Shown here piece by piece: positions 1-64,000 of a stretch of 64,000 bases of DNA. The notes beneath the pieces are model-generated. The model made no database searches and was not told the DNA's origin. It worked only from the letters and a program-made list of their open reading frames with translations. Source of the stretch: Candidatus Kaiserbacteria bacterium (GTDB lineage: Bacteria > Patescibacteriota > Minisyncoccia > Phycocordibacterales > UBA2100); contig JACPLD010000001.1 in assembly GCA_016186765.1 (NCBI GenBank), positions 133,647 through 197,646 on the forward strand. The letters are read 5' to 3'. Both the position numbers and the translations under genes were made by a program. Positions within the stretch are counted from its first letter, which is position 1, and each line of letters opens with the position of its first letter.

Positions 1-281
1 TCCTCGAGAGTCCATGCGACGACCCTGCCAAGGCGCTCCGTCAGGAGTTCGATATCGAAACGGGTCTCGTACACTTCGTCTTCTTTCCTCGTAAGCAGAT
101 CGATAAGCAAGGTCCCAACGCCGCCGTCTTGGAGAACTTTTGCGACAAAGGTATTGCGCGGCGAGAAGCGGCTCGAGCCGCTCCCATGCGCGAACACGAC
201 GATACCCCTCGCACCTTTCGGTAGGACAAGCGTGCCGGGAAGCTCGATGCCGTCAACCGCTATGTTTATTTCCCGCTTCAT
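1..281 (-). CDS. alpha/beta hydrolase (dienelactone-hydrolase-like), truncated by window edge
   Basis: Minus-strand translation from ATG at 281: MKREINIAVDGIELPGTLVLPKGARGIVVFAHGSGSSRFSPRN... (HGSGSSR motif). Overlaps the 3' end of the next gene by 29 nt. Absent from ORF track because it runs off the window. Confidence 0.5.
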   Translation of the reverse strand, partial: MKREINIAVDGIELPGTLVLPKGARGIVVFAHGSGSSRFSPRNTFVAKVLQDGGVGTLLIDLLTRKEDEVYETRFDIELLTERLGRVVAWTLE

Positions 282-906
282 GCGCCAGTTTCAATAGCCT
301 GATAACCTCATCGTCCTCGACTTGATCAAACTTCATGTAGTGCGCGCCGACTGCTCCCATGAATGTTTCCGGCGGCTCGAGCACGATCGTCTCATCGGCA
401 CCTTCATCTTTGAGCGCGCGCAGAGCCTCGGCAGGTGCAACGGGAACAGCAACAACGATCTTTGAGGGCTTCAGCGCTCTCACGACGCGGACTGCAAGCT
501 GCATCGTGAGGCCCGTCGCGATACCATCGTCGACGACGATCGCGATTTTTTTCGCAAGAGGTTCGGCTCTCTTCTCGCCCCGGTACACACTGCTACGTCG
601 CTTCGCTTCATTCATTTCCCTCTCGGTTTCCACTGCAAGCCACTTCTCATCCAAGGTCGCCGCCTCCGCTTCATTTAAAATTCTCGCTCCACTTTCGTCG
701 ACGGCACCGATCGCATATTCGGGATGGAATGGATGACCGATCTTACGCACCGCGATAATGTCCAGAGGAACCGAAAGTGCACGAGCGATCTCGAATCCGA
801 GGACAACGCCGCCGCGCGGCAGCGCAAGCACAACTGCGCTTTTGCCGCCATACTGCATGAGCTTTTTGGCGAGCTGTCTTCCCGCATCTACCCTGTCCCT
901 AAACAT
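253..906 (-). CDS. phosphoribosyltransferase-domain protein
   Basis: ORF track 217 aa; type-I PRTase PRPP-binding motif IAIVVDDGIATGLTM; coding-like codon usage. Confidence 0.8.
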   Translation of the reverse strand: MFRDRVDAGRQLAKKLMQYGGKSAVVLALPRGGVVLGFEIARALSVPLDIIAVRKIGHPFHPEYAIGAVDESGARILNEAEAATLDEKWLAVETEREMNEAKRRSSVYRGEKRAEPLAKKIAIVVDDGIATGLTMQLAVRVVRALKPSKIVVAVPVAPAEALRALKDEGADETIVLEPPETFMGAVGAHYMKFDQVEDDEVIRLLKLAHEAGNKHSG

Positions 907-1188
907 GCCCCAACTCTACCACTGCACGTTTCGTTTTCTATTGCGTTTTGCTTTTCTATGCTTGCGCTTTGGCTGCATCATCGCCTCTTTTGTCTTGCCC
1001 TCAAGGCGCGGCGGACGCGTTAGGTGTGATACCTCTCTAATCTCACGCTTGTCGCCTTTTGTCGGTTTCAGTTTCATACGTGCTACTGTACATCCATCTT
1101 ACACTCGCGGGTAGCATAGGCAGGCGCTCACGAGCGGGAGCGGGAACGGGAGCGCGGCATCTTAACTTTTAATGCTACGCCCGAGACA

Positions 1189-1833
1189 TCACCACCAGTA
1201 GGAGTACGGATAGTTGTAGGAGGACGGGTACTGGTAGTACTGGTAATACGGTTGGTAGTACTGGTACTGCTGGTAGTAGGTCGGTTGATAGTAGGGGTAC
1301 TGTTGGTAGTAGGTTGCCTGACACGTGTTCGTGCCGCCGGGCCCGTACACCGTCATCCTGTAGGTCGTGTTTGGCGCGGGGTAGACAGTCCTCGAGCCGT
1401 ACGTCGCCACAACGCCGACATCGGGATAGATGTATGCCGAGCTCGCTCCGCTCGAAGACCACGAGAGCGTCGCCGGTTGGTTGTACCAGTAGCCGTACCC
1501 GTAGGACGAGCCGCCGTACGATGAGGTCACGGTGATGGTGCACGAGGGCGTCGGATACGCGTACGCGTAGTTGTAGTTCATGTACGGATAGCTGTATTGG
1601 TAGTTGTACGGATACGTGTACGAGTACTGATAAGGATTCGTATAGGTGTAGCTGTAATTACCTGCCTGTCCGGTAGGCAGGTACGAGCTGCACGGGTACG
1701 AAGACCAGTACCCAGTCTGTCCACTTTGGCACCAGTAGGGCGTCGTGACGGTCTGCGCAGCCGCAAACGCAAGCGGCACAAGGAGGAGCATGAGAGCAAT
1801 CGAAATTACGGCAATGGTGTGTGTTGATTTCAT
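1189..1833 (-). CDS. secreted tyrosine-rich low-complexity protein
   Basis: ORF track 1189..1890; probable start at internal MKSTHTIAVISIALMLLLVPLAFAAAQ (signal peptide), followed by Y-rich repeats (YSYTYPYNYQYSYPY... YYQQYQYYQPYYQYYQY). Confidence 0.55.
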   Translation of the reverse strand: MKSTHTIAVISIALMLLLVPLAFAAAQTVTTPYWCQSGQTGYWSSYPCSSYLPTGQAGNYSYTYTNPYQYSYTYPYNYQYSYPYMNYNYAYAYPTPSCTITVTSSYGGSSYGYGYWYNQPATLSWSSSGASSAYIYPDVGVVATYGSRTVYPAPNTTYRMTVYGPGGTNTCQATYYQQYPYYQPTYYQQYQYYQPYYQYYQYPSSYNYPYSYWW

Positions 1834-1967
1834 ATTGGCCACCTGTTTGCTGATAACTATTGCACTTCTGCACTTACTTTCTGATAACATCGACCTTTAC
1901 GATAAGAACCCGGATGGGGTTTCCTCGCACGCGCCCTATTGTGCGCGTGCGAAACAGTCTTTGCAAC

Positions 1968-2567
1968 TCACCTCCCTTTTCGGCCAAGATCGTGCACTTT
2001 TCGGAGCCACTTCTCGCGCTTGTCGTGAGCAGGGTGTTCGGCTGGCCCATACCATGTGGTGCGAACGGAAAAGCCTGCGAACCACAAAATGCCCCACCGA
2101 AGCTGCGCGTTCACGTTGCCCGGCAAAAAGCGCACGAGGAGGGGGTGCGTGCCGCTCGTCATGACGATGCGCGCGGTCTTCCCGCGATACAGACGGTGCC
2201 AAAAGATCGTTCGCTCGCCGTTTCTGGTCTTGATGTAGCGGAACGCGGAGCCGGGGAGCCACGCGCGATCGAACAAACCCTTCAAGGCTGCAGGCATGCT
2301 TACCCACCACACGGGATACACGACTACGAAGTGGTCGGCCCATCCCACGTTCTTCTGGAACTCCACGAGATCCGGTTCCAGCTCCTGACGCTCGCGGTAT
2401 CCTCGGTGGAGGATCGGATCGAACCGCATCTCACCCACGTTCATGCGAACAATCTGATGCCCAGCTTCTTTCGCGCCTTGCACATACGCATCGGCGAGTG
2501 AGCCGCACAGACCGCTCTTGTCGGGATGCCCAAGCAAGAGAAAGACTTTTTTTGTGTTATGTTTCAT
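1968..2567 (-). CDS. NAD(P)H dehydrogenase (quinone) / flavodoxin-like fold (Flavodoxin_2) family protein
   Basis: 199 aa: MKHNTKKVFLLLGHPDKSGLCGSLADAYVQGAKEAGHQIV... typical of NAD(P)H:quinone oxidoreductase / general stress protein 14-like proteins. Confidence 0.75.
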   Translation of the reverse strand: MKHNTKKVFLLLGHPDKSGLCGSLADAYVQGAKEAGHQIVRMNVGEMRFDPILHRGYRERQELEPDLVEFQKNVGWADHFVVVYPVWWVSMPAALKGLFDRAWLPGSAFRYIKTRNGERTIFWHRLYRGKTARIVMTSGTHPLLVRFLPGNVNAQLRWGILWFAGFSVRTTWYGPAEHPAHDKREKWLRKVHDLGRKGR

Positions 2568-2991
2568 CGAATTCTCCTGCCGTATCGTGCTTGCCTACCA
2601 TGTGCGTGAGGCCCGCTCTGACGGTCTTCACGCTGAAATAAAATGAGATGAGAAAGATGATAGCGATGGCTTCTCGCAGCCCGAATTGCACCCACGTACT
2701 CTCCTGATAGCTATAGAGCGCCCACACCTCGTAGATAAACGCTCCCACTCCCGATGCGATCGCACTCGCGACAAAAACAAGGTGCTTGTGTGGACTTGCG
2801 AGCGCCGCGAGGGCGACCAGCACAAGCGCACCAACCACCACAAAGGGAAATTCAGTGCGCAACTCGTCGGCGTAAAATGGCGCTCCAATAAGCATCAGCG
2901 CTGCCGCGGCAATGAAGAGTTGGCGCATCTGATCTCCATAGTAGTGAGAAACGCGCGGCTCGGGTGGATACGGCGGGTAATAGTCGGCCAT
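2557..2991 (-). CDS. hypothetical integral membrane protein
   Basis: 144 aa ORF with several hydrophobic segments (LFIAAAALMLIGAPFY, FVVVGALVLVALAALA, AIASGVGAFIYEVWAL). Confidence 0.5.
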   Translation of the reverse strand: MADYYPPYPPEPRVSHYYGDQMRQLFIAAAALMLIGAPFYADELRTEFPFVVVGALVLVALAALASPHKHLVFVASAIASGVGAFIYEVWALYSYQESTWVQFGLREAIAIIFLISFYFSVKTVRAGLTHMVGKHDTAGEFDET

Positions 2992-2993
2992 GA

Positions 2994-3305
2994 TTATGAA
3001 TTATCTCTCACGTACCTGCCTTCGGCAACGGCAGCGAGCGTCTGTTGATCATCCTCAGGAGATGCGGCGTTTCTCCGCCTCACACCGCAGCGCGTACACC
3101 GGTGAATAATATCGTAGTGCGGCGAGCTGCCCTCGATTTGCACGGGCTCCATCAAGGCGCCGCAGGAAGCTGCGCGATCGCCCGGTTCGACGTCCACGTG
3201 CTTGCTCCAGAGGCAGCGCGGACAATGGTTCGAGTAGCCGCTTCCCTTCACAGCCGTACCGCATCTCTCACAGGTGAAGTCTTCAAGCACTTTGATGAAT
3301 GTCAT
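2994..3305 (-). CDS. RNHCP-domain zinc-ribbon protein
   Basis: 103 aa with the literal NHCPRC motif (SGYSNHCPRCLW) plus CxxC pairs (CERCG, CTRCG). Confidence 0.7.
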   Translation of the reverse strand: MTFIKVLEDFTCERCGTAVKGSGYSNHCPRCLWSKHVDVEPGDRAASCGALMEPVQIEGSSPHYDIIHRCTRCGVRRRNAASPEDDQQTLAAVAEGRYVRDNS

Positions 3306-3314
3306 GACGGCTTG

Positions 3315-5054
3315 CTACTTAACCAGTACTGATGCACTGCTCTCGAGGAGCGTACCCCCAGTGGCGCTACACTGCAAGGTAAATTTCCACGTTCCGGGAG
3401 TCGATGTCGCAGAGACTACGAGAGTCCTCGAGCCCTCATTGCTTCGCGCAAAGAGCGCATTGGCTCCTCCGCTCTCGACATACACACGGCAGGGATCCTG
3501 TGCTCTCACGCCGACACTCGACCACGAGACGACAAGTGGGTTCCCGCGCAAAACCTCTTTTGGCTGAACAACGATTAGGGCGGCAGGAGCGACCTCCGCA
3601 GCCTGCGAGGCCCTCCGCAATGCCTCTCGCAACTGCTCCGCGGCGGAGGAGGTCGCAAGCGGGGTCGGAGCAATGTGGCTGACCGGTCGGAGTTCATACT
3701 GTCCGGTCGCAGGATTGTAGACATATTGAGACTGCGGCTGCTGCGCAGACTGCGGAGCAATAGCCGGGTACCCTGCGCCGGAAGAAGGTACTCCACTTGT
3801 GGGAACACCGCCTCCAGAAGGTCCGTATCCAGCCGAAGCTCCAGAAGCAAACGGATTAGCGTTCGCAAACGGACTTCCCCCACCTCGTATGGCATAGTCT
3901 TTCGCATCGTAGTTGAAATTTGGATCGCCAAAAAGTCGGGCGAATTGTGCAGCATAGCTTCCGACGGTCGTCCCAAAGGCATCAGCCCTCCCATACTTCC
4001 CAACCGATCCTGGACCCCCAAACCACGCTTGGGCGGCAGCCGTGTGGCTCCCAAATTGATTCACGTATTGGCCGAATTTGTGCCTAAACACGGCATCCTG
4101 CAGGGCTGGGTTGCGGAGGAACTGTTCCGGTGTCGCGCATTGGCCAATTTCGCACGTCCACCTCCAAATATTATCTCCTCTGACCTGGTACGCGCCGTAG
4201 ACACATACGTTTGTACAAGTTCTAATCCCATACCTACCGCCGCTCTCCATGTACCGTATGACTTGCGCGGCTCTGCACAATTCGTCGCAAACTTGTCCCG
4301 CTTCTCCCACCGGAGCCGCACCAAGCGTTACGTCTCCCAAGTACGTCCAGTCATCGGTCCTCTCATAGTTGATCCGTTCGTTATCCTCATCCGGCTGCAA
4401 GTATTTGACATCTCGCAGGTCTTCGTTCAAACCTAATTCCCCAGCCGCTGCCCTCGCCCCCTCTCGGTCTCCGTCGATAATTTTTAATGCCAAATCTTTT
4501 GCTAGATCCGGATTTTCATTTACGTCTGCGCTGGTAATGTCAGATACGCCCATCTCTTGAAGCGCCTGTGCGAGCGCTTCCCGATCTGCGCTGGTCGTAA
4601 GATCAAGATTTCCAACCTGTTCGCGGGCAGTTGCACGATCGCTCAAATCAATGGGGGTGCGCAAGCATGATGAGATCTTCTTTTCGTAGTTCGGGTCGCA
4701 TTTCGAGATCGTGCAAGACTTTTTGACATCAACATAAAACGTAACATCCCCACAGCGAGTGGTTGGACAGCTGTCAACTTTACATGCATCCTCTCCGGCT
4801 CTCCGTGTGCTTCCAGTTGGAGTAATGGTGAAAGTTCCCTGCTCTGCGTCGAGTTTTATAGACTCGTGAACACATCGGTCGTTGGAACTCTTTATCGGCC
4901 CCTTGATATCCTCAAGCTTAGTGGCCGGCAGCTCCTTGTCCGCCGGACATTTAACGGATCCATCCTTGTAGGAGGTTGACTCTCCAACAGCTCCGACTAC
5001 AACAGGAATCAGCAACAGTGCGCCAAAGAGAAAAAAAGCGCGAATACGCATCAC
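3315..5054 (-). CDS. secreted multidomain protein: signal peptide, Cys-rich N-terminal region, putative lysozyme/lytic-transglycosylase-like core, C-terminal ~90-aa domain shared with the next gene
   Basis: 579 aa; MMRIRAFFLFGALLLIPVVVGA signal peptide; YMESGGRYGIRTCTNVCVYGAYQV resembles the ES...GLMQ catalytic motif of SLT domains (weak); C-terminal VVQPKEVLRGNPLVVSWSSVG...CRVYV...TPGTWKFTLQC is paralogous to the C-terminus of 5114..6478. Confidence 0.55.
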   Translation of the reverse strand: MMRIRAFFLFGALLLIPVVVGAVGESTSYKDGSVKCPADKELPATKLEDIKGPIKSSNDRCVHESIKLDAEQGTFTITPTGSTRRAGEDACKVDSCPTTRCGDVTFYVDVKKSCTISKCDPNYEKKISSCLRTPIDLSDRATAREQVGNLDLTTSADREALAQALQEMGVSDITSADVNENPDLAKDLALKIIDGDREGARAAAGELGLNEDLRDVKYLQPDEDNERINYERTDDWTYLGDVTLGAAPVGEAGQVCDELCRAAQVIRYMESGGRYGIRTCTNVCVYGAYQVRGDNIWRWTCEIGQCATPEQFLRNPALQDAVFRHKFGQYVNQFGSHTAAAQAWFGGPGSVGKYGRADAFGTTVGSYAAQFARLFGDPNFNYDAKDYAIRGGGSPFANANPFASGASAGYGPSGGGVPTSGVPSSGAGYPAIAPQSAQQPQSQYVYNPATGQYELRPVSHIAPTPLATSSAAEQLREALRRASQAAEVAPAALIVVQPKEVLRGNPLVVSWSSVGVRAQDPCRVYVESGGANALFARSNEGSRTLVVSATSTPGTWKFTLQCSATGGTLLESSASVLVK

Positions 5055-5113
5055 GCCTTATTCTACCGCGGGATTCGGACGAGAATTTCGAGAATGTTGA
5101 AAACCCCTAGCTC

Positions 5114-6478
5114 TCACTTCACAACAGCAGACGTCTCGCGCTTCAGCAACGTGCCGGAGGGCCGCGTGCACTCAAGCGTGAAGTTCCATACGCCGGGAGT
5201 CGTCGTCGCATGAGTGGAGATAGCGCGAGACCCCGCATTCCCGCGAGCGAGGATGGTACTCGCTCCCCCGCGTGAGAGGCTCACCTGACAGGGACTCAAG
5301 ACGCTCATGCCGACCGAAGACCACGAAACAAAGATCGGATTACCGCGCGTGACTTCTTGCGGCCGTACGACGATGGACGCCTCGGGCGAAGGTGATGGTC
5401 TGGGCGAAGCGGGTGATTCGGACGACCTGCGAGAAAATAAGTTGCGCAGGAGTGAAAAGAGACTCGAGAACAGATTCGAATTAGCGAACGGACCTCCACG
5501 CTGATACGAAGGACTCGCATACGGATAGCCCGTTGGATAGTACGACGAATCGTACCCGTAGAACGCATCCTCTTGAGCTGCCGAATCTGGAGGCGCAGCT
5601 TGTGTTGTTCCCCCTCTCTCAAAGGTATCTGGAACTGCTTGAGTCATCTCTTTTACAGAAGCAACCGTCGCCGGAGGAATCTTCTCAGGATCGATGTCAG
5701 ACAGTTTTTTAACGTCCTCCCGATTCAACTCCGGTACATTACTCGCAATTGCTTCCGCGCTCTGTGCGTCGCCTGACCTCCCTTTGGCAATAACATTTAG
5801 GACATCTTCCGTTTTTCGTGGGTCCTTGGCAATCTCAGCAGCTTTCTGTGGATCCATACCTACCTCCTCCGTTAAGAACTTTTCGGTTGCGGCTGCTCCA
5901 GCCGGTGGTGTAAGTGCCTTCGTAACTCCTTCTGTCACCGGTTTATCAATTTGCGGGACCGCCACGGGTTCCGCGGACGAAGGCGCCAGTGCCGCATGGG
6001 CACTGACAGGTGGAACATACTTGCTCAAATCCGCTCCGCCGCAAGCATCCTCAAATGCCCTCCTATAATCAGTAACGCACTTAGAAATCCTGAACACTGG
6101 CTTCTTGCAATTCCTATTGTACGTTCTGAGATCGATCGTCACCGTCGGCCGTCGTTGCCTCTTGCCGGGGTCACAACCCACCTCCTCAAGATGACTCGGC
6201 TCCGTACAAATGCACGTGATTCTATCGGTGAGTAAACCATAACCACTGAAAAGACCGGTCCTTTTGATGCTCAGCGTTACGACCTCATCGGTGCACAAAT
6301 TTGTGCTTCCAAAAAATCCACTCAGGGCCTCTGCAAATGTGGGCTTGTCAGTAACTTTATCAGAGGACCTTTTCGTGACAGTTCCCGGTTTGCAGACAGT
6401 CTGGTGCACTTGCAGGGATTCCGCCGTCGCTGCGGGCACAAGAATAGCCAACACGAGGAGAAGGCGTGTAATGAGCAT
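5114..6478 (-). CDS. secreted protein, paralog of 3315..5054 (shared Cys-rich N-terminal and C-terminal Ig-like domain; acidic/Pro-rich middle)
   Basis: 454 aa; signal peptide MLITRLLLVLAILVPAATA; C-terminal VVRPQEVTRGNPIFVSWSSVG...CQVSL...TPGVWNFTLEC aligns with the C-terminus of the upstream gene. Confidence 0.55.
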   Translation of the reverse strand: MLITRLLLVLAILVPAATAESLQVHQTVCKPGTVTKRSSDKVTDKPTFAEALSGFFGSTNLCTDEVVTLSIKRTGLFSGYGLLTDRITCICTEPSHLEEVGCDPGKRQRRPTVTIDLRTYNRNCKKPVFRISKCVTDYRRAFEDACGGADLSKYVPPVSAHAALAPSSAEPVAVPQIDKPVTEGVTKALTPPAGAAATEKFLTEEVGMDPQKAAEIAKDPRKTEDVLNVIAKGRSGDAQSAEAIASNVPELNREDVKKLSDIDPEKIPPATVASVKEMTQAVPDTFERGGTTQAAPPDSAAQEDAFYGYDSSYYPTGYPYASPSYQRGGPFANSNLFSSLFSLLRNLFSRRSSESPASPRPSPSPEASIVVRPQEVTRGNPIFVSWSSVGMSVLSPCQVSLSRGGASTILARGNAGSRAISTHATTTPGVWNFTLECTRPSGTLLKRETSAVVK

Positions 6479-6536
6479 TCCTTCATTCTATATTCCAAAA
6501 TGCGGTGTGCGCGAGGTCGTGTTGAGAACTGCGTCC

Positions 6537-6788
6537 TCAGAGAAGTACAACAGCGCGATTGCTGGAAAATTCCAGCACGCCGCTCTCAATGGGAAAATCC
6601 TTCGGCTCCTCCGTTAATTCACGGACTCGGATGGTTCCCTTCTTGAGCGTTGTCACCAGCGGTTCGTGGTGCGCAAGTACGGTCAGCTCGCCATCAGAGC
6701 CGGGAAAAGTGGCCGACACCGCCGGACCGTCGAAACGCGTTTCCCCGATGCTTGCGATGACAAGATGAAAAGTATTCGCTCCGCTCAT
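6537..6788 (-). CDS. atpC: F0F1 ATP synthase subunit epsilon (short form, N-terminal beta-sandwich only)
   Basis: 83 aa MSGANTFHLVIASIGETRFDGPAVSATFPGSDGELTVLAHHEPLVTTLKKGTIRV; lies immediately downstream of atpD. Confidence 0.8.
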   Translation of the reverse strand: MSGANTFHLVIASIGETRFDGPAVSATFPGSDGELTVLAHHEPLVTTLKKGTIRVRELTEEPKDFPIESGVLEFSSNRAVVLL

Positions 6789-6794
6789 ACTTAG

Positions 6795-8626
<1,832 letters not shown>

Positions 8627-8630
<4 letters not shown>

Positions 8631-9226
8631 AGAAATTCTGCTATGAGGATCTCTCTTGCTTTTGCGAGCGCTCGGCCGCGATGGCTATAGCGATTCTTTT
8701 CCTCGACGGACATTTCTCCGCCGGTTTTGCCAGCTTCATCGTAGAGAAAAATCGGATCGTAACCGAACGATCGCTCGCCTCTCGGTTCACGTGTGATGTG
8801 GCCATATACTTCTTCGCGGCACGTTTTTAGATCTCCCCTCGCTGGATCGTAGATAGCGATCACCGTAACGAATCGCGCCGTTCTCTTTTCATCAGGAACA
8901 TCCTTCATCGCATCAAGCAGCTTTCTGTTTCTGTCGGCATCAGTGCCCGGTACGTACCGAGCGCTCTGTATGCCGGGAGCGCCGTCGAGCGCATCCACTT
9001 CGAGCCCCGAATCGTCGGCAAGCGTGAGCATACCAGCCTTCGTTCCGTATTCTCTCGCCTTGATGACCGAGTTTTCCTTGAATGTCGCGCCTGCTTCCTC
9101 CGGTTCGAATCCTTCAAGCTCCGGTACATGGTTGATGTCAATGACGTTGAACGGAACCCCTTCAAACGCATGGCGTATCTCCGGCATCTTTCCCTCGTTC
9201 CGAGTCGCGATAAGTAATTCTCTCAT
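8627..9226 (-). CDS. rdgB: non-canonical purine NTP pyrophosphatase (dITP/XTP pyrophosphatase, RdgB/HAM1 family)
   Basis: 199 aa MRELLIATRNEGKMPEIRHAF...ADDSGLEVDALDGAPGIQSARY, characteristic of the Ham1/RdgB family. Confidence 0.85.
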
Positions 9227-9227
9227 G

Positions 9228-9253
9228 CCCTAGTGGCTATACCCTAGTGGCTA
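9228..9253. repeat. CTAG-rich direct-repeat element (ccctagtggctata x2) between the atpG stop and the rdgB start
   Basis: ccctagtggctataccctagtggcta. The same module recurs at 12275..12299 and, inverted, at 22051..22113. Confidence 0.7.
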
Positions 9254-9257
9254 ACGA

Positions 9258-10172
9258 CTATTTCATCGCCTCAATGCCAGAAGTGATCTCGGAAACTTCG
9301 CGAGTAATCGCGGCCTGGCGGGCTTTGTTGAAGGTGCGCGTGAGCTCCCCGGCCATTTCTTTCGCCTTGTCGGTCGCGTTCTTCATCGCGACCATGCGCG
9401 CGCTATGTTCGGATGCTTTTGATTCGAGCATCTTGTGGAATATGGCGATGTTAACCAGGCGCGGCACGAGAGCCGCCAAGACCTCGTCGGCATCCGGCTC
9501 GATCGTGTATACCGCTACCCCATTGCCATTTTCAACCTCGGCATACTTGCCACGCACCGGGAGGATCTCCTCGACCATGTGCTCCACAGCTCTTCGCGAG
9601 AGCGGCAGCACTTTGTGCACGGCTGGATGCTGTTCGAAAATTGATCGGAAATTTGTATAGGCGACGCGTACTTCGCGGACGCCTCCTGCTCGATACAGAG
9701 AAATCGCTTGGTCCGTGATTACGCGGAATTCGCGCTCGTCAATGGCATCAGCAATGTTCGTGTGAAAATGCACCACGTTGTATCCGCTACGGAGCGCAAA
9801 TTCGTATCCACGCTTCCCGAGACAAAGAAAAATGAGATCATCGCGTGAAAGATTCTCTTCTTTGATGAACTTCTCGGTTTCTCGGATGACGGCACTGTTG
9901 AGGGCGCCAGCAAGTCCTTTATCACTCGTGATGATGATGATCACTACCTTGCCCTCCGCAGGCACGTGCATTAAGGAGTGCCGTGCGACGTTCGTGCTGC
10001 CGGAGATACCGGCGAGCACCCGCAGTCCTGCACGGGCATATGGCCTGGAGGAAATGGCACGCTCTTGGCTCTTGCGCATCTTCACGGCGGATACCGCCTC
10101 CATGGCATGCGTGACCGTACCAGTCTTTTTGTATGACTGGATCTTCAGCTTAATGTTCTTTAAACTCGCCAT
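9258..10172 (-). CDS. atpG: F0F1 ATP synthase subunit gamma
   Basis: 304 aa MASLKNIKLKIQSYKKTGTVTHAMEAVSAVKMRKSQERA..., typical gamma N-terminus; conserved operon position. Confidence 0.9.
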   Translation of the reverse strand: MASLKNIKLKIQSYKKTGTVTHAMEAVSAVKMRKSQERAISSRPYARAGLRVLAGISGSTNVARHSLMHVPAEGKVVIIIITSDKGLAGALNSAVIRETEKFIKEENLSRDDLIFLCLGKRGYEFALRSGYNVVHFHTNIADAIDEREFRVITDQAISLYRAGGVREVRVAYTNFRSIFEQHPAVHKVLPLSRRAVEHMVEEILPVRGKYAEVENGNGVAVYTIEPDADEVLAALVPRLVNIAIFHKMLESKASEHSARMVAMKNATDKAKEMAGELTRTFNKARQAAITREVSEITSGIEAMK

Positions 10173-10175
10173 GAC

Positions 10176-11744
10176 TTATTTTTTCTCAAACAATTCCGGA
10201 TGCGCGAGCTTGAACTCTTCGATCTGTTTGTTCAGCTGTTTCTTAGTATCATCGGGGAGGTCTCCCGTCTTCTTGATTTCAGCGAGCACTTCGGAGCACT
10301 CGGCATCGAAGAATTCTGTGAGCTTTGCTTCGACGGCCGTGACACTCACGACGGGAACATCGGCAAAAAGCTTCTGCCCGGCTGCGTAGAGTATCGCGAC
10401 TTGCATCTCCATTGGGATTGGCGCGCCGTTCTTTTGTTTCAGCACTTCCACCATGCGCTGCCCCGAGGCTATTGCGTCGGCGGTGGCCTTGTCGAGATCC
10501 TGCGCAAACTGCATGAAGGCTTCCAGCTCGCGAAATTGCGCGAGTTCGAGCTTCAGGCCTCCGGCAACAGCCTTCATCGCCTTACGCTGAGCGGCTGACC
10601 CCACGCGCGAGACCGAAATGCCGACGTCTATTGCGGGCCTCACACCTTTGTTGAACAGCTCAGAAACGAGAAATATCTGACCGTCGGTGATGGAAATGAC
10701 GTTGGTCGGGATGTAGCCGGTGACGTCACCATCCTGCGTCTCGACAATTGGAAGCGCTGTGAGGCTCCCTCCACCCTTCTCTTTGGAAAGACACGCGGCG
10801 CGCTCAAGGAGCCGCGAGTGAAGGTAGAAAATGTCGCCGGGATACGCCTCGCGGCCCGGCGGCCGGCGCAAAAGGAGCGAGAGCTGCCGGTACGCGACGG
10901 CCTGCTTCGAGAGATCGTCGTATACGACGACGACATCCTTGCCCTTATCCATGAAATATTCGCCCATCGCAACGCCGGCGTATGGAGCGAGGTACTGGAG
11001 CGCAGCAGGAGAAGAGGCAGGCGCATCAACGACAATGGTGTATTCGAGTGCGCCGGCCTGACGCAGCTGCTCGACGATACGAGCTGTCTTCGATTCTTTT
11101 TGACCGATAGCAACATAGATGCAGACAGGGCGGGTTGCCTTCGGCTCGTTCCGCTGGCTGACGATGGTATCGATTGCGATAGTCGTTTTGCCCGTGCTTC
11201 GGTCGCCAATGATGAGCTCACGCTGTCCACGACCGATCGGGATCATTGCGTCGATCGCTTTGATGCCTGTTTGCACGGGCACCGAGACCGATCGGCGGTC
11301 AATGACACCCTTAGCTTCTCGCTCGACGGGCATGAGTGTCGTTTTTTTGAAGGGACCCTTGCCGTCGATCGGCTCGCCCAAGGCGTTCACGACGCGGCCC
11401 AAGAGCTCTTCGCCCGCAGACACCGAGAGAACGCGACCTGTGGATTTGACGGTCATGCCTTCCGTCACTCGAGCGGTGTCGCCGAGGACCGCGACGCGCA
11501 CCCCATCCTCTTCAAGATTGAGAATGAGGCCGTAGAGTTCTGTCTGTGCTTTCATCGCTTCCGAAAGTGGCTTCCCCTTTCCCTCTTCGAAAAGTACGAC
11601 CTCGCTCATCACTGCTTTCGAAAGTCCGTCGATCGCAACAACGCCGTCTCCGACGGCGGTGACCCGCCCGACGTGTTCGGCACGAGTGCTCGGCGCATGC
11701 GCCTCGATTTCTTTGAGTATCTTGTCAACGGTAGTACTGCTCAT
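10176..11744 (-). CDS. atpA: F0F1 ATP synthase subunit alpha
   Basis: 522 aa; Walker [16 protein letters not shown]; strong alpha-subunit conservation throughout. Confidence 0.95.
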
Positions 11745-11747
11745 ACC

Positions 11748-12212
11748 CTATTCAGTCGCACGATTATACCCCGACGCTTCGGTCGGGGCCCCGACTTCCG
11801 ATTGAACATCGGAACGTCGGGGTATCGAATTTGTAACTTTGTTATAAATCTCCAGCAAGCTTTTCTTATAACTCGCATCGACGAGACGCTCGCGGCCTTC
11901 CAAGCGCCAACCGCCAATGAGCGAATCGTCGACACGCATCTCCATGTCTTTCGCACTCGTGCCGAGCTCTTTGAGAATATCTCTTGCCTCACGCTCTGCA
12001 TTTTCGATATCCTTATGCCGCGCAACCGAGAGCACAACAGCTCTCTTCGCGCTCTCCCGCGCCGCGACGCGCATGAGAGCGTGGGCAATCTTAGGCAGAA
12101 GGTTCGCCCGACCGTGCCTCTCCAGATACGCTCGCAACTTCGCGACAGCCGCCTTCGGCTGCTCCCCAGCTTCTATCATCTTCCAAAGCGCTTCTGCGTA
12201 CGCATTCTCCAT
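11748..12212 (-). CDS. atpH: F0F1 ATP synthase subunit delta (OSCP)
   Basis: 154 aa; C-terminal ...DDSLIGGWRLEGRERLVDASYK resembles the delta C-terminal domain; sits between atpF and atpA. Confidence 0.75.
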   Translation of the reverse strand: MENAYAEALWKMIEAGEQPKAAVAKLRAYLERHGRANLLPKIAHALMRVAARESAKRAVVLSVARHKDIENAEREARDILKELGTSAKDMEMRVDDSLIGGWRLEGRERLVDASYKKSLLEIYNKVTNSIPRRSDVQSEVGAPTEASGYNRATE

Positions 12213-12303
12213 AAGTGATTAGCCAATAGGGTTTAGGGTATAGGGTTTTTGAATTTGGTTTTTTGATTTCATATCTAGTGGCTATACCCTAGTGGCTAGA
12301 CCC
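12213..12303. repeat. composite CTAG-rich repeat module upstream of atpH (tagggtttagggtataggg + ctagtggctataccctagtggctag)
   Basis: Shares the ctagtggctataccctagtggcta unit with 9228..9253 and the tagggtatagggtttaggg unit with 22051..22113. The 3' copy overlaps the last codons of atpF. Confidence 0.7.
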
Positions 12304-12738
12304 TCGTAATATTCTCTCTGCCGCGAGCATTGCCGCACGAGCTATTTCCCGCTCACTCTCCTTCAGGGCCTGGCGCTTAGCTTCTTCGGCACGCAGCGCC
12401 GCGTCTTTGAGCGTGCTTGAAGCTCGCGATTCGGCTTCTCTCACAATCTCTTCGGCCTTCTCTTCAGCACGGCTTCGCGCAGCCGCGACGATTCCTTCAG
12501 CCTCTCGAGACGCGCTGCCGATAATCCCCTCCCCTTTCGTTTTTGCTTCAGCAAGTCGCCCTGCCGCAGCTTCTGCGTTCTGCACGCCCTCGGCAATTTT
12601 CTTCCTGCGATCGTCGATCATCTTCAAAACAGGTTCATAGAGAAAGTACCATAGGACTGCAAGCAGAATGCCGAAGTTGAACGCCTGCACCAAGAGCAGT
12701 TTCCAGTTGATGCCAAACGCTGCGAACAACTCGCTCAT
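12289..12738 (-). CDS. atpF: F0F1 ATP synthase subunit b
   Basis: 149 aa; N-terminal TM helix (LLLVQAFNFGILLAVLWYFLY) followed by a long charged coiled-coil rich in A/E/R. Confidence 0.75.
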   Translation of the reverse strand: MSELFAAFGINWKLLLVQAFNFGILLAVLWYFLYEPVLKMIDDRRKKIAEGVQNAEAAAGRLAEAKTKGEGIIGSASREAEGIVAAARSRAEEKAEEIVREAESRASSTLKDAALRAEEAKRQALKESEREIARAAMLAAERILRGSSH

Positions 12739-12762
12739 GCCACGACGAAAAAGTTCACCGCT

Positions 12763-13026
<264 letters not shown>

Positions 13027-13119
13027 TCACTTCTGCTAATTAATAACAAATATGGTCGCATTCTAACATGCGTTTTCAGAAATTCTACGGCTTGACAACT
13101 AGGGATAAAAAGTATGTAG

Positions 13120-13488
13120 TTGTCGCACGAAGCACACGGCTTCGAGCACATTGGAGGATTCGTCATGCCCAAATGCGCATGTACACTTAATGTTCCTGAA
13201 CCTATCGCCCGTCGCTACATGAGTACGCACGACGGGAACTGGCCTTTCGACAGCGAGTGGGCGTTGTTTAAAGCGCGGCTCACATTCGCCTCTGAGCCGG
13301 TGGAGGGCCGAAAGCTGCAGTTCGGTGACGTCATCCACACTGTGACGTTGCAAATCGACGAGGTCTTCTACCATGGTACGCATGAGCGCGTGGAGACTAC
13401 GGTCTACCTCAGCATCGCGCCAACGCCCGTAGAGGTCCAACACGTTGGCGAGTTTATCGACGAGCTGCGACAACACGGCTGGAGGTGA
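13120..13488 (+). CDS. hypothetical protein encoded on the opposite strand inside the atp operon (between atpB and atpE)
   Basis: 122-aa plus-strand ORF with coding-like codon usage; an alternative start is MSTHDGNW. Preceded by TTGACA at 13092 and followed by a weak hairpin+T-run at 13519..13548. A competing minus-strand ORF 13099..13476 is judged less coding-like. Confidence 0.4.
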   Translation: MSHEAHGFEHIGGFVMPKCACTLNVPEPIARRYMSTHDGNWPFDSEWALFKARLTFASEPVEGRKLQFGDVIHTVTLQIDEVFYHGTHERVETTVYLSIAPTPVEVQHVGEFIDELRQHGWR

Positions 13489-13518
13489 AATTTTAGGACG
13501 CTGTTTCTATTAGGGTCT

Positions 13519-13548
13519 GCCGGCGCCATAAGTCCGGCTTTTTCTTTT
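13519..13548 (+). terminator. weak intrinsic terminator candidate after the 13120..13488 ORF
   Basis: gccgg-cgccataagt-ccggc stem (5 bp) followed by tttttctttt. Confidence 0.3.
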
Positions 13549-13626
13549 AATCCGCTTTCGTGCCCAGATTATACGTTCACGAGGGCTGTCCTAATACTCG
13601 TACCATGGTACGAAAACTATGACAGG

Positions 13627-14367
13627 TTAATGCGCCTCGGCACCATGCGGCTCGGAAACGGCGAGCTTGATAAAAAAGAGCGTAAGTAGGGCAAAGATAG
13701 CCGCCTGCAAAAAGCCGATGAAGATTTCAAACAGCATAAGTGGGACAGGCCCGAGATAGGGCGCGAAGAAAATCGCGACCGCGATGATAACCTCCCCAGC
13801 AAGGATATTGCCAAAGAGCCGGAACGCGAGCGAGAACGCTCGCGCAAATTCTCCGATGAATTCGACGATGCCGACAAAAAATCCGATAAAGCTGCGTATA
13901 TCAAAAAATTTCTTGAAATACTGCCATGTGCCTATCACCGCAATACCTGTTATCTCGATAACGAAGAACGAGATGATGGCGAGCGTTAAGGGAACGGTGA
14001 GGTCCGTCGAGGGAGCACGAAGGAGCGGTTCATCCATATACTCAATGGAGCCGATGCCGGGCAGAAAGTGAATCATATTGCCAACAAAGACAAAGAGGAA
14101 AATGGTCATGAGAAGCGGAAAAAATCGCTTCGCCATTTCTCTGCTCTCGAGCACCTCGGCCACATAGTCGTATACAAATGAAAACGCTTCTTCAAGAAGC
14201 GTCTGCAAACGGCCTGATACCATCTCGAGCCTTCCGCGAACGAAGAGGGCGAGGCTGACGAGCAGTGCGATCACGATCCAAGTCGTCACAAGCGTATTCG
14301 TTATGGGTATACCAAACAATTCGCCAAGCTTTTCAGCCGCGATCGCGACGTGTATTCCCTCCTCCAT
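13627..14367 (-). CDS. atpB: F0F1 ATP synthase subunit a
   Basis: 246 aa polytopic membrane protein with the conserved AFRLFGNILAGE motif (essential Arg). Confidence 0.9.
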   Translation of the reverse strand: MEEGIHVAIAAEKLGELFGIPITNTLVTTWIVIALLVSLALFVRGRLEMVSGRLQTLLEEAFSFVYDYVAEVLESREMAKRFFPLLMTIFLFVFVGNMIHFLPGIGSIEYMDEPLLRAPSTDLTVPLTLAIISFFVIEITGIAVIGTWQYFKKFFDIRSFIGFFVGIVEFIGEFARAFSLAFRLFGNILAGEVIIAVAIFFAPYLGPVPLMLFEIFIGFLQAAIFALLTLFFIKLAVSEPHGAEAH

Positions 14368-14388
14368 TGATGGCTAGTCTAGCACGAT

Positions 14389-15273
14389 TTACCGAGCAAT
14401 AAAGCGCCGAATAGCGCGAGCAACATCTCGCTCATAGCCCTTGAATCCATGCCGCGCACCGGCAATTACCATTGCGCGGAAATCGCGCGAGCGATTGTTT
14501 ACCTCGAACCACTTCACGATCTCTTTTGCTGGCCGATCGCCGAATTCATCGCGTCCTGCGAGCAACACGAGAGCCGGCAGGCGAACAGACTTTAGTACTC
14601 TAGGATTTCTCTTCGGATCCCAATAGGTAAATATTTCTTCAGGACCACGTCCTGAGTATAGACTCATGAATCGTTGTGCATCCGCGATCCATGGCCATCC
14701 CCATACACTCGGAGGAAGCAATTCTTTCGCGCGACCGCGTCGCAATGCTCTGCGCGCGTACGTGAGTGCACGAGCAACCTTTTTCTTGTCGTACTCGAGT
14801 CGAAGCGCTGCGTAATCACTGACGGGACCCAGAAGAACGAGGCCTCGCACACCTCTGCCCTTCTTATGAGCCCAAAAGACGGATTTCTGGCAACCGGTCG
14901 AATGGCCGGCAACATAGATTTCCTTCGCGCCCTGCCTGCGCGCAAAGTTGACTGCCCCTTGAATGTCATCGACGCAATCAGTAAAGCGCTCGTGTGCGGC
15001 ACCCGCGCGCAACGCGCGCCGATATACATGGCTCTTATGCGGGAGATACGTGACTTTGTCATGCCCTCTATTATTAAAAGCAAGGACTGCGGTTTTGTTA
15101 TCAACCGATTGCTTTGCTATCTTCAGCTTGCTGAACATGGAACTTCCGAGTCCATGCACCCAAACAATGCACCGTTTGGACCTTTTTGGGCCTAGCCAAA
15201 GACCGTTCAGCAAATATTTTTTCGGCGTGACTATCTCAACGACATGAGCCGGCGTCATGTTCCCTCTTGCCAT
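14389..15273 (-). CDS. alpha/beta hydrolase fold protein
   Basis: 294 aa; GHSTG nucleophile elbow (GxSxG) with upstream HG oxyanion-hole motif (VWVHGLGSS). Confidence 0.7.
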   Translation of the reverse strand: MARGNMTPAHVVEIVTPKKYLLNGLWLGPKRSKRCIVWVHGLGSSMFSKLKIAKQSVDNKTAVLAFNNRGHDKVTYLPHKSHVYRRALRAGAAHERFTDCVDDIQGAVNFARRQGAKEIYVAGHSTGCQKSVFWAHKKGRGVRGLVLLGPVSDYAALRLEYDKKKVARALTYARRALRRGRAKELLPPSVWGWPWIADAQRFMSLYSGRGPEEIFTYWDPKRNPRVLKSVRLPALVLLAGRDEFGDRPAKEIVKWFEVNNRSRDFRAMVIAGARHGFKGYERDVARAIRRFIAR

Positions 15274-16523
15274 GAGCTCAAATATTTTTTTTGTTCAGGT
15301 GAAAGTTTGTCGATTTCTATGCCCATCGAGGCAAGCTTGAGGGAGGCAACAGTTTCCTCGATTTCATCGGAGACGTCGTACACTCCTGATGTCAAGGTGT
15401 CACCTTGACGCACCAGCCACTCGACAGCGAGTGCTTGCGTTGAAAAACTCATGTCCATCACACTCGCCGGATGCCCTTCGGCCGCCGCGAGGTTTACGAG
15501 CCGACCTTCCGAAAGAAGATACACTTTCTTATTTCCTATGCGGTATTCGTCGACGTTCTCACGAATCCGCTTCGGCTTCCCTCCCAGCTTCTCAAGGTCC
15601 TTGAGGCTCACCTCAACATCGAAGTGTCCCGCATTACAGACAAAAGCACCGTCTTTCATCTTCTTGAAGTGTTCGCCGCGAATGACATTGATGTTGCCAG
15701 TGACCGTACAGAAAAGGTCGCCGAAGGGCGCGGCTTCCTCCATCGTGAGCACACGAAAACCGTCCATCGCCGCTTCGAGCGCTTTCACGGCATCAACCTC
15801 GGTGATGATAACGTTTGCACCCATTCCACGTGAGCGCATCGCAAGGCCTTTTCCGCACCAGCCGTAGCCTGCGATCACAAACGTGCGGCCCGCGACGAGC
15901 ATATCGGTCGCGCGGATAATTGCTTCGAGCGTCGATTGGCCGGTGCCATAGCGATTGTCGAAAAGATTTTTCGTCTTTGCGTCGTTCACCGCGACAACGG
16001 GAATTTTGAGTGCTCCGTCGCGCTGCATCGCGCGAAGACGGATAACGCCTGTCGTCGTCTCCTCGGTCGAGCCGATCATCTGCGAAAGGAGCTTCGGATG
16101 GTTCTTATGTATCGTCGAGACTAGATCCGCGCCGTCGTCCATGGTGATGTCCGGCTTCGTCGCAATAACGGCCTCGATATGCTTGAAAAAAGTCTTGCGA
16201 TCTTCCCCAGAAATAGCAAAAACGGGGATTCCGTGCTCGACAAGTCCCGCTGCGGCCTCGTCTTGCGAAGAGAGCGGATTCGATGCACAGAGCGCGACAG
16301 ATGCGCCACCTTCTTTCAGCGTAACCATGAGATTCGCCGTCTCGACGGTCACATGCAGACATGCTCCCACTCGCTTCCCCTTGAGCGGCTTCTCTTTCCG
16401 AAATCGTTCCCGGATCTTCAGCAAAACAGGCATATCCCGCGCCGCCCACTCAATGAGCTGCGCCCCTTCTTTGGCTAGCTTCCTGTCTTTTATGTCGTAT
16501 CGCACGGAGGCAGTATACCCCAT
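15255..16523 (-). CDS. ahcY: adenosylhomocysteinase (S-adenosyl-L-homocysteine hydrolase)
   Basis: 422 aa, conserved along its length (LHVTVETANLMVTLKEGGA..., NAD-binding region GYGWCGKGLA). Confidence 0.95.
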   Translation of the reverse strand: MGYTASVRYDIKDRKLAKEGAQLIEWAARDMPVLLKIRERFRKEKPLKGKRVGACLHVTVETANLMVTLKEGGASVALCASNPLSSQDEAAAGLVEHGIPVFAISGEDRKTFFKHIEAVIATKPDITMDDGADLVSTIHKNHPKLLSQMIGSTEETTTGVIRLRAMQRDGALKIPVVAVNDAKTKNLFDNRYGTGQSTLEAIIRATDMLVAGRTFVIAGYGWCGKGLAMRSRGMGANVIITEVDAVKALEAAMDGFRVLTMEEAAPFGDLFCTVTGNINVIRGEHFKKMKDGAFVCNAGHFDVEVSLKDLEKLGGKPKRIRENVDEYRIGNKKVYLLSEGRLVNLAAAEGHPASVMDMSFSTQALAVEWLVRQGDTLTSGVYDVSDEIEETVASLKLASMGIEIDKLSPEQKKYLSSWQEGT

Positions 16524-16562
16524 TAGATTGCGAGCGGATAGCTCGATCTAACGGGGCAGGCA

Positions 16563-17501
16563 CTAAAGCGGACAATTTTCTCCGTAGGTTTCTTGGTAGC
16601 GTTCTCGCAATTCTGGAAGCGTGAATTGATGATTCTGCGTCCCCTGCTGCTCGACAGCATAGGCGGCGACAGCGCTGCCAATCTGCGCACATATGCGCGG
16701 TGATTGCCCCGAAAGATATCCCGCGATGAATCCCGCGCGAAACGCATCTCCTGCGCCCGTTGGGTCGATCACCTGCTCTACGGCAGCGGCCTTCACGCGC
16801 ACGCTTGAGTCTTTACTCATGATGCGTGAGCCGCTTTCTCCAAGAGTCACGACGACAAGAGCCGCCCGCGCGAGAAGCTCTTTCTCATTCCATCCCGTCT
16901 TTTGCATGATGAGATCGATCTCATAGTCGTTCCCAAAAAGTCCCGCCGATCCATCTATTGCACTTTGCAAATCGTCTGCAGAAAGGATGGGTATCTCTTG
17001 CGCAGGATCGTAAAAGTACGGAAGTCCGCGGGATTTGTAGTGAAGGGGAAGGGCGCGCATGTCGTCCGGATTTCCAGCACCGATGATAGCGCATAACGCA
17101 CTTTCAGTTTCTGGCAACGTTTTGTAGGCAGCTCTTCCGGCTCCAAAGGAAAACGCAGCTATCTGATTGTCTGCCTTGTCGGTAATGATGTATGCAGAAG
17201 AGGTGAGTTCGCTCGGATCGACGTGAATCAGCTCCGTTGCAATGTCCTGCTTCTCTAAATAGGCGCGGTAGGCTCCAAAATCAGAGCCGGCCGTCGAGAT
17301 AATAGACGGTTCATGTCCGAGGAGCTTGAGATTGTATGCGATGTTACCCGCAGTTCCGCCAAAGTTTTCCTCAACACCCTCAACCGCAAAGCTCACGTTG
17401 ATAGTATGTAATTTGTGGGCCAAAAAGTGATCGCGAAAATGTCCCGGAAAATCCATGATCCTGTCGTAGGCGATCGAGCCAGAGACAATGACACGTGACA
17501 T
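16563..17501 (-). CDS. PfkB-family carbohydrate/nucleoside kinase (likely adenosine kinase, given the ahcY context)
   Basis: 312 aa; ribokinase-family motifs GGTAGN and DPTGAGDAF; the adenosine-kinase role is inferred from adjacency to ahcY. Confidence 0.8.
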   Translation of the reverse strand: MSRVIVSGSIAYDRIMDFPGHFRDHFLAHKLHTINVSFAVEGVEENFGGTAGNIAYNLKLLGHEPSIISTAGSDFGAYRAYLEKQDIATELIHVDPSELTSSAYIITDKADNQIAAFSFGAGRAAYKTLPETESALCAIIGAGNPDDMRALPLHYKSRGLPYFYDPAQEIPILSADDLQSAIDGSAGLFGNDYEIDLIMQKTGWNEKELLARAALVVVTLGESGSRIMSKDSSVRVKAAAVEQVIDPTGAGDAFRAGFIAGYLSGQSPRICAQIGSAVAAYAVEQQGTQNHQFTLPELRERYQETYGENCPL

Positions 17502-17545
17502 GCTGCAAGTGTATCAGACTGGATCGGCGTGATATCCTCCCGAAC

Positions 17546-18238
17546 ATGCGAAGTACAGAGGAAGAGAACTCGATCCTGGAGCAGTTCCTAACTCCGAGAG
17601 GGTGCCTCTCGTACATCGTCGGAGACCGCGTGAGTGGTGTGGCCGCTATCATCGACCCTTCGATCGAGATAGAGAACGATGCGTATAAGAACTTCTTGCA
17701 GCAGCACGAACTTTCGCTTTCATACATTATCGACACGCATACACACGCCGACCACATCTCTTCGTCGAAAGAGCTGCGTGCGGAGGGCGCGCGTATCGTC
17801 ATGCACACGCTCGCCCCTTCACCGCGCGTCGACCTTCGTGTAAATGATGGCGACACTCTCGCGGTCGGAAGCCTTGAGCTCAAGTTTCTTGCGGCGCCGG
17901 GGCACGCGCCTGACCACGTTTCTCTCTACGTTCCCCAGCTCGAGACGGTGTTCACGGGCGACACTCTCCTCATCGGAGGAACGGGACGTGCCGATTTTTC
18001 TCACAGCGATCCAGCGGCTCTCCATGAAAGCCTGCAAAAGCTCTTGGCATTCCCTGCTGCCACCCGTGTCTATCCGGGCCATGAGTACAAGGGGCGAACA
18101 CGCTCGACTATTGGGCAAGAGCGCGCGAAAAATCCGCGCCTGCAGCTCTCGCGCGAAGAGTTCATCCGCCACATGCGCGAGCATCGGCCACCCCTTCCAG
18201 AACTCTTCGAGGCATCACTCAAGGCAAACAGAGAATAG
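17546..18238 (+). CDS. MBL-fold metallo-hydrolase (glyoxalase II / ETHE1-like)
   Basis: ORF track 17495..18238; start taken at MRSTEEE; HxHxDH motif THTHADHIS plus downstream PGHAPDH. Confidence 0.8.
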   Translation: MRSTEEENSILEQFLTPRGCLSYIVGDRVSGVAAIIDPSIEIENDAYKNFLQQHELSLSYIIDTHTHADHISSSKELRAEGARIVMHTLAPSPRVDLRVNDGDTLAVGSLELKFLAAPGHAPDHVSLYVPQLETVFTGDTLLIGGTGRADFSHSDPAALHESLQKLLAFPAATRVYPGHEYKGRTRSTIGQERAKNPRLQLSREEFIRHMREHRPPLPELFEASLKANRE

Positions 18239-18497
18239 CGCGAAGAAATTCCGAATGTGACCCCTAACGGCCCTGGAAACCCACGGTTTTCCAGCGTGCT
18301 TCGCGCTACCTTCCTCCACGGAGAACTCCCGTTCTCCGACCCTCTCCCATCCGTCGGAGTCATTTCGTTTCGTAAACTCACTCCATGACCCCGACGGAAG
18401 TCGAATCCGTGTTTCCAGGATGAGAACCTGGCGTCCTGGGCCTCTAGACGACGGGGCCAACAACTGTATTCTTCACACTTTTTGAAAGCGGGCAAGC

Positions 18498-18800
18498 TTA
18501 TTCTGTGTCATCAATCTTCTTGAGAGCGTCCGGATGGCAACGGTAGGGTTTCCCTGTTCCATATTGAACGATTACATCCAATCTGACCTCGTCTTTATTA
18601 ACGATGCTCACTTTCCGGTCGAAATTCATAACCTCCTCTCCTATAGAAAAACTTGCAAGTTTCTCCCGCCGCCGGGCTTTTTCGGCTGCTCGATCGGCGA
18701 GCTGCGCCGCCCTCCTTTCTCCACGCTCCTTATCTCGCGCCAACTGCTTGCGTAGATCTTTCTCAATAATGCCCTGACCTCTTTTTGGCTTTTCAATCAT
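18498..18800 (-). CDS. hypothetical protein (charged N-terminal region, small C-terminal beta-rich domain)
   Basis: 100-aa ORF; no recognisable motif. Confidence 0.4.
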   Translation of the reverse strand: MIEKPKRGQGIIEKDLRKQLARDKERGERRAAQLADRAAEKARRREKLASFSIGEEVMNFDRKVSIVNKDEVRLDVIVQYGTGKPYRCHPDALKKIDDTE

Positions 18801-19080
18801 GGTGTGCCGTATGCAATTATCCTACCATTCCGCGCCGACGGATATGTCGATATTGCAAGTACTCCGTTGTCATGTTTTCAAAAGCCACTCGGGTTCCTGG
18901 CGGACGAGCAGATCGACCGCTTTTTCGGGTTCGGCCATGAGTTTCTCTACTGTGCACTCAAAACACTAAGAAAAATCGAAGGGTCTTACATTTTTAAAAA
19001 TATGTGCTAAAGTGCTGTCAGATGGAAAGTGCCAAATCGGAACTTTTTGTTCTCTCTCAACTCCAACATATGAGGTTGTC

Positions 19081-19959
19081 ATGGACGAGCTCAGACGGAT
19101 GTTACGCGCAGAACCGCTTCTGCATACAACACCTACTCTCAAAGCGCTCAATCTCGCTCGAGTCAGTGCGTCAGGCGGTTCAATCTACTACGGTACCGGC
19201 CTCCGCACGAAAACAGCATTGTCAATCGGGCTTCCGTTTGACGTGTTGATACTCGTTCTAGTTGCCGAGTACCTCAGACGCACGCTTGGATTAAAGGATA
19301 TCTACCACCACATCGCGGATACGCACGCGCTTTCGAATTCGTTCTGTACGAAAGAGAGTGTAGATGCAATTTCAGAAGAATACGAAAAATTACTGAAACG
19401 TATCGCTGAAGTAGTCGGGGTTCCACTTATCGTACAGCGATCTTCTTCCTTCGATGCTTCGCCGGAGTATCGGTCGCTTTTGGAAAACGTCCATAGCGAG
19501 AAAGGGGAATACGTCAAACGCGAGATGTCCGATATCCTTTGGTACCGTACCAAGCACAACGTGTCGCTGAAACTCGGTTGGTTGATTGACCCAAGCGCTA
19601 AACGTATGGGCTTTGATGAACGGCTGTTTGATACAGAGTTCCTGTCTCATTGCGACACGAACATGGATTTCGCCTATACGGTCTCCGGCAGGACGTTCGA
19701 CCGAAAACGCTCTCGCGTATCCCCATACGTAGCAGTGCCGGGGGAGACCCGTTTGCTTTTCAAGAAAGGCGAAGACGCGCAATCCAAGTACGAGCAGGGT
19801 CTGAATAACTGGAGTAACATCGAAACCATGGGAAGTGCAATAGGCACTTTGACGGCTGTTATGCACCTTTGGGACCGCGTGTCCCGCACCCACGTTCCGT
19901 CGCATGCAAATCTGATGGACCGCGTGCAGGCAATTATCGATACAGTCTGTAAGGAATAA
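19081..19959 (+). CDS. hypothetical protein in a compositionally distinct (lower-GC) segment
   Basis: ORF track 19012..19959; start taken at MDELRRMLRAE. The region 18800..20030 is visibly more AT-rich than its surroundings. Followed by a strong terminator. Confidence 0.5.
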   Translation: MDELRRMLRAEPLLHTTPTLKALNLARVSASGGSIYYGTGLRTKTALSIGLPFDVLILVLVAEYLRRTLGLKDIYHHIADTHALSNSFCTKESVDAISEEYEKLLKRIAEVVGVPLIVQRSSSFDASPEYRSLLENVHSEKGEYVKREMSDILWYRTKHNVSLKLGWLIDPSAKRMGFDERLFDTEFLSHCDTNMDFAYTVSGRTFDRKRSRVSPYVAVPGETRLLFKKGEDAQSKYEQGLNNWSNIETMGSAIGTLTAVMHLWDRVSRTHVPSHANLMDRVQAIIDTVCKE

Positions 19960-19974
19960 CGTGGGCCCACCTTG

Positions 19975-20012
19975 CTCCGACCGAAAACGAAACGGTCGGA
20001 GTTTTTTTATTT
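19975..20012 (+). terminator. Rho-independent terminator
   Basis: ctccgaccg-aaaacgaaa-cggtcggag perfect 9-bp stem followed by tttttttattt. Confidence 0.75.
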
Positions 20013-20033
20013 GGTATATACTGGTTATTATAT

Positions 20034-20738
20034 ATGGAATCGAAGGTAATTGGCATACTTGGAGGTCTTGGTCCCGAAACTACAGCCCATTTCTACCTCG
20101 ATATAATCTCCTCTCTAAAAGAACAAGGAGTGTTTGCCCGTCCGCCGATCGTAGCTTGGAGCGTACCTCTCCCCTATGCGCTCGAACGAACATTCATAAC
20201 CGAAGGCGGTGGAAAAGACGAATATCTTTCTTTCCTTGTCGATGGCTGTCAAAGAATTGAGCGAGCTGGAGCCGATTTTATCGTTATACCCTGCAACTCG
20301 GTCCACATCTTTATTCAGGAGTTGCGTCAGAGAGTACAGATACCGGTGCTAAGCATTGTCGAAGAAACCAGGGAATTTCTACGTGGTGCGGGACTCGAAA
20401 AAATCGTCCTTCTCGCGACAACCCCAACCATCGAGGGCGACCTCTACCAGACCGTCCTTGAACAAAGCGGTGTGCGGGTAAAGATACCTGATGCCGGCCA
20501 ACAGGCGATTTTGAATCGAGTCATTCAGCGGCTCGCTGCAAGCGAAGCCGATGAAACGGATGCGAAATCATTCCACAATATACTAGAGTCATTTTTGAGG
20601 ACTGGCACTGCAACAATACTTCTGGCCTGCACCGATCTTCAGTTGCTTGCAGAAAAAGAAGCGGAACCGATGCGCGTTTACGACACCATAAATATTTTAG
20701 TTCAAGCTACAGTGAGAAAATGGAACAACGTACACTAA
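20034..20738 (+). CDS. aspartate/glutamate racemase family protein
   Basis: 234 aa MESKVIGILGGLGPETTAHFY...IVIPCNSVH...LLACTDL; the two conserved Cys regions of Asp/Glu racemases. Confidence 0.8.
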   Translation: MESKVIGILGGLGPETTAHFYLDIISSLKEQGVFARPPIVAWSVPLPYALERTFITEGGGKDEYLSFLVDGCQRIERAGADFIVIPCNSVHIFIQELRQRVQIPVLSIVEETREFLRGAGLEKIVLLATTPTIEGDLYQTVLEQSGVRVKIPDAGQQAILNRVIQRLAASEADETDAKSFHNILESFLRTGTATILLACTDLQLLAEKEAEPMRVYDTINILVQATVRKWNNVH

Positions 20739-20740
20739 AA

Positions 20741-22036
20741 CTATCTCTTTTTCCATTCATCATCCTGGCGCACCAAGAGCTCAGGGGCGCGCTCCGGTTC
20801 GGCCATGAGTTTCTCCACCGAACGCTCCATGCGCATGGATTGCGAGCCCTTCACGAGAACGATGTCGCCGTCGCGAAGTTCGCCCCGCAACTCTTGTCCC
20901 GCGCGCCGCGATTCATTCTGTTCGTACTCTTTGATGTTTGCTTCTGGCATGCTAGCGTCGAGCGCCGCCTCTCCTGTCGCGCGCGAGCGAAAACCGACGG
21001 TGATGAGTCTCTCTGCGCACTGTGCAGTGCGTACTCCCACCTGCCTGTGCGCCTCGGTTGCAAACCTACCGAGCTCGAGCATGTCGCCCAAAACAGCGAT
21101 GCGCCGCCCGCCTTCCGGAATTTTGACTTCTTTGAGTGTATCGAGCGCCGAGAGCGCCGCCGCCGGGGAGGAGTTGTACGTGTCGTCGATGATAGTCGAG
21201 CCATTCACGCCCCTGATCACGCGCATCCTCCCCGGCGGCGGGCTCCACTGCGAGAGCGCCTGCCGCAACTGCGCCGCGTCGATGCCTGCGACGTCAGCTA
21301 CCGCAAAAGCGGCAAGTGCCCCGTAGGTATGGGCCTTTCCGAGCGCACCGACAATGGAGACCGGAAGTGCAAGATTGCCGCTTACAAGCCGAAAGCGCGT
21401 ACCGATGGGCTTCCCCTTTTCGTACAGAATACCCTGATGCGAAGCTGAGTACGTATTGTGTTTTCCGAGTCCGTACGTTGCAACATTTTTGAATCCGGCG
21501 GACATATCGATCGTCCGGGAATCATCCCCGTTCACAATCACCCTGCCGCTTTCTTTCACGTGTTCGGCGAGCGCGCGCTTCTCTCGCGCGAGCTCGAGGG
21601 GCGTGCGGAAAAATTCCACATGCACGGGAATATCCGGTACGCCCGTGATAACGGCGATATCGGGCTTCAGCCACCTTGCGACACGCCTGATGTCGCCGGG
21701 ACGATCAGCGCCGACTTCGACGACGAGCCACAGGGGATACGGCGTCTTTCGAACAACGAGCATAAGTCCGCGCGCGAGATTCAGGGCCCACATAAGGGGG
21801 TTCCGCCACGCGTTCTCCAGACCGAGGATGGTGAGTGGAACGCCGATATCGCTGTTGAAACTCTTCTCGCTTTTGCGGACATGCAAAGCGCTCGAAAGCG
21901 CTGCGTATATCGCATCCTTCGTCGTAGTCTTTCCGACACTGCCGGTAACGGCGATTATCTTCGGCTGATAGCGCCACAGGACAAGCTTAGCTTCTAGAGT
22001 AAGGGTGACCACTATCAGTTTTTTGATCGTTTGCAT
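20741..22036 (-). CDS. murF: UDP-N-acetylmuramoyl-tripeptide--D-alanyl-D-alanine ligase
   Basis: 431 aa; Mur ligase ATP-binding motif GSVGKTTTKD; sits in the dcw-cluster position after ftsI. Confidence 0.85.
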   Translation of the reverse strand: MQTIKKLIVVTLTLEAKLVLWRYQPKIIAVTGSVGKTTTKDAIYAALSSALHVRKSEKSFNSDIGVPLTILGLENAWRNPLMWALNLARGLMLVVRKTPYPLWLVVEVGADRPGDIRRVARWLKPDIAVITGVPDIPVHVEFFRTPLELAREKRALAEHVKESGRVIVNGDDSRTIDMSAGFKNVATYGLGKHNTYSASHQGILYEKGKPIGTRFRLVSGNLALPVSIVGALGKAHTYGALAAFAVADVAGIDAAQLRQALSQWSPPPGRMRVIRGVNGSTIIDDTYNSSPAAALSALDTLKEVKIPEGGRRIAVLGDMLELGRFATEAHRQVGVRTAQCAERLITVGFRSRATGEAALDASMPEANIKEYEQNESRRAGQELRGELRDGDIVLVKGSQSMRMERSVEKLMAEPERAPELLVRQDDEWKKR

Positions 22037-22050
22037 GGCGAAGTGGACGA

Positions 22051-22113
22051 GCCACTAGCCACTAGGGTATAGGGTTTAGGGAATTTCACTAGTGGCTATC
22101 CCCTATTAGCTAG
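22051..22113. repeat. composite CTAG-rich repeat module upstream of murF (inverted and direct copies of the ctagtggcta / tagggtataggg units)
   Basis: gccactagccactagggtatagggtttagggaatttcactagtggctatcccctattagctag, between the ftsI stop (22117) and the murF start (22036). Confidence 0.7.
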
Positions 22114-22116
22114 TTC

Positions 22117-23829
22117 CTATCTATCGGGCGGGATATCGTAGTAGTTAATCAAAAACTTCGTAATGTCGAGAAACGGCCGCGCGAGCGTTGCCGAGGCGAA
22201 TTGAGCGCCGTGCGGTTCGACCGCTACAAGAAAGACAATAAACTGTGGATCATGCGCGGGGAAATAACCGAAGAACGAGTGCAGGTAGCGATCTTTGTAG
22301 TAGCCTCCTCCGCCTGGAATTGCTATCTGGGCCGTCCCGGTCTTTGCGGCGATCGAGTAGTGCTCTTGCTTGAGGACCCCTCCCAGAAGCGCAGTATCAA
22401 ATACCTTCACCAGCATGTCGGTCACCGTCTGAACCGTCTCCTCCTTCAGTACACGTGGCCCTTGCGGCGGGAGGATGCTTCGAACAATGCCGCTCTCGAG
22501 CTTAATATCGGAGACGACATGCGGTGATGGCAGCACTCCATCATTTGCCAAGGCACTAAGCGCGCGGATCATCTCGACGCCGGTCACTGCGATCCCCTGT
22601 CCGAAGGAAGCCGAAGCAAAGTCGACGTCGTAGGCTCGATCGAGACTTTTCACTAGCCCCGTCGCCTCATTAGGAAGATCGATGCCGGTTTTTTCACCGA
22701 GGCCGAAGGCATGAACGTATTCGCGAAACACATTATGACCGACCCGCCCCTCGATGAACGAGGCACCAAGGTTCAACGATTGATTCAACACCTCTTGCAT
22801 GTCGACGACCCCGCGCGCTTTGCCGTCATAGTTGCATATCTCCTTCCCGCTCTTTTGAATGCAGCCGCGGTCCTCATAGGTCGTCTTCGGCCTTATCGCA
22901 CCTACATCCAAGCCAGCGGCAATGGTGAGAGGCTTCATGATTGAGCCCATCTCGTAGACATTTTCGACCAACGGGTTCCCGAACATGGAGACCTCGGTGG
23001 TGTTGTAGGTGTTAGGATCGAAGCCCGGCCGCGCCGCGATCGCGATGATCTCACCGGTGTGAGGGTCCATGATGATCCCGCCCCCGATCTTCGGCGTATA
23101 GGTGCTCATCACCGCCTCGAGTGTCTTCTCGAGACGCGCCTGCACCTGTGGCTCGATGGAGGTAATGACATTCCCATAGCTCTCGGCGGGGTCGGAAAGC
23201 GCCGTTCCGACATTGATGAAGATCTCCGCGAATGGATTGACGTACAAACCCGAGGCTGCCTTCGCAAGAGTTTTTTCGTAGCTTCGCTCAAGCCCGTACC
23301 TGCCGACCTTCTCGTCGCCCCGATACCCAACGAAGCCGATCGCATGCGCCGCAAGCACACCTCCCGGATAGTTGCGCCACTTATCTTGAACGAGGATCAC
23401 GCCCAGAAGCTTGAGCGAGCGGATACGCTGTGCAGTATCGTCCGGAAGTCGAAAGGCTACCTCTTCATACGGGTCATCATACTTGCTGGCACTCGCAAAA
23501 AAGCGCTCGCGATCAGGTACGGCGAACGAGAGCGTCTGGTAGGCAGCTTCGGGATCTTCAAGCTCCTTCGGCACGATAGCGAGGCGCCATCCACTCTGCA
23601 TCAGCGCCGCTGCAACGAGATCGCCATCGCGCTTCGTAAAGAATATGGAGCCGCGGTCCTCGACGTCGCGTACGTCGGCGACGTACTGGCCGCGAGCGTC
23701 TAGCTCATATCGATCGCCGTGCACGATTTGCACGAAATACAGCCGCGCCGCAAGGAATGCCGCGGCGAGGATGAAGAGGGCGGAAAGGACTCTCGCTCGC
23801 TCGACAAAGCCGAGACTCTTAAATTTCAT
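22117..23829 (-). CDS. ftsI: penicillin-binding protein (FtsI-type transpeptidase)
   Basis: ORF track 22117..23985; start taken at MKFKSLGF (membrane anchor) so that it overlaps the ftsL stop by 11 nt. SxxK (GSIMKP) and KTG (AAKTGTAQ) motifs. Confidence 0.85.
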   Translation of the reverse strand: MKFKSLGFVERARVLSALFILAAAFLAARLYFVQIVHGDRYELDARGQYVADVRDVEDRGSIFFTKRDGDLVAAALMQSGWRLAIVPKELEDPEAAYQTLSFAVPDRERFFASASKYDDPYEEVAFRLPDDTAQRIRSLKLLGVILVQDKWRNYPGGVLAAHAIGFVGYRGDEKVGRYGLERSYEKTLAKAASGLYVNPFAEIFINVGTALSDPAESYGNVITSIEPQVQARLEKTLEAVMSTYTPKIGGGIIMDPHTGEIIAIAARPGFDPNTYNTTEVSMFGNPLVENVYEMGSIMKPLTIAAGLDVGAIRPKTTYEDRGCIQKSGKEICNYDGKARGVVDMQEVLNQSLNLGASFIEGRVGHNVFREYVHAFGLGEKTGIDLPNEATGLVKSLDRAYDVDFASASFGQGIAVTGVEMIRALSALANDGVLPSPHVVSDIKLESGIVRSILPPQGPRVLKEETVQTVTDMLVKVFDTALLGGVLKQEHYSIAAKTGTAQIAIPGGGGYYKDRYLHSFFGYFPAHDPQFIVFLVAVEPHGAQFASATLARPFLDITKFLINYYDIPPDR

Positions 23830-24250
23830 TGAGCTCAACGTCGGCGTTTGCAGTATCTGCCTCAGCGGGCCCGCCTGCGGAGAGGGTCCCCGGACGGTGA
23901 ATGTAGAGCGTCCGAGCGACGGGAGAGAGGCCAAGGCGCACGCCATCCTCGGGTCCGATGCCCTGTGAGAGAGCGAAGTATTCACGCTCGAGTTTTGAAA
24001 CGGCAGTCACGAGATGAGCCGACTCCGCAAGCGCTTCTTTTCTCGCGATGACGTTCAAGATCGTCGAACCGACAAAATACACGTAGGAGAACGCGAGGAG
24101 TACTACAGCGCCGATGAGTACGCGAAAGAGCAAATGCTCCGCGGGATGTTCGGAGGTAAGCGAAAACGCTCGATGCCTACCGGCAAAATCAAGCCTCCCC
24201 TGAAATATCGAGGGAGCGTACTTGCTTATTTTTTGTATTTTGGCTCTCAT
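23819..24250 (-). CDS. ftsL: FtsL-like cell-division protein (small bitopic membrane protein)
   Basis: 143 aa; single TM (LLFRVLIGAVVLLAFSYVYFV); position between rsmH and ftsI. Confidence 0.5.
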   Translation of the reverse strand: MRAKIQKISKYAPSIFQGRLDFAGRHRAFSLTSEHPAEHLLFRVLIGAVVLLAFSYVYFVGSTILNVIARKEALAESAHLVTAVSKLEREYFALSQGIGPEDGVRLGLSPVARTLYIHRPGTLSAGGPAEADTANADVELNEI

Positions 24251-24253
24251 GCG

Positions 24254-24330
24254 AAGAAGTTGGATGTTAGAAGTTGGAAGTTTGATATTTCCAACCTCTA
24301 ATCTCTAACTCCTAACTTCTCAATCACACG
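24254..24330. repeat. AT-rich imperfect palindrome / AGTTAG direct repeats in the rsmH-ftsL junction
   Basis: gaagaagttggatgttagaagttggaa gtttgatatt tccaacctctaatctctaactcctaacttctc; the right half overlaps the rsmH 3' end. Confidence 0.4.
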
Positions 24331-25434
24331 AAGCTTTGCGCTGCGTGCACGAGGGTTCTCTCGCACCTCTTCCCTGCTCGGCACAATTGGTTTCCTCGAA
24401 AGCAAGCGGCCCTCCTGCTCACGGACCCACTCGGCAAATGCACGCTTGACTATCCTGTCCTCAAGGCTATGAAAGGATATGACCGCGAGGCGGCCGCGAG
24501 GCTTAAGCAGCTGCCACGCCGCCTGCAAGCCTTCGGTGAGTGCCGCAAGCTCGTCGTTCACGGCGATGCGAAGCGCCTGAAACGCACGCGTCGCGGGATG
24601 TATCCGGCCTCGCCTTAAGCGAACGGGGGTCGCCGCTGCAATCGTCTGGGCAAGTTCGCGGGAAGTCGCGAAAGGTTTCTTCATCCTGCGCTCGACTATC
24701 GCTTTGGCAATCCTTCGTGCGTATCGCTCGCCACCGAATCCGAAAAAAATATCGGCGAGGGTTCTCTCACTCCACGTGTTCACGATGGTCGCTGCAGTTA
24801 GTTCAGCCTCCTTGCCTCCATATGTCATGAGGAGCGGCTCGTCAGAAAGAAACGAAAATCCTCTTCCGGAGTTGAGCTGGTAGCTGCTCCACCCTAGATC
24901 GAAGAGAGCCTTCGTCATCGTCGTTACGCCGAGCGCACGAAGCTCACGTGTCATATTTCTGAAATTGCCGCACACCACGTGGACTTTCGCGCGAACACCG
25001 GCAAGACGCCTGCGGGCACGCACTACTGCCTGTGGATCTGCGTCGAAGCCGACGAGGAGTCCCCGAGGCCCGAGGCCCTTCGAGAGCTCTCTCGCGTGAC
25101 CTGCCCCGCCGAGTGTCGCGTCCACGACAATATCGTCTGGCTGCACGTCGAGCGCACGCATGACTTCGTGTAAAAGAACGGGTCGGTGCCTTTGGCTCGC
25201 CGTAGCTTTAGCGAAGGCGGCTGCCCGCCTCCGCTCTACCGAGCTTCGGCGAGACGATGACAGCACCGGGTTGCTGGAGGAAAAATGTCGCGTGCGCATA
25301 TTTTTTTGATCCTCCAGCCACCTTGTGCAACCATCCGTCTTTATAGAGCTCCGATCTGACCGAGCTTCTTCGCCATCTGCTCTGCGTTGCGGTCGATTCC
25401 GCGTTTGTAATTTCCCCAGCGATCGGCATCCCAA
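24298..25434 (-). CDS. rsmH: 16S rRNA (cytosine1402-N4)-methyltransferase
   Basis: 378-aa ORF (true start probably internal); RsmH/MraW motifs PVLLHEV...DATLGGAGHA...FDLGWSSYQL. Confidence 0.9.
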   Translation of the reverse strand: MGCRSLGKLQTRNRPQRRADGEEARSDRSSIKTDGCTRWLEDQKNMRTRHFSSSNPVLSSSRRSSVERRRAAAFAKATASQRHRPVLLHEVMRALDVQPDDIVVDATLGGAGHARELSKGLGPRGLLVGFDADPQAVVRARRRLAGVRAKVHVVCGNFRNMTRELRALGVTTMTKALFDLGWSSYQLNSGRGFSFLSDEPLLMTYGGKEAELTAATIVNTWSERTLADIFFGFGGERYARRIAKAIVERRMKKPFATSRELAQTIAAATPVRLRRGRIHPATRAFQALRIAVNDELAALTEGLQAAWQLLKPRGRLAVISFHSLEDRIVKRAFAEWVREQEGRLLSRKPIVPSREEVRENPRARSAKLRVIEKLGVRD

Positions 25435-25785
25435 ATCTCGACACGATCCGAAACTCCCGCAAAGACAACACGCTTTTTCAAGCCTGCGAAATCTCTTTGG
25501 TGTTCAGGAATGAGGATGCGCCCCGCGGCGTCTACCTCGATTTCCGCCGCACCCGAGAGCATAAAGCGGCTGAACCCCCGTGTTTCGGCCTGCACCAAGG
25601 AAAGGCCTTGGAGCCTTTTTGCCAAGATCTCCCACGCACTGCGTGAATATACAAAGAGACAATTGTCGAGCCCCCTCGTGATGACGACCTTTCTTCCAAG
25701 AGCTGCTCGAAACGTCTTTGGGAGTGAAATGCGCTTTTTCTCGTCGAGGTTGTGCAGATATTCACCGATCAACAGATTGGCCATG
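25341..25785 (-). CDS. mraZ: division/cell wall cluster transcriptional regulator MraZ
   Basis: ORF track 25341..25823; start taken at MANLLIGEY; duplicated MraZ halves (LDEKKRISLPKTFR / DAAGRILIPEHQR); first gene of the dcw cluster. Confidence 0.85.
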
Positions 25786-25923
25786 TTTCCCACTCTATCC
25801 CACTGTGATAGAGTATATACCACTATACCCTACCGCAAGTGAGTTATCCCCACCACACATCAACTACTGTAATCCGTCAATGCGAGCTTAAGGACGACCT
25901 CACACTGTGCTAGAATCACACAA

Positions 25924-27582
25924 ATGCTCCGGGTTTTTAGAACAGCAGATACGGAGACTCTCAATGAAATAGCTGAAGAGACGCGCGTGCGGAAAGTCCC
26001 CACGTACGTGATGCTTTTTTCTATGGGTTCGCAGTTCGACCATCTCATCGTGCGAGAGCTCGCAAAGCTCGGGGCATTTTGCGTTGTCGCTGATCCTTCG
26101 ACCGTTACCGCCGACGACGTGAAAAAGGTGGCGCCAGCGGGAATCATCCTCTCGGGAGGTCCTGCATCGGTAGAAACAGAGCCTCCGCCGTTTGATGAGA
26201 AAATCTTCGATCTCGGGATCCCGACACTCGGCATTTGCCTCGGATTTCAAATGTGGGCGAAGCATGTGGGTGCAAAGGTCCCGCCTTCTGAAAAACGCGA
26301 GTTTGGCGTCCACACGTTCACGATTAGCGCGGATGATCCGCTTTTTGCAGGCATTCCTCGCGAGACACAGGTACTCCATAGTCATGGCGATGCCGTGCTT
26401 CCAGATTCTGTCATTACAGTTCTCGGCACTACCGACAATGCACCCGTTGCGGCCGGGAGATTCAAGCATCTATGGGGGGTGCAGTTCCACCCCGAGGTGA
26501 CCGAAACAGTCGAGGGAGCACACATCTATGATAATTTCCTCACGATCTGCGGCATTAGCGAGCGCTTCCCTGCGCACAATGTGGCGGAGCAAAAGATAGC
26601 TGAACTGAAAAAACTCGTCGGCCCCTCGACTCCGCTCGGGGTAAACAAAAAAGTGCTCATCGCGCTGTCGGGCGGTTCGGATTCTTCGGTCGTTGCATTT
26701 CTTCTAAAGCGCGCTTTAGAAGAAATGCCCCGAGCAAAGTCGAGGGGCCAACCCTTCGACTCCGCTCAGGGTAAACTCCGAGGAGTTTACATCCGCGGCA
26801 TCGATCGTCCCGACGACGAGGCATACGTGAGAACATATTTCGGCAAGGAAGATTGGATTGAGCTCGAGATTGCTGATGCAACGGCGCTTTTTCTCGATGC
26901 ATTGCGTGGAAAGACTGCAATGCGCGAGAAACGGCTGGCAATGCAGAGCGTGTATCGCGACGTGCTCGAAGAGAAGATAAAAGAGTTTGGAGCGGATTTC
27001 ATCGCACAAGGCACACTCTATACCGACCTCCGAGAAAGCGGCCTTGGGACAGCCACCGGTGCGCGTGTCGCCGAGATAAAGGTGCACCACAATGTCGGCA
27101 TCACCTTCTCTGTTCCCGAACTTCGCCCTCTCGAGGATCAGGTGAAAGACTCGGCGAGAAATATCGGACGCGAGATCGGCGTGCCCGAAGACCTTGTCCT
27201 CCGACATCCCTTCCCCGGTCCTGGCCTCGTCGTTCGCATCGAAGGAGAGGTCACCGCCGAAAAACTTGCCGCCGCGCGCGCGGTGGATGGCATCTACATC
27301 GAAGAACTTCGCAAGGCCAACCTCTACTCGACCGTGTGGCAAGCAGGCGCTGTCGTCACGAGTTCAGAGCATACTGTTTCCAAGGGAGACGACGCCGGCA
27401 TGGGACACGTTGTCGCGCTGTGGGCAGTATGGAGCGTGAATGGCTTTACCGCACGCTTTGCGCAGCTACCGTACGATTTTCTGGGCAAAGTCTCCCGCCG
27501 CATCACCAATGAAATCCGCGAGGTCGGCGCTGTCACCTATCGCATCTCCAACAAACCTCCTGCTACGATAGAATGGGGTTAA
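25924..27582 (+). CDS. guaA: GMP synthase (glutamine-hydrolysing), carrying in-frame repeat-element insertions
   Basis: 552 aa; GATase domain (GICLGFQMW), PP-loop SGGSDSS, C-terminal dimerisation domain ending PATIEWG. Start may be the internal MLFSMGSQ. Extra segments PSTPLGVNK and EEMPRAKSRGQPFDSAQGKL are encoded by GC-rich repeat copies. Confidence 0.9.
   Translation: MLRVFRTADTETLNEIAEETRVRKVPTYVMLFSMGSQFDHLIVRELAKLGAFCVVADPSTVTADDVKKVAPAGIILSGGPASVETEPPPFDEKIFDLGIPTLGICLGFQMWAKHVGAKVPPSEKREFGVHTFTISADDPLFAGIPRETQVLHSHGDAVLPDSVITVLGTTDNAPVAAGRFKHLWGVQFHPEVTETVEGAHIYDNFLTICGISERFPAHNVAEQKIAELKKLVGPSTPLGVNKKVLIALSGGSDSSVVAFLLKRALEEMPRAKSRGQPFDSAQGKLRGVYIRGIDRPDDEAYVRTYFGKEDWIELEIADATALFLDALRGKTAMREKRLAMQSVYRDVLEEKIKEFGADFIAQGTLYTDLRESGLGTATGARVAEIKVHHNVGITFSVPELRPLEDQVKDSARNIGREIGVPEDLVLRHPFPGPGLVVRIEGEVTAEKLAAARAVDGIYIEELRKANLYSTVWQAGAVVTSSEHTVSKGDDAGMGHVVALWAVWSVNGFTARFAQLPYDFLGKVSRRITNEIREVGAVTYRISNKPPATIEWG
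26622..26790. repeat. cluster of three copies (+, -, +) of a ~25-bp GC-rich repeat element plus an 8-bp-stem palindrome, all in-frame inside guaA
   Basis: cccctcgactccgctcggggtaaac (26622..26646); ccccgagcaaagtcgagggg (26728..26747, reverse complement with 2 mismatches); cccttcgactccgctcagggtaaac (26752..26776); gtaaactccgaggagtttac palindrome (26771..26790). Confidence 0.8.
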
Positions 27583-27591
27583 TTACCGAGC

Positions 27592-28560
27592 ATGAGTGAT
27601 ATAGACCGAGATTTCGGGAAGCCAGAATCTTACTCCGAACGGCAGCGGATGAACTTTTCTGACGCTCTGCTCTCAAAGCCGTTCGAAAGTGGAGACGCCG
27701 CTCTCGATAAGGTATTTTGCCTCGGCAAAGTGTCTAAAGAGGGACATGTGTGGACCGTATCGGTGGATTCGGGATCACCAACGGTAGCATTGAACCAAAA
27801 GGTTAAAGAGCAACTCGCACTCGCCGATTCCCCCACCGTCGCGGACGTGCGAGCAAGAGCTGTGTATCCTGAACTATCTCTCATATCTGGCGGTTCATTT
27901 GTCTGGCTCCATGACCATAAGGGCGAACGGCTCGTTTGTCTCAGGCGAGACGAAGCGGCTCCCGTGGACGCCGGATACCTGACGTGTCCGGCGGGAAGAT
28001 CGGGAGAGCCGCTCACGCAAACGATCGTCGGGGAAACGAACGAGGAGCTCATTATCATAAAGACGCTGCGAGACGGCCAGGAGCGATTCAAGCTACTCGG
28101 CTTTTTCAGAGACGAGAACACGAAAGATAAGATCGTGCAGCAGCGTCTCGCGCAGGTCAAAAGGATCCACGACAACTTAAAACAGCGCGGGCGCGAGAGC
28201 GATGCGGAGCTTCTTCTCAAGATCCGCGGGGAGGACGACGTTGAGATGCTTCAGATTGAAGGATATCTCGACAGCAATCCGAATGGTGAGGAAGTCGTGA
28301 CGCTTGTACGCAGCCGGGAAATCGACCGAGTGCAAAATAGCATTGTACTGTTCGATAAAGCTAACAACACGCTTGAGGTCAATCAGGCGCTGCGCGTTAG
28401 ATTACCGGAAGACGCAGAAATCCAAACCGTTATAGACGGAGAAGTATTCGGACGAAAAATCGAAATGTTTTCATCTCTTTCAGCGCTCACAAACGAGAAA
28501 CTTGTCCCCGCTTTGCAGAACTACCGCAATCGTCTGCTAGCTCAAGACAGAGAAACCTAG
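27592..28560 (+). CDS. hypothetical protein (possible cargo of an insertion into the guaA 3' end)
   Basis: 322-aa ORF with coding-like codon usage and no recognisable motif. Flanked by the guaA terminus and a degenerate copy of that terminus (28593..28634). Confidence 0.5.
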   Translation: MSDIDRDFGKPESYSERQRMNFSDALLSKPFESGDAALDKVFCLGKVSKEGHVWTVSVDSGSPTVALNQKVKEQLALADSPTVADVRARAVYPELSLISGGSFVWLHDHKGERLVCLRRDEAAPVDAGYLTCPAGRSGEPLTQTIVGETNEELIIIKTLRDGQERFKLLGFFRDENTKDKIVQQRLAQVKRIHDNLKQRGRESDAELLLKIRGEDDVEMLQIEGYLDSNPNGEEVVTLVRSREIDRVQNSIVLFDKANNTLEVNQALRVRLPEDAEIQTVIDGEVFGRKIEMFSSLSALTNEKLVPALQNYRNRLLAQDRET

Positions 28561-28592
28561 ATCCTTCTCCGGCGCGTTTCGTCCACATCTCC

Positions 28593-28634
28593 CGTCCATC
28601 TCGGACAAACCTCCCGCGACGATCGAGTGGGGTT
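28593..28634 (+). repeat. degenerate direct duplicate of the guaA 3' terminus (putative attR-like scar)
   Basis: catctcggacaaacctcccgcgacgatcgagtggggttga versus the guaA end catctccaacaaacctcctgctacgatagaatggggttaa (about 80% identity). Both encode ...IS(D/N)KPPATIEWG-stop, and the differences are mostly synonymous. Confidence 0.6.
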
Positions 28635-28639
28635 GAATC

Positions 28640-29498
28640 TTAGAAAACTGTTTTCGAAACAGCGCCCGTTGATTTGTCCACCTTCCATTGCTCCAAGGGA
28701 ATTGGTAACGTTCTTCCACTGCTTGAACCGCCCACATACAAGCGCACCTTCCAGAGCGATCCCGCGTCCTCTGCCTCCAACACGTAGCCCATCCCGCGCT
28801 CCAAAGCAGAATCTCGATAGAGCGCGAAATCCGGCAGGCGCTCGACGAGCGCTTTCGCCTCATCGGCACTCATGCGCGGAGCGCTCTCGTCGCGCTCGAC
28901 AATACGCTTGCTTCCCCCACCTCGCACCGAAAGGAGCGCGGCATCCACCGTGGGACCGAGCTCGTCGACGTGCGCGGCAAGAACCTCGGTTCGAAATGTT
29001 ACCTTGCTGCCTGCGGGGTCTAAAATACCGATCTCCTTGAACACGTATTGCCCCGAACTGTTATCGAACAATCCTGAAGCCACATAGCCGTTGTATTCGG
29101 CGCCGGCTTCCGGCGTGATCCATCCGAAGAAATCCAGGGAATAGTTCGGGCTGCCGGTAAAACCGAGTTCTGTCTCTTTTGCAACTGCTGCCCGCCCGGT
29201 GCGCTCCTGAAGCCGGGTCTCACGGTGCGAGGAGATCACGATCGTGGCGCGTCCCAGCGGCTCGCGTATCAGTTCGGATTCGTAGGAGCTGTCGCGCCGC
29301 ACTTCTCCTATAATCCAGTCCGCCGGATAGCGGAGCGTGTAGCCTGCATGCGAAACAAAGAGACGCTCGGCGGGAAGCGGCACATACGACAGTGCAATCG
29401 CAACAGCACCGAGAATGAGCACGGATACCGCAACCGCGACAATGAAGCGCACGTTTTTATATCGCACGATTCGCTTCAAGAAAGAGATATTCGCGGCC
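28640..29498 (-). CDS. membrane-anchored hypothetical protein with a PepSY-like C-terminus
   Basis: ORF track 28640..29584, but its first ~28 codons are the tRNA-Ala gene read as protein. Real start likely MAANISFLK. N-terminal TM (FIVAVAVSVLILGAVAIAL); C-terminal LWKVRLYVGG...WKVDKSTGAV is PepSY-like. Confidence 0.45.
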
Positions 29499-29499
29499 A

Positions 29500-29575
29500 T
29501 GGTGGACCATACCGGACTCGAACCGGTCACCTCATCCATGCCATGGATGCGCTCTGCCAGATGAGCTAATGGCCC
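29500..29575 (-). tRNA. tRNA-Ala (anticodon GGC)
   Basis: Manual fold of the reverse complement GGGCCATTAGCTCATCTGGCAGAGCGCATCCATGGCATGGATGAGGTGACCGGTTCGAGTCCGGTATGGTCCACCA: 7-bp acceptor with G3-U70, D and T arms, anticodon loop AUGGCAU, CCA encoded. Confidence 0.9.
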
Positions 29576-29604
29576 GTGCGGCACATCCTAGCAAAATTCA
29601 CCCG

Positions 29605-30072
29605 TCAGTACACCTGCAATTCGGAGGTATCACGCGAGGGCGGATTCGCCAGGCAGCGTTGCAGCTCGGGGGTTTCCGTCCAACCACACTTCCCGTCCGC
29701 TTGCGGTTCGCAGGAGGCTTCCTTGTAGCAGGCATACTCGGCACGGTATTCGCAAGTGGTAACGATACCCTCTGCTTCCTCTGCCGAAACACAAAGCTGT
29801 CCCGAGCAGCCTGCGACAGCGCACCCGTTAAAGGCAATCGAATCTGGAGGGAGTGTTTGACGCTCGTTTACAAAGGTGCGGCCGTCGGGAGTTGCGCAGC
29901 GCTCGGGATACGATTCCATAAGAGAGAAGCCTGCGGCGACGCACTCATCGAAATTGGTGATGAGGAAGAGAGATTGCTGTGCCCTGTTTTGCGAGAGCGC
30001 AACGAGAAGTCCTGCAATGATAGTGAGCACGACGACAATACCGATGAGCGTTGTTGTTGAGAGATTGGTCAT
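29605..30072 (-). CDS. hypothetical membrane-anchored Cys-rich secreted protein
   Basis: 155 aa; N-terminal TM (LIGIVVVLTIIAGLLVAL) then 10 Cys in the ectodomain. Confidence 0.5.
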   Translation of the reverse strand: MTNLSTTTLIGIVVVLTIIAGLLVALSQNRAQQSLFLITNFDECVAAGFSLMESYPERCATPDGRTFVNERQTLPPDSIAFNGCAVAGCSGQLCVSAEEAEGIVTTCEYRAEYACYKEASCEPQADGKCGWTETPELQRCLANPPSRDTSELQVY

Positions 30073-30144
30073 ATCCAGTTAGTACGACCAGTATACCAGA
30101 ACTTCCCCCGCAACTGTGGAAACTAGAGGGAACGGGGTGGTATT

Positions 30145-30657
30145 ATGGACATACGTTCCATGCAGATCGTCATTCGAAAAGCCGGGTGGAGGGACTTCGG
30201 CCCCCTTCTCAACTTGCAACGACAAGTCGTGCGTGAATCCGAGCACTTGGCCGCTACCCGCGGAGAGCGGAAGGAACCAGTCCTCTTTGCGTTTGCAAAA
30301 GCGATCCTGCACCGCAAACGCGTGCACACGCTGCTTGCCCTTGCCGGAAATGAACCGGTCGGCTACATCACAGTCGTATTCGGGAAGTTCAGGAAAGTTG
30401 GCGAAACAGCCTACCTTGTCGTCGGGGTGCGCGCATCGCACCAAGGGCAAGGTATCGGCACCACACTCCTCAATGAGGCAGAAAAATTCGCTCGTTCACG
30501 CAAAATGCACCGGATGGAGCTTGAGGTCTTCGAACGAAATGAAAGCGCCGTGCGACTCTACGAAAAACTCGGCTATCAGATCGAAGGCCGCCGCCGCGAA
30601 GCAGTAAAAACGCCGAACGGATACTCAGACATCATCTGGATGGGCAAACTCCTTTGA
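30145..30657 (+). CDS. GNAT family N-acetyltransferase
   Basis: 170 aa; acetyl-CoA binding motif A VGVRASHQGQGIGTTLL and motif B ...RLYEKLGY. Confidence 0.8.
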   Translation: MDIRSMQIVIRKAGWRDFGPLLNLQRQVVRESEHLAATRGERKEPVLFAFAKAILHRKRVHTLLALAGNEPVGYITVVFGKFRKVGETAYLVVGVRASHQGQGIGTTLLNEAEKFARSRKMHRMELEVFERNESAVRLYEKLGYQIEGRRREAVKTPNGYSDIIWMGKLL

Positions 30658-30676
30658 CTCAAATCCACTTATTTAT

Positions 30677-30748
30677 CCCCGCGGCAGGAATCGAACCCAC
30701 ATTACGAGCTCCGGAAGCTCGCGTCCTATCCGTTGAACGACGCGGGGC
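30677..30748 (-). tRNA. tRNA-Arg (anticodon CCG)
   Basis: Reverse complement CCCCGCGTCGTTCAACGGATAGGACGCGAGCTTCCGGAGCTCGTAATGTGGGTTCGATTCCTGCCGCGGGGA folds as a cloverleaf with anticodon loop UUCCGGA; CCA not encoded. Confidence 0.85.
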
Positions 30749-30770
30749 GAGACAACAGCGTATCATCGTG

Positions 30771-31727
30771 TCAGTCCGTCTCAAAAAGAGCGCTCAAGGA
30801 TTCTCCGTCCTCGATGCGGTGTATCGCCTCGCCGAATACCTCACCGACCGAGACGATCTCCACCTTGGACGAGAATGATCTATCCGTTGATATCGTATCC
30901 GTGATAAAAAGTTTCTTGATGGACGAGCCATCGAGTGTGGCTTTCGCTTCCCCGCTCAGGAGTCCGTGGGTCGTGCAGGCGTAGACTTCGCGGGCACCGT
31001 TTTCCGTGAGAAGCTTCGCGGCGGTTGCAAGCGTGCCGCAGGTGTCAGCCATGTCGTCCACGATGAGCGCGATCTTATCCTTCACGTCTCCGATGAGCTT
31101 CATGCGGGTCACTTTGTTCGGAAGCTCCCGTTCTTTGTGAATGATGGCAAGCTCAGCTTCTTTCATGAGACGTTTGGCGTACGACTGGGCGCGCACGACG
31201 CCGCCGACATCGGGAGACACCACAACGAACTTACCTTCTGCGAGAGCTTTCTTGAAGAACTCCCGCAGGTGCGGAATAAACACGCGCCGCGCGAGCAGAT
31301 TGTCGACGATCGCCGTCCGGAAGTAGCCGCCGATGGCGTCGTTGTGCAGATCCATCGTGAGAAAACGATTCGCGCCCAACGTCTCCACTATCGCCGCAAA
31401 AACGCGCGCGGAGATTGGCTCGCGAGGGCGAGACTTTCTGTCCTGTCGCGCGTAGCCGAAGTATGGAACGACCGCTGTTATTTCGCTTGCAGAGGCTCCG
31501 CGAGCTGCATCTATCGCAAGAAAAAGTCGCACCCAATTTTCCGCCGGAGGCGGAGTAGACTGTATGAGAAAAACATGTTTTCCCCGAAGATTCTCGAGGA
31601 ATTGCACATATTGTTCGCCATCGGAAAAGGTTTTGCATTTCACCTCCCCGAGCGGCATCCCGAGCTTCGCCGCAATTTTCTCCGCGAGTCCGTCGTTGCT
31701 GCCAAGACTGAAAACGCGAAAGTCCAT
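30771..31727 (-). CDS. prs: ribose-phosphate pyrophosphokinase
   Basis: 318 aa; PRPP-binding loop ALIVDDMADTCGT; strong Prs conservation throughout. Confidence 0.95.
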   Translation of the reverse strand: MDFRVFSLGSNDGLAEKIAAKLGMPLGEVKCKTFSDGEQYVQFLENLRGKHVFLIQSTPPPAENWVRLFLAIDAARGASASEITAVVPYFGYARQDRKSRPREPISARVFAAIVETLGANRFLTMDLHNDAIGGYFRTAIVDNLLARRVFIPHLREFFKKALAEGKFVVVSPDVGGVVRAQSYAKRLMKEAELAIIHKERELPNKVTRMKLIGDVKDKIALIVDDMADTCGTLATAAKLLTENGAREVYACTTHGLLSGEAKATLDGSSIKKLFITDTISTDRSFSSKVEIVSVGEVFGEAIHRIEDGESLSALFETD

Positions 31728-31753
31728 ATGGATTCGCAGTATAGCAGATTTTG

Positions 31754-31794
31754 TGGACCCAGCGAGAATCGAACTCGCGCCTCTGCAATGTTCA
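31754..31794 (-). pseudogene. 3' half of an interrupted tRNA (acceptor/T-arm portion) - outer split tRNA, 3' segment
   Basis: Reverse complement TGAACATTGCAGAGGCGCGAGTTCGATTCTCGCTGGGTCCA is a paralog of the 3' half of the nested tRNA-Ala. Its acceptor strand TGGGTCC pairs with the GGGCCCA of the 5' half at 31905..31939. Confidence 0.55.
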
Positions 31795-31808
31795 CCCCGT
31801 TAGATAAT
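31795..31808. repeat. left arm of a perfect 14-bp inverted repeat flanking the nested tRNA-Ala
   Basis: ccccgttagataat; reverse complement of attatctaacgggg at 31891..31904. Confidence 0.85.
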
Positions 31809-31814
31809 TTTCTG

Positions 31815-31885
31815 TGGACCTAGCGGGAATCGAACCCGCGCCTCTGCAATGCGAATGCAGCGTTTTGCCACTGAACTATAGGCCC
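31815..31885 (-). tRNA. tRNA-Ala (anticodon CGC), intact, nested inside the interrupted tRNA
   Basis: Reverse complement GGGCCTATAGTTCAGTGGCAAAACGCTGCATTCGCATTGCAGAGGCGCGGGTTCGATTCCCGCTAGGTCCA: G3-U70, anticodon stem CTGCA/TGCAG, loop UUCGCAU, T arm GCGGG-TTCGATT-CCCGC; 71 nt with a short D arm. Confidence 0.8.
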
Positions 31886-31890
31886 GCTGC

Positions 31891-31904
31891 ATTATCTAAC
31901 GGGG
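31891..31904. repeat. right arm of the perfect 14-bp inverted repeat flanking the nested tRNA-Ala
   Basis: attatctaacgggg. Confidence 0.85.
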
Positions 31905-31939
31905 CGTAGTGCAGCGTTTTACCACTGAACTATGGGCCC
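31905..31939 (-). pseudogene. 5' half of the interrupted tRNA (acceptor, D arm, 5' anticodon stem and first 5 loop nt) - outer split tRNA, 5' segment
   Basis: Reverse complement GGGCCCATAGTTCAGTGGTAAAACGCTGCACTACG, near-identical to the 5' half of the nested tRNA-Ala, with G3-U70 retained. Confidence 0.55.
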
Positions 31940-31974
31940 GTTTCTCTCGGACGCGAGAGAATATAGCACGTCTT

Positions 31975-32045
31975 TCGGGCTGCCGAGAATCGAACTCGGG
32001 CTACAAGCACCCCATGCTCGCGTACTACCACTATACGACAGCCCG
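31975..32045 (-). tRNA. tRNA-Pro (anticodon GGG)
   Basis: Reverse complement CGGGCTGTCGTATAGTGGTAGTACGCGAGCATGGGGTGCTTGTAGCCCGAGTTCGATTCTCGGCAGCCCGA: acceptor CGGGCTG/CAGCCCG, anticodon loop AUGGGGU, T arm CCGAG-TTCGATT-CTCGG. Confidence 0.85.
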
Positions 32046-32047
32046 GA

Positions 32048-32118
32048 TCGGGCCGCCGGGAATCGAACCCGGTCTACACGCACCCGAAGCGTGCGTACTA
32101 CCGGTATACTACGGCCCG
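32048..32118 (-). tRNA. tRNA-Pro (anticodon CGG)
   Basis: Reverse complement CGGGCCGTAGTATACCGGTAGTACGCACGCTTCGGGTGCGTGTAGACCGGGTTCGATTCCCGGCGGCCCGA: anticodon stem CACGC/GCGTG, loop UUCGGGU. Only 2 nt separate it from the previous tRNA. Confidence 0.85.
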
Positions 32119-32119
32119 G

Positions 32120-32193
32120 TGCACCCTGAAGGATTCGAACCTTCGGCCTTTCGAATGTGAATCGAACGCTCTAACCAACTGAGCTAAGGGTGC
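32120..32193 (-). tRNA. tRNA-Val (anticodon CAC)
   Basis: Reverse complement GCACCCTTAGCTCAGTTGGTTAGAGCGTTCGATTCACATTCGAAAGGCCGAAGGTTCGAATCCTTCAGGGTGCA: anticodon loop UUCACAU. 1 nt from the neighbouring tRNA-Pro. Confidence 0.85.
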
Positions 32194-32241
32194 GTTCCAG
32201 GATTATCTCTCAAAAATACTGAAGACTCAACGCCAGATTTT

Positions 32242-32739
32242 TTAGGCCCTGCACGTCGTGCACTTGCAATCTTTGCAGCACGCACAATCTCCGGCAGCAC
32301 AATCAGGGCACACGTTGCCCGGACACTTTTTGTAGGGAATCTGGAACGGTCCCGGTCCATACACTTTTATCATGAGGAGACCGCCAATGATCGCGAGATT
32401 TTTGAGGAACATCGTTTGCTGCAGCGGATCCGAAAGATTCGTGTGATACGCGAGAGTGACGAGTGCGATGAAGACGACGAGCGCTGCTGCAGCGATTCGT
32501 GCATGATAGCCGAGGATGAGCATGATCGCTCCGCCAAACTCAACGATGATAGAAAGAACAGCCAAGACACTCGGCGCAGGCAGTCCGGCAGAGGCGATAT
32601 ATGCGACCGCGCCTTCAAAACCGGTGAGCTTCCCCCACCCCGCAACCAAGAACACGAGTCCGAGTAATATACGTGCGAGTACGACGGCATACGTTTTCCA
32701 TCCCGTTTCGCACTTGAGGCAACCACATGTGGCACCCAT
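32242..32739 (-). CDS. DoxX-family membrane protein with a C-terminal Cys-rich tail
   Basis: ORF track 32242..32817; start taken at MGATCG. DoxX-like helices (ILLGLVFLVAGWGKL...); C-terminal CPGNVCPDCAAGDCACCKDCKCTTC. Confidence 0.65.
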   Translation of the reverse strand: MGATCGCLKCETGWKTYAVVLARILLGLVFLVAGWGKLTGFEGAVAYIASAGLPAPSVLAVLSIIVEFGGAIMLILGYHARIAAAALVVFIALVTLAYHTNLSDPLQQTMFLKNLAIIGGLLMIKVYGPGPFQIPYKKCPGNVCPDCAAGDCACCKDCKCTTCRA

Positions 32740-32850
32740 AGGTAAGCGAGAAATTATTGCTATGCCACTAAGGGTACGATGGCCTGTGAGAGCGTCAAGC
32801 GACGTTTTCCACTCCACCTCCCAAAGTGATGAGAGGCTCGCGCCGCGATG

Positions 32851-33336
32851 TCACTTTATATTCACAATCTTGTACTTTTGGGTGCCCTTGGGCGTGTCGA
32901 ACGAGAAGACGTCGCCTTTCTTTTTCTCCATGAGAGAAGATCCCAGCGGCGAGAGGTGCGATATCTTGTGCTCTTGCATGTTGGCTTCCGCGCTTCCTAC
33001 GATCTCATACGTGTGCTCCTCTTTTTCCCCCTGCTTTTGGATCGTCACAAAGCTTCCGAGCGAAACCGCGCTCCCCTTCCCACCCTTTCCATGCTCGATG
33101 ATACGTGCACGACTAAGCTCCCCCTCGATGGTGCGTATCCGATCTTCGGTCGCCGCCTGTAGGTTCCTCGCCTCTTCGTATTCGGCATTTTCCGAAAGAT
33201 CGCCGAGGCTGCGCGCGTATTCGAGCTGCTCGGCGATCTCGCGCCGCCGCACGGTTTTCAAATGTTCGAGCTCAGCCGTGAGCTCGTCGAATTTTTCTTT
33301 ACTCAAATAGTTTGAGTCGTCTTTTTCATCAATCAT
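32851..33336 (-). CDS. greA: transcription elongation factor GreA
   Basis: 161 aa; N-terminal coiled-coil (LTAELEHLKTVRRREIAEQLEYARSLGDLSENAEY) and C-terminal FKBP-like domain. Confidence 0.9.
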   Translation of the reverse strand: MIDEKDDSNYLSKEKFDELTAELEHLKTVRRREIAEQLEYARSLGDLSENAEYEEARNLQAATEDRIRTIEGELSRARIIEHGKGGKGSAVSLGSFVTIQKQGEKEEHTYEIVGSAEANMQEHKISHLSPLGSSLMEKKKGDVFSFDTPKGTQKYKIVNIK

Positions 33337-33342
33337 GCGCGA

Positions 33343-33380
33343 GCATTATACCTTGATAAGGCGAAAGTCAAAGGGCAAAA
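33343..33380 (-). promoter_or_regulatory. putative sigma70-type promoter of greA (consensus TATAAT -10, TTGACT -35)
   Basis: Minus strand reads ...tttgacttTCGCCTTATCAAGGtataatGCTCGCGC-ATG. Perfect TATAAT lies 8 nt upstream of the start codon (very short leader); TTGACT at a 15-nt spacer. Confidence 0.45.
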
Positions 33381-33447
33381 GTCAAAAGTATTCAACAGAC
33401 TCAACGCATTGCAAACTTTTGCCTTTTGATTTTTGCCTTTTGACTTT
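33364..33447. repeat. extended imperfect inverted repeat with internal gtcaaa(a/g)ggcaaaa direct repeats between mrdA and greA
   Basis: aaagtcaaagggcaaaagtcaaaag ... cttttgccttttgatttttgccttttgacttt (arms ~25 bp, spacer ~30 bp); overlaps the mrdA stop. Confidence 0.5.
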
Positions 33448-35143
33448 ACTCTACATATTCCGGTTTATTCGCGATAAGCCATTCGAAAAAGGGCCGCAGG
33501 CCTGGCGCTGCGCCGCTAAGCGTCCCTGCCGGAGCTTTCTCCAAAACAGCCGCGTATGCGTACTTCGGATTCTCTGCGGGCCAGAAGCCGACAGACCATG
33601 AGTTTATCCATTCATTCTTCGCGCCGACCTGCGCAGTCCCCGTTTTCGCCGCGATCGAGATCCCCGGCATATTGAGGACCTTCACGGTCGCATCCTGTCG
33701 CGTTGATGTAACTGCCATACGCATGCCTTCGCGCACGATCTGCAGGTACAAATCCGGTACACCGACATCGACGTACTCCGGTGCTTCCCCCGCAATGATC
33801 TGAGGCGTGAGAAGCCTACCGCCGTTTGCGATCGCGGCGATGAAGCGTACCGCCTGCAGCGGCGTAATTTGGAAGCCATATTGCCCGATCGCGGTATGGT
33901 ATGTGTTGCCGATCCGCCACGGGTCATCTTCGCCGAACACCGCCGCTTTCCACTCGGGTGTCGGTATCACTCCTACTTGCTCGCCAAAGAGCGCAACGCC
34001 GGATAGCTGCCCGAGGCCAAAGCGCCTCGCGTATTCGTCGAGCTTGCGTATGCCGAGACCCACCTGTGAACCATATCCGCCACCGATCGTATAGAAGTAC
34101 TCATCGCTCGAAACCGCGATCGCCTCACGCATGTCGATCGCACCGTGCACGGTCCAGTCGCGATAGACTGAAGGGTGCTGCGGATCGTACGGATTCGGGA
34201 TCGTGATCGCACCCTTGGAGACGACCTCCTCCTCAGGGCCAATGATCCTCTCATTCAAGGCAGCGGCAGCGAAGATCGGCTTCACGATAGAGCCCGGTGC
34301 ATAGAGCCCGGAGATCGCGCGATCGAGAAGCGGTGAGCGCAAGTCTTCCGAGACTACGCGGATCGTCTCTGCATCACCTTCGGCAAAGGCCGCATGATCG
34401 TAGCCGGGAAAGCTTGTAAGTGCGATCAGCTCGCCGGTTTCCACATCCATGATGACAGAGGCACCCCCGACAAAATCCTGCCTCCTAGCATGAGCTGAGA
34501 GAAACGAAAAAAGTTTGCTCTGCAGCTCGGCGTCTATTGAGAGCACGAGATCCTGCCCGCTCACTGCTTTTTCGACAACAAGGTGCCCCTGCGCCTCTCC
34601 TCTCGCGTCAGTTTCGGTCATCGTGCTGCCGTTTTTACCAGCGAGCGTTCCGTCGAACGCGCGCTCGGCACCCGAGACACCCGTAATCTCTTCGCGCCAC
34701 CAAACCCCCGTGGCATCCACTTTCGGATAGCGTACAAATCCGACGAGGTGCGAGAGACCCGGCGAATCAGCGTAGGCGCGAAGCGCAAATGAGCTCTCGC
34801 TGCTCGAGGCGGCGACGTTCCACGCGAGTTTGCGTCCCGTCCTATCGTAGAGTTCTCCGCGGGAAGCGAAGGTGAGTGAGCGGTGGAAGCGATTCTCACG
34901 CGAGATATCGGCATAAGCCTCGCCGTTGAGGATTGACAAATCGAAGAGGCGTGCGGTAAATGCCGCGATCACGAGAGTGAGCGCGAGACCGACACCGAGA
35001 ATAGCGCGGCTAGAAAGGGGCAGAACGACCCGCGCCTCAAGATGCGGGTCGTCACGGCCTGGGAGGTTCGACGAGTCGAGAAAAATATCTTCGGGTGCGA
35101 TCTCACGAACGTTGCGAGATTTTCTTCCAAACATCACGACCAC
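33446..35143 (-). CDS. mrdA: penicillin-binding protein 2 (elongasome transpeptidase)
   Basis: 565 aa; SxxK (GSIVKP), KTG (AAKTGTAQV); follows mreBCD. Confidence 0.85.
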   Translation of the reverse strand: MVVMFGRKSRNVREIAPEDIFLDSSNLPGRDDPHLEARVVLPLSSRAILGVGLALTLVIAAFTARLFDLSILNGEAYADISRENRFHRSLTFASRGELYDRTGRKLAWNVAASSSESSFALRAYADSPGLSHLVGFVRYPKVDATGVWWREEITGVSGAERAFDGTLAGKNGSTMTETDARGEAQGHLVVEKAVSGQDLVLSIDAELQSKLFSFLSAHARRQDFVGGASVIMDVETGELIALTSFPGYDHAAFAEGDAETIRVVSEDLRSPLLDRAISGLYAPGSIVKPIFAAAALNERIIGPEEEVVSKGAITIPNPYDPQHPSVYRDWTVHGAIDMREAIAVSSDEYFYTIGGGYGSQVGLGIRKLDEYARRFGLGQLSGVALFGEQVGVIPTPEWKAAVFGEDDPWRIGNTYHTAIGQYGFQITPLQAVRFIAAIANGGRLLTPQIIAGEAPEYVDVGVPDLYLQIVREGMRMAVTSTRQDATVKVLNMPGISIAAKTGTAQVGAKNEWINSWSVGFWPAENPKYAYAAVLEKAPAGTLSGAAPGLRPFFEWLIANKPEYVE

Positions 35144-35158
35144 TATACCATTACGTGC

Positions 35159-35436
35159 TCATCGAGTCAGAAATTCACTCCGAAGCGGCTCCAACCCCCA
35201 CGCGAGCATGAGGCCCAGGAGCGTAAAGATCGGAAGCGATGCAACAATTCCGCCCGCAGGCGAAAACCATATCATGTCGACAAGAAAACCGATCGCAATG
35301 ACCTCCCACGCGGCAAAACGCAGCGAGAGCATCGCCATCACGAGGAGCGGCACCCATGGTGGTAGAGCGATCGCGCCGACAAAACCGAGCGCTGAAAGCA
35401 ATACGCGAATGTTATTCGAGACGCGGTACGACATAC
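35159..35436 (-). CDS. mreD: rod shape-determining protein MreD (short form)
   Basis: ORF track 35159..35782 is an over-extension. Start taken at MSYRVSNN, giving ~92 aa of multi-TM sequence (LLSALGFVGAIALPPWVPLLVMAMLSLRFAAWEVIAIGFLVDMIWF...) directly after mreC. Confidence 0.55.
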
Positions 35437-36206
35437 ACAAACTGCAGCTCCGACAGGCTGACAGGTACTCGCACGAAGACGCGCGCGAGCGCACTGCCGG
35501 GATCGGAAGATACTGACCCGACGATACCGATGACACGGCCAGCAAAAGCGGTAGAGGTGACCGGCTCTCCGCTTGAAAGCGCGAGTGCGCTCGGCACCTC
35601 GGTACGCGCATTGCCACCTCCCCGCCCTTCGAGTGAAAGCACTGCACCTCCCGCCAAACCTTCAACCAAAGCCCCCGGTGCGAACACTTCCCGTACGAGC
35701 GAGATATGCTCTCCCGCTTCAGCGACGCTCCCGATGACAAATCCCTTTTCGCTTCCCGCGAGAACGATGCTTCCCTCGGCAACCCCCTCGAGAGTGCCTG
35801 CGCCTATCAGGAATGTTCCGTACGGCGAGGAGTTCGAGGACGAAACGATCGGCGCAGCCACACCTCGCTGCTGCTTAGCGAAGTTAACCATCGCTCGCAG
35901 CTGCGTATTTTCCCGCTCGAGCACCTCAAGACGTCCTGTGAGCGCTTGCTGCGCGGTGAGCTCTTGCTGCAGTGCTTCGATCTTTGCCTCGAGCCCGCGC
36001 TTGCTCGAAAAAAAGCCGCTGCCAAAGATGGCGCCGCTTGCAGCCGAACCCGCCGACCATACGGCCGATGCGGCAACTCGGGCAGCGCCACGCACCATTC
36101 CTCCTGAAGCAAGATCGAAGACGAGCGCAAGGAGAACGACGAGGGTCGCGATGAGAAGACGCCTGCGCGCTTTCACTCTCTCATTCCGTAGGTACGAGCT
36201 CATCAT
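35412..36206 (-). CDS. mreC: rod shape-determining protein MreC
   Basis: 264 aa; N-terminal TM, coiled-coil (LEAKIEALQQELTAQQALTGRLEVLERENTQLRAM), C-terminal beta domains; operon position. Confidence 0.8.
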   Translation of the reverse strand: MMSSYLRNERVKARRRLLIATLVVLLALVFDLASGGMVRGAARVAASAVWSAGSAASGAIFGSGFFSSKRGLEAKIEALQQELTAQQALTGRLEVLERENTQLRAMVNFAKQQRGVAAPIVSSSNSSPYGTFLIGAGTLEGVAEGSIVLAGSEKGFVIGSVAEAGEHISLVREVFAPGALVEGLAGGAVLSLEGRGGGNARTEVPSALALSSGEPVTSTAFAGRVIGIVGSVSSDPGSALARVFVRVPVSLSELQFVYVVPRLE

Positions 36207-37260
36207 CGGAGGTGAGGATCGCTTCGCGGTAGCGCTCTATGTCGTCGAGAACGACGCTCGTTCCGCGCACGACCGCGGTCAAGGGATCGGGGTCGACGTT
36301 GACCGATACGCCCAAACTCTCGGTGAGGAATTCCGGAAGCCCGCGAATCAGCGCGCCACCGCCCACAAGGTACATCCCACGCTGCATGATGTCGGATACC
36401 AATTCCGGCGGCGTCGTCTCAAGCACCTCCTTGACCGACTCGACCAATTCCTCAATCGAGTGACCGAGAGCATTGCGAATATCCTGATCGGTAAGCGATA
36501 TCTCGCGCGGGAGACCCGAGACGAGGTCGCGACCTCGCGCGAAGCTTTCAGCGCGCTCGCCACGCGGAATGACAGAGGCAAGCGCGATCTTCAATTCCTC
36601 CGCGGTTTTTTCGCCGATCAGAAGCTTGAACTCATTGCGCACATGCGACACGATGTCGGCGTTGAACCGATCGCCCGCGACGCGCGCGTTGTGCGCGTTC
36701 ACCAAACCTCCGAGCGAGATGACACCGATATCCGTCGTCCCGCCTCCGATGTCAACGACCATACTTCCCGTGGGCTCGTGTACCGGCAATTCGATCCCGA
36801 TCGCCGCTGCCATTGGCTCTTCAATAATATGCACTTCGTGTGCACCCGCTGCTTTGGCCGCATCGCGCACCGCGCGCATTTCGACGGAGGTGATGCCGGA
36901 GGGAACACCCACGCACACACGCGGGCCCAAAAGCCTCGTGTGACCAGCCTGCGCCTTATTGATGAGGTACGAGAGCATCTCGGAAGTCACTTCGAAATCA
37001 GAAATGACACCATCAACCACCGGCTGTACCGCGACGATGTGCTGGGGAGTCCTCCCGAGCATCTCTTTTGCCTGCGCGCCCACCGCAACGATCTGCCCGG
37101 TCTTCTTATTCATCGCGACAATCGAGGGCTCATTGATGACGATGCCACGCCCCTTCACGTAGACCAAGGTATTCGCGGTGCCGAGATCGATACCGATATC
37201 ATTCGAAAAGAGACCCAAAATCCGGTCCTTGTACCTACGCATTCTGTCCATGAAACTCAT
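36181..37260 (-). CDS. mreB: rod shape-determining protein MreB
   Basis: ORF track 36181..37302; start taken at MSFMDRM. Actin-fold motifs LGLFSNDIGIDLGTANTLVY, VVDIGGGTTD. Confidence 0.9.
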   Translation of the reverse strand: MSFMDRMRRYKDRILGLFSNDIGIDLGTANTLVYVKGRGIVINEPSIVAMNKKTGQIVAVGAQAKEMLGRTPQHIVAVQPVVDGVISDFEVTSEMLSYLINKAQAGHTRLLGPRVCVGVPSGITSVEMRAVRDAAKAAGAHEVHIIEEPMAAAIGIELPVHEPTGSMVVDIGGGTTDIGVISLGGLVNAHNARVAGDRFNADIVSHVRNEFKLLIGEKTAEELKIALASVIPRGERAESFARGRDLVSGLPREISLTDQDIRNALGHSIEELVESVKEVLETTPPELVSDIMQRGMYLVGGGALIRGLPEFLTESLGVSVNVDPDPLTAVVRGTSVVLDDIERYREAILTSDDELVPTE

Positions 37261-37261
37261 A

Positions 37262-38517
37262 CTATCGTTCGAGGTGTTCAATAAGGTCGTTCTCCGAAAC
37301 AAATGTCGTCAATCCATCCGCGCGCGAGATCACTTCGACCCCCCCTTCCGCCATAGTTTTTTCTGAAATGATGAGACGTTTTGGGATGCCGAGCAGATCC
37401 GAATCGGTAAATTTCTCTCCTGCGCGCATGTCACGATCGTCGTAGAGCGTCTCGATGCCATTTTCCTGCAGAAGCTCGTAGAGCCTGTCCGCCTCGGCGG
37501 AGACATCACGACTCCCGCCCGTGATAGCAATCAGATGCGCGGCAAATGGCGCAACCGCAGGTGGCCATACGAGCCCTTTTTCGTCGGAGAAAACTTCCGC
37601 AAGAGTGCCCATCAAGCGAGTCGGGCCCAGCCCATAGGAGCCCATGACAACATCCTTCTGTTTTCCCGCCCTGTCTTTGAAGTGTAGACCGAGCGCCTTG
37701 GAAAAGCGTGTGCCGAGACTGAAAATATTCCCAATCTCAATTGCTTTTTCTTCGGAGAGCTCGCGTTCCGAAAGTCCGAGATCTGCAAGAACCTCTTCGT
37801 TCATGACCTCTTTATTGACTGCGATACGCTTCTTTTTACTGACGTATATCGTGTCCTCTCCTACATCCGAGAGACACTGGAACTCATGGCTGTACTTCGA
37901 GAATACGCCGCCCCCGGCGAAGGTGCGGTAGGTCCGCTCGCCGAGCTGAAGGCGCGCGAAGACACGTTCGTACGCGGCAGCGACTGTTTCGTAGAGCTTG
38001 CCGTGCTCCTCTTCGGATGAGGCGAACGTGTAGAGATCTTTCATGAGAAATTCGCGACCGCGGATGATCCCGCTCTTCGCGCGTTCCTCGTTGCGGAATT
38101 TCCACTGGATCTGGTAGACGAGCTTTGGCAGATCGTGGTAGCTGGAGATGTGCGAGCGCATGATGCTCGTCAGCGGTTCCTCATGCGTGAAGCCCAAACC
38201 AACCTCACCTCCGTCTTTGAATTTGGTCTTGAACCAGCTGTCGACAGCTGAATCACTCCAACGATCCGTCTGCTCCCACAACTCTTTCTGCTGGAGCGTG
38301 GTCATCAGGATCTCCTGCCCGCCGATTCTGTTCATCTCCTCACGAATGATCGCGTTGATGCGCTCGAGTACGCGCAGGCCGAGCGGCAAAAAGTCGTACA
38401 CTCCCGCCATCTCCTTATTGATGTAGCCTGCACGGATGAGGAGTTGCGCATTCTTTGCGACTTCGTCTTTCGGCGCATCGCGCCGCGTCTTCGTGAAGAG
38501 CGCCGACTGTCGCATGG
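37262..38517 (-). CDS. proS: proline--tRNA ligase
   Basis: ORF track 37262..38674; start taken at MRQSALFTKTRRDAPKDEVAKNAQLLIRAGYI, which aligns with the canonical ProRS N-terminus. Class II motifs (FRNEERAKSGIIRGREFLMKD). Confidence 0.9.
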
Positions 38518-38895
38518 TGGGAGCATTGTAATCGTATGAAGCTGCTTTGCAAAGAAGGAGGCTACACGCGCTCTTCATCTCACGGTTGCTATAGTTGACT
38601 GGTTCGTGTTGAAACGTTGCATACAGCACGATGTGTTCATTGTTCTTCGTCATAGGTAGGGAGAGAGACCCCATGAGATGCAGCGAGACGATTCACCTGC
38701 CGGAAAGCTCCAGATACCCCATCTTCACAGCACAATCGGATATCCGCTTCGAACCGATCCCACGCGTAAACTACGACATGGGTCCCTGTTCGTGCGAGAG
38801 AGAACACATTGCCGCAATCGCCCGTCGGTGGAGAACTGGCACTAATAAAGAAGGCTCTGGAGGTGGCGGCATTCCGCTATGACATTCCCCTACGG

Positions 38896-38960
38896 GGAAA
38901 AGCCGGTCATGCCGGCTGACGTGGTCGCCGACAATTTCGACGGCCACTCTTTTTATTTTA
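38896..38960. terminator. convergent hairpin pair downstream of rseP (candidate bidirectional terminator)
   Basis: Minus-strand agccgg-catga-ccggct followed by tttccc. Plus-strand gtggtcgccg-acaattt-cgacggccac (10-bp stem, 1 mismatch) followed by tctttttatttt. Confidence 0.4.
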
Positions 38961-38961
38961 A

Positions 38962-40050
38962 TTAAGAGATCAGGCGAACAATGTCGTTATAGGTCACCGT
39001 CACCATGAGAACGATAATGAGCGCAACACCCAGCGCGTTCAGCATTTGAAGTGCGAGCTTGGGCGCGGCGCGGCGCATAAGCGTTTCGACACCGAGAAGA
39101 ACCAAACGTCCGCCGTCGAGAGCGGGGATCGGAATGAGGTTGATGATGGCGAGGTTCACGGAGATGAAGGCCGCAAGCGCAAGGACATTCCCAGCTCCAT
39201 GTTCCGCGGCGTCTCCCACGACACCCACAAGCCCTATTGGTCCTACAATCTCTGAAAGCGCTGGCGCGCCGGTGGAAGCGCGCCGCACAATGTCCCATAA
39301 GCCTCTCAAGACAGTTGCGAATGCCCCTCTGGTCGTCGTGAACGCTTCAACCGCGGCATCACTCCACGAGAGCGGCTGCGAACTTACGAGAACAATGCCC
39401 ACGCCGAGCGCCGGAGTGCCTGCCGCCTCGGGCACAACCGCATGCGCGGGAATTATGTCTGTCGTTTGCGTCTTCCCTGCGTGCACGTACGTGAGGCTCA
39501 CCTTCTCTCCCCCATGCGCGCGCACAAAATCTGAAAACGCTTCAGGCGTGAGCACGGTAAGTACTGTGTCTTCGTCCTCAAGCCCGAGTATTTCGTCGCC
39601 AGGAGAGACGCCCGCGGCATCAGCGGGAGAGCCCGGAACCACATTGGCGATCATGAGTCGCACCACTTCGCCTTCAGGCGGCACGTCGACGACACGCGGG
39701 ACACCGACGTGCAGAGCTGCTACGAAGAGCCCCCACGCCGCAAGCGCGTTCATCACAACTCCCGCAATGAGAATGATTGCCTGCACGGCGCGATTGGCAT
39801 CGACAAGAGAGCCTGCGCCATGCTCCCCTTCTCCGACGTCGCCGTAGAGCCGCACAAAGCCGCCGAATGGAATCCAATTGAGCGTGTATTCGGTGCTCCC
39901 TAGCCTCCCGATCGTGAACGCCCTCGGCGGATAGCCGATGCCGAATTCCTCCACTTTCACCCGCACGATCTTTGCGGCAATAAAGTGCCCGAGCTCATGC
40001 ACGACGATGAGAAAAACGAGGATGCCGATGACAAGCAGGGCTGTTATCAT
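38962..40050 (-). CDS. rseP: RIP metalloprotease RseP (site-2 protease)
   Basis: 362 aa; HExxH (VVHELGHFIAAK), PDZ region, C-terminal LDGG motif (IPIPALDGGRL). Confidence 0.9.
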   Translation of the reverse strand: MITALLVIGILVFLIVVHELGHFIAAKIVRVKVEEFGIGYPPRAFTIGRLGSTEYTLNWIPFGGFVRLYGDVGEGEHGAGSLVDANRAVQAIILIAGVVMNALAAWGLFVAALHVGVPRVVDVPPEGEVVRLMIANVVPGSPADAAGVSPGDEILGLEDEDTVLTVLTPEAFSDFVRAHGGEKVSLTYVHAGKTQTTDIIPAHAVVPEAAGTPALGVGIVLVSSQPLSWSDAAVEAFTTTRGAFATVLRGLWDIVRRASTGAPALSEIVGPIGLVGVVGDAAEHGAGNVLALAAFISVNLAIINLIPIPALDGGRLVLLGVETLMRRAAPKLALQMLNALGVALIIVLMVTVTYNDIVRLIS

Positions 40051-40610
40051 GCACTCAATTCTTTTTCCTTTGCTTCAAATGTTCCCTCGAGCTCCTCGTT
40101 CACCTTGTCGACGCGTTTTTGCAGCTCGTCTTTGAGGTGGAACTTGTCATCTTCTGTAAGCTCGCTCGCGCGCACCTTCTCTTGAATGTTCTTCCACGCC
40201 TCGTCGCGAGCTAGACGCACCGCCGTACGCGCCTCCTCGAGTTTTGCTTTAGCGAGCTTCCCGAGCTCCCCTCGCCGCTCCGAGGTAAGCTCGGGAAAGC
40301 TGACGCGCACAATCGCGCCATCGGTCGTCGTGCCAACGCCGAGGCTTGATGCCGTTATTGCTCGCTCGATATCTTTGAGCACAGAGGAGTCGAACGGCTG
40401 CACGCGAAGCGTGCGCGCGTCTTCGACGCCGATCGAAGCCACCTGTTTCAAGGGCATCATGGAGCCGTAGGCAGAAACCATCACGCCATCGAGGATTGCC
40501 GGTGCAGCACGGCCTGTGCGAAGTCCTCGATATTCCTTCGCGAGCCAGTCCTTTGCAGCAGCAACCTTCGCATCAAATGGTTTGAAATCGTAATTGGCCA
40601 TTGCCGACAC
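40047..40610 (-). CDS. frr: ribosome recycling factor
   Basis: 187 aa; RRF signature ...RVSFPELTSERRGELGKLAKAKLEEARTAVRLARDEA... Confidence 0.95.
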   Translation of the reverse strand: MSAMANYDFKPFDAKVAAAKDWLAKEYRGLRTGRAAPAILDGVMVSAYGSMMPLKQVASIGVEDARTLRVQPFDSSVLKDIERAITASSLGVGTTTDGAIVRVSFPELTSERRGELGKLAKAKLEEARTAVRLARDEAWKNIQEKVRASELTEDDKFHLKDELQKRVDKVNEELEGTFEAKEKELSA

Positions 40611-40614
40611 AATA

Positions 40615-41262
40615 TCACACTCGGGGTACGAGAAGCGCCACCTGTTCGAGAAGCGGTTTTACGAGTGCGCCCCTGTCGGCAATATACTTTCGCGCACGAT
40701 AGAGTGTCCGGAGACCTTCGGGGTTCTTTGCCAAAGCCGACTCGAGCGATCCAAGAAATGAGAGAATCGCTCCGAGATCGCGCTTATCGTCCTCACCCTT
40801 TTCCAAGAGAGGCTTTAGCATGTCGAGTCGTTTTTGGGTCGGCGCCTTAAGGAAATCCGAGACGGCAATGGTGGGACTCGGCAGATCCATAGGAATTGCC
40901 CGCTCCATAAGGTGCACACGTGAGCGGAAGGTCGGCAAAAGCATCCCCGGATTTGGAAGGACGAAAAAGAAGAGTGCGTTTCCCGGCGGCTCTTCGAGAG
41001 TTTTGAGAAGGGCATTTTGCGCTTCGCGATTGATTCCGGGCGCTGCAATCAGAAACACGCGTCGCTCCCCGAAAGGCCGCAGCGTCGCTCTCTCACGCAA
41101 TTCCCTTGCCTCATCAATACCGAAATGCTTGTACGCTCTCACGTATACGTCGGGATTGCCTCGTGTCTCAATTCCGGCAGAACCCAAAAATTCGACGACA
41201 TCGGTGAGCGTTTCCTGTCCTCCCGAAACCACATGAGTATTCCCCACCAACTTCGACTTCAT
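40615..41262 (-). CDS. holB: DNA polymerase III subunit delta' (clamp-loader AAA+ protein)
   Basis: ORF track 40615..41304; start taken at MKSKLVG. Conserved box NALLKTLEEPP and sensor motif FRSR. Confidence 0.7.
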   Translation of the reverse strand: MKSKLVGNTHVVSGGQETLTDVVEFLGSAGIETRGNPDVYVRAYKHFGIDEARELRERATLRPFGERRVFLIAAPGINREAQNALLKTLEEPPGNALFFFVLPNPGMLLPTFRSRVHLMERAIPMDLPSPTIAVSDFLKAPTQKRLDMLKPLLEKGEDDKRDLGAILSFLGSLESALAKNPEGLRTLYRARKYIADRGALVKPLLEQVALLVPRV

Positions 41263-41315
41263 CGTCCAAGTATAGCAATGCAGGGGTATACTGCCGAGAA
41301 GCAAACGCGGCCGCT

Positions 41316-41825
41316 ATGAAAGACCCCTACCACATCTGGAAAACCGCGATCGGAATCACGCGCTGGATCGGCTCGCCCACCTCTGTCGTCATCCACTCGC
41401 TCATATTCGTCGCATTCTTCGTAGCATCTGCAGAGGAATGGCTCGCCTACGAGGAGATGCTCCTCGTCTTGACCACCATCGTCTCGCTCGAAGCGATCTA
41501 CCTTTCTATTTTCATTCAGATGACGATCAACTATACGACGCACGAACTCGAGGAGGTGAGCGAGGACATCGAGACCATGCAGGAGAACATCGGCGAGATC
41601 CAAGAAGACGTCGGCGAGCTGCAGGAAAACGTCGAGGAGATCAGCGAAGAGGTCGAGGAGATAACGGAGGAAGAAGAATCCGAAGAAGTCGCGGAAGAGC
41701 AACGCAAAGCCGAACAGAAAAAAACACTCGCAGATATCCAAACTGACCTGCGCAAGCTCATGCAGGACATCACAAAGTTTCAGCAATCAGCTCCAAAAGA
41801 ACCCCCTCCCCCGAGAAACGGATAG
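41316..41825 (+). CDS. hypothetical membrane protein with a C-terminal acidic coiled-coil
   Basis: 169 aa; two hydrophobic helices then an E-rich repeat (EEVSEDIETMQENIGEIQEDVGELQENVEEISEEVEEITEEEE...). Confidence 0.5.
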   Translation: MKDPYHIWKTAIGITRWIGSPTSVVIHSLIFVAFFVASAEEWLAYEEMLLVLTTIVSLEAIYLSIFIQMTINYTTHELEEVSEDIETMQENIGEIQEDVGELQENVEEISEEVEEITEEEESEEVAEEQRKAEQKKTLADIQTDLRKLMQDITKFQQSAPKEPPPPRNG

Positions 41826-41826
41826 C

Positions 41827-42843
41827 TCAGCGCTTGGCAATTATTGCCTTCTTATATGCGTCGAGGTGCTTGAGTGCCTCGCCCGTGCCCATTGCAACGC
41901 AAAACGGCGCGTCTTTGGCAAGCCGCGCACGCACGCCCGTGCGGCGGAAAACGAGCTCGGGAAAGTTGCGGAGAAGGCTCGTGCCACCCGTCATTACGAT
42001 GCCGTTGTCGATGATGTCTGCCGCAAGTTCGGGAGGCGTCTCCTGCAGCACATCCTTCATTGCGTTGATGATGGTGCGCAGCTCTTTGCCGATCGCACGC
42101 ACGACCTCATTGGTGCCGATCTCGATCGAGCGCGGCAGTCCTGTGAGGTGATCACGCCCCTTCGCCATCATCATCAACTCTTGCTCGATCGGTACGGCGG
42201 AGCCGATGCGTATTTTTACATCCTCCGCCATCTTGTCGCCTATCGAGAGGTTATATGTCTTCTTGGTGTAGTCGGCGATCGCGCGATCCAGAGCATTACC
42301 AGCGCACTTCACCGAGGTTGAAGCGACAATACCACCAAGAGAAATGACGGCAATGTCAGTCGTGCCCCCTCCGATATCAACGATCATGTGCCCACGCGCC
42401 TCGTGAATGGGAATCCCCGCACCGATTGCAGCAAGGATTGGCTCCTTTACGACATATGCTTCACGCGCACCCGCTTTCGTTGCCGCCTCTATGACCGCGC
42501 GACGCTCCGTCGATGTCACGCCGGCAGGGACGGAAACCATGACTTCAGGACGGAAGAGGTTCCACTTCCCCAGCGATTTGCGGATGTAGTAGCGGAGCAT
42601 CGCTTCGGTGACGCGGTAATCTGCTATCACGCCGTCTTTCATCGGCCGGTAGGCGACGATCTCGTCGGGTGTGCGGCCGACCATCTCTTTCGCCTCATTG
42701 CCTACCGCGAGGATTCTGTTGCCCGCAGTGGAGACTGCCACGACTGATGGCTCATTGAGAACGATCCCCTTACCCGGAACGAAGACCAAGACCGTCGTCG
42801 TGCCGAGGTCGATACCGAGTTTTGGAGATAGCGAGAATGCCAT
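41827..42843 (-). CDS. MreB/Mbl-family actin homolog (second paralog, separate from mreBCD)
   Basis: ORF track 41827..42984; start taken at MAFSLSPKLGIDLG (ATG at 42843). Motifs GIDLGTTTVLVFV, MIVDIGGGTTD. Confidence 0.85.
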   Translation of the reverse strand: MAFSLSPKLGIDLGTTTVLVFVPGKGIVLNEPSVVAVSTAGNRILAVGNEAKEMVGRTPDEIVAYRPMKDGVIADYRVTEAMLRYYIRKSLGKWNLFRPEVMVSVPAGVTSTERRAVIEAATKAGAREAYVVKEPILAAIGAGIPIHEARGHMIVDIGGGTTDIAVISLGGIVASTSVKCAGNALDRAIADYTKKTYNLSIGDKMAEDVKIRIGSAVPIEQELMMMAKGRDHLTGLPRSIEIGTNEVVRAIGKELRTIINAMKDVLQETPPELAADIIDNGIVMTGGTSLLRNFPELVFRRTGVRARLAKDAPFCVAMGTGEALKHLDAYKKAIIAKR

Positions 42844-42874
42844 AGAGAAAAGCATTGTATCCGTAAGAGGAGAT

Positions 42875-43060
42875 TTGACAAACTTCACACAACTTTTATA
42901 AAGGATGAAGCGTGGTCTGGAGCTCCTCTTCCAGACCAAGCCGCGGCGGGGAGCTGCTTCCCCCCAGTGGCTTACCCGCCGCACTTTACGTCCGCCGAAT
43001 CCTCACGAGGTTCAACCGGACGAAGGAGCCGTTGTCATACCCCAGCGGCTCCTTTTCTTT
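42875..43060 (+). ncRNA. candidate small RNA transcription unit (sigma70-like promoter ... GC-rich hairpins ... intrinsic terminator)
   Basis: TTGACA (42875..42880), 16-nt spacer, TATAAA (42897..42902). Hairpins ggtctgga/tccagacc and gggga/tcccc. Terminator ggagccg-13 nt loop-cggctcc + ttttctttct (43025..43060). No plus-strand ORF. Confidence 0.3.
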
Positions 43061-43061
43061 C

Positions 43062-43346
43062 TCAACGAGACTTGTTCTCGAGATCGGAGTGGTTTTCCGG
43101 CTTGATCAACCACCAGAATTTCTTTGAAAAATTCTGTGCGTCGTCGCAGACACGCTTGAGGTAGTAGAGATCCTTCGTCGGGACCTTTTCCAAGATCTTG
43201 CCCATTCGTGCCATCGTTATCGGCGGTAAGCCGTCGCGCACGCGGCTCTTGTTCAGCCGCTCGCAAAAGTACTTCATGAGCTCTCCCCGCTCCGTCGCGC
43301 GGCTCTTCGCGGCAGTGCGCTTCAAGTGAGTACCGATGTGCCGCAT
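43062..43346 (-). CDS. small hypothetical protein (possible start at internal MKYFCERL, 71 aa)
   Basis: 94-aa ORF with coding-like third-position bias (MKYFCERLNKSRVRDGLPPITMARMGKILEKVPTKDLYYLKRVCDDAQNFSKKFWWLIKPE...). The overlapping 43012..43518 ORF looks like noise. Confidence 0.4.
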   Translation of the reverse strand: MRHIGTHLKRTAAKSRATERGELMKYFCERLNKSRVRDGLPPITMARMGKILEKVPTKDLYYLKRVCDDAQNFSKKFWWLIKPENHSDLENKSR

Positions 43347-43380
43347 AGCAGTATTCTACACTTTTGGCTATAGTTCCCGA

Positions 43381-43953
43381 ATGCGAACAATTTTGCCTGC
43401 GAGCAAGAACTCCGCGCTGCGCAAGAAAGCGCAAGAGATACCGCCCTCGGAAATAACGGGCAAGCGCACGCAAAGGCTCATCAAAGAGATGAAAACATTG
43501 CTTGCAAAAGAAGAGCACGGCGTCGCGCTTGCCGCCCCGCAGGTCGGTGAGTCGCTACGGCTTTTCATCATCTCCGGTCGAGCGCTCCTTCGACAAGCTC
43601 AGGATAAATTGCCCGCGCATCCGAGTCGTGAATATTTGCAAAGTGAACAGTCTACCGACCTGTCCCGAGCGCAGTCGAGGGACCAGGTCTACATCAATCC
43701 CGAGCTGATCAAGATGTCGCGCGGGAGACGTGAAAAGCACGAGGGCTGTCTCTCTGTTCGCGGCAAGTGGGGCATGGTGCCGCGGGCCGAAAAGGCAACC
43801 ATTCGTGCCTACAACGAGCGAGGCTCACGCTTCACGCGCGGCGCATCCGGTTTTCTCGCGCACATCTTCCAGCACGAGATGGACCATCTCGAAGGCATCC
43901 TCTATACCGATAAAGCGATGCACCTCTATGACGAATCCGAAAAAGGAAAGTGA
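43381..43953 (+). CDS. def: peptide deformylase, carrying an in-frame repeat-element insertion
   Basis: ORF track 43336..43953; start taken at MRTILPA. PDF motifs GVALAAPQVG, EGCLSVRG, QHEMDHLEG. ~36 extra residues (GRALLRQAQDKLPAHPSREYLQSEQSTDLSRAQSRD) lie between motif 1 and the VYINPE segment. Confidence 0.85.
   Translation: MRTILPASKNSALRKKAQEIPPSEITGKRTQRLIKEMKTLLAKEEHGVALAAPQVGESLRLFIISGRALLRQAQDKLPAHPSREYLQSEQSTDLSRAQSRDQVYINPELIKMSRGRREKHEGCLSVRGKWGMVPRAEKATIRAYNERGSRFTRGASGFLAHIFQHEMDHLEGILYTDKAMHLYDESEKGK
43575..43690. repeat. pair of inverted copies of the GC-rich repeat element inside def (in-frame)
   Basis: ccttcgacaagctcaggataaa (43587..43608, + orientation) and tcccgagcgcagtcgaggga (43663..43682, - orientation), related to the guaA copies cccttcgactccgctcagggtaaac and ccccgagcaaagtcgagggg. 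Confidence 0.7.
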
Positions 43954-44809
43954 GATTCGATTTGCGTTTTTTGGGACCTCGCGGATCGCGGTTGGTATCC
44001 TGGACGAACTCGAGCGCGAGAATTTCATTCCCGCGCTCATCGTCGCGGCACCCGATGCGCGAAAGGGGCGCGGGATGAATCTCACTTCCCCACCGACCAA
44101 AGAATGGGCGAGCGCTCACGACGTTCCAACGCTCCAGCCCGATAAACTTGATTCAGACTTTCTTCGGAACATGAGAGTGTCGGTGTGGGACGTGTTCGTC
44201 GTCGTCGATTACGGTAGAATTCTTCCCAAGCTACTCCTCGATGTGCCGCGCCGCGGCTGCCTGAACGTCCACTTCTCACTTCTGCCGCGCTACCGCGGTG
44301 CCTCTCCGATCCGCTCCGCTATCCTGAACAATGATAAAAATATTGGAACTTCGATCATCCTCCTCGTGGAGAAACTCGACGAGGGACCGATCATCGCGCA
44401 AAAGGCGCTAGAGCTTCCGTCATGGCCAATGAAAGCCTCCGCGCTCGAAGATATATGTTTACGTGAGAGCGGACAGCTCCTCGCGCGCATTCTTCCGGCG
44501 TGGGTCGCGGGAGAAATCGATGCACGAGAGCAAAACCACGACCTCGCAACGTACTGCGAAAAGATAAAAAAAGAAGACGGATTGCTTGATCTTTCGAGAG
44601 ACCCATATCACAACCTCCTCAAGGTATACGCGTACGAAGGATGGCCCAGCACATACTCATTTTTCGAGCGAAGCCGAAAGAAAATCCGTGTTCAGATTCT
44701 CGACGCCCACATCGAGGATGGAACGTTCATCGTCGACCGCGTCAAACCCGAAGGAAAACGCGACATGAGCTACCAAGAATTCTCGCGCTCCGGCGCAAAA
44801 CCGATCTAA
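43928..44809 (+). CDS. fmt: methionyl-tRNA formyltransferase
   Basis: ORF track 43730..44809; start taken at MTNPKKESEIRFAFFGTS, overlapping the def end by 26 nt. Formyltransferase motifs (LNVHFSLLPRYRGASPI). Confidence 0.85.
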   Translation: MTNPKKESEIRFAFFGTSRIAVGILDELERENFIPALIVAAPDARKGRGMNLTSPPTKEWASAHDVPTLQPDKLDSDFLRNMRVSVWDVFVVVDYGRILPKLLLDVPRRGCLNVHFSLLPRYRGASPIRSAILNNDKNIGTSIILLVEKLDEGPIIAQKALELPSWPMKASALEDICLRESGQLLARILPAWVAGEIDAREQNHDLATYCEKIKKEDGLLDLSRDPYHNLLKVYAYEGWPSTYSFFERSRKKIRVQILDAHIEDGTFIVDRVKPEGKRDMSYQEFSRSGAKPI

Positions 44810-44834
44810 GCGAGGCATTTCTAGAAGAAGCCGC

Positions 44835-45368
44835 TTACTCCGATTTGTCTTCCCGTTGCATGTCCTCAAAAATCCAATGCAACCCCTTGCTATTCACTTT
44901 TATCGCTTCTGCGAGTAAGTCCTCTTCTCCAATAAACGAGGAATGTATGCGAGAATCCTTTTTCACGGCCTCCTCAACGTCATGCACTGCTCGGAAATAC
45001 GTATCATGTATCAACATGTCTGCTTCCTCCTGACTCTCCACCTCATCCATTCTCCGAGTGGCGTCTTGCAGGGCCCCTCCAAAGATTTCTTTGAATTTCT
45101 CTTCAGCCACGTCAGTAAATAGTTGCCATCTCTTTGTGCCCATCTCGAGACGAACAGCCCGTTGGGCTGCAAGTTCCTCAATATACTTTCCGGCCGCTTC
45201 TTTATCCTTCGAGTCCAACTTCCTGAAATAATCAAAGACCGTTTTGAAATCGAGCTTGGAGGCGAAACCCTGCCTTCGTTCGGCGTCCATTTCAGTTTCA
45301 GCAAATTCGCGGGCTGCGTCCCGTATTTTCCCAAAATCCCGTATTTTTCTCGGCTTTTCTTTCTCCAT
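44835..45368 (-). CDS. hypothetical cytoplasmic protein (charged, helical)
   Basis: 177-aa ORF with no recognisable motif. Confidence 0.45.
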   Translation of the reverse strand: MEKEKPRKIRDFGKIRDAAREFAETEMDAERRQGFASKLDFKTVFDYFRKLDSKDKEAAGKYIEELAAQRAVRLEMGTKRWQLFTDVAEEKFKEIFGGALQDATRRMDEVESQEEADMLIHDTYFRAVHDVEEAVKKDSRIHSSFIGEEDLLAEAIKVNSKGLHWIFEDMQREDKSE

Positions 45369-45372
45369 AATC

Positions 45373-45747
45373 CTACGTGTATCCCCCGAAGCGCAAAAGG
45401 CGTTTTGCTAAGGCACCACCTTTCCGATATAGCCGGATGTGGAGCTTGCGTTCGCGGCGAAGTTGGCGCTCGACCTCTTCTTTCACATCGTCGATCGCGC
45501 CGTTCACGCTCTCCGAATTGTTGCGCGCATAGACGCGATCTTGTCCCGGGACAATGACTTGTATCTCCGCAAACCAGATATTCTTGCCATGCCGTGGTCG
45601 CCCAGCGTCGCGCCCGAGTTCGACCTCGATCCGGGCCACATCCTCAACACCCGTAAGGAGCTTCGCGAGCGAATCGACACGCTGGTCGAGGTAGTCTCGC
45701 ACGTCAGGCGTCATCTGGAAGTCGGTTGTCTTTACGCGAACATCCAT
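45373..45747 (-). CDS. hpf: ribosome hibernation-promoting factor / RaiA family (short form)
   Basis: 124 aa MDVRVKTTDFQMTPDVRDYLDQRV...IEVELGRD..., the beta-alpha-beta-beta-beta-alpha S30AE/YfiA pattern. Confidence 0.8.
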   Translation of the reverse strand: MDVRVKTTDFQMTPDVRDYLDQRVDSLAKLLTGVEDVARIEVELGRDAGRPRHGKNIWFAEIQVIVPGQDRVYARNNSESVNGAIDDVKEEVERQLRRERKLHIRLYRKGGALAKRLLRFGGYT

Positions 45748-45754
45748 AAAAACG

Positions 45755-46366
45755 CTACAGTGCGACCCGCTTATACTTTCCTACAAACTCCTCCTGCTCA
45801 AGGACGTGTCCCTCCATTGCCCGCAATACGTCCACTTTGGAAGTGCCAGGGGGCAAATCGAGCATCATGTCGAGCGCATAGACTCTAAAGAAGTAGCGGT
45901 GCTCGCTCGGTTCGTATTCGCGCGGTGGGCAGGGGCCAGTGTACTCGTTTTTCCCCGCGCCGTTTACGCCGCGTGTGCCGACACTGCCTCCCTGCGGGAT
46001 CTCGGTCGTCTCGGGAGGAATATTGAAGAGTGTCCAGTGATCGAACGAGTCGATGCCGCGCTCTTGTTTAAAGACTTGCGGGATGTCGGGATCATCCATG
46101 AGGAGTGCGAGCGACATCGCCCCTTCCGGCACGCCCGAAATCGAAAGCGGCGGGCTTATATTCTCGGCATCGCAGGTGAATTGAGATGGAATGCTCGCAT
46201 TGTGCTGAAACGCGGAACTGGTAAGAGTAAGTGTCATAGCATCAGATGGTGAGCTCGTAATTCCTCCAGTATCTGCAGACTCCATGGAGCTACGATTAAA
46301 TGCGTACCACGCCCCGGCAATGACGATGAGAGTCGTAATGCCAATGAGCACGTAGGTGCTTCGCAT
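45755..46366 (-). CDS. YbhB/YbcL-family (PEBP-like) secreted protein
   Basis: 203 aa; signal/TM anchor then the PEBP signature region ...YTGPCPPREYEPSEHRYFFRVYALD... Confidence 0.8.
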   Translation of the reverse strand: MRSTYVLIGITTLIVIAGAWYAFNRSSMESADTGGITSSPSDAMTLTLTSSAFQHNASIPSQFTCDAENISPPLSISGVPEGAMSLALLMDDPDIPQVFKQERGIDSFDHWTLFNIPPETTEIPQGGSVGTRGVNGAGKNEYTGPCPPREYEPSEHRYFFRVYALDMMLDLPPGTSKVDVLRAMEGHVLEQEEFVGKYKRVAL

Positions 46367-46444
46367 GAAGCAAGTATATCATTCCTCCCGCCCGCGCTCG
46401 CGTCGCAAGAGTAATCTGATACTATACGCCGCGTCTTCGCGCCT

Positions 46445-47539
46445 ATGACAAAAAGAGCAATCATCGGAGTTTTCATCGGAGCCGTCGCGTTCTCAGGCTA
46501 CACGCTCTGGAGCGAGAACCGAACGATCCGCGCGGAAGGCGGCACACAAGCAGGATCGGTCTCGAATCAGGGCGGGAGTGCGGGCATGGCAGAGATCCCG
46601 AGCAAAAAAACGATCGAGGGTCTTCCGCACGCGTGGCAGACCTTCAACAACTGCTCATCGGTCGGACTTATGGTCGCACTTTCCCATTGGGGCATCGCAG
46701 ATACCCAAGAAGCGATCGCCGAAGCAACGCGCCCGTGGAACAACCCGAAGGGAAACAACGATGATAAATCGGTAACGCTCTACGAACTCGCGGACTACGC
46801 AAAAGAAAAGTACGGGCTCGCAGTTTATGTGCGGCCGCACGGCGACATCGAACTTCTCAAAGAATTTATTGCTAGCGACATCCCCGTCGTTGCGAGAACG
46901 CTTATGTATCCGGAGGACGACATTGTGCACTACAGAGTCGTAAAGGGTTACGACGACAGCACAAAAACGTTCGTTGAAAGCAACGGAATCGACGGACCCA
47001 ATCACACCTTCAGTTATGACAGGTGGCTCCACTTCTGGAAAGATTTCAACTATTCATACCTCATAGTCGTTCCTCCGGAAAAAAAGGCGCTCGTTGAGAG
47101 AATCCTTGGAGACGAACGCAACGAAAGAGTGGCGTGGCAGAACGCCAAAGCGAGAGCCGAAGGCGAGCTCGCAAATAATCCGAACGATTTGCGTGCGCAT
47201 TACAACCTCGTGACGGCTCTTTATTATCTTGGCGATTACGAGGGCTCTGCGCGCGAGTTTGAAAAGATCGAGGGCAAGCTTTCAAGGCGCAAATTGTGGT
47301 ACCAGCATGAACCCATTGATGCGTACTTCCGGCTCGGGAAGTATGATCGCGTCCTCTCACTCACCGATGGCGTCATCAACGACAACAACAAATCTGTTTC
47401 TGAACTCTACGTCTTGCGGGGAAAGGTTTTTGAGAGCCGCGGTGACACCGCGTCGGCACGAAGCGAGTACGAAAAAGCCCTGTACTACAAGGAACATTTG
47501 CAGTCTGCCAAAGATGCGCTCGCTTCACTTGGAAACTAG
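46445..47539 (+). CDS. C39-like peptidase (BtrH_N-like) domain protein with C-terminal TPR repeats
   Basis: 364 aa; N-terminal TM; WQTFNNCSSVGLMVALSHWG resembles the Q...C catalytic region of the papain-like C39 fold; C-terminal TPR-like helices (NLVTALYYLGDYEGSAREFEK..., ELYVLRGKVFESRGD...). Confidence 0.55.
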   Translation: MTKRAIIGVFIGAVAFSGYTLWSENRTIRAEGGTQAGSVSNQGGSAGMAEIPSKKTIEGLPHAWQTFNNCSSVGLMVALSHWGIADTQEAIAEATRPWNNPKGNNDDKSVTLYELADYAKEKYGLAVYVRPHGDIELLKEFIASDIPVVARTLMYPEDDIVHYRVVKGYDDSTKTFVESNGIDGPNHTFSYDRWLHFWKDFNYSYLIVVPPEKKALVERILGDERNERVAWQNAKARAEGELANNPNDLRAHYNLVTALYYLGDYEGSAREFEKIEGKLSRRKLWYQHEPIDAYFRLGKYDRVLSLTDGVINDNNKSVSELYVLRGKVFESRGDTASARSEYEKALYYKEHLQSAKDALASLGN

Positions 47540-47614
47540 GCTCGAAGATCGGCATGCAGTCGAAAGGCAGCCGCCGGCTTCCCGCCGGCGGCCGCACCAC
47601 TTCATCCAAGACTA

Positions 47615-48694
47615 TTAATTCGTGGTCGAGAAGCTCTGCGCTGAGGTCGTTGCCGTGTTGCCGGCTGCATCACTCGATTCAAGCGCGTAGGAATACGTCG
47701 TGCTTGCGGTAAGACCGGCGAGCGTGAGTGCGTGAGTCACCACTGCGGTCACGCTGCTCACGTTGAGCGCCGTCGAAAGGTCGAGAGGTGTCGCTGTTCC
47801 ATAGTATGCCTTGCTCGTCGAAAGCTCGTTCGTCGTCCACCCTATCGAAGCGGTCGTGGACGAAATGCCCGACACGGTGACGCCTGATATCGCCGGAGCT
47901 GTGGTATCTGCCGGCGGCGGCGTAGGCGGCGTTGTCGTAGCCGCGCCGGGGCACACGCCGACCGTATCACCATGCGCGAGATGTGCGCCGAGCGAAGGGA
48001 CAGCGACGACGAGCGTCTGCGGCGAAACACCTACTGGCTTGTGACAGAGCGTTACAAAACCCGCTCCCGGCGTCGTCGTGCTCGTTCCGAGACCGAGGCG
48101 CTTGATGATGCCTGGTGGTAATTCACGTCCGACAAAGAGTGCAAGGACCTTTGCCTGCGTCTTCGGGCCGAAGATGCCGATGCTCTCGATACCATACTTC
48201 TCTTGGAATTTCTTGAGTGCCCGCTCAGTGAGATCGCCGAAGAAGCCGGTTATGAGCCTCTGCGGATAGACATCGGGAAATTGTGCGAGAAGCTCTTGGA
48301 GATCACGCACGTCATCTCCCGACATGCCGCGGCGAAGCGAGCGGAGAAACTTGAGATCCGCCCGTACCTCTTTTACATCCGCCCTGAGTTCACCCCGCGC
48401 CGCTTTCAGCGCGTCGCGCTCTGCTTTCGTTGACGTTGCGGTAGTGTCATCGTCGTCGTCGTCATTGTCGACGACAGACTGCCGGAGTTCTTTGATCGCC
48501 TCCTTCTGCTTCTTCTGAAGTTCCTCGATCTGTTCCTTGAGTTTCTTAATTTGCTCGTGAAGAGCCTGAACAGTCGCTGGGACATTGCTGTTGCCCCGAC
48601 CGCTATTATCCGATTCCGCGTATGCAACCGCCGCCGCAAAGATCACCAGCACGCTTGCGACGATCGCCCCTGCTGCCAAAGATACACGCTGCAT
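47615..48694 (-). CDS. secreted protein with coiled-coil, peptidoglycan-binding domain (PG_binding_1-like) and C-terminal fibronectin-III-like domain
   Basis: 359 aa; signal peptide; MSGDDVRDLQELLAQ...GFFGDLTERALKKFQEKYGIES...GIFGPKTQAKV (PGBD-like); C-terminal PAISGVTVSGISSTTASIGWTTNE...YSYALESSDAAGN (FN3-like). Confidence 0.65.
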   Translation of the reverse strand: MQRVSLAAGAIVASVLVIFAAAVAYAESDNSGRGNSNVPATVQALHEQIKKLKEQIEELQKKQKEAIKELRQSVVDNDDDDDDTTATSTKAERDALKAARGELRADVKEVRADLKFLRSLRRGMSGDDVRDLQELLAQFPDVYPQRLITGFFGDLTERALKKFQEKYGIESIGIFGPKTQAKVLALFVGRELPPGIIKRLGLGTSTTTPGAGFVTLCHKPVGVSPQTLVVAVPSLGAHLAHGDTVGVCPGAATTTPPTPPPADTTAPAISGVTVSGISSTTASIGWTTNELSTSKAYYGTATPLDLSTALNVSSVTAVVTHALTLAGLTASTTYSYALESSDAAGNTATTSAQSFSTTN

Positions 48695-49043
48695 ATATAC
48701 GATTCACAATAGTTACTAATAGTAATGTGCTCCCGCCTTTTCGGATGAAGCACCGATGAAGACGGCAGTGCTGTATGTATCTTACCACCTTCGGATGGGC
48801 ACGGGGCCTATTCCAGCAGCTTTTGCGGGAGCTACGGCGTGCTGGTCGCGGTTCCCCCAGAATCCGGAGCGAGTATCGGACTTGAGACGGCATAAAAATA
48901 GATCGCGCCCGTGACGAGGGCGACGATGACGATTCCCCACATCAGGGCGGTGTTGTTTTCCATAGGCTCCATCATGGTGCTGCAACGATGAAAAGCGCGT
49001 GAGAATGAGCTCGCATTTTTTGGATTTCAATGAGGAATTAGGC

Positions 49044-49049
49044 TATACT
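49044..49049 (+). promoter_or_regulatory. candidate -10 element (TATACT) for tRNA-Asn
   Basis: TATACT lies 24 nt upstream of the mature tRNA 5' end, with a weak -35 (TGGATT at 17-nt spacing). Confidence 0.3.
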
Positions 49050-49073
49050 TCGCGCGGCCAGCAATGGCCAGAT

Positions 49074-49148
49074 TCCGGGGTAACTCAATGGTAGAGTGGC
49101 TCCCTGTTAAGGAGTAAGTTGTGGGTTCGAGTCCCACCCCCGGAGCCA
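49074..49148 (+). tRNA. tRNA-Asn (anticodon GTT)
   Basis: TCCGGGGTAACTCAATGGTAGAGTGGCTCCCTGTTAAGGAGTAAGTTGTGGGTTCGAGTCCCACCCCCGGAGCCA: acceptor TCCGGGG/CCCCGGA, anticodon loop CUGUUAA, CCA encoded. Confidence 0.9.
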
Positions 49149-49174
49149 GATTGGACAACGCAATTATAGTGGAC

Positions 49175-49203
49175 GCACCGCCCCGCTTTACGCGGGGCGG
49201 TGC
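49175..49203. other. perfect 12-bp GC-rich hairpin between the convergent tRNA-Asn and the Gly-rich protein gene
   Basis: gcaccgccccgc-tttac-gcggggcggtgc; no adjacent T-run on either strand. Confidence 0.5.
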
Positions 49204-49265
49204 TAAGCCTTCCAATCAGTTCGGCTGAGGAGGACCCTGCTCAGGCGGAGCTGAGTCCTCCTGAC

Positions 49266-49961
49266 TCAGAAAAGTATCCGAATTCGGACTCTATTCATTA
49301 CGTTGGTGCTGGTCGCCGTGCTGTTGGCCGCACCAGTGAAGACCGTGCCGCCAATACCGCCCGTGCCGCCCGTGCCGCCCGTGCCGCCTGTTGCACCGCC
49401 GTTATTGTTGCTCCCGCCACCTGAGGCATCAACAGTGCCGCCTGCATCACCCGCGCCGCCTGTGCTCCCCGCTGCAGTGTTGCCGCCTGTGCGTGCTCGC
49501 GAGCGCGTGTCGTTGACGATTGCGCCGCCCGAGGTAGACGTGGCCGTGATAGAAGAACTGCTGATATTTGCGGTCGTCGAGGCAATTATTTCAATCTCGG
49601 TGTCGTTCAGCGTATTAGACGATGACGCAGTCGACGATGCGCTGCCGGTCGAGACAAATCCTCCATCGCCTCCATTCCCGCCATTGCCGCCATTGCCGCC
49701 ACTCGCGTTGCCGTTGTTGAAGCTGCCAGTGCCAGTTGCCATGACTGATCCTCCAGCTCCTCCCATGCCGCCTGTGCTCCCCGCTGCAGTGTTGCCACCT
49801 GTTTCGGCCGTTGAGGAACTCGTGTTGGTAATCGAGCCGGAGTTCTCGACAGTCACGGTGATCGAACTGCTACTAATATCCGCAAAGGCAAACGACGCGA
49901 CTGCGAACGCACCGATTATTGCGGCGAAGAATACTATCCACGCATCCCTTGTTGTGGTCAT
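49266..49961 (-). CDS. secreted Gly/Ser/Thr-rich repetitive protein
   Basis: 231 aa; signal peptide MTTTRDAWIVFFAAIIGAFAVASFAFA; two internal copies of the module TGGNTAAGSTGGxGxAGGxV...GGNGGNGG.... The plus-strand Pro-rich ORF 49303..49968 is its mirror artefact. Confidence 0.5.
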   Translation of the reverse strand: MTTTRDAWIVFFAAIIGAFAVASFAFADISSSSITVTVENSGSITNTSSSTAETGGNTAAGSTGGMGGAGGSVMATGTGSFNNGNASGGNGGNGGNGGDGGFVSTGSASSTASSSNTLNDTEIEIIASTTANISSSSITATSTSGGAIVNDTRSRARTGGNTAAGSTGGAGDAGGTVDASGGGSNNNGGATGGTGGTGGTGGIGGTVFTGAANSTATSTNVMNRVRIRILF

Positions 49962-50296
49962 ACAATAAGTTAGTAAGCGAATAACGCACCTGCACTTCTC
50001 ATGCGGGGCGCCTACGCTTCAGGCACCGATACAGCGCACGCTGTACTGATCGCTGGTTCCCCATGTCCCAGGACAGTGCAATGCATACGAATCATAGCAT
50101 GCCGTCGTGTCGTAACCGTGAAGTCGGGTCATCGATGTGAACAACAGGGTGCACACGACCAAAAAAAATAAGTACTTTGCAGCATTGACAAAGGACTTTC
50201 GTCATGCCATCTGAAGACGGCGCCACAAGGATGACGGCTTAGAGCGTTCTTGCCAAAGAGCTCGAGATGAGCGCAGGCTGCGCGCTATACTGAAGC

Positions 50297-51382
50297 ATGC
50301 GAGAATCGGGATTCGTCATCCCGCAGGTAGTGCTTCTTGTATTCGTGCTCCTTGTTGTCGGAGGAGGCATTGCGCTCGTCGCTTCATCCGGCGCCGAGCA
50401 AAATGGGAAAGACGCCACGGACAGCCTTTCGGCCGGCGAATCGGGCGACGCGGCTTCGGCGCTCGACAGCGGCAGTTCAAAAGCTGTTGCGAAGACAACC
50501 ATTCCCTCTCCCAAACCTCCACCTCCTTCACCGCTTCCCTCGCGACCTCCGATCGCATCCGCGTCCGAATCCTTGCCGCCCTACGATCGCACCGTGTGTC
50601 CCGATAGCTCTGAAGGAAATGACATCTTCATCAGAGACGGCGTGCGGTATCGTGTCGACGACGAGGTGCGGAGATGGGCAGAAGAATTTTGCGGTCCCAA
50701 TGCGCATACGCCTCTCGTCGCACTTTCTCCTTCTTCCACACCGCCATCCCAGCTTTCTCAACCTCCCGCGCCCCCCGAACCCATGTGTGAAAGCAACTCC
50801 TCTCCTGTTTTCACAAACCACATCACTGATATGAGCAAAGTTAATTACATCGTCCCTCCGCCCACGATGGGCGCGGGCCCCAGTTTGAAGCCGCACAGCT
50901 ACATAGGGACGGATCATGCGCGCGTGCCTGTGTATGCGCCGATTGACATGACGCTTATCACGGGAGCCCATACTTTCGACGGGCCATATGGCTTCATATT
51001 CAAAGTTAACTGTGAGGTGCAGCTGCGCTTTGGCCACATCACCGAACCGATCCAAGAAATAAAGGATGTTTTTCCATCAACACCCGCGCAAGATAGCAGA
51101 GACCAAAAGATTGACCATGAAATATTTTTTAAGGCCGGCGATGTAATTGCTTACACAACCGGTACCGAGATGGCAGGCAACTGGGACTTCGGCGTGTACA
51201 ATTCCGCGACGAGCAATCGCTATGCGAACGACCCGGAGTGGAACATCAGTGCCACATATACTACCGCCGTCTGCCCTTTTGATTACTTTGAAGCCAGCTT
51301 GAGGCAGGCGTATGTTTCCAAGTTCAATTCGGCGATTTTGGGCGGCAATCCACCCCATGGCGAATCGTTTTGTAAGATCTAA
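50297..51382 (+). CDS. hypothetical membrane-anchored/secreted protein with a Pro-rich linker
   Basis: 361 aa; N-terminal hydrophobic helix (VIPQVVLLVFVLLVVGGGIALVA), PPPSPLPSRPP linker, Cys-containing C-terminal domain; no motif recognised. Confidence 0.5.
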   Translation: MRESGFVIPQVVLLVFVLLVVGGGIALVASSGAEQNGKDATDSLSAGESGDAASALDSGSSKAVAKTTIPSPKPPPPSPLPSRPPIASASESLPPYDRTVCPDSSEGNDIFIRDGVRYRVDDEVRRWAEEFCGPNAHTPLVALSPSSTPPSQLSQPPAPPEPMCESNSSPVFTNHITDMSKVNYIVPPPTMGAGPSLKPHSYIGTDHARVPVYAPIDMTLITGAHTFDGPYGFIFKVNCEVQLRFGHITEPIQEIKDVFPSTPAQDSRDQKIDHEIFFKAGDVIAYTTGTEMAGNWDFGVYNSATSNRYANDPEWNISATYTTAVCPFDYFEASLRQAYVSKFNSAILGGNPPHGESFCKI

Positions 51383-51634
51383 GTTTTTTGAACAAACGCT
51401 AGCCGATCGAGAGAAACTTTGAGGGCAAGCGGTGACCGTGAATGATACGAACGGAGGTTTTCGGGACTTTGAAATGCAGTGCGATAAGCTCGACAACGCG
51501 TCGGTTCGCGGCGTTCTCGAGTGCTTTTTCACGCACCGAGATTCGAAATGATGTCGACGAAACTGGCTCGAATTTCTCTCGCCGCGCACCCGTACGCACT
51601 CGCACATGTACCTGCATTCTTTTACAATACCACC

Positions 51635-51859
51635 ATGACCCCAAAATCATGGCTCGGCCGCTTCCTCCTCTACATTACAAACAACGAACCCTTCTCGCGG
51701 CACGAGCAGGAGTTCGACATCGCGTTCTTCATCGTGAACACGATCGCGGTCCTTGCGGGAAGCGCCTACATCGCCTACATCGGCGAGTGGCAGTGGATTC
51801 CCTTCCTCGTCATCGAGTATACGTGGGCTATCGACACCATGCGCCACAACAGGCCCTAA
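51635..51859 (+). CDS. small hypothetical membrane protein immediately upstream of the P-type ATPase (possibly leaderless)
   Basis: ORF track 51521..51859; internal start MTPKSWLGRF at 51635 lies 7 nt after a TACAAT -10 box (51623..51628); two hydrophobic helices. Confidence 0.3.
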   Translation: MTPKSWLGRFLLYITNNEPFSRHEQEFDIAFFIVNTIAVLAGSAYIAYIGEWQWIPFLVIEYTWAIDTMRHNRP

Positions 51860-51890
51860 AGACGGCCGCGAGCACGGGTATAATGTCCCG

Positions 51891-54491
51891 ATGACGTTGG
51901 GTCGCGAGACTTCTGCACGCTCATTCTGGAGCATGGGCGCGGATCAGGTTGCGGATGCGCTCGAAACCGACATCCATCGTGGTCTCTCGGAAGAAGAAGC
52001 GAAGCGGCGGAGAGAGATCTTCGGCGCGAACTCGATCGAGCAAGTGCGCCGCGCCTCGGCCTTTGGTATTTTTTTCAAGCAATTTGAAAGTCCACTCATT
52101 CTCATCCTTCTTGCCGCCGCAGCAACGACGCTCGCAATTTCCCACTTCCGCGACACACTCTTTATCTTGATTGCAGTTTTCGCAAACGTCATCCTCGGCT
52201 TCTATCAAGAGCACAAAGCGGAGCGTGCGCTTTCCGAGCTGAAAAGCTATTTGCGCGAGCGAGCGCGCGTCGTGCGCGCAGGGAAAGAGCGAGAAGTCGA
52301 CGCAGAGCACCTGGTGCCAGGCGACATCATCCGCCTCTCGCAGGGCGATCGTGTGTCCGCCGATGCGCGCATCGTCTTTGGCAACGACCTGCAAATCGAC
52401 GAGACCGTGCTCACCGGCGAATCTCTTCCTGTCGAGAAGACCGTCGAGGCCGTATCGCCGGAGACCGACCTCGCCGACCAGCGCTGCATGGCATTCGCGG
52501 GAACACTGGTGACGCAAGGCGTCGGCACGGGAATCATCTGCCGCACCGGAAGCACGACGGAGTTCGGAACAATCGCGACGCTCGTCGCACGTGCAGAGCA
52601 CGAAGCGACGCCTCTGCAAGTGGCGATCCAGAAGTTCTCTCTCCGCGCAAGCTTCCTTTTAGGAGCGCTAACGGCTGTTGTGTTTCTCGTCGGTATTCTC
52701 GTAGGACACTCGTACATCGATATGTTTCTCACGTCGGTGGCAATCGCGGTTGCGGCGATTCCCGAAGGTCTCCCCGTCGCGCTCACCGTCATTCTTGCGG
52801 TCGGCGTCGAGCGGATGGCGAAGAGAAACGGGGTCGTGCGTAAGCTCGTCGCAGCGGAAGCGCTTGGCGATGTGAGCGTTATCCTCACCGACAAAACGGG
52901 TACGCTCACGATGGCAAAGATGGAGCTCTCCGACGTCATACCCGCTCGAGGCGAAGACGAACACGCCCTCCTTTCGCGCGCTCTCCTGAACGCAAACGTG
53001 CTCATCGAGAACAAAAACGATAAGCCGCATGAATGGCGTATGAGCGGACCCATTATGGAGGTTGCGCTCGTGCGCGCGGCAGCTCTGCGGGGCATCGACA
53101 TCGAGCACGTGAAAGCGGAAGCGCAGATCGAGCAATTGCTCCCTTTCAATGCCGCGAACAAGTTCTCGGTCTCGCTGATTCGCGAGGGCGAGCACCACCG
53201 GCTCATCTTCTTCGGCGCTCCCGACATCCTCGTTTCCCGCTCAACGTTTGATGTCACGAAGCGAAGTGAGATGCTCGCGAAAATCGATATGCTCGCGCGT
53301 TCGGGCAAGCGCGTGCTCGGCGTAGCGACGAAAGCAACACACCGGAAGAAAGATCTATCTCTTGCACACGAGCTCGATGCGGAAAACCTCGAATTCGAAG
53401 GCCTTATTGCGTTTCGCGATCCTGTTCGTCCGAGTGTGCGCGAAGCTATCCAACGTGTGGAGCATGCCGGCATAAAAACAGTCATCGTCACCGGAGACCA
53501 TCTCGGCACCGCAGAAACAATTGCTCGCGAGGTGGGCTTGCCGCTCGATGCACAATCGTCCATTGCGGGGGCCGAGCTTGCATCGCTCTCGGAGCCGGAG
53601 TTCGCGGAGAGACTCCCGAAGCTCCGCGTCATTGCGCGCGTCTCTCCGTTCGACAAGGTGCGCATCGTGCGAATGCTGCGAAAATCGGGTGAAATTGTGG
53701 CTATGACGGGCGATGGCGTCAATGATGCGCCGAGCATCAAGGAAGCCGATGTCGGCGTCGCAATGGGCTCGGGAACCGAGGTCGCACGCTCTGTGGCCGA
53801 TCTCGTCCTTCTCGACGATAACTTCGAGACGATTGCCGCGGCGGTAGACGAAGGGCGGCAGATCATGAGCAACATCCGCAAGGTTATCGTCTATCTCCTT
53901 TCGACTGTGATGGATGAGCTCACGCTCATAGGTGGTGCACTCATCGCAGGCGTTGCACTCCCCCTCAACGCGTTACAGATACTATGGGTCAATTTCTTTT
54001 CCGACAGTTTTCCCGCAGTCGCATTTGCGTTTGAAAAAGGAATTGATGGCCTCTCCGTCCGTTCGCGCCCCTCTAAGCGGCAACTCTTCGATCCCCTGAT
54101 GCGATTCCTCGTGCTCGTTGTCGGCCTCTCCTCGAGTGCGCTTTTGCTTGCGCTCTACCTCGCGCTCCTCTATGCCGGCTATGAGGAAAAGCTTGTTCGC
54201 ACATTTATCTTTGCATGCTTCGGGAGCTACACGCTCTTCGTCGCGTTCTCGATACGAAGCCTCGAAAAGAGTATTTTTTCCTACTCCCCGTTTTCAAACC
54301 GGTACCTCCTCGGAGGAATCAGCATCGGTGTTGCGCTCATGCTCGCAGCAGTATACGTACCTTTTCTGCAGTCACTCTTTGGCACCGTTGCGCTTCCGCC
54401 ACTTTGGCTACTCGCCGTCGCCGCAGTCGGCGCTCTGAACATCTCCGCTATCGAAGTGGGAAAATGGCTCTTCCGTGGACGAATGCCATGA
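51891..54491 (+). CDS. P-type (E1-E2) cation-transporting ATPase, P2-type (Ca2+/Mg2+-like)
   Basis: ORF track 51753..54491; start taken at MTLGRETS. Phosphorylation motif ILTDKTGTLT, hinge motif MTGDGVNDAPSIKEADVGVAMG, TGES motif (VLTGESLP), ~10 TM helices. Confidence 0.9.
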   Translation: MTLGRETSARSFWSMGADQVADALETDIHRGLSEEEAKRRREIFGANSIEQVRRASAFGIFFKQFESPLILILLAAAATTLAISHFRDTLFILIAVFANVILGFYQEHKAERALSELKSYLRERARVVRAGKEREVDAEHLVPGDIIRLSQGDRVSADARIVFGNDLQIDETVLTGESLPVEKTVEAVSPETDLADQRCMAFAGTLVTQGVGTGIICRTGSTTEFGTIATLVARAEHEATPLQVAIQKFSLRASFLLGALTAVVFLVGILVGHSYIDMFLTSVAIAVAAIPEGLPVALTVILAVGVERMAKRNGVVRKLVAAEALGDVSVILTDKTGTLTMAKMELSDVIPARGEDEHALLSRALLNANVLIENKNDKPHEWRMSGPIMEVALVRAAALRGIDIEHVKAEAQIEQLLPFNAANKFSVSLIREGEHHRLIFFGAPDILVSRSTFDVTKRSEMLAKIDMLARSGKRVLGVATKATHRKKDLSLAHELDAENLEFEGLIAFRDPVRPSVREAIQRVEHAGIKTVIVTGDHLGTAETIAREVGLPLDAQSSIAGAELASLSEPEFAERLPKLRVIARVSPFDKVRIVRMLRKSGEIVAMTGDGVNDAPSIKEADVGVAMGSGTEVARSVADLVLLDDNFETIAAAVDEGRQIMSNIRKVIVYLLSTVMDELTLIGGALIAGVALPLNALQILWVNFFSDSFPAVAFAFEKGIDGLSVRSRPSKRQLFDPLMRFLVLVVGLSSSALLLALYLALLYAGYEEKLVRTFIFACFGSYTLFVAFSIRSLEKSIFSYSPFSNRYLLGGISIGVALMLAAVYVPFLQSLFGTVALPPLWLLAVAAVGALNISAIEVGKWLFRGRMP

Positions 54492-55237
54492 ACAAAAAAG
54501 GGAACGTACTCGTCGTTGGCGGCTCCGAAGAATTCGTGGGGGCTCCATACCTCGCGGCAATCGCGGCACTGCGCTCTGGAGCGGAGTCAGTGATCGTGAT
54601 GGCGCCCGAAAGAGTAGCGTGGGCCATCAATACGCTCTCCCCCGATCTTATGACGCGAAAGTTGAAAGGCACACATCTTTCAAAAAAGCACGAACGGGCG
54701 ATCCGGAAGCAAATGAAAACCGTGGACATCCTCGTACTCGGGAATGGTGCCGGCACAAAGCCTGTGACGGCCGCGCTCATGCGCTCGTTGATGCGCTCTC
54801 CCCTTCCCAAGATTATCGATGCCGACGCGCTCAAGGTGCTTCGCGGCACATCGGTCAAAAACGCGATCCTGACCCCAAATGAAGGAGAGTGGCACTTGCT
54901 CGAAACGCAGAGTGACATCCGCGCACTTCTAAAAAATGGAAATGTCATCGTTAAAAAGGGATTCCCCACAAAGATACTTTCTAAAGGGGAGACGATCGTG
55001 CGACAGACCAACAGGGGTCTGCGGAAAGCCGGCACGGGAGATGTACTCGCTGGTCTCGTCGCCGGATACCTAGCGCAGGGACTCTCGCCGGCAAGAGCCG
55101 TACAAGAAGCCTGCAAGACGGGCAACGCTATCGCTACTGTTCTGACAAAGAAAAAGAAAGGCCACTACTTCCTTGCAAGTGACATCGCAGAGGAGCTCAC
55201 TGTAGTTTCTTCCAGAAGCGGAAAAGTCGCGGGGTAA
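54488..55237 (+). CDS. ADP-dependent NAD(P)H-hydrate dehydratase (YjeF C-terminal/Nnr2-like carbohydrate kinase fold)
   Basis: ORF track 54215..55237; start taken at MNKKGNVLVVGGS, overlapping the ATPase stop via ATGA. Motifs VLVVGGSEEFVGAPYLAA and KAGTGDVLAGLVAG. Confidence 0.75.
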   Translation: MNKKGNVLVVGGSEEFVGAPYLAAIAALRSGAESVIVMAPERVAWAINTLSPDLMTRKLKGTHLSKKHERAIRKQMKTVDILVLGNGAGTKPVTAALMRSLMRSPLPKIIDADALKVLRGTSVKNAILTPNEGEWHLLETQSDIRALLKNGNVIVKKGFPTKILSKGETIVRQTNRGLRKAGTGDVLAGLVAGYLAQGLSPARAVQEACKTGNAIATVLTKKKKGHYFLASDIAEELTVVSSRSGKVAG

Positions 55238-55841
55238 ACGGCAATCGCGCTTGCCGATACATCCAGAAGTATCCAGCAATGCTCACGATGAGCGCGCCCG
55301 TGCCGTCGGCGATCAGATCCCACATCGTGTCGGCATTACTGTTTTGCCAGTCGATGCCGAAGAATGAATCGGCGGTAAATTCGACAAGCTCCCACACCAC
55401 ACCGATCGCAAGCGAGAAGGTTACCGAAAAAAACGATACGAAGCCGGGACTTAAGTCGAGACCGACGGACTCTTGCTCGTTGAGCGTATACACCAAGACG
55501 AAGCCCGCGACACCGAGGATGAGCCCGGATTGGAAATGGACGAACTTGTCCCACAGCGGGATGTAATCGTAGAAATTCGCCAGATGCCCGAGAAAGAGCG
55601 TTGCGAATACGAAACAGACGATGCCGAGGTCGAGTGCAAACGGCAGGTAGAACCGGTAGCGGTGCTTCAAGATCGAGGGCGCAGACATAAGGACGAACAC
55701 GAGGACAGTGCTAAACACCGACGCCCAATCGCCCCTAAGAGCAAAGTACAGAGCTGCAACGAGTATTGCAGCGCGCAGTCCGTAGTAGAGCATGAGCGTG
55801 TAGCGGTTGCGGTACGCTTCCGATATCGCTTTCGGATCCAT
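55197..55841 (-). CDS. hypothetical polytopic membrane protein
   Basis: 214-aa ORF with ~6 hydrophobic helices. Confidence 0.5.
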   Translation of the reverse strand: MDPKAISEAYRNRYTLMLYYGLRAAILVAALYFALRGDWASVFSTVLVFVLMSAPSILKHRYRFYLPFALDLGIVCFVFATLFLGHLANFYDYIPLWDKFVHFQSGLILGVAGFVLVYTLNEQESVGLDLSPGFVSFFSVTFSLAIGVVWELVEFTADSFFGIDWQNSNADTMWDLIADGTGALIVSIAGYFWMYRQARLPFTPRLFRFWKKLQ

Positions 55842-56067
55842 GTGGCGATGGTAGCACGCTAAACGCCCCGAGCGCTAAAATAGACCCCGGGTGAGCTGCG
55901 TCACGCAGCTAACCCGGGGTACAGCGGGGCCTCACGCCCCTCGCCATTCGGCTTGAGAGCGCTCACGCCGGCCAGATGCCCCGTGGTCGCCTCGAGGGGG
56001 CAAAAAATCGCAGCGTCTTCAGCCGTCACGACTAACTACCATAAGCGTACCTCGAGCCTGAAGTATT

Positions 56068-56508
56068 TCAATACCAGTAGCAGCTGTATCCCCCATAGCA
56101 GTAGTCGTAGGAATCGTACCAGTAGTCATCGTACCAGTAGTCATCGTACCAGTAGTCATAGTTATATGTCGGGTAGTAGTAGTACGTATCGTAGGGATAG
56201 TACCAGTAGTCGTAATAGTACGCTGGATACGTATACGTCGGATATGAATAGGAGTATGACGGATATGAATACGAGTACGATGGATAGGAGTACGAGTAGG
56301 ACGTCGGGTACGTGTACTGCGGCGCGCTCACATTCACATATGGCGAGGTGTTGATGTAGGTGTATGGAGCGAAGGTATGACTCGAGTAATTCAAACTCGG
56401 CATTTGATACGGATACGAGGAGTAGTACTGGGCGAGCACCGGCGTTGGCGAAGCAATCGCGAGCACTCCAAGCAAGACACCATATGCGAGCGTCTGCTTC
56501 ATATCCAT
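56068..56508 (-). CDS. secreted tyrosine-rich low-complexity protein (paralog-like of 1189..1833)
   Basis: 146 aa; signal peptide MDMKQTLAYGVLLGVLAIASPTPVLA then YSYSYPSYSYSYPSYSYSYP...DYWYDDYWYDDYWYD. Confidence 0.55.
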   Translation of the reverse strand: MDMKQTLAYGVLLGVLAIASPTPVLAQYYSSYPYQMPSLNYSSHTFAPYTYINTSPYVNVSAPQYTYPTSYSYSYPSYSYSYPSYSYSYPTYTYPAYYYDYWYYPYDTYYYYPTYNYDYWYDDYWYDDYWYDSYDYCYGGYSCYWY

Positions 56509-56582
56509 AACACTATCATCGCCACATGATTAGCAAAGGAAGAATGAGGGAACGCACCGTTTGCTATACTTCTGTCAATTCC

Positions 56583-57812
56583 ATGAGAAAAACAACGGCT
56601 CTAACACTTGGCCTTCTCCTCCTCTTGAGTTTTTTGTTTTTCATGTCGCCGGTAGGGCGATACGTTGTCGGTACACCGTTTTCAGGCAACCCTGAACCCC
56701 CTCCACCGCCGCGCAGCGAGCAACTCTCCTTCGAGCTCGCAGAGGGATTTGCGGCACATCTTTTCGCAGAGAATGTCCCCGGGGCGCGCGTGATGCACCG
56801 TGATCCGAAAGGAACACTTCTTGTCTCCGAAACATCTCAAGGCAAGATCGTTGCGCTTCCAAACCTTGACAGCGATGGTAAGGCTGATCGCCTGATCACG
56901 GTGCTCGACGGCCTCAATAACCCGCATGGATTGCTAATGCTTTGCCCGGACACTGGAAACGTCAGCGCCGATCAGGATGTATGTCTACTTTATGTAGCGG
57001 AAACTCATCGAGTCGCAGCGTACGCTTATGATGCGGATACGTACTCGGCAACGTTCGAAAAAACGCTCATTAATCTTCCTGACGACGGTGGCCACTTCAC
57101 GCGTACCCTGATGCTTCATCCCGACAACAAGCGGATACTCGTATCCGTCGGCTCATCGTGCAATGTGTGCATGGAAAACGACGAGCGGCGCGCCACCGTC
57201 CTTGCGATCGATCTCGAAATAAAGAAGATGAGCGTTTTTGCGACAGGACTCCGCAACACAGTCTTTATGACCACCCACTACGTCACGGGAGACATTTGGG
57301 GTACCGACATGGGCCGCGATTACTTGGGAGACGACCTACCGCCGGATGAAATAAACATTATCCGCCCCTCGACTTCGCTCGGGGTAAACAACTATGGGTG
57401 GCCGTTCTGCTATGGGAAAGGCATCCGCGATTCGACGTTCCGCTCCGACAAGGAATTCGACTGCACGACGACGGACACATCGCACCTCGACATCCCCGCG
57501 CACTCCGCTCCTCTCGGTATTGCGTTCGTTCCCGAAGAAGGATGGCCGGAAGAGATGTGGTACGACGCCTTGGTCGCCTACCATGGTTCCTGGAACCGAA
57601 GCACTCCGACGGGCTATCGTGTAGTGCGCTTCCCGCTCGACGCGGAGGGCAATCCCGAAGGAGGACCGCAAGATTTTATGACCGGATTTATGAATGAACG
57701 CGGCACCGTCATCGGTCGCCCTGTTGATATTCTTCTCGAGCCAGGTGGTGTCATGTTCGTCTCCGACGACAAAGCTGGTGTAATCTACCGTATCGCAAGA
57801 ACGGGTGCGTAA
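56583..57812 (+). CDS. PQQ-dependent sugar (glucose/sorbosone) dehydrogenase-family beta-propeller protein, carrying an in-frame repeat-element copy
   Basis: ORF track 56526..57812; start taken at MRKTTALTLG (signal peptide). Typical motifs NPHGL, GLRNTVFM, DIWGTDMG, NNYGWPF, MFVSDDKAGVIYRI. Segment RPSTSLGV is encoded by the repeat element. Confidence 0.7.
   Translation: MRKTTALTLGLLLLLSFLFFMSPVGRYVVGTPFSGNPEPPPPPRSEQLSFELAEGFAAHLFAENVPGARVMHRDPKGTLLVSETSQGKIVALPNLDSDGKADRLITVLDGLNNPHGLLMLCPDTGNVSADQDVCLLYVAETHRVAAYAYDADTYSATFEKTLINLPDDGGHFTRTLMLHPDNKRILVSVGSSCNVCMENDERRATVLAIDLEIKKMSVFATGLRNTVFMTTHYVTGDIWGTDMGRDYLGDDLPPDEINIIRPSTSLGVNNYGWPFCYGKGIRDSTFRSDKEFDCTTTDTSHLDIPAHSAPLGIAFVPEEGWPEEMWYDALVAYHGSWNRSTPTGYRVVRFPLDAEGNPEGGPQDFMTGFMNERGTVIGRPVDILLEPGGVMFVSDDKAGVIYRIARTGA
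57365..57389. repeat. copy of the GC-rich repeat element, in-frame inside the dehydrogenase gene
   Basis: cccctcgacttcgctcggggtaaac, 24/25 identical to the guaA copy at 26622..26646 and read in the same frame (PST(S/P)LGVN). Confidence 0.8.
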
Positions 57813-57917
57813 AAAATCAGGCGGCCGCGGATTATCGGGCGCGGCGCACTATGTGCGTATTCCCCATACTTCTTACACGCCAGTTGACGAAACTGCCATG
57901 CGGGAATACGGTTTGCA

Positions 57918-58484
57918 ATGGCAACTCGCAGAACAAAGGAGACAGCCGTGCACACATGTACTTTGACATTCATCGCGACACTCGCGTTCGCGCTTTTGCC
58001 CACTCTCGGGCAAGCCGAAGACGCGCCGCAGCCACCTCCGGCGGAACAAGCTCCGCCACCACCGGATCGCAATCCCTTACGACCGCCCCTGCCGGATCGT
58101 AATCCCGCGCGCGAAAAGGCGGTCGCGCCGGCGGACGACACCATGCTCCTGTGCCACACGATAGAGGGCATGGGGGCGTTCTTAGAAGCCTCGCTTGCGA
58201 AAGAAGCGCTGGAGTTCGATGAGCTTATCGCCATCGCCAATGAGAAGACGACGTTCCAGAATTGCGCGCTCGAGCGTGCGATCGTCCTCGTATTTCCCCA
58301 CGACATCGAGCCGTGGACGTCCGAGGGCGGTGCGTCGGTGCGGGAAGTGAGGATCATCGCCAGCTACATGAAATCAAGAAGCGAGTGGCTCGTTCACCTG
58401 CCACCCATCAAGGCTTACGCTCTCGTTTTCTTAGGAGAGAGCGGCCGCGAAGCAATGAAACAAAAGAGTCCACCATCGCGGTGA
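57918..58484 (+). CDS. hypothetical secreted protein (Pro-rich N-terminal region)
   Basis: 188 aa; hydrophobic signal-like segment (TLTFIATLAFALLPTLGQA); PPPAEQAPPPPDRNPLRPPLPDRNPA. Confidence 0.45.
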   Translation: MATRRTKETAVHTCTLTFIATLAFALLPTLGQAEDAPQPPPAEQAPPPPDRNPLRPPLPDRNPAREKAVAPADDTMLLCHTIEGMGAFLEASLAKEALEFDELIAIANEKTTFQNCALERAIVLVFPHDIEPWTSEGGASVREVRIIASYMKSRSEWLVHLPPIKAYALVFLGESGREAMKQKSPPSR

Positions 58485-58510
58485 TGGTCGGACTCTTTTT
58501 TTATTTTATT
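58466..58510 (+). terminator. Rho-independent terminator
   Basis: gagtccaccatc-gcgg-tgatggtcggactc (12-bp stem with one bulge) followed by tttttttatttt; overlaps the stop codon of the preceding gene. Confidence 0.65.
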
Positions 58511-58594
58511 GTGCGCACTCAACTGTCCATAGCACAAACCTTCACACTGGCTTCAGGAATCGCGTGGTGTACTATACACGACGCGCACACAAGT

Positions 58595-58786
58595 ATGGCG
58601 CAGGTACGAACATTGCGAGAGATCACGCACGAGGCACGGACCGCGCTCTCCGTGATACGCTTGACGGTCGAAACACTCTTGACGAGAGAACCTGCGGAGG
58701 AGGCACGTGCGGAGCTTGAGACGATCTTGAAGCAAGTAGATCGGCTCGCGGAGATCGCGGACGAGATTTCCCGCGCGAAGCGCTGA
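58595..58786 (+). CDS. stand-alone HisKA/DHp-like mini-protein (63 aa) immediately upstream of the hybrid kinase
   Basis: MAQVRTLREITHEARTALSVIRLTVETLLTREPAEEARAELETILKQVDRLAEIADEISRAKR has an H-box-like ITHEARTAL, comparable with LAHELRNPL of the downstream kinase. The stop codon lies 3 nt before the kinase ATG. Confidence 0.35.
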   Translation: MAQVRTLREITHEARTALSVIRLTVETLLTREPAEEARAELETILKQVDRLAEIADEISRAKR

Positions 58787-58789
58787 CGT

Positions 58790-60889
58790 ATGCCCCACAT
58801 CTCTGGTACACCCTACGTCGTCGTGCTACTCATCGTTTTTGGCACCTACCTCGGCACCGCGCTCCTAGGTCTTAGTGTCCAACCAGTGAATACGTTCGCG
58901 ACACTCATCTGGCCTCCTGCGGGCATCGCGATCGCGAGCCTCACGCTCGGCGGCTATCGGCTCTGGCCCGCAGTCTTTCTCGCAGCATTTCTCGCGAATT
59001 TCTACACAGGTGCGCCGGCTGCGGTTGCATGGGGCATCGGCGTCGGCAACACCTTCGAGGCACTTGCAGGCTCGTACATCCTCCGGAATCTCCAGCCGCG
59101 CGCGCTCGAATTCTCCTTTGGGAACTTGCGGGAGACGCTCGTCTTCGCCTTTGGCGCAGCGCTCGGCGCGTCCTTGATAAGCGCAACGATCGGGGTCGGG
59201 AGCCTTGCGCTCGGCGGCGTGCTCCCCGCCGCGGAGGTGGAGCGTACCTGGATCGCGTGGTGGGTGGGCAACGTGCTTGGGGTGCTCATCGTCGCACCCT
59301 TCCTCTTGCGCTGGCTCTCCGAGCCGTTCTACCGCATGAGCTTCCTTCGCTCGGCGGAGATCGTCGGGGTCGCTGCAGCCTCGGGGCTCGTCGCGTGGCT
59401 CGTGTTCTGGCACCAAGATGTCGCCGCGCCCTACCCCGTGCTCGTTCCGCTCGTGTGGGCGGCACTACGCACAGGCCCGCGCGGCACCACGCTTGCGATC
59501 CTCGTCGTTGCAGGAGTTGCGATCGCAGGGACGCTTGCCGGCAGCGGTCCGTTCTTCCAGCTCCCGCTCGAAAGAGCGCTTTTGCAGCTCCAGCTCTTTC
59601 TCGGAACGGTGACGACCATCTTCCTCGTCTTCACTGCAATCGTCGAAGATAGACGGCGCGCAGCGGATACCCTTGGAAAACAGGTGGACCATCTTGAGAA
59701 TCTCCTCGAGCGGCTCCGCGCAGAAGATCAGGCGAAAAACGAGTTCATCGCGACGCTCGCCCACGAGTTGCGGAATCCCTTATCCCCCATCGTGAGTACG
59801 ATAGAGCTTTTAAAGCGCGGCGAGAAGGTGGACATTGCGCGGCAGGCCAGCATCATGGAAAAACACGCGAAGAGCCTCTCAAGCCTCTTGAACGACCTCT
59901 TAGATGTCTCGCGCATATCGGCGCAGAAGCTCGAGATCGAGAAGAAGCCCGTGTACCTGGGCGCCTCGATCGCACAGGCGGTCGAATCCGTCGAGCCGCT
60001 CATGCAGGAGAAAAACCATATTCTCAATGTATCAATTAATCCCCGCCCAATCCTGCTCGAGGCCGATCCGGTGCGGCTCGAGCAGATCGTCACGAATCTC
60101 CTCAGCAACGCCGCAAAATACACGCCCGCCGGAGGAACGATCACGCTTTCCGCCACACGCGAAGGATCGCAGGCCGTGATCGTCATGCAAGATACCGGCA
60201 TCGGCATCGAAGCGCCGATGCTCACGCGAATATTTGAACCCTTCCTCCAGATCAAGAGAGCAAATTCCGCCGAAGCCGGCATCGGCGTCGGCCTCGCGGT
60301 CACCAAGAAGCTCATCGAGCTGCACGGCGGCACTATTGAGGCGAAGAGCGAGGGCACGGGCAAAGGGAGCGAATTCACCGTAAGATTGCCGCTGCCGCCG
60401 CACGGCGCGTTCGTGAAGGAAACGCGGAAGGAAGCGGCGCGTCGGCAGCGGCCTCTCTCGCCCTTGCGAATCCTCGTCGTGGACGACAATGTCGACGCGG
60501 CAAACGCACTCGGCAAGCTCCTTGGGATCCGTGGGCACGAGGTGACGCTTGCGCAAGACGGAACGAGCGCTCTCCGCATCGTGCCGCTCCTAAAGCCCGA
60601 TGTCGTCGTCCTCGACATCGGTCTTCCCGATTTCGACGGTTACGAAGTCGCGCGACGCTTGAAGAAAGCGAAGTTTGAGGGCCCACTGATTGCGCTCACC
60701 GGCTACGGGCAGGATCGTGACAAGAAAAAGACAAAGGAGGCAGGCTTCGCCCACCACCTTACCAAACCGGTCTCGCTCGCCGCGATCGAAGAGGCACTCT
60801 CCAAGGTCGTGAGTGGCGGACTGCTCTCACAGGAGGCTCCAAAGGTGGAAGCCGTCGCGAAGGTACCGGCGCAGTTCGTGAGAAGCTAA
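58790..60889 (+). CDS. hybrid sensor histidine kinase (MASE1-like membrane sensor, HisKA, HATPase_c, C-terminal REC)
   Basis: 699 aa; N-terminal multi-TM (LIWPPAGIAIASL...); H-box FIATLAHELRNPL; N/G-boxes (NLLSNAAKYT, DTGIGIE, GIGVGLAV); receiver ILVVDDNVDAA...VVVLDIGLPDFDGYEV...KPV. Confidence 0.9.
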   Translation: MPHISGTPYVVVLLIVFGTYLGTALLGLSVQPVNTFATLIWPPAGIAIASLTLGGYRLWPAVFLAAFLANFYTGAPAAVAWGIGVGNTFEALAGSYILRNLQPRALEFSFGNLRETLVFAFGAALGASLISATIGVGSLALGGVLPAAEVERTWIAWWVGNVLGVLIVAPFLLRWLSEPFYRMSFLRSAEIVGVAAASGLVAWLVFWHQDVAAPYPVLVPLVWAALRTGPRGTTLAILVVAGVAIAGTLAGSGPFFQLPLERALLQLQLFLGTVTTIFLVFTAIVEDRRRAADTLGKQVDHLENLLERLRAEDQAKNEFIATLAHELRNPLSPIVSTIELLKRGEKVDIARQASIMEKHAKSLSSLLNDLLDVSRISAQKLEIEKKPVYLGASIAQAVESVEPLMQEKNHILNVSINPRPILLEADPVRLEQIVTNLLSNAAKYTPAGGTITLSATREGSQAVIVMQDTGIGIEAPMLTRIFEPFLQIKRANSAEAGIGVGLAVTKKLIELHGGTIEAKSEGTGKGSEFTVRLPLPPHGAFVKETRKEAARRQRPLSPLRILVVDDNVDAANALGKLLGIRGHEVTLAQDGTSALRIVPLLKPDVVVLDIGLPDFDGYEVARRLKKAKFEGPLIALTGYGQDRDKKKTKEAGFAHHLTKPVSLAAIEEALSKVVSGGLLSQEAPKVEAVAKVPAQFVRS

Positions 60890-61143
60890 CGTAGGTGCTG
60901 AGAGACGAGTTTCGTCATCTCAAACATCGACACTTGGCTCTTTCCCCCGAAGATGACCTTCAGCTTCGCGTCCGCGTTGATATTTCGCCTGTTCTCTCGG
61001 TCTTGGAGCCCATGCTGCTTGATGTACTCCCACAGCTTCTTTACGACTTGCCCGCGAGGCAGCGGCCCCGAGCCCACGACCGCCTCTAATTCCGACGAAA
61101 GGTTCATCGGCTTCAGTAATGCAGGATTAGCTTTTCTAACCAT
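60886..61143 (-). CDS. SWIB/MDM2-domain protein
   Basis: 85 aa ...GQVVKKLWEYIKQHGLQDRENRRNINADAKLKVIFGGKSQVSMFEMTKLVSQHL matches the SWIB domain pattern. Confidence 0.65.
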   Translation of the reverse strand: MVRKANPALLKPMNLSSELEAVVGSGPLPRGQVVKKLWEYIKQHGLQDRENRRNINADAKLKVIFGGKSQVSMFEMTKLVSQHLR

Positions 61144-61199
61144 ATATGCGTTTTAGCTGGTAAACCTAATGGTTTCGAGCTCCTCGGCTCGGAAATGCA

Positions 61200-61229
61200 A
61201 AAGCGACCCTTTTGCATTTCCTCGCACTA
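61200..61229. promoter_or_regulatory. perfect 12-bp inverted repeat with 6-bp spacer (operator-like palindrome) upstream of the SWIB gene
   Basis: gaaatgcaaaag-cgaccc-ttttgcatttc. Confidence 0.45.
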
Positions 61230-61316
61230 CGTCGCTCGTAGACTTCAGTGTAGCGAATGTAGAGCAAGACGTGCAGAGGCCTGTGGATAGTCCCCGCCAA
61301 GTCCGGCTCATACACA

Positions 61317-61355
61317 AAAACAAAAACCGCCCGGAGATCCAGGCGGTTTTTGTGG
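61317..61355. terminator. bidirectional intrinsic terminator
   Basis: aaaaacaaaaa-ccgcccgg-agat-ccaggcgg-tttttgtgg: stem with one mismatch, T-runs on both strands; directly downstream of the 61362..61757 gene. Confidence 0.6.
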
Positions 61356-61361
61356 AGAGAC

Positions 61362-61757
61362 TCACATCATTCCTCCGCTGCCTTGCTTTCCGAGACCCGC
61401 ATAGAGCGCCCATGCGCCGATGACGAGATGAAGCACGGAGTCAGCTGGATTCTCGAGGTTGGCTCCCAAGAGACTCGTTGAAATAACGAGGCTCCAGAGC
61501 CCTACCAAGACAGCAACAACACCAACCACGATGACAAGCGGCTTCTGAAGTTCACTGCCGAGCCAAAATGCCGCTCCGAGGGCGACCACACCAAGGACAA
61601 GGTGGGCGATGTTCTCAACATTGTCGAAATACCAGAACGACCCAAAGAGACTGTTTTCTGGCGTGGGGCCGATAATGCCCACATAGCCTAAGATAGCGAC
61701 GAGAACAAGAATCCCTCCTCCGACCTGTAAAAAGCCTTTAGGAGTAAAAAGCTGCAT
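61362..61757 (-). CDS. hypothetical small polytopic membrane protein
   Basis: ORF track 61362..61811; start taken at MQLFTPKG; four hydrophobic helices. Confidence 0.5.
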   Translation of the reverse strand: MQLFTPKGFLQVGGGILVLVAILGYVGIIGPTPENSLFGSFWYFDNVENIAHLVLGVVALGAAFWLGSELQKPLVIVVGVVAVLVGLWSLVISTSLLGANLENPADSVLHLVIGAWALYAGLGKQGSGGMM

Positions 61758-62018
61758 GAATAATACGTTAGGTGATAAATGCGCACGCGTGCCCCGACGC
61801 CGGCGACGCACCGTAATTAGACCCCCCTTTCATGAGCTAGGCAACAGAGTTATCCACGCCGCCGAAGGGATACTAGTTTCTTATAATCCAACTCTCCCAT
61901 AGCGAGGAGGTATTGCGTCGTGAGGGTCTTCGCACAGGCGCGTAGGCGCCGAGCGGGAGCGTCCCGCGAGCTCGCGGGAACGCGACCTTCAGCGACGCGA
62001 TACCTCTGAGCGCTCCAT

Positions 62019-63164
62019 CTACCTCCATTCGCGCGCGATCTCCCACTTTATCTTCGAGAGCGCTCCGAGCGTCAGAAGCATGAGAATGAGCTGCGCGAGC
62101 CAACCGACGATCGGGACAATACCGAGGATAGCGTAGATCAGAGCGCCGAGCAGTATCGTTTTCCAGCCAACGTCGAACTCACCCCCGAAGAAACTGCGAT
62201 ATGCAAAACTCCCGAGAAGAACCGGCGTCATGATCCAGAGGTAGACGATAACCGTCGCAAACGCGAAGATGCCGAGGAGACCAAGCGGAATCCCCAGAAG
62301 CGACCACAAGAGCATCATCGAAACGACAGGCAGCACGATAGCTACCACAAGCCCGCGTCCGACTTCGAGCAAGGGCTGCGCAGCTGCCGTCTCGACGAGC
62401 CGCACGGCGTAGCGTCTGAACACGAGACCGAGTAGCAGCGCCGCGGCAAGCTGCGCGAGCGTCGTTCCGATGAGCGCAAGTGAAATAATGGCGACGATCC
62501 CGCCGACCGAAACAGCCCGCTCTCGTTTTTTGAATGTCGTCTCGCCGAGAACTGTAGCACCAGCCTCCATCTCTGCTTCCTTCGCCGCTGTGTACGAGAG
62601 ATTTCCTTGAATCCGCGCGCCCTGCCCGAGCGTCAGCTTCTCGGCGAACACCTCGACATCGCCCTCTATTGCGGCATTGAGATAGACGTCGCCGCCACCG
62701 ATTCGCACATCGCCGCCGACAGGAGCGTCGAGCCGCACTGTCCCGCCCGCCGCAAGCACATCTCCTGCTACACTTCCGCCGATATTGAGCTGTCCGCCGA
62801 GGGTCACGACGTCACCACCCACATCACCCCGCAGCAAAATATTCCCTCCTGCGGCCCGCACGTCGTCACCAACATCCCCAAGAATGGTCACGGTGCCTCC
62901 CGCAGCTGCGACATCACCCCCAACGTTGCCGCTCACAACGATCGTGCCGCCCGCGGCAATGAGGTCGGAGCCGAGTGCTCCACTGCTCGAGACGTTCCCG
63001 CCCGCAATGTAGACATCTTCGACAATGCTCTCCTCTACCTTGATGGAGGGTTGCTCTCCCGTTCGAAGCTCGGCGGCCTGCCCGCTGCCGGGAATAAGCG
63101 AAAGAACGAGGAGGCTTGCGAGTAGTGCTGGAAGCGGGATGCCGAGTTTCCAGCTCGTTTTCAT
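62019..63164 (-). CDS. membrane protein with beta-helical GDV/GG repeats (bactofilin/DUF4097-like) and a C-terminal multi-TM region
   Basis: 381 aa; signal peptide; tandem repeats (GGxVxxxGDVGGDV...); C-terminal ~5 TM helices. Confidence 0.55.
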   Translation of the reverse strand: MKTSWKLGIPLPALLASLLVLSLIPGSGQAAELRTGEQPSIKVEESIVEDVYIAGGNVSSSGALGSDLIAAGGTIVVSGNVGGDVAAAGGTVTILGDVGDDVRAAGGNILLRGDVGGDVVTLGGQLNIGGSVAGDVLAAGGTVRLDAPVGGDVRIGGGDVYLNAAIEGDVEVFAEKLTLGQGARIQGNLSYTAAKEAEMEAGATVLGETTFKKRERAVSVGGIVAIISLALIGTTLAQLAAALLLGLVFRRYAVRLVETAAAQPLLEVGRGLVVAIVLPVVSMMLLWSLLGIPLGLLGIFAFATVIVYLWIMTPVLLGSFAYRSFFGGEFDVGWKTILLGALIYAILGIVPIVGWLAQLILMLLTLGALSKIKWEIAREWR

Positions 63165-63170
63165 ACGGGC

Positions 63171-63590
63171 TTAGGGTAGCACGTTGACGTGAGTCGCGCA
63201 CGCGTTCGCAGCTCCCTGCCTGCTATATACGGTGAGCGTGTAGATCGTTGTTTCTCGAGGCGACACATTCGTGCCGCCCACGACGGCGACAGTGCCGACG
63301 GATGAGAGGTACGCAGAGGAAGTGTTCTCCGAGCCCCATGCAAGGTTCGAGCTCTCACCGCCTCGCAAGGTGGCCGGGTACGCGGAGATGATGCACGTAG
63401 GATCTGCGCTCGGAGGAGGAGATACCTCGCCGCAGTCGTAGCCGCAGTCGGACCAATATGCGAGCGCGCCTGATGCAACGAGCTGCCGATCCTCGGGGGC
63501 TGAAATGTCGAGCGAGAGGTACCCGAAGACAAGGCCAAGTAGCATGACGAGCAGGGCGACAAGAAACAGCGCAAGTGTGTAGCGCATCAT
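63171..63590 (-). CDS. hypothetical membrane-anchored secreted protein (small beta-rich domain)
   Basis: 139 aa; N-terminal TM (LALFLVALLVMLLGLVFGYL) then a Cys-containing beta-rich region. Confidence 0.45.
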   Translation of the reverse strand: MMRYTLALFLVALLVMLLGLVFGYLSLDISAPEDRQLVASGALAYWSDCGYDCGEVSPPPSADPTCIISAYPATLRGGESSNLAWGSENTSSAYLSSVGTVAVVGGTNVSPRETTIYTLTVYSRQGAANACATHVNVLP

Positions 63591-63685
63591 ATCCCCATAG
63601 TACGACGGTCGTGCGTATAGGGCAGCCGCCCGCTGTGGATGAGCACAGATGACCCTGGCGCACCGGTAGCGGCTTCCTATACCCC

Positions 63686-63823
63686 ATGAGATGGCGGCTT
63701 TCGCCTATCTCACGGGGCTCCGTGCTCTGGGACAACAAATCCTGGAAGTACTGGTTCATTACGAGCGGCTACTACCTTGTTGCGCTTCTCCTTATGGGCG
63801 TCGTCCTCGCTCTCTGGACCTAA
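63686..63823 (+). CDS. candidate 45-aa small membrane protein (below ORF-track cutoff)
   Basis: Manual translation MRWRLSPISRGSVLWDNKSWKYWFITSGYYLVALLLMGVVLALWT-stop; single C-terminal TM helix. Confidence 0.25.
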   Translation: MRWRLSPISRGSVLWDNKSWKYWFITSGYYLVALLLMGVVLALWT

Positions 63824-64000
63824 GAAGCGGTAATTGCCCCCTTTTTCCCTTAACACTGCTGTCTGACAGCTACAAAACCACGGCAATCGAGCGTTCAATA
63901 TTTACATTGGGCACGTTTCTGCCGCAGAGCCGATTTTTGACGCCCCCGCTTCCCCTTCCTCCATCATGAGCCCCAGCTCCTGTCCAATCTTTTTAATAAT

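What the first reader, a model, noticed from the sequence alone, without database searches (positions are those of the whole stretch)
3315..6478. Tandem paralogous secreted proteins sharing a conserved ~90-aa C-terminal domain, one with a lysozyme/transglycosylase-like core
The two adjacent genes encode signal-peptide proteins whose C-termini align closely: VVQPKEVLRGNPLVVSWSSVGV...C.V.V..GGA..LAR.N.GSR......T.TPG.W.FTL.C. Both also have Cys-rich N-terminal modules. The first additionally carries YMESGGRYG...GAYQV, reminiscent of the E-S...G-L-M-Q catalytic signature of lytic transglycosylases. The shared C-terminal module may be a cell-surface anchoring or prey-binding domain attached to different effector modules. 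Such a domain would be relevant to an epibiotic or predatory lifestyle.
Basis: partly seen in the sequence, partly recalled or inferred. Interest (0 to 1): 0.5.

Follow-up and report, generated by a model that had tools for sequence, protein, structure and literature searches.

The report
Secreted cell-wall cutter plus enzyme-less twin
Two neighbouring genes of a Kaiserbacteria (candidate phyla radiation) genome encode a secreted peptidoglycan-cutting enzyme of the lytic-transglycosylase fold and a sister protein that has the same end modules but no enzyme domain. The enzyme type is ordinary, but it sits in a fixed genomic slot whose enzyme part has been swapped repeatedly between related genomes.

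Summary
Gene A (3315..5054, minus strand, 579 aa) and gene B (5114..6478, minus strand, 454 aa) both start with Sec-type signal peptides. Their last 86 residues are 53% identical (E 2e-27).

- **Shared C-terminal domain:** it folds as a 7-strand Ig-like beta-sandwich (pLDDT 96) with two invariant Cys.
- **Closest relatives outside Kaiserbacteria:** domains inside phage tape-measure and minor-tail proteins.
- **B:** it is not a different effector. It shares A's 8-Cys N-terminal module and the C-terminal domain but lacks the enzyme core.
- **Distribution:** the C-terminal domain was found in 365 protein clusters, and every named member is from Kaiserbacteria. In all 10 loci read, the protein sits between atpC and an RNHCP gene. 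The middle domain varies there: two transglycosylase-fold types, one endolysin-like type, two unknown types, or none.

Verdict: a lineage-specific variant of a known enzyme class. Whether it targets the organism's own wall or a host's wall is unresolved. Interest is moderate to low.

The parts
3315..5054 (-). Gene A: 579-aa secreted multidomain protein (identical to NCBI hypothetical protein HYW60_00765, Candidatus Kaiserbacteria)
   Evidence: ORF; 100% match P0001
4989..5054 (-). A signal peptide (residues 1-22, predicted cleavage VGA|VG)
   Evidence: Read from the sequence; no predictor was run
4650..4982 (-). A N-terminal 8-Cys module (residues 25-135), an orphan fold with invariant C-x2-E, C and K-C
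   Evidence: Cys positions; alignment A9; no Pfam or PDB relative; homologous to B's module
4341..4649 (-). A acidic linker (residues 136-238), presumed helical but not modelled
   Evidence: Alignment A4; similarity to B 200-290 is weak (E 0.002, probability 13%, inconclusive)
3921..4289 (-). A lytic-transglycosylase-like catalytic core (residues 256-378). The candidate catalytic Glu270 codon is at 4245-4247. The core holds 6 Cys that the CPR sequences in alignment A1 have and the other aligned sequences lack
3585..3920 (-). A Ala/Gly/Ser/Pro-rich linker (residues 379-490), including the conserved GGSPFANANPF motif
   Evidence: Composition; the motif is shared with B 328-339 and conserved in A4 and A6
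3318..3584 (-). A C-terminal Ig-like beta-sandwich domain (residues 491-579) with invariant Cys522 and Cys562
5114..6478 (-). Gene B: 454-aa secreted paralog without a catalytic domain
   Evidence: ORF; orthologs P0104 and P0109; no Pfam, NCBIfam or PDB match
6422..6478 (-). B signal peptide (residues 1-19, predicted cleavage ATA|ES)
   Evidence: Read from the sequence
6029..6415 (-). B N-terminal 8-Cys module (residues 22-150)
5384..6028 (-). B Ala/Pro/Ser-rich and acidic middle region (residues 151-365); no enzyme domain detected
5117..5383 (-). B C-terminal Ig-like domain (residues 366-454) with invariant Cys397 and Cys437
6537..6788 (-). atpC (ATP synthase epsilon subunit), the upstream boundary of the conserved slot; 58 nt before B
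   Evidence: ORF; PF02823 at the same position in related loci
2994..3305 (-). RNHCP-domain protein, the downstream boundary of the slot; starts 9 nt after A's stop
   Evidence: Pfam E 1.5e-29; same position in 9 of 10 related loci

Best explanation
A is exported by the Sec pathway and is stabilised outside the cell by up to 8 disulfide bonds (16 Cys). Its residues 256-378 form a GH23-like lytic-transglycosylase domain. This domain probably cuts the MurNAc-GlcNAc bond of peptidoglycan glycan strands, using Glu270 of the invariant Glu-Ser motif as the single acid/base. The beta-hairpin carries no conserved second carboxylate, which points to transglycosylase rather than hydrolase chemistry; that step is inferred. 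The N-terminal 8-Cys module and the C-terminal Ig-like domain are non-catalytic and probably position the enzyme on a wall or surface. B keeps both non-catalytic modules and lacks the enzyme, so it most likely occupies the same binding sites as a scaffold, partner or competitor; this too is inferred. The pair fills a fixed core-genome slot directly after the ATP-synthase operon in Kaiserbacteria. I commit to the organism's own sacculus as the target: a housekeeping space-maker for growth, division and envelope-spanning machines. Component probabilities: muralytic transglycosylase-fold enzyme about 0.8; own wall rather than host wall about 0.5; any specific role for B 0.3 or less.
For: Shown:
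- The C-terminal domains are homologous.
- A profile-profile alignment to the SLT-type domains of sister proteins gives 98%, E 2e-13, with ES on ES and G-x-Y-Q on G-x-F-Q. Some of those sister proteins pass Pfam SLT.
- E, S, Y, G, Q, W and other residues are invariant across 24 diverse sequences.
- The same domain sits in rhizobial phage tape-measure proteins and in Streptomyces phage minor tail proteins, some annotated 'glycosylase'.
- In sister proteins the same position holds SLT, Destabilase, Rpf-like or DPBB domains, and an RlpA-like DPBB protein occupies the slot in L008/L009. The slot's theme is glycan-strand cleavage.
- The A and B N-terminal modules are homologous.

For an own-wall target:
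- The slot is conserved in 10 of 10 loci among housekeeping genes.
- The genes point the same way as the atp operon, with short gaps and no convincing terminator.
- The window encodes a Mur ligase, two class-B PBPs, MraW and MreB, so the cell builds its own wall.
- GC content is uniform and no phage genes are nearby.
Against: - No curated model (Pfam SLT or SLT_3, NCBIfam) recognises A at any useful threshold. Direct sequence matches to solved lysozymes are marginal (E 0.08-0.4).
- Catalysis is not shown, and the position of Glu270 in the active-site cleft was not checked on coordinates.
- Against an own-wall target: the closest catalytic relatives are phage virion proteins that attack walls from outside, and the catalytic domain has been replaced several times at the same locus while the flanking modules persist (and the loci above). 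That pattern is more typical of host-interaction or conflict genes than of housekeeping enzymes.
- B is present in only 4 of 10 loci, so it is not an obligatory partner.
- Only 64 kb of the genome was visible, so other transglycosylases that could do the housekeeping job cannot be excluded.
Confidence: 0.5

Rival explanations
1. A is a host-directed weapon or feeding tool. It is displayed or released at the contact site and opens the peptidoglycan of a host bacterium, so the epibiont can attach, insert pili or take up nutrients. The Ig-like and 8-Cys modules bind the host surface. B is a non-catalytic adhesin or decoy that uses the same receptors. Repeated swapping of the catalytic domain tracks different host walls or host inhibitors.
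For: The closest catalytic relatives are phage tape-measure and minor-tail domains that breach walls from outside. The P0139-type middle domain in sister proteins matches phage 'endolysin' and tape-measure PHROGs. At least five middle-domain types occupy one orthologous slot, flanked by conserved modules. The protein is heavily disulfide-bonded and extracellular. [quoted passage not shown]
Against: No secretion-system, pilus or immunity gene is adjacent; the neighbours are the atp operon, RNHCP, a small membrane protein and a flavodoxin-like reductase. The locus is core and syntenic, and it may be co-transcribed with atp. The organism has its own wall, which needs such an enzyme. An RlpA-like protein fills the slot in L008; outside this study RlpA is a housekeeping enzyme. 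The host of Kaiserbacteria is unknown, so nothing links the enzyme to a prey wall.
Confidence: 0.33
2. The transglycosylase fold in A is catalytically dead or repurposed. Both A and B are then non-enzymatic surface proteins (glycan-binding adhesins or envelope structural proteins), and the lysozyme-like domain serves only as a peptidoglycan- or glycan-binding module.
For: No curated enzyme model is matched. B shows that the architecture is viable without the enzyme, and 13 sister proteins also have the N-terminal module and C-terminal domain but no recognised middle domain. The Ig-like fold is commonest in adhesins.
Against: Glu-Ser, G-x-Y-Q and about 19 other positions are invariant across phage and CPR members. 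Such conservation is expected for an active site, not for a decayed one. Sister proteins carry bona fide SLT domains at the same position.
Confidence: 0.1
3. The pair is a remnant of a prophage tail module (a fragment of a tape-measure or minor-tail protein) left in the chromosome, with no cellular role.
For: Outside the CPR clade, the best matches of the core are phage tape-measure proteins, phrog_24990 and Streptomyces phage minor tail proteins.
Against: Both proteins have signal peptides. There are no phage genes on either side. GC content is uniform. The position is identical in 10 independent Kaiserbacteria loci. The Cys patterns and reading frames are intact and conserved. No tape-measure region (PF06791) is present in A.
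Confidence: 0.02

Closest known systems
Family GH23 / SLT-type lytic transglycosylases (E. coli Slt70, MltC, MltE; P. aeruginosa Slt; C. jejuni Cj0843c; phage phiKZ gp144)
   Different: A does not reach the Pfam SLT or SLT_3 thresholds, and identity to solved structures is only 13-18%. The six CPR sequences in alignment A1 (A and five relatives, four with all six Cys) carry up to 6 extra Cys that the other aligned sequences lack. The flanking domains (8-Cys module, Ig-like C-terminal domain) are not those of Slt70 (superhelical U and L domains), MltC or MltE. The reaction product has not been determined.
Lysozyme-like domain embedded in tape-measure proteins of rhizobial phages (e.g. Sinorhizobium phage phiLM21, Rhizobium phage RHph_Y3_1) and in minor tail proteins of Streptomyces phages; phrog_24990
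   Same: This is the closest sequence family outside the CPR clade: 36-50% identity over about 110 residues, with the same invariant residues. It is presumed to be a virion-associated peptidoglycan-cleaving domain.
   Different: In phages the domain lies inside a tail protein of about 1000 aa, without a signal peptide, and is delivered by the virion. Here it sits in a Sec-exported chromosomal protein at a housekeeping locus, with extra Cys and different partner domains.
Modular autolysins and endolysins of monoderm bacteria (a catalytic domain plus a C-terminal cell-wall-binding domain such as SH3b, LysM or CW_7)
   Same: The logic is the same: a muralytic domain followed by a linker and a small C-terminal non-catalytic domain, and catalytic domains are exchanged between relatives.
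   Different: The C-terminal domain here is a lineage-specific Ig-like sandwich with no match to known wall-binding domains. There is an additional N-terminal 8-Cys module. Wall binding has not been shown.
RlpA-type (DPBB) septal lytic transglycosylases
   Same: A secreted DPBB_1 protein occupies the same slot after a B-like gene in the Kaiserbacteria loci L008 and L009. This suggests functional equivalence of the slot's occupants.
   Different: The fold is unrelated (double-psi beta-barrel), and that protein has no Ig-like C-terminal domain.

Membership tests
GH23 / SLT-type lytic transglycosylase (lysozyme-like superfamily) | Lysozyme-like alpha+beta fold | tested here: met
GH23 / SLT-type lytic transglycosylase (lysozyme-like superfamily) | Catalytic Glu in an E-S motif, followed by a hairpin and a G-L-M-Q-like motif | tested here: met
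   E270-S271 and G287-A-Y-Q290 are invariant in 24 of 24 sequences. hhalign places them on the ES and G-x-F-Q of SLT-type domains. HMMER aligns them to the ES...YGIFQ segment of an insect lysozyme, which from general knowledge holds the catalytic Glu, at a marginal E of 0.08. The position in the 3D cleft was not inspected.
GH23 / SLT-type lytic transglycosylase (lysozyme-like superfamily) | Match to a curated family model (Pfam PF01464 SLT, PF18896 SLT_3, or NCBIfam) above its cut-off | tested here: not met
   A has no hit at E up to 1. Among 24 family members, one scores E 0.015 against SLT_3 and one E 0.078 against SLT.
GH23 / SLT-type lytic transglycosylase (lysozyme-like superfamily) | Produces 1,6-anhydro-MurNAc ends (transglycosylase rather than hydrolase) | not testable with these tools
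   This needs enzyme assays and muropeptide mass spectrometry. The absence of a conserved second carboxylate in the hairpin (NVCVYG in A) is only suggestive.
Phage tail-associated lysozyme-like domain (phrog_24990; rhizobial tape-measure and Streptomyces minor-tail type) | Significant match to the family profile | tested here: met
   phrog_24990 scores E 9.9e-22 over A 286-376. phmmer and BLAST give E 1e-15 to 1e-32 against tape-measure proteins. tblastn finds 33 phage records.
Phage tail-associated lysozyme-like domain (phrog_24990; rhizobial tape-measure and Streptomyces minor-tail type) | Embedded in a virion tail protein within a phage or prophage | tested here: not met
   A has a signal peptide and no tape-measure region. 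Its neighbours are the atp operon and housekeeping genes. The position is syntenic in 10 loci.
Bacterial Ig-like beta-sandwich domains (Big / FN3 / MG-type) | Seven-strand beta-sandwich | tested here: met
Bacterial Ig-like beta-sandwich domains (Big / FN3 / MG-type) | Match to a curated Ig-like family model | tested here: not met
   There is no Pfam or NCBIfam hit on A or B. The only indirect link is that a Big_13/Big_9-repeat protein (P0233) matches the C-terminal-domain profile in 7 partial stretches.
T9SS C-terminal sorting domain (Por_Secre_tail type); considered because the domain is Ig-like and always at the extreme C-terminus | Match to the TIGR04183 or TIGR04131 models, and presence of an outer membrane with a T9SS | tested here: not met
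Known cell-wall-binding domains (LysM, SH3b, PG_binding_1, CW_7, SPOR) | Match to the family model | tested here: not met
   There are no hits on A or B at E up to 1.

The most novel reading that the evidence does not exclude
The slot between atpC and RNHCP in Kaiserbacteria is a dedicated, hypervariable 'wall-cutter cassette'. An orphan 8-Cys N-terminal module and a lineage-specific Ig-like C-terminal domain stay constant, while the catalytic middle is repeatedly replaced. The replacements include phage-virion-type muralytic domains: the tape-measure type, the SLT type, the endolysin-like P0139 type, and two middle domains with no match in Pfam, PHROGs or PDB sequences. In about 40% of genomes an enzyme-less paralog sits alongside. 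On this reading the cassette is the host-wall-breaching and host-range determinant of these ultrasmall bacteria, with catalytic domains recruited from phages.
Probability: 0.25. Interest if true: 0.6.

Novelty: new variant of a known kind. Interest (0 to 1): 0.33.

Why it matters
Patescibacteria (CPR) are thought to live attached to other microbes, and secreted lytic transglycosylases are among the few proposed tools for breaching a host envelope (PMC11665869). Hardly any have been characterised.

This locus offers several concrete handles:
- It is easy to find, because it is always directly after the ATP-synthase operon.
- It has a confidently modelled catalytic domain that current Pfam and NCBIfam models miss.
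- It has a natural enzyme-less control, the paralog B.
- It comes with a natural series of catalytic-domain swaps across related genomes.

It also links an un-modelled lysozyme-like domain of phage tape-measure and minor-tail proteins to a cellular enzyme family.

If the enzyme turns out to be a plain housekeeping autolysin, the value is mainly better annotation: a new SLT-like subfamily, a Kaiserbacteria-specific Ig-like domain and an orphan 8-Cys module.

Tried and rejected
- **Whole-protein searches found nothing useful.** This covers Pfam, NCBIfam and PDB-sequence searches of A and B. A profile of the core against PDB sequences gave only marginal lysozyme hits, plus a spurious Mycoplasma adhesin P1 hit.
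- **The word-indexed homolog search undercounts B's family.** It found only 2 relatives of B; the exhaustive profile search found 365 clusters.
- **Genome scans failed.** The search for related loci with the C-terminal-domain alignments had no sufficiently conserved stretch to search with. Two genome-contig scans, with alignment A4 and with single protein A, returned no confirmed locus. Context therefore came from the look-up of encoding contigs.
- **T9SS-like C-terminal sorting signal: rejected**.
- **Prophage remnant: rejected** on synteny, signal peptides and composition.
- **A third copy of the C-terminal domain in the window: rejected.** The Tyr-rich secreted protein at 1189..1890 and the small protein at 63171..63590 carry a similar 'SWSS' motif, but the profile E-value is about 0.1, which is not significant.
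- **Terminator between B and A: rejected.** The one terminator-like hairpin (5035..5059) overlaps A's start codon, and the region has fewer such sites than shuffled sequence (1 against 4.1 expected).
- **Two sister middle domains remain unidentified.** The P0107 and P0123 types have no PDB-profile, Pfam or PHROG relative and no hhalign link to the core of A. The P0139 type, likewise unlinked to A's core by hhalign and without a PDB match, matches only phage endolysin and tape-measure PHROGs.
- **Helical linkers of A and B:** homology is inconclusive (E 0.002, probability 13%).
Full report
**Observation.** A is 3315..5054 (579 aa from a GTG start). B is 5114..6478 (454 aa). BLASTP of A against B gives one strong segment: A 494-579 against B 369-454, with 46/86 identical residues, no gaps, E 2e-27. 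Both N-termini read as Sec signal peptides. A has 16 Cys: 8 in residues 36-130, 6 in 256-306 and 2 in 522/562. B has 10 Cys: 8 in residues 29-146 and 2 in 397/437. tblastn and a six-frame profile search find no third copy of the C-terminal domain in the 64-kb window. A is identical to a hypothetical protein of a Candidatus Kaiserbacteria MAG.

**The catalytic core of A.** Whole-protein searches against Pfam, NCBIfam and PDB sequences find nothing.
- The homolog search gives five A-like proteins (44-53% identity). It also gives about 100 proteins that match only A residues ~255-375. Many of these are ~1000-aa rhizobial 'phage tail length tape measure' proteins, in which the domain sits at ~690-820.
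- An alignment of 24 diverse copies (A1) has 19 invariant positions, including E-S (A Glu270-Ser271), G..Q, W and F.
- With this alignment AlphaFold gives a confident model (pLDDT 92).
- Foldseek against viral models returns a Streptomyces phage minor tail protein, a 'lysozyme-like virion structural protein', and SLT and LT_GEWL proteins.
- A profile-profile comparison of A1 with the SLT-type domains found in sister proteins gives 98% probability and E 2e-13. Several of those domains pass Pfam SLT. The comparison aligns ES with ES and G-x-Y-Q with G-x-F-Q.
- PHROGs places the segment in phrog_24990, function unknown, at E 1e-21.
- tblastn of the phage collection finds the domain under tape-measure genes of rhizobial phages and under minor tail genes of Streptomyces phages, some annotated 'glycosylase'.

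However, this is a subfamily that current curated models do not capture. The six CPR copies in alignment A1 carry up to six extra Cys that the other aligned sequences lack.

**B is an enzyme-less paralog, not a different effector.**
- B-type orthologs (P0104, P0109, P0147, and L002 6313-8004) share its N-terminal module and C-terminal domain.
- hhalign restricted to the N-terminal modules of the A-type and B-type families gives 87% probability and E 4e-6. It lines up the 'C-x2-E' and '(S/N)-K-C' motifs.
- Iterated searches seeded with either module overlap.
- A joint alignment keeps C-x2-E, C and K-C invariant.
- A short GG(S)PFAN motif after the position of the core is also shared.
- The similarity of the helical linkers is inconclusive.
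- B has no detectable domain between the N-terminal module and the C-terminal domain.
- The 8-Cys module itself has no relative in Pfam or PDB sequences.

**One slot, many enzymes.** I read the contig of every protein with the C-terminal domain that I looked up. In all 10 independent loci the protein lies directly after atpC and, in 9 of 10, directly before an RNHCP gene. A small membrane protein and a Flavodoxin_2 reductase follow in most of the loci. The 10 loci are the window, L001, L002/3, L004, L005/6, L007, L008/9, L010, L011 and L012.

The middle domain differs between loci:

| Locus | Middle domain of the slot protein |
|---|---|
| Window, L001, L002, L005 | tape-measure-type core |
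| L004, L011 | SLT-type |
| L007 | P0107-type |
| L010 | P0139-type (matches phage 'endolysin' phrog_873 at E 1e-9 and a tape-measure PHROG) |
| L012 | P0123-type |
| L008/9 | B-like gene, followed by an RlpA-like DPBB protein that lacks the C-terminal domain |

I classified the 135 full-length representatives among the 150 best hits by local iterated searches. This gave 31 tape-measure-type, 36 SLT-type, 18 P0139-type, 10 P0107-type, 5 P0123-type and 35 with no recognised middle domain. Of those 35, 13 keep the N-terminal module, as B does. Pfam adds Destabilase, Rpf-like and DPBB hits on a few. B-like genes accompany the enzyme in 4 of the 10 loci.

**Mechanism.** The following is shown: an exported, Cys-rich protein with a confidently modelled lytic-transglycosylase fold, an invariant Glu-Ser motif, and conserved non-catalytic end modules. 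The following is inferred: cleavage of the glycan strand by Glu270, disulfide stabilisation, and positioning by the Ig-like and 8-Cys modules. B would then be a non-catalytic occupant of the same sites. The target wall is not resolved.
- For the organism's own sacculus: the locus is core and syntenic, it is co-oriented with the atp operon with gaps of 58, 59 and 9 nt and no convincing terminator, the window encodes a Mur ligase, two class-B PBPs, MraW and MreB, and an RlpA-like enzyme fills the slot in one lineage.
- For a host wall: the catalytic domains are related to phage virion proteins, they are replaced repeatedly in situ, and a review notes that such a role has been proposed for Patescibacteria (PMC11665869).

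I put about 0.8 on muralytic activity, and about 0.5 on own wall against 0.33 on host wall.

**Comparison and novelty.** The enzyme works like a GH23/SLT lytic transglycosylase, and it meets the fold and motif criteria. It fails the curated-model criterion, so I file it as a divergent subfamily rather than a plain SLT member. It belongs by sequence to the phage tail-associated lysozyme-like family (phrog_24990), but it is not a phage protein. The Ig-like domain and the 8-Cys module are lineage-specific. Overall this is a new variant of a known kind. The enzymology is unsurprising. The fixed slot with swapped catalytic cassettes and the enzyme-less twin are the parts worth a specialist's attention. 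Interest 0.33.

Noticed in passing
window 6537..~14367 (minus strand); Ham1/RdgB-like gene 8627..9226 and NUDIX-like gene 8205..8630: The F-type ATP synthase operon is interrupted between atpG (9258..10172) and atpD (6853..8208) by an ITPase (Ham1/RdgB)-like gene and a NUDIX-like gene. A Ham1p_like gene sits at the same place in the related Kaiserbacteria loci L001, L002, L007, L008, L010 and L011; L010 also has the NUDIX gene.
   Followed up: partly
window 2994..3305 (minus strand): An RNHCP-domain zinc-ribbon protein (Pfam E 1.5e-29) starts 9 nt after gene A's stop. It follows the slot in 9 of 10 related loci. Its function is unknown, and so is any link to the wall enzyme.
   Followed up: partly
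window 1189..1890 (minus strand) and 63171..63590 (minus strand): A 233-aa secreted protein extremely rich in Tyr (Y-x-Y repeats) contains a 'PATLSWSSSGASS...' beta-sandwich-like segment. This segment resembles a 139-aa protein at the other end of the window (36% identity over 63 aa, E 4e-5). It is not significantly related to the C-terminal domain of A and B (profile E about 0.1).
   Followed up: partly
window 20741..25434, 33446..35143, 41827..42984: The window carries the organism's own cell-wall and shape genes: a Mur ligase, two class-B PBPs (transpeptidase plus dimerisation domain), MraW and MreB. The organism therefore makes its own peptidoglycan.
   Followed up: yes
related loci L004, L007, L008/L009, L010, L011, L012 (the gene directly after atpC): The orthologous slot carries different middle domains in different genomes: SLT-type, P0107-type, P0139-type (matching phage endolysin and tape-measure PHROGs) and P0123-type. 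In L008/L009 a B-like gene is followed by an RlpA-like DPBB protein without the Ig-like domain. The P0107 and P0123 types have no known relative.
   Followed up: partly
protein P0003 (A-like, 487 aa; ENA contig): After the conserved 'SPFGNVNPF' motif the sequence diverges completely and the Ig-like domain is missing. This looks like a frameshift or assembly error rather than a real variant.
   Followed up: no
window 58790..60889 (plus strand): A hybrid sensor kinase combines MASE1 membrane sensor, HisKA/HATPase and receiver domains. This is a fairly elaborate signalling protein for a reduced CPR genome.
   Followed up: no
window 5051..5054: Gene A can start at GTG 5054 (579 aa) or at the adjacent ATG 5051 (578 aa, as in the NCBI record). 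The choice does not affect any conclusion.
   Followed up: no

Follow-up and report, generated by a model that had tools for sequence, protein, structure and literature searches.

CTAG-rich repeats beside atp and mur genes are local copies of a five-heptad element that marks gene boundaries in many Parcubacteria genomes

In Bacillus subtilis, HutP binds (UAGNNNN)3 blocks flanking the terminator on hut mRNA, with the A and G specifically read and X/U more tolerated (PMC2425495). The 35-nt sequence modules described here, which we call arms, resemble the sites of HutP and of TRAP (whose repeats are (G/U)AG), both proteins reading single-stranded RNA as NAG triplets at fixed spacing. The likeness to HutP goes further, since the period of (UAGNNNN)3 is exactly the 7 nt of the arms, its triplet blocks lie on either side of an intrinsic terminator stem, and the tolerant X/U of the HutP site is matched by the outermost heptad of the arms, often XAG. 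In contrast, HutP uses two same-strand blocks of three triplets in one operon, whereas an arm is one five-block with an inverted partner (CUA in the same RNA), arm elements number tens or more per genome, and their spacer bases are conserved (SSWH). No homologue of HutP or TRAP was found in the 0.9 Mb examined here, which is a weak test.

Intergenic direct repeats of the heptamer TAACTGA occur in Beggiatoaceae, Cyanobacteria and Bacteroidetes (MacGregor 2015, PMC4679880). Like the arms, they are tandem 7-nt units restricted to spacers, with a wide but patchy distribution, often a few nucleotides upstream of start codons without a Shine-Dalgarno (SD) sequence; stop codons in three frames confine their overlap with open reading frames to the very ends of these. 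They consist, however, of one exact heptamer in 2-43 copies, mostly in one orientation to the start codon, whereas the arms are constant in (T/N)AG only, have five units fixed with a position-specific consensus, form inverted pairs that face each other, TAG end towards the gene, and belong to a different host lineage. The cyanobacterial STRR heptamers are a further comparable system.

REP, BIME and REPIN sequences, extragenic palindromes tagged with GTAG or CGTC and mobilised by RAYT transposases, are comparable to the arms in their frequent hairpin-capable inverted doublets and many singletons, and in their position near stop codons, where they are linked to termination or mRNA stability. Both families are also short, abundant and strictly intergenic (for REPs, see PMC3733652). 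A single arm, however, is not itself a GC-rich palindrome and lacks the GTAG or CGTC head (G precedes TAG in only ~6%), the arms of a doublet are separated by a spacer of variable length and sequence, spacers that contain promoters are occupied too, the sequence is conserved over a far wider phylogenetic span, and a RAYT gene was not identified in the sequence examined. MITEs, among them ERIC and the Correia elements of Neisseria, likewise resemble arm elements in their size (~80-120 bp) and terminal inverted repeats (~26-35 bp), and in lying in spacers, being co-transcribed with genes and potentially forming long hairpins. MITE copies share their interior, whereas that of arm elements is unique to each locus, and the arms are built of heptads, with no target-site duplication seen. 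TIGR arrays, which belong to Tas RNA-guided systems and are present in CPR bacteria, some of them from Parcubacteria (PMC12045711), also consist of short periodic repeats in which some parts are constant and others variable, but their 36-nt units, which contain edge and loop repeats plus two spacers of 8-9 nt, form one tandem direct array beside a tas gene. We rejected identity with TIGR arrays, which have neither heptads nor a scatter at gene boundaries. The literature searched held no description of an intergenic element of five TAGNNNN.

We analysed a 64-kb stretch of DNA (the window), in which the original prediction had noticed CTAG-rich repeats on the start codons of atp and mur genes; these repeats are real, and all quoted sequences were confirmed at their coordinates. 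They are arrays of 7-nt units, (T/N)AG followed by NNNN. With both strands counted, the window holds eight arrays in which three or more TAG recur at period 7; 300 dinucleotide shuffles gave 0.07 on average and never more than 1. The eight fall in seven intergenic spots; the prediction listed five, four of which belong to the family. The unit CTAGTGGCTA has exactly six copies in the 64 kb (9230, 9244, 12275, 12289, 22056 on the minus strand, and 22089), and TAGGGTWTAGGG has four, with 0.07 expected; the units at 12219 and 22063, taken to be the same, are related but not identical, being permuted versions of each other. CTAG is depleted in the window, with 51 copies where base composition predicts 243 and a Markov model 83, and 18 of the 51 are intergenic, though intergenic DNA makes up only 5.3 kb (8%).

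A scan of TAG periods across 0.9 Mb gave 309 arrays at period 7 and at most 10 at any other period, and 296 of the 309 (96%) were intergenic. Runs of three, four and five TAG numbered 75, 96 and 130, and runs of six only 7, while runs of two stood at chance level; an XAG heptad preceded 54/96 four-runs and 5/129 five-runs. Arrays occur in spacers of every class and in both orientations directly upstream of ATG codons, but at tRNA gene boundaries only 2/100 had one within 13 nt (small numbers). Perfect tandem expansions were also seen, for example (TAGTCGT)8, (CCCTAAA)6 and (CAGTAAC)11. The shared 17-mer TAGCCACTAGGGTATAG is present in at least 117 stretches from ~50 Parcubacteria-type MAGs. 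The CTAG repeats are local copies of a conserved five-TAGNNNN element that marks gene boundaries in many genomes of the Parcubacteria (candidate phyla radiation).

Five heptads make up each arm, a discrete module of 35 nt whose consensus, from outer to inner, is NAGnnnn TAGCCAC TAGGGTA TAG-SSWH TAG-KRAA; non-TAG positions are conserved too. Its TAG end lies against a protein-coding gene or a few codons inside it, and the arm reads into the spacer. In the usual layout, two arms face each other (76 pairs, with 3 back-to-back), separated by a short A/T-rich stretch or by an intrinsic-terminator hairpin specific to the gene; this spacer measures 1 to 112 nt, with no fixed spacing or register between arms. 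Of the solo arms, 44 turn their TAG end to the gene and 9 their inner end. Placement specifically on start codons, as originally proposed, did not hold, since the polar end abuts gene ends (113) and gene starts (96) with similar frequency, and in 99/175 cases the first, second or third TAG of the array serves as stop codon of the upstream gene. A-rich sequence follows the inner arm ends, and in 17 of the 76 two-arm elements a strong hairpin, unique to its locus, lies between the arms with AAATACAAA and TTTGTATTT on either side.

Within the window, Pfam confirmed the identities of the genes concerned (Ham1/rdgB, atpG, atpH, atpF, atpE, atpB, Mur ligase and PBP), and the stop codons of atpG, atpF, PBP and rsmH are themselves TAGs of the arrays. 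The atpG-rdgB junction carries a solo arm (9226..9260, minus strand; TAGTCGT TAGCCAC TAGGGTA TAGCCAC TAGGGCA), with the atpG stop codon as its first TAG and the A of the rdgB ATG as its last base. The atpF-atpH element has two arms with 6+6+3 bp of pairing between them. That on the atpF side (12271..12305, minus strand; GAGGGTC TAGCCAC TAGGGTA TAGCCAC TAGATAT) encodes the final atpF codons and the stop (TAG, 12289-12291); an A-rich spacer or loop follows (12248..12270, minus strand; the GAAATCAAAAAACCAAATTCAAAAA region); and the atpH-side arm (12213..12247, plus strand; AAGTGAT TAGCCAA TAGGGTT TAGGGTA TAGGGTT) reads as CCCTAnn heptads in the gene sense and ends 7 nt before the atpH ATG. Upstream of atpE stands a CTAG-type array (12996..13030; CTAGGTT CTAGGGA CTAGGTT CTAG...), which has TAG heptads on both strands because CTAG is palindromic and ends 5-7 nt before the ATG. 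If the candidate -10 sequence of an atpE promoter, TGtTAGAAT (13060..13068, minus strand; TGtTAAAAT within a conserved block in the close relative L046), is used, this array would lie inside a leader of ~55 nt. In the PBP-murF element, the PBP-side arm (22085..22119, minus strand; TAGGAAC TAGCTAA TAGGGGA TAGCCAC TAGTGAA) has the PBP stop codon as its first TAG and faces, across 1 nt, the murF-side arm (22049..22083, plus strand; GAGCCAC TAGCCAC TAGGGTA TAGGGTT TAGGGAA), which ends ~12 nt before the murF ATG.

Two further members had gone unlisted. A degenerate one (24255..24314, minus strand; TAGGAGT TAGAGAT TAGAGGT TGGAAAT, a short loop and an inverted partner) takes in the rsmH stop codon as its third TAG and runs up to the ATG of a small ftsL-like ORF. 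The second, in the atpD-atpC spacer (6792..6872), is a CAG-type variant with five NAG heptads per strand, AAG and four CAG at 6838-6872 on the minus strand and TAG CAG CAG CAG TAG at 6792-6826 on the plus strand; its arms are mutually complementary and do not place stop codons in all three frames. We rejected 14373..14383 (minus strand) as a member: its two CTAG stand 5 nt apart (CTAG-T-CTAG), the array scan did not pick it up, and L046 does not conserve it. Read in the gene sense, it is TGcTAGACT and resembles an extended -10 situated 8 nt upstream of the atpB ATG.

Comparison with L046 showed 33/35 identical positions in the atpF-side arm and 27/28 in the atpH-side arm, with the loop conserved less well (18/25). 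The arms were thus 94-96% identical, against 42-59% at four-fold sites (P about 1e-7) and about 53% at synonymous sites. In the atpE array, CTAG cores kept 19/20 positions and variable bases 8/15. Several genomes carry arms at the atpF-atpH, atpD-atpC and yebC-upstream spacers, and TAGCCACTAGGGTATAG is kept across genomes with ATP synthase proteins just 55-80% identical. The atpE array is absent in L022, the atpG-rdgB array is found in the window and not in L046 (where the orthologous spacer, 3 nt long, lacks the arm), and a (CTAGAAG)4 array before atpF occurs in L046 and not in the window. Judged from these alignments, arms are under purifying selection, and arrays are gained and lost among relatives.

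The most serious alternative, which we nevertheless consider unlikely, is a selfish or domesticated mobile repeat, REP/REPIN- or MITE-like, whose arms would be the ends that a transposase or recombinase conserved in the lineage recognises, with any host function incidental. The gains and losses just described would fit it, as would inverted doublets together with many solo arms, a fixed arm length of 35 nt as in a terminal inverted repeat, the occupation of all spacer classes including promoter regions, and the perfect tandem expansions; arms also overlap gene 3' ends, where insertion would be tolerable because of their built-in stop codons. However, the inter-arm sequence, gene-specific terminator hairpins included, is unique at every locus even within one genome, so whole units are not being copied. 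Variable spacer length, the missing GTAG head, no target-site duplication at one clean gain and no transposase identified in the sequence examined point the same way, as do the persistence of the 17-mer between distant genomes and arms at orthologous spacers conserved far above synonymous sites.

Somewhat more doubtful is that the arrays are DNA-level sites, on which a nucleoid-associated or roadblock-type protein would bind double-stranded DNA regardless of transcription direction, as a boundary, insulator or chromosome organiser. Such a protein would account for the symmetry of arrays as to gene orientation and spacer class, for a discrete 35-bp module of footprint size, for the conserved SS-W-H positions, and for arms upstream of apparently leaderless starts, outside that gene's mRNA. 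A 7-bp repeat is, however, out of phase with the DNA helix, inter-arm spacing and register are not fixed, arms are tightly related to reading frames and actual stop codons, tRNA gene boundaries carry few arrays (small numbers), and no candidate protein is known.

The original prediction was sound in holding the repeats to be non-random, mutually related and tied to gene boundaries, and conservation at orthologous spacers, together with this non-randomness, runs against the random distribution that would have counted against it. Its functional proposals, operators of one atp and cell-wall regulator, internal promoters, or SD substitutes on particular starts, now appear improbable. In their favour, the window arrays cluster in atp and dcw/mur genes, lie 0-14 nt from start codons and, at atpE, probably fall within a 5' leader, and a translational role at SD-less starts was likewise proposed for the Beggiatoaceae TAACTGA heptamers (PMC4679880). 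The same arms, however, stand beside unrelated genes in ~50 other genomes, so they do not define an atp/mur regulon; they also abut gene ends as frequently as starts and lie in both orientations before ATG. None of the elements overlaps a sigma-70 consensus promoter. Of ATG genes, 18% have a TANNNT box at precisely -12, a hallmark of leaderless mRNA, and the box is no commoner in those with an upstream arm (13/66). Nor is the lack of room for an SD spacer special to these genes, since genes here show no upstream enrichment of SD-like motifs at all (8% against a 12.5% background in the window; 10.8% against 11.5% over all loci). The repeats may have a role in RNA processing or translation. Chance in low-complexity sequence, or an assembly artefact, has only the shortness of individual repeats in its favour and is refuted by the array counts in the window and at period 7, by an identical PBP-murF element in the independent Logan assembly L001, and by dozens of independent MAGs.

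Our preferred reading, held tentatively at a probability of about 40%, is a lineage-wide gene-boundary element family of Parcubacteria/Paceibacteria that serves as punctuation, probably read in RNA as NAG triplets 7 nt apart in the manner of HutP. The enclosed hairpins (17/76) and the A-rich sequence after inner ends speak for it, as do the spread of the 17-mer, the period of 7, the discrete size, polarity and constraint of the arms, the scarcity of arrays at tRNA genes, the SD-less and partly leaderless setting, and the HutP precedent. Against it, sense-strand bias is absent (co-directional spacers are UAG-sense-only in 28 and CUA-sense-only in 23), sense RNA folds no better than antisense, fold z-scores are only -1 to -2.4, and no HutP or TRAP homologue accompanies the arms in the sequence examined. 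Arrays also occupy divergent, promoter-containing spacers nearly as frequently (16%) as those of other classes (20-25%), and some 20% of arm-bearing genes look leaderless, so that the upstream arm would be outside their own mRNA. Decayed heptads show no preference for the other stop codons (TGG 16, TAT 11, CAG 8, TAA 8, TGA 2), and bacteria generally are reported not to be under selection for extra downstream stop codons (PMC6764699). Since the five-unit form recurs in a minor family of CAG heptads, which does not place stops in all three frames, stop-codon function cannot explain everything.

As punctuation, the arms would act on RNA leaving a gene. A transcript exiting a gene body on either strand would carry (UAGNNNN)5 first and, as 7 = 1 mod 3, a stop codon in every frame, which would release ribosomes; it would also display five NAG triplets at the spacing read by the Bacillus HutP antiterminator, which suggests a putative oligomeric reader. 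Once the partner arm is transcribed, the two could pair into an interrupted stem that would enclose a terminator or, within operons, bring the upstream stop beside the downstream start. Overall, the arms would punctuate transcription and translation, through control of termination or read-through together with translational coupling, in genomes that have no SD signal and rely heavily on leaderless mRNAs.

All sequences quoted in the original prediction, which had placed CTAG-rich repeats on the start codons of rdgB, atpH, atpE, atpB and murF and proposed them as regulator sites, promoters or processing sites, or translation-initiation elements, were found at their positions in the window. CTAGTGGCTA was present in exactly six copies in the 64 kb, confined to three spacers, and TAGGGTWTAGGG in four copies (0.07 expected). 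CTAG was indeed depleted (51 copies observed, against 243 expected from base composition and 83 from a Markov model) and clustered, 18 of the 51 copies lying in the intergenic DNA that makes up 8% of the window. Pfam confirmed the gene neighbours of the repeats; the minus-strand cluster reads atpB, an unknown ORF, atpE, atpF, atpH, atpA, atpG, rdgB, a NUDIX gene, atpD and atpC, and the dcw-type cluster reads rsmH, an ftsL-like ORF, PBP and a murF-like ligase. Among other features of the window, large ORFs (579, 454, 315 and 322 aa; 3315-6478, 19012-19959 and 27592-28560) remained without a Pfam match up to E = 0.001-0.01, as is typical of CPR genomes, and three minus-strand ORFs (56068-56508, 1189-1890 and 49266-49961) contain tandem repeats of 15-nt and 9-nt units (GTAGTCATCGTACCA-type and TGCCGCCCG-type); their predicted products are low-complexity proteins rich in Tyr, Asp and Trp or in Gly.

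Read on the strand that begins with TAG, the window repeats are runs of TAGNNNN (e.g., TAGCCAC TAGGGTA TAGCCAC, TAGGGTT TAGGGTA, or TAGGTTC TAGGGAC). Runs of at least three TAG at a 7-nt period numbered eight in the window (both strands), whereas 300 dinucleotide shuffles had 0.07 on average and never more than one. The period-7 scan added two elements that had gone unmentioned: a degenerate one in the spacer between rsmH and the ftsL-like ORF (24255-24314), and a variant with CAG in place of TAG in the atpD-atpC spacer (6792-6872). The fifth site originally listed, 14373-14383, had to be dropped, as it contains no heptad array, is an extended -10-like TGcTAGACT located 8 nt before the atpB ATG, and is not conserved in a close relative.

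In a 0.9-Mb sample comprising the window and the matched loci (8-kb sequence stretches from other assemblies, designated by L-numbers), TAG recurred at period 7 in 309 arrays, 296 of them intergenic, against at most ten arrays at each of periods 3-6 and 8-11. Run lengths were non-geometric, with 75 runs of three, 96 of four, 130 of five and only seven of six, while runs of two (229) were at chance level. A heptad whose first base is not T (XAG) directly preceded 54 of 96 four-runs and only 5 of 129 five-runs. Run lengths and preceding XAG heptads therefore define the arm as a discrete 35-nt module of five (T/N)AG+NNNN units, and every window arm obeys this rule if XAG is admitted (e.g., GAGGGTC, AAGTGAT or GAGCCAC plus four further units). 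From the outer (TAG) to the inner end, the arm consensus is NAGnnnn TAGCCAC TAGGGTA TAG(CCAC/GGTT/CCAA/GGTA) TAG(G/T)(G/A)AA; A-rich sequence comes next, and heptads in general have the form TAG-SS-W-H. Occasional perfect tandem expansions, namely (TAGTCGT)8, (CCCTAAA)6, (CAGTAAC)11 and (CTAGAAG)4, suggest that replication slippage is superimposed on the five-unit design; such loci include L046:4146-4211, L036, L026:4290-4466 and L065, and the plant-telomere-like (CCCTAAA)6 lies before an ATG.

The arms had a marked polarity. When two arms lay within 150 nt of each other, a TAG arm was followed by its inverse in 76 pairs and the opposite arrangement occurred in three. Spacers of these two-arm elements were 1-112 nt long and unique in sequence; a heptad register seemed to be kept through the spacer at 12220-12305, yet spacer lengths modulo 7 were uniform over the 76 pairs. 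Of the 76 two-arm elements, 17 (22%) contained a strong hairpin particular to the locus, with AAATACAAA and TTTGTATTT on its flanks, that is, a bidirectional intrinsic terminator, and the remaining ones had short A/T-rich spacers. Solo arms pointed their TAG end at the gene in 44 cases and their inner end in nine, irrespective of gene orientation. The placement on start codons originally described did not generalize, since gene ends (113) were arm neighbours about as often as gene starts (96); one of the first three TAGs in the array served as the stop codon at 99 of 175 gene-end neighbours, and in the window array TAGs form the stop codons of atpG, atpF, PBP and rsmH. Arrays occupied 25% of co-directional, 20% of convergent and 16% of divergent spacers. 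Only 2 of 100 tRNA gene boundaries had an array within 13 nt, in a small sample in which ORF calling inflates the adjacency to protein genes. The window itself has a minus-strand tRNA gene cluster (31815-32193, 30676-30747 and 29503-29575), including two adjacent near-duplicates that are 82% identical (31975-32119).

We compared orthologous spacers between the window, its close relative L046 and the more distant Kaiserbacteria MAG L022. Four-fold degenerate sites of atpE, atpF and atpG were 42-59% identical between the window and L046; at the atpF-atpH junction, the arms were identical at 33/35 and 27/28 positions (P about 1e-7) and the spacer at 18/25. The array upstream of atpE retained 19/20 bases of its CTAG cores but only 8/15 variable bases. 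L022 has a TAG array with different variable bases at the atpF-atpH junction and a canonical two-arm element between atpD and atpC, and three genomes have in common an arm immediately before the start codon of yebC. The cross-species check suggested with the original prediction thus found arms kept at orthologous spacers (atpF-atpH, atpE-upstream and atpD-atpC), and these comparisons show apparent purifying selection on the arms. Turnover was also seen: the atpG-rdgB array exists in the window only, (CTAGAAG)4 before atpF in L046 only, and the atpE array is missing in L022. The atpG-rdgB gain, the one clean presence/absence pair between the window and L046, had no evident target-site duplication. 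The genes rdgB (Ham1) and the NUDIX hydrolase gene lie inside the ATP synthase cluster between atpG and atpD-atpC (window 6537-10172); rdgB follows atpG in L046 too, and two small ORFs do so in L022. The atpB-atpE spacer (12991-13626) measures 636 nt in the window, compared with 107 in L046 and 70 in L022, and has the look of an insertion within the atp operon; directly behind atpB it carries a 40-nt palindrome (13586-13625), and it also holds two overlapping ORFs with no Pfam match (13099-13476, minus; 13120-13488, plus).

The 17-mer TAGCCACTAGGGTATAG, common to three window loci, was looked for across bacteria and archaea, each species being represented by a single genome. Among the matches listed it was present in at least 117 stretches, drawn from about 55 assemblies; almost all of these are MAGs of Parcubacteria type (Kaiserbacteria, Nomurabacteria, Colwellbacteria, Harrisonbacteria, Uhrbacteria, Paceibacterota, Minisyncoccia and 'Patescibacteria group'), and some genomes carried 7-14 loci. 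The listed matches included four in ordinary bacteria, none with surrounding heptads, which appear to be no more than the hits that a 17-mer would give by chance. Viral contigs gave only three matches, one of them (L119) a single short array. Window ATP synthase proteins were 55-81% identical to those of L022 and 73-99% to those of L046; these identities put the window within the Parcubacteria group, with the window and L046 closest to Kaiserbacteria, so that the name 'Candidatus Saccharibacteria', which several TPA MAGs bear (L046 among them), is unreliable. Two further assignments deserve comment. A Nomurabacteria MAG contig (L083) and a 'Collierbacteria' MAG contig (L104) are identical around the element, suggesting a shared or mis-binned contig. 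CAZVCF01, an AT-rich MAG labelled Gammaproteobacteria (L024, L033, L081, L087, L090 and L101), has the 17-mer adjoining a second, GC-rich repeated hairpin (ccgccagaggcggatccgcctctggcgg) on seven contigs, and is either a mislabelled MAG or the carrier of a different composite repeat. The presence of the same sequence beside unrelated genes in about 50 other genomes argues against an atp/mur regulon under one regulator.

SD-like motifs were not enriched upstream of genes, either in the window (6/72 versus a 12.5% background) or across 956 genes (10.8% versus 11.5%). The lack of room for a Shine-Dalgarno spacer is therefore real at these sites and unremarkable, as it holds for essentially every gene. 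TANNNT starting exactly at -12 formed a sharp peak (112 of 618 ATG genes in the window and loci L002-L118; common forms TGnTAGAAT, TAGGAT and TAGACT) and is a leaderless-mRNA signature for Parcubacteria. Genes preceded by an arm had this box no more often (13/66) than genes overall, and consensus scans of 9000-24500 for sigma-70 promoters and intrinsic terminators found no site at the elements, with counts at or below shuffle level. With no promoter match, no enrichment of the -12 box and no genome-wide use of SD, the elements do not behave as consensus promoters or SD-type initiation elements.

Any model must explain five facts: the invariant (T/N)AG every 7 nt, the fixed number of five units, the location of the TAG end at the gene irrespective of gene orientation, the frequent flanking of terminators, and purifying selection. 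We favour RNA-level punctuation of gene boundaries by a UAG-heptad signal combined with arm pairing, which would account for most of these facts and to which we assign a probability of about 0.4. RNA leaving a protein-coding gene on either strand would carry (UAGNNNN)5 first, which would place stop codons in all three frames and offer NAG triplets for reading in the spacing used by HutP. HutP reads NAG triplets at 7-nt spacing on hut mRNA, in blocks that flank a terminator (PMC2425495). Where both arms are transcribed they could pair; those between atpF and atpH pair as 6+6+3 bp, and nearly all 31 co-directional two-arm elements fold by arm-arm pairing. The paired stem may enclose a terminator or, within operons, bring the stop codon of the upstream gene close to the start codon of the next, an arrangement that, we propose, would promote coupling where SD signals are lacking. 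Triplet repeats are also read by TRAP, a further precedent.

Our estimate stays below one half because several observations do not fit easily. There was no transcription-strand bias (28 UAG-only versus 23 CUA-only arrays in co-directional spacers), and arms also occur in divergent spacers. The sense strand had no folding advantage, antisense folds being on average 3 kcal/mol more stable, and fold z-scores of window elements were modest. Decayed heptads had no preference for TAA or TGA and CAG-type five-unit arms exist, which excludes a pure three-frame-stop function. Finally, the search for a reader was negative: tblastn with approximate HutP and TRAP queries gave nothing below E = 0.7 in the window and 118 loci, which cover only a few percent of each genome. 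The wider proposal, that an oligomeric protein or the ribosome reads five 7-nt-spaced NAG triplets on every gene-exiting RNA, as a genome-wide punctuation code governing termination, read-through and re-initiation in Parcubacteria, is improbable at present.

The best-surviving rival, a selfish or domesticated repeat kept by a conserved enzyme, seems rather unlikely to us. Like MITEs with their terminal inverted repeats, the elements have facing arms of about 35 nt; copies of a MITE, however, share their interior, whereas here it is unique per locus even within one genome (LJ_bin-1780 loci). Unique interiors speak against a classical MITE; no target duplication was evident at the one clean gain. 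RAYT-associated REP/REPIN units are short GC-rich imperfect palindromes with a GTAG or CGTC head, whereas the arm is a direct five-heptad array that pairs with another arm and not within itself, and lacks such a head (the base before TAG, an H position, is G in about 5-6% of heptads). REP/REPIN units form inverted doublets with conserved spacing; arm doublets had a strong polarity (76 to 3) and unique spacers of 1-112 nt. Strict REP identity was rejected on the missing internal palindrome and GTAG head, and on promoter spacers not being avoided. A DNA-level binding array is slightly less probable still. TIGR arrays differ in unit size and architecture, and on inspection G-quadruplexes were excluded, since window TAGGG runs have only three G-triplets and TAGCCAC-type heptads none.

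Known RNA signals and heptamer repeats offer partial parallels. HutP sites have at least three (U/N)AG triplets with 4-nt spacers, as compared with five at period 7 here, and consist of two same-strand triplet blocks at a terminator stem (PMC2425495), whereas our second block is inverted (CUA in the same RNA) and a strong hairpin is present in only 22% of two-arm elements. Rfam covariance models detected only tRNAs at the gathering threshold, and a cut-off relaxed to E = 5 brought no match at the elements. The TAACTGA heptamer repeat known from Beggiatoaceae, Cyanobacteria and Bacteroidetes is intergenic, provides three-frame stops, overlaps ORF ends and lies near SD-less start codons (PMC4679880). 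The elements share with heptamers of the TAACTGA/STRR type the tandem 7-nt units in spacers and three-frame stops, but the latter repeat one exact heptamer in open-ended copy number, while in the arms only (T/N)AG is constant, with a five-unit ceiling and rare perfect expansions; TAACTGA also has neither a five-unit block nor a variable core nor facing arms. We rate the elements as belonging with intergenic short-repeat elements, TAACTGA being the nearest described. A literature search including exact motif strings, of incomplete coverage and hence no proof of absence, retrieved no prior description.

CPR/Patescibacteria account for much of bacterial diversity and, to our knowledge, almost nothing is known of how their transcription and translation are organized. 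The interest of the elements rests on their phylogenetic breadth, discrete design and evidence for constraint. Phylogenetic profiling with the motif could help to trace its reader; the motif could also aid the prediction of gene ends and starts in MAGs and, possibly, serve as a lineage marker in metagenomes. Even a selfish repeat would be unusual in its heptad make-up, its built-in stop codons and its conservation across a very broad phylogenetic range. If the genome-wide code were true, HutP/TRAP-like recognition would have been scaled from one operon to a global gene-boundary signal in an SD-less lineage. A discrete 35-nt signal, kept by selection where genes begin and end and common to many Parcubacteria, together with the absence of SD and the strong leaderless signature, offers a concrete and testable entry into CPR gene expression.

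Follow-up and report, generated by a model that had tools for sequence, protein, structure and literature searches.

A REP-like 24-nt repeat inside guaA, def and a dehydrogenase gene of a Kaiserbacteria genome, with near-identical copies in other bacterial phyla

Introduction

The RPE-1 palindromic repeats, which Ogata and co-workers are said to have described in 2000, reportedly lie in frame and at fold-compatible positions in unrelated housekeeping genes of Rickettsia. They are said to be approximately 100–150 bp long, to encode a conserved peptide of 30–50 aa and to be present in Rickettsia only. The SDRs of the Nostocaceae, 21–27 nt in length, were reportedly proposed by Elhai and co-workers in 2008 as the smallest mobile elements; they are said to lie within tandem heptamer repeats and to nest in copies of themselves. 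A summary of the RPE-1 type Rickettsia palindromic elements is given in PMC10969869. The SDRs are cited in passages of PMC5861425, PMC4390886 and PMC3116915, one of which describes them as essentially confined to one cyanobacterial subgroup (PMC5861425).

The short tagged REPs comprise the GTAG and CGTC superfamilies (Di Nocera, De Gregorio & Rocco, 2013; PMC3733652), and include RPE-4 and RPE-6 of Rickettsia and dRS3 of Neisseria (PMC3733652). They are found in eight phyla overall, and the CGTC superfamily in five. In-frame copies within ORFs are documented, as singletons of 7–9 aa and dimers of 15–30 aa; REPs have been reported as RNA elements, and CGTC REPs have no known dedicated transposase (PMC3733652). 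The REPIN/RAYT systems (Bertels & Rainey, 2011; PMC3116915) provide a further point of comparison.

In the current study, a repeat described in an earlier note is analysed in a 64-kb stretch of Candidatus Kaiserbacteria DNA, the whole of which is referred to as the window.

Copies of the unit in the window

The window contains six copies of one unit: three in guaA, two in def and one in a gene encoding a PQQ-type dehydrogenase. All six are intragenic and all three host ORFs are intact; the coordinates, sequences and peptides quoted for these copies in the earlier note are accurate. The unit is 23–25 nt in length (typically 24 nt) and reads CCYTCGAC-N2-3-GCTCRGGRTAAAC on the strand termed U, and 5'-GTTTA-Y-CC-Y-GA-G-C-NN(N)-G-T-C-GA-R-GG-R-3' on the strand termed U'; the pattern can also be stated as GTTTAYCCYGAGC-N2-3-GTCGARGG. 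The consensus of the earlier note, allowing up to three mismatches, retrieves exactly the three + copies, against 0.00 expected from 100 dinucleotide shuffles. A looser core gives 36 matches in 193 kb of Kaiserbacteria DNA compared with 8.3 in simulated sequence; clear copies in this DNA number approximately 24.

The gene guaA (25924–27582, + strand) encodes a glutamine-hydrolysing GMP synthase of 552 aa (E=1.9e-91 to PDB 7sbc and 4.2e-88 to 1gpm), 100% identical to a Candidatus Kaiserbacteria protein at NCBI. Site 1 holds unit 1, the singleton CCCCTCGACTCCGCTCGGGGTAAAC (26622–26646, + strand; U' on the − strand), which encodes PSTPLGVN just 5' of the P-loop strand. Site 2 holds two units separated by CCAA, which form a REPIN-like inverted dimer of approximately 49 nt. 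Unit 2, CCCCGAGCAAAGTCGAGGGG (26728–26747, − strand; U' on the + strand), is inverted, is without the GTTTA tag and encodes PRAKSRG, while unit 3, CCCTTCGACTCCGCTCAGGGTAAAC (26752–26776, + strand), encodes PFDSAQGK. As had been reported, the copy at 26728 is the reverse complement of that at 26622 with two mismatches, both of which fall in the 3-nt spacer. Unit 2 forms the left arm of the dimer hairpin (z = −4.5 and −4.9), and in a predicted RNA fold the units at 26622 and 26728 pair across the P-loop coding segment (z = −6.1).

Alignment with solved GuaA structures gives gaps exactly at PSTPLGV and EMPRAKSRGQPFDSAQG. In the AlphaFold model, the site 1 insert is coil between helix 220–232 and strand 244–248 (pLDDT approximately 64), the site 2 insert is coil with pLDDT below 50 for residues 268–280, and both adjoin a P-loop strand and a helix that are modelled with confidence. 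The site 1 insert is present in four of 120 Kaiserbacteria orthologues and missing in both closest relatives. Among the alleles, P0002, P0003, P0014, P0110 and P0020 are empty at this site and P0010, P0025 and P0103 are filled (net +21 nt); filled alleles fall in four separate parts of a neighbour-joining tree of the 120 sequences. This tree is approximate, and an appearance of repeated gain could also result from precise loss or from exchange between lineages by recombination. The site 2 insert is likewise patchy among the 120 orthologues, and in P0025, P0103 and P0014, which are empty here, KEA is followed directly by GAKLKG. P0010 and P0020 carry one identical dimer translated in two frames, PEQGRRAHPSTN and RAPSRDNSPFDS respectively, and in P0110 a 24-nt unit is nested within the spacer of another unit.

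A perfect palindrome missed in the earlier note, CATTTCTTCTAAAGCG / CGCTTTAGAAGAAATG, is present at 26696–26711 / 26712–26727. Its left arm consists of the host codons for (A)FLLKRA, and its right arm is an inverted duplicate encoding LEEM. The core of this palindrome, CTTCTAAAGC/GCTTTAGAAG, is found in the site 2-filled alleles (the window, P0010, P0110 and P0020) and is missing from empty alleles. The palindrome noted after the third unit, GTAAACTCC-GA-GGAGTTTAC (26771–26790), does exist, with arms of 9 nt rather than 8 nt; it is composed of the tail of unit 3 and the conserved host codons GGA GTT TAC (G-V-Y), and the right arm is thus host sequence and not part of the element. Empty alleles read AAA CTT AAG GGA GTT TAT at this position. 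In P0010, P0110 and P0020, the right flank of the site 2 insert contains the inverted duplicate CAATCTGGG-AAA-CCCAGATTG.

The second host, def (43378–43953, + strand; start codon approximate), encodes a peptide deformylase (PF01327) with PDB matches to such enzymes, 100% identical to a Kaiserbacteria Def at NCBI. The pair of units in opposite orientations is present as described. The left unit, CCTTCGACAAGCTCAGGATAAA (43587–43608, + strand), is a variant with a 2-nt spacer and encodes LRQAQDK; the inverted right unit, TCCCGAGCGCAGTCGAGGGA (43663–43682, − strand; U' on the + strand), has one mismatch to the core and encodes SRAQSRD. Approximately 25 of 120 orthologues have the left unit, which stands in for ARGSRN-type sequence with a gain of about 1 aa, and the right unit occurs as three tandem 24-nt copies in P0273/L132. 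Both units occupy a naturally variable loop with a range of 0–40 aa across orthologues. On this point the earlier note is corrected: the Def units replace native sequence and leave the length near-constant.

In the PQQ-dependent sugar dehydrogenase family protein gene (56526–57812, + strand; PF22807/PF07995), the unit CCCCTCGACTTCGCTCGGGGTAAAC (57365–57389, + strand) encodes PSTSLGVN. It is 24/25 identical to guaA unit 1, as stated previously, and is read in the same frame; this degree of sequence identity points to copying of the unit between unrelated genes. At this position 115 of 120 orthologues read IIR-EG-xNYGWP, and the window protein reads IIR-PSTSLGV-NNYGWP. The unit replaces host GAG GGC AAT, 24 nt for 9, a net change of +15 nt. 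Both the structural gaps and the orthologues without inserts bear out the view that the GuaA and dehydrogenase segments are additional to the conserved cores of these enzymes.

A possible diverged relative, CCTTCGCTAAAGCTACGG (25195–25223, − strand), encodes AAFAKATAS in the variable N-terminal segment of rsmH. L124 also has this segment, which is missing in the closest relatives, L121 and L122; whether the sequence is a member of the family is uncertain. The upstream PBP gene (22117–23985) was also considered as an insert-bearing gene and rejected, its extra length being explained by an over-extended ORF start.

In all three proteins the units fall in surface loops, and filled and empty alleles occur at identical codons in orthologues that are 70–83% identical. 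The reading frame is preserved at every copy, as the earlier note maintained: the net length changes (+21, +15, +24, +24 and 2x24) are all multiples of three.

Anatomy and folding of the unit

The U' strand consists of an unpaired GTTTA tag followed by a hairpin, an anatomy which is REP-like. The stem contains four canonical pairs, two tandem G·A pairs, one G-C pair and a bulged T, and the short loop is mostly GNA or YT; the 3-nt form of the spacer is GNA in 60 of 86 cases. The first stem pair is Y:R and is followed mostly by C; a CCA tail is lacking. Among 142 instances, in all of which the tag GTTTAY is fixed by the search pattern, positions Y9:R22 are T:A in 113, C:G in 25, T:G in four and C:A in none (Fisher p = 5e-24), and positions Y6:N25 are C:G in 52, T:A in 33, T:G in 50 and other combinations in seven. 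The window copies have GTTTAC (reverse complement GTAAAC). This covariation confines the hairpin pairing to one strand, U'. It is limited to two variable pairs, and two inherited subfamilies could partly account for the signal.

Hairpin folding, suggested previously as a check, gave a divided outcome. Inverted dimers alone fold better than shuffled sequence; under nearest-neighbour energy models single units do not, on either strand. The unit is nevertheless, by covariation, a repeat of 20–40 nt capable of forming a stem–loop, for which the energy model alone is not decisive. An oligonucleotide of U', GTTTATCCTGAGCGAAGTCGAAGGA, would be expected to form a stable hairpin in which the tandem G·A pairs are sheared and the loop is a C(GNA)G triloop, and the expectation applies to U' only.

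Distribution and context

An exact-pattern scan identified at least 120 loci, spread over no fewer than 20 phylum-level groups, compared with approximately four expected as calculated for uniform base composition, and at least 16 viral contigs. The unit recurs nearly unchanged, its hairpin on the same single strand, in Patescibacteria, Bacteroidota, Cyanobacteria, Proteobacteria and phage contigs, which indicates, at the level of sequence, a family not specific to the Kaiserbacteria lineage. The checks proposed in the earlier note were for the most part borne out, the GuaA insertions being found in coil with filled and empty alleles; the unit family itself is not lineage-specific. Head-to-tail arrays of the unit occur in L082 and L010.

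Most copies in the cross-phylum sample are intergenic. In this sample orientation varies with context: downstream of genes the sense strand is U' in 36 cases versus 15 (p = 0.005), and inside ORFs it is U in 22 versus 8; in all of the window singletons, the mRNA carries the non-folding strand. The unit is found in both orientations, also in intergenic DNA. Together with the dimer that P0010 and P0020 read in two frames, this upholds the claim that selection acts on the DNA and not on the peptide. A lagging-strand-template rule, prompted by the negative GC skew of the window, found no support (U' on the locally G-rich strand at 50 of 112 loci, p = 0.30).

In addition, the sequences on either side of the unit often pair and enclose it in a hairpin loop, with a perfect stem of 8 bp or longer in 6% of cases versus 0.1% of controls. 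Such hairpins include terminator-like hairpins and CGTC-1 REPs (ATTCCCGC...GCGGGAATGAC), which carry the unit in their loops at L062, L085 and L047. Copies at orthologous tRNA-cluster spacers are conserved across genera of Flavobacteriia, and U' is the sense strand in seven of seven tRNA or rRNA spacers examined. The periodic arrays at L030, L098, L100, L104, L108 and L117 were considered as possible CRISPR arrays and rejected; the shared neighbours tuf, nusG, rplA, hpf and an XerC-like gene indicate that they reflect Flavobacteriia synteny with tRNA clusters.

Rfam searches in E-value mode across 26400–27000 gave chance miRNA matches only, and those in gathering mode at 18 loci gave rRNA, tRNA and one Flavo-1 elsewhere, with no family covering the unit; a known RNA family was rejected as its identity on these results. 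Comparison by eye with the cores of hammerhead and twister ribozymes, with integron attC sites and Tn3 inverted repeats, and with pieces of rRNA, tRNA, tmRNA, RNase P and SRP RNA, revealed no convincing likeness. A search of the literature for the DNA strings of the unit and the peptides it encodes found nothing relevant.

No transposase, HUH enzyme, integrase, reverse transcriptase or RAYT was detected by Pfam among the approximately 58 ORFs of the window, and no related IS element was found in these ORFs or near the cross-phylum copies. All-against-all BLAST of ORFs near the 120 listed loci identified no recurrent partner protein other than through ordinary Flavobacteriia synteny.

Origin of the copies

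The suggestion of an active mobile element is supported as far as copying is concerned, given the filled and empty alleles, the nesting in P0110 and the triplication in P0273; mobility itself can be inferred from these, and no mobilizing enzyme was found. The favoured interpretation, to which a probability of about 0.6 is given, is that the unit is one of a family of very small, non-autonomous, REP-like repeats copied via a single-stranded hairpin by a trans-acting factor. This route is a best guess, in which the single-stranded intermediate, the trans-acting factor and ongoing copying are the inferred elements. New copies would arise by copying or insertion of the U' hairpin strand, in single-stranded form, wherever DNA is exposed as a single strand, for example in hairpin loops or in intermediates of replication or repair. 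A trans-acting factor encoded away from the copies would be responsible, the candidates being an HUH/RAYT-like nuclease or the replication and repair systems of the host. Existing copies would then pair as inverted dimers, become nested in the loops of others, undergo tandem duplication and decay. The intragenic copies seen in a gene-dense CPR genome would be those tolerated by selection, namely those with a length change that is a multiple of three, in a surface loop off the active site and in a frame without a TAA stop, most of them placing the non-folding strand in the mRNA.

The same family could be propagated without any dedicated enzyme, if during replication or break repair a nascent strand changes template to another copy at a few bases of microhomology and then switches back, pasting the unit over the sequence at that site, and if snap-back synthesis in these events makes the inverted flank duplicates. 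This is a serious possibility, albeit an unlikely one. Host bases are overwritten (24 for 9 nt in the dehydrogenase gene, +21 at guaA site 1 and near zero in Def), and inverted duplicates of host flanks adjoin the site 2 insert, on the left as the CTTCTAAAGC/GCTTTAGAAG core and on the right as CAATCTGGG-AAA-CCCAGATTG. Target-site duplications were found at none of the junctions examined and host bases are sometimes lost, for which templated repair is a better fit than classical transposition. The window and the surroundings of the listed copies yielded no transposase, and published CGTC REPs are likewise without a dedicated one (PMC3733652). However, P0128 and the nested copy in P0110 are clean +24-nt insertions, and the junction microhomologies are only 1–3 nt and inconsistent. 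Template switching is also a poor explanation for a unit that is nearly identical in no fewer than 20 phyla, and leaves the conserved unpaired tag and the preference for hairpin loops unexplained.

A role as an RNA or DNA signal retained by the host, such as an mRNA-stabilizing or processing hairpin or a protein-binding site, with the intragenic copies as by-products, appears improbable. The orientation of U' in tRNA and rRNA spacers (seven of seven) and downstream of genes (36 versus 15) would suit such a signal, as would the conserved Flavobacteriia spacers, the reported RNA nature of REPs (PMC3733652) and the G·T wobble, which is tolerated on one strand only, as in an RNA hairpin. Against this, intragenic mRNA mostly carries the non-folding strand (22 versus 8 across phyla, and all window singletons), no Rfam family covers the unit, and its presence is patchy among close orthologues, which implies that no host function is required at the guaA sites. 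Host function and mobility are not mutually exclusive. It is far less credible that the extra segments represent nothing more than variable loops of the proteins, for example flexible linkers, selected for their peptide properties, with the DNA similarity secondary or coincidental. The sites do vary in length, other orthologues hold the unrelated inserts SAQGGSASGG, RPQGDTLKNSQGLTLK and GPTTGVGNP, and the loop in Def ranges from 0 to 40 aa. This explanation is already contradicted by the 24/25-nt identity between unrelated genes, with none expected by chance, by the reading of the same DNA in different frames and both orientations, by the copies in intergenic DNA and in at least 20 phyla, and by covariation that tracks base pairing and not codons.

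Implications

These observations describe CPR core enzymes remodelled by selfish 24-nt repeats in very small, gene-dense genomes, and the unit provides a concrete, datable source of many short lineage-specific loop insertions in CPR proteins. Such inserts can confound alignments, gene trees and structure prediction, and annotation pipelines could flag the recurrent spurious or altered peptides PST·LGVN, FDSAQGK, LRQAQDK and RAKSRG. The unit also sharpens the question, posed by CGTC REPs, of how such tiny repeats move; cultured hosts for mobility tests are available, Chryseobacterium taeanense DSM 17071 and Epilithonimonas hungarica DSM 19684 among them. A broader and rather unlikely reading is that one 24-nt tagged mini-hairpin is a single mobile DNA family, present in most bacterial phyla and some phages, and is spread by a universal host function that works on hairpins in single-stranded form, with no dedicated transposase. 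If this were so, it would be the smallest and most widely distributed mobile element known, and a general source of loop insertions of 7–8 residues, most visible in gene-dense CPR genomes.

Comparison with known repeat families

The unit resembles RPE-1 in its in-frame insertion at fold-compatible positions in unrelated ORFs of a reduced genome. It differs in its size (24 nt, or 7–8 aa, against approximately 100–150 bp), in being read in several frames rather than as one conserved peptide, and in its spread across phyla. The analogy with Rickettsia palindromic elements drawn in the earlier note is therefore one of behaviour only, and the short tagged REPs, including RPE-4 and RPE-6, are closer. 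The unit also resembles the SDRs, as these are reportedly described, in its length and in the self-nested, heptamer-embedded cyanobacterial matches L061, L080 and L002, and also L011.

As in REPINs, two inverted REP-like units can make a longer hairpin, for example the site 2 dimer of guaA, and the repeats are non-autonomous. The tag-plus-hairpin anatomy fits the substrates of HUH tyrosine transposases, as in REPIN/RAYT systems. REPINs, which are specific to a lineage and inherited vertically, nearly always lie outside genes, whereas the unit frequently occurs singly and in many phyla. It is not classed as a MITE: no target-site duplication was found at the junctions examined, and no related IS element that terminal inverted repeats could match was found in the window ORFs or near the listed copies.

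The likeness to the tagged REPs is more extensive. Both are 20–40 nt in length with an unpaired terminal tag and a short stem–loop, both have G·T pairs in the stem, pointing to one functional strand, and both occur as singletons, inverted dimers, tandem groups and mosaics, with insertion inside other palindromes. Tagged REPs lie mostly downstream of genes; of the copies of the unit, most in the cross-phylum sample are intergenic and all six in the window are intragenic. The tag of the unit, GTTTA(Y), is neither that of the RAYT-associated GTAG superfamily (GTAG, GYAG/GTRG) nor, in the window copies, that of the CGTC superfamily (CGTC, TGTC or CCTC), and the stem departs from the CGTC form of 8–9 bp with an A-T/T-A start, a loop of 4–5 nt and a CCA tail. 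Some related outer copies elsewhere end in TGTCAT-CCTGAGC (e.g. L011 and L074), a sequence resemblance which suggests kinship to CGTC REPs and not membership. None of the intragenic REP peptides listed in PMC3733652 matches those of the unit. In-frame intragenic REPs are already known (PMC3733652); what is new here is the tag, the stem with its two conserved tandem G·A mismatches, bulged T, GNA/YT loop and no CCA tail, and an unusually broad range of no fewer than 20 phylum-level groups, compared with eight phyla for the tagged REPs.

Copies within coding sequences

The earlier note placed six copies of a short repeat unit in guaA, def and a sugar dehydrogenase gene (product, a PQQ-dependent sugar dehydrogenase family protein), and all six were confirmed at their positions; the unit is about 24 nt long. 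In a scan of the window, the consensus CCCYTCGACWNSGCTCRGGGTAAAC (up to three mismatches) matches 26622-26646 and 26752-26776 in guaA and 57365-57389 in the dehydrogenase gene, all on the + strand; no match is expected by chance (none in 100 dinucleotide shuffles). The guaA and dehydrogenase copies (repeat family D9) share 24/25 identity. The inverted guaA copy (26728-26747) repeats the first on the opposite strand, with differences confined to the 3-nt spacer; def carries a variant with a 2-nt spacer (43587-43608) and an inverted copy with one mismatch to the core (43663-43682). All three host ORFs are intact, and both GuaA and Def match NCBI proteins from a 227-kb contig of Candidatus Kaiserbacteria (CPR/Patescibacteria) at 100 % identity. 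Each net length change seen in alignments of guaA, dehydrogenase and def orthologues is a multiple of three. The feature holds up, and reading it as an in-frame insertion of a miniature repeat is correct. In units with a TAAAC tail and a 3-nt spacer, TAA falls in one + frame, which is used by none of the in-gene copies examined.

In GuaA, PSTPLGV and EMPRAKSRGQPFDSAQG had been described as additions to the conserved core, and solved GuaA structures are gapped exactly there, directly before the P-loop strand (site 1) and after the next helix (site 2). PST·LGVN is present at site 1 in four of 120 Kaiserbacteria sequences (P0001, P0010, P0025 and P0103) and missing from P0002 and P0003, the closest relatives (83 % identity). 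In codon-level alignment, empty sites read ...GGC|GGC AAA AAA... or ...GCA|AAC AAA AAA... and filled sites ...GGC CCC TCG ACT YCG CTC GGG GTA AAC AAA..., a net gain of 21 nt. Site 2 is empty in P0025, P0103 and P0014 (KEA|GAKLKG) and occupied by an inverted dimer in many other orthologues; in P0110 an extra 24-nt unit (GTTCGACAAAGCTCACCGCAAGCC) is nested in the spacer of the + unit. With insert columns masked, an approximate NJ tree scatters the four site 1-filled alleles over four separate positions, each beside empty neighbours, and site 2 occupancy is just as patchy. One dimer is read in two frames, PEQGRRAHPSTN versus RAPSRDNSPFDS, in P0010 and P0020; its DNA is conserved and the encoded peptide is not, which upholds the suggestion that selection acts on the DNA. 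In the AlphaFold model (mean pLDDT 78 overall), site 1 (residues 233-243) is coil between helix 220-232 and strand 244-248, and site 2 (residues 267-284; pLDDT <50) is coil between helix 252-266 and strand 285-291. Fold topology would place both loops at that end of the sheet which faces away from the ATP site.

The dehydrogenase motif IIR-EG-xNYGWP occurs in 115 of 120 orthologues. In the window a 24-nt unit stands in place of GAG GGC AAT (net +15 nt); P0128 retains GAG CGC AAC with a clean gain of 24 nt, and P0123 has a third variant at this position. The Def loop holding both units varies from 0 to 40 aa among orthologues, and the units are common to about 25 of these, with three tandem 24-nt copies in P0273 and a further, nested insert in P0304. 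The segments in Def had also been called extra; the units are indeed present, but they replace ARGSRN...PLP-type sequence with length almost unchanged.

Other inserts occupy the same loops in other Kaiserbacteria. Seven GuaA orthologues (P0023, P0024, P0097, P0016, P0085, P0100 and P0105) carry unrelated loop inserts, of SAQGGSASGG type at site 1 and RPQGDTLKNSQGLTLK type at site 2; dehydrogenases P0237 and P0239 carry GPTTGVGNP, and RsmH of L122 carries PASAKGHGGRS. In the N-terminal region of rsmH in the window (25180-25230, - strand), AAFAKATAS (DNA CCTTCGCTAAAGCTACGG) lies in a variable segment between MRTRHFSSSNPV and HRPVLLHE. L124, which is more distant, has this segment too, but L121 and L122, the closest relatives, lack it; it resembles a further short in-frame repeat and may be a diverged cousin of the unit. 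The permissive loops of GuaA, the dehydrogenase and RsmH may be used by several repeat families.

Structure of the unit

The search pattern held most positions constant, and covariation was read from the free positions only. The Y9:R22 pair is T:A in 113 cases, C:G in 25 and T:G in four, with no C:A or other combination (Fisher p = 5e-24); Y6:N25 is T:A in 33, C:G in 52, T:G in 50, C:A in two and other in five. Read on the opposite strand, the 54 G·T wobbles become A·C mismatches, so the fold seems to be selected only on the strand that reads GTTTA first (U'; complement, U). GNA makes up 60 of the 86 3-nt spacers; among 2-nt spacers TT and CT predominate. These pairs and spacer preferences point to a tag-plus-hairpin layout, with a putative unpaired GTTTA tag, Y-CC-Y, tandem G·A/A·G, G-C and a loop C-GNA-G-T. 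Both C(GNA)G triloops and tandem sheared G·A pairs are known as stable motifs. The hairpin potential that the earlier note proposed to check is not borne out for single units under a nearest-neighbour model (no better than shuffles); inverted dimers fold strongly (z = -4.5 to -6).

Distribution and genomic context

The exact pattern GTTTAYCCYGAGC-N2-3-GTCGARGG, scanned in one genome per species, was found at no fewer than 120 loci, against about four chance matches by our estimate for uniform base composition. The family is not confined to one lineage: the matches listed come from at least 20 phylum-level groups (by record title). These include many CPR classes, Cyanobacteria, Acidobacteriota, Chloroflexota, Planctomycetota, Verrucomicrobia, Omnitrophota, four proteobacterial classes and Bacteroidota, with cultured strains among the last. 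Sixteen viral contigs (IMG/VR, L133-L148) carry an exact copy. The motif is also over-represented locally: Kaiserbacteria sequence totalling 193 kb contains the loose core 36 times, where simulation gives 8.3, and mosaics upstream of guaA in L127 and L128 are among these matches.

Among loci from the cross-phylum scan, the unit often lies in the loop of a hairpin built by its own flanks. Perfect flank stems reach 5 bp or more in 28 % of cases and 8 bp or more in 6 %; the corresponding control figures are 8 % and 0.1 %. Some flank hairpins are terminator-like (L050, L109 and L075); elsewhere the unit lies within the spacer of an oppositely oriented copy (L011, L018 and L080) or in the loop of a CGTC-1 REP (L062, L085 and L047; also L008, L028, L097 and L099). 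The host repeat at L062, L085 and L047, ATTCCCGC...GCGGGAATGAC, matches the published CGTC-1 REP, Neisseria dRS3-like (PMC3733652). On sequence, one REP family here lies within another; the genomes concerned belong to CPR, Sphingomonadales and Bacteroidota. Head-to-tail arrays occur in a Chitinophagaceae contig (L082; five copies, 24-nt period) and in the 16S-23S spacer of a cyanobacterial rRNA operon, between two tRNA genes (L010, 906-993; 64-nt period).

tRNA genes adjoin the unit in L003, L023, L092, L093 and L115. U' is the sense strand in all seven tRNA/rRNA spacer cases and, at the loci listed, more often than U downstream of genes (36 versus 15, p = 0.005); within ORFs the sense strand is mostly U (22 versus 8), as in the window singletons. 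In Flavobacteriia genera (L030, L098, L100, L104, L108 and L117) copies are kept in tRNA-cluster spacers near tuf, with a conserved GAGAA 5' flank and a GGGAC/GTCCC outer stem, which suggests long retention or a local function.

Other repeats in the window

A direct and inverted repeat, CTAGTGGCTATACCCTAGTGGCTA, lies between predicted ORFs at 9225-9259, 12275-12307 and 22047-22118 (D11, I3 and I10). A similar motif, tataccactataccc, occurs upstream of mraZ in L127 and L128, and the repeat is a candidate promoter or regulator site. Short-period tandem repeats in Pfam-negative ORFs (D1-D3, D5 and D8) lie at 1205-1629 and 56086-56430, and at 49346-49775; the periods are 15-21 nt in one set, which is built on GTAGTC/GTACCAGTA, and 9 nt in the other, CCGCCCGTG. 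Families D4, D7 and D17 (30682-32120, - strand) contain GAATCGAACC-type segments resembling tRNA T-arms and probably mark a tRNA gene cluster; no unit was seen beside these segments.

Mode of spread

Pfam matches in the 64-kb window are to housekeeping genes only: ATP synthase, mur/PBP, mraZ/rsmH, prs, a class II aminoacyl-tRNA synthetase, an M50 peptidase, frr, a DNA polymerase III delta-like subunit, mreB, def/fmt, a P-type ATPase and a histidine kinase. No recurrent protein was found near the cross-phylum copies listed, and there was no replication-strand bias across 112 loci. Across the window (1-64000) each 8-kb segment has a negative GC skew, which makes the - strand the leading strand. 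Most ORFs lie on the - strand; guaA, def and the dehydrogenase gene are on the + strand and would thus be transcribed head-on to replication.

The favoured explanation is that a trans-acting factor would copy the unit by way of a single-stranded hairpin, because the unit's tag-plus-hairpin anatomy, one-strand fold, preference for hairpin loops and missing target duplications match HUH-type substrates. Enzyme-free template switching or snap-back synthesis is a less likely alternative, and the evidence for it is real. A perfect palindrome at 26696-26727 has host FLLKRA codons as its left arm and their inverted copy as its right arm; it is common to four site 2-filled alleles and missing from empty alleles. 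The palindrome described at 26771-26790 is present, but consists of the unit tail plus conserved host codons GGA GTT TAC; P0010, P0110 and P0020 have CAATCTGGG-AAA-CCCAGATTG at this right-hand junction instead. Inverted flank copies at both site 2 junctions, along with the overwritten host bases and the missing target duplications, are the expected residue of such synthesis and form the main argument for it.

Comparison with known repeat families

Di Nocera et al. (2013; PMC3733652) described 20-40-nt REPs, tagged by an unpaired GTAG or CGTC, from over 80 species in eight phyla. These have stems with G·T pairs, form dimers and clusters, insert into other palindromes and occur in frame within ORFs, including more than 70 in Opitutus terrae, Rickettsia genes (RPE-4 and RPE-6, which are CGTC REPs), uvrA, dnaE and tRNA synthetase genes; for CGTC REPs, that study notes, there is no dedicated transposase. 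The behaviour of the unit is therefore of a known kind. It conforms to neither the tags nor the stem rules by which the two superfamilies are defined, its peptides are not among the intragenic ones listed in that study, and its distribution is unusually wide. Neither its sequence nor its encoded peptides matched anything in the searchable literature. In cyanobacterial L061 (2210-2310), L080 and L002 the unit is self-nested and lies within tandem heptamer repeats such as (GTTGACA)n. The small dispersed repeats (SDRs) of Elhai's Nostoc study are reportedly also self-nested and embedded in heptamer repeats. The context is the same, and the unit may be one of these SDR families.
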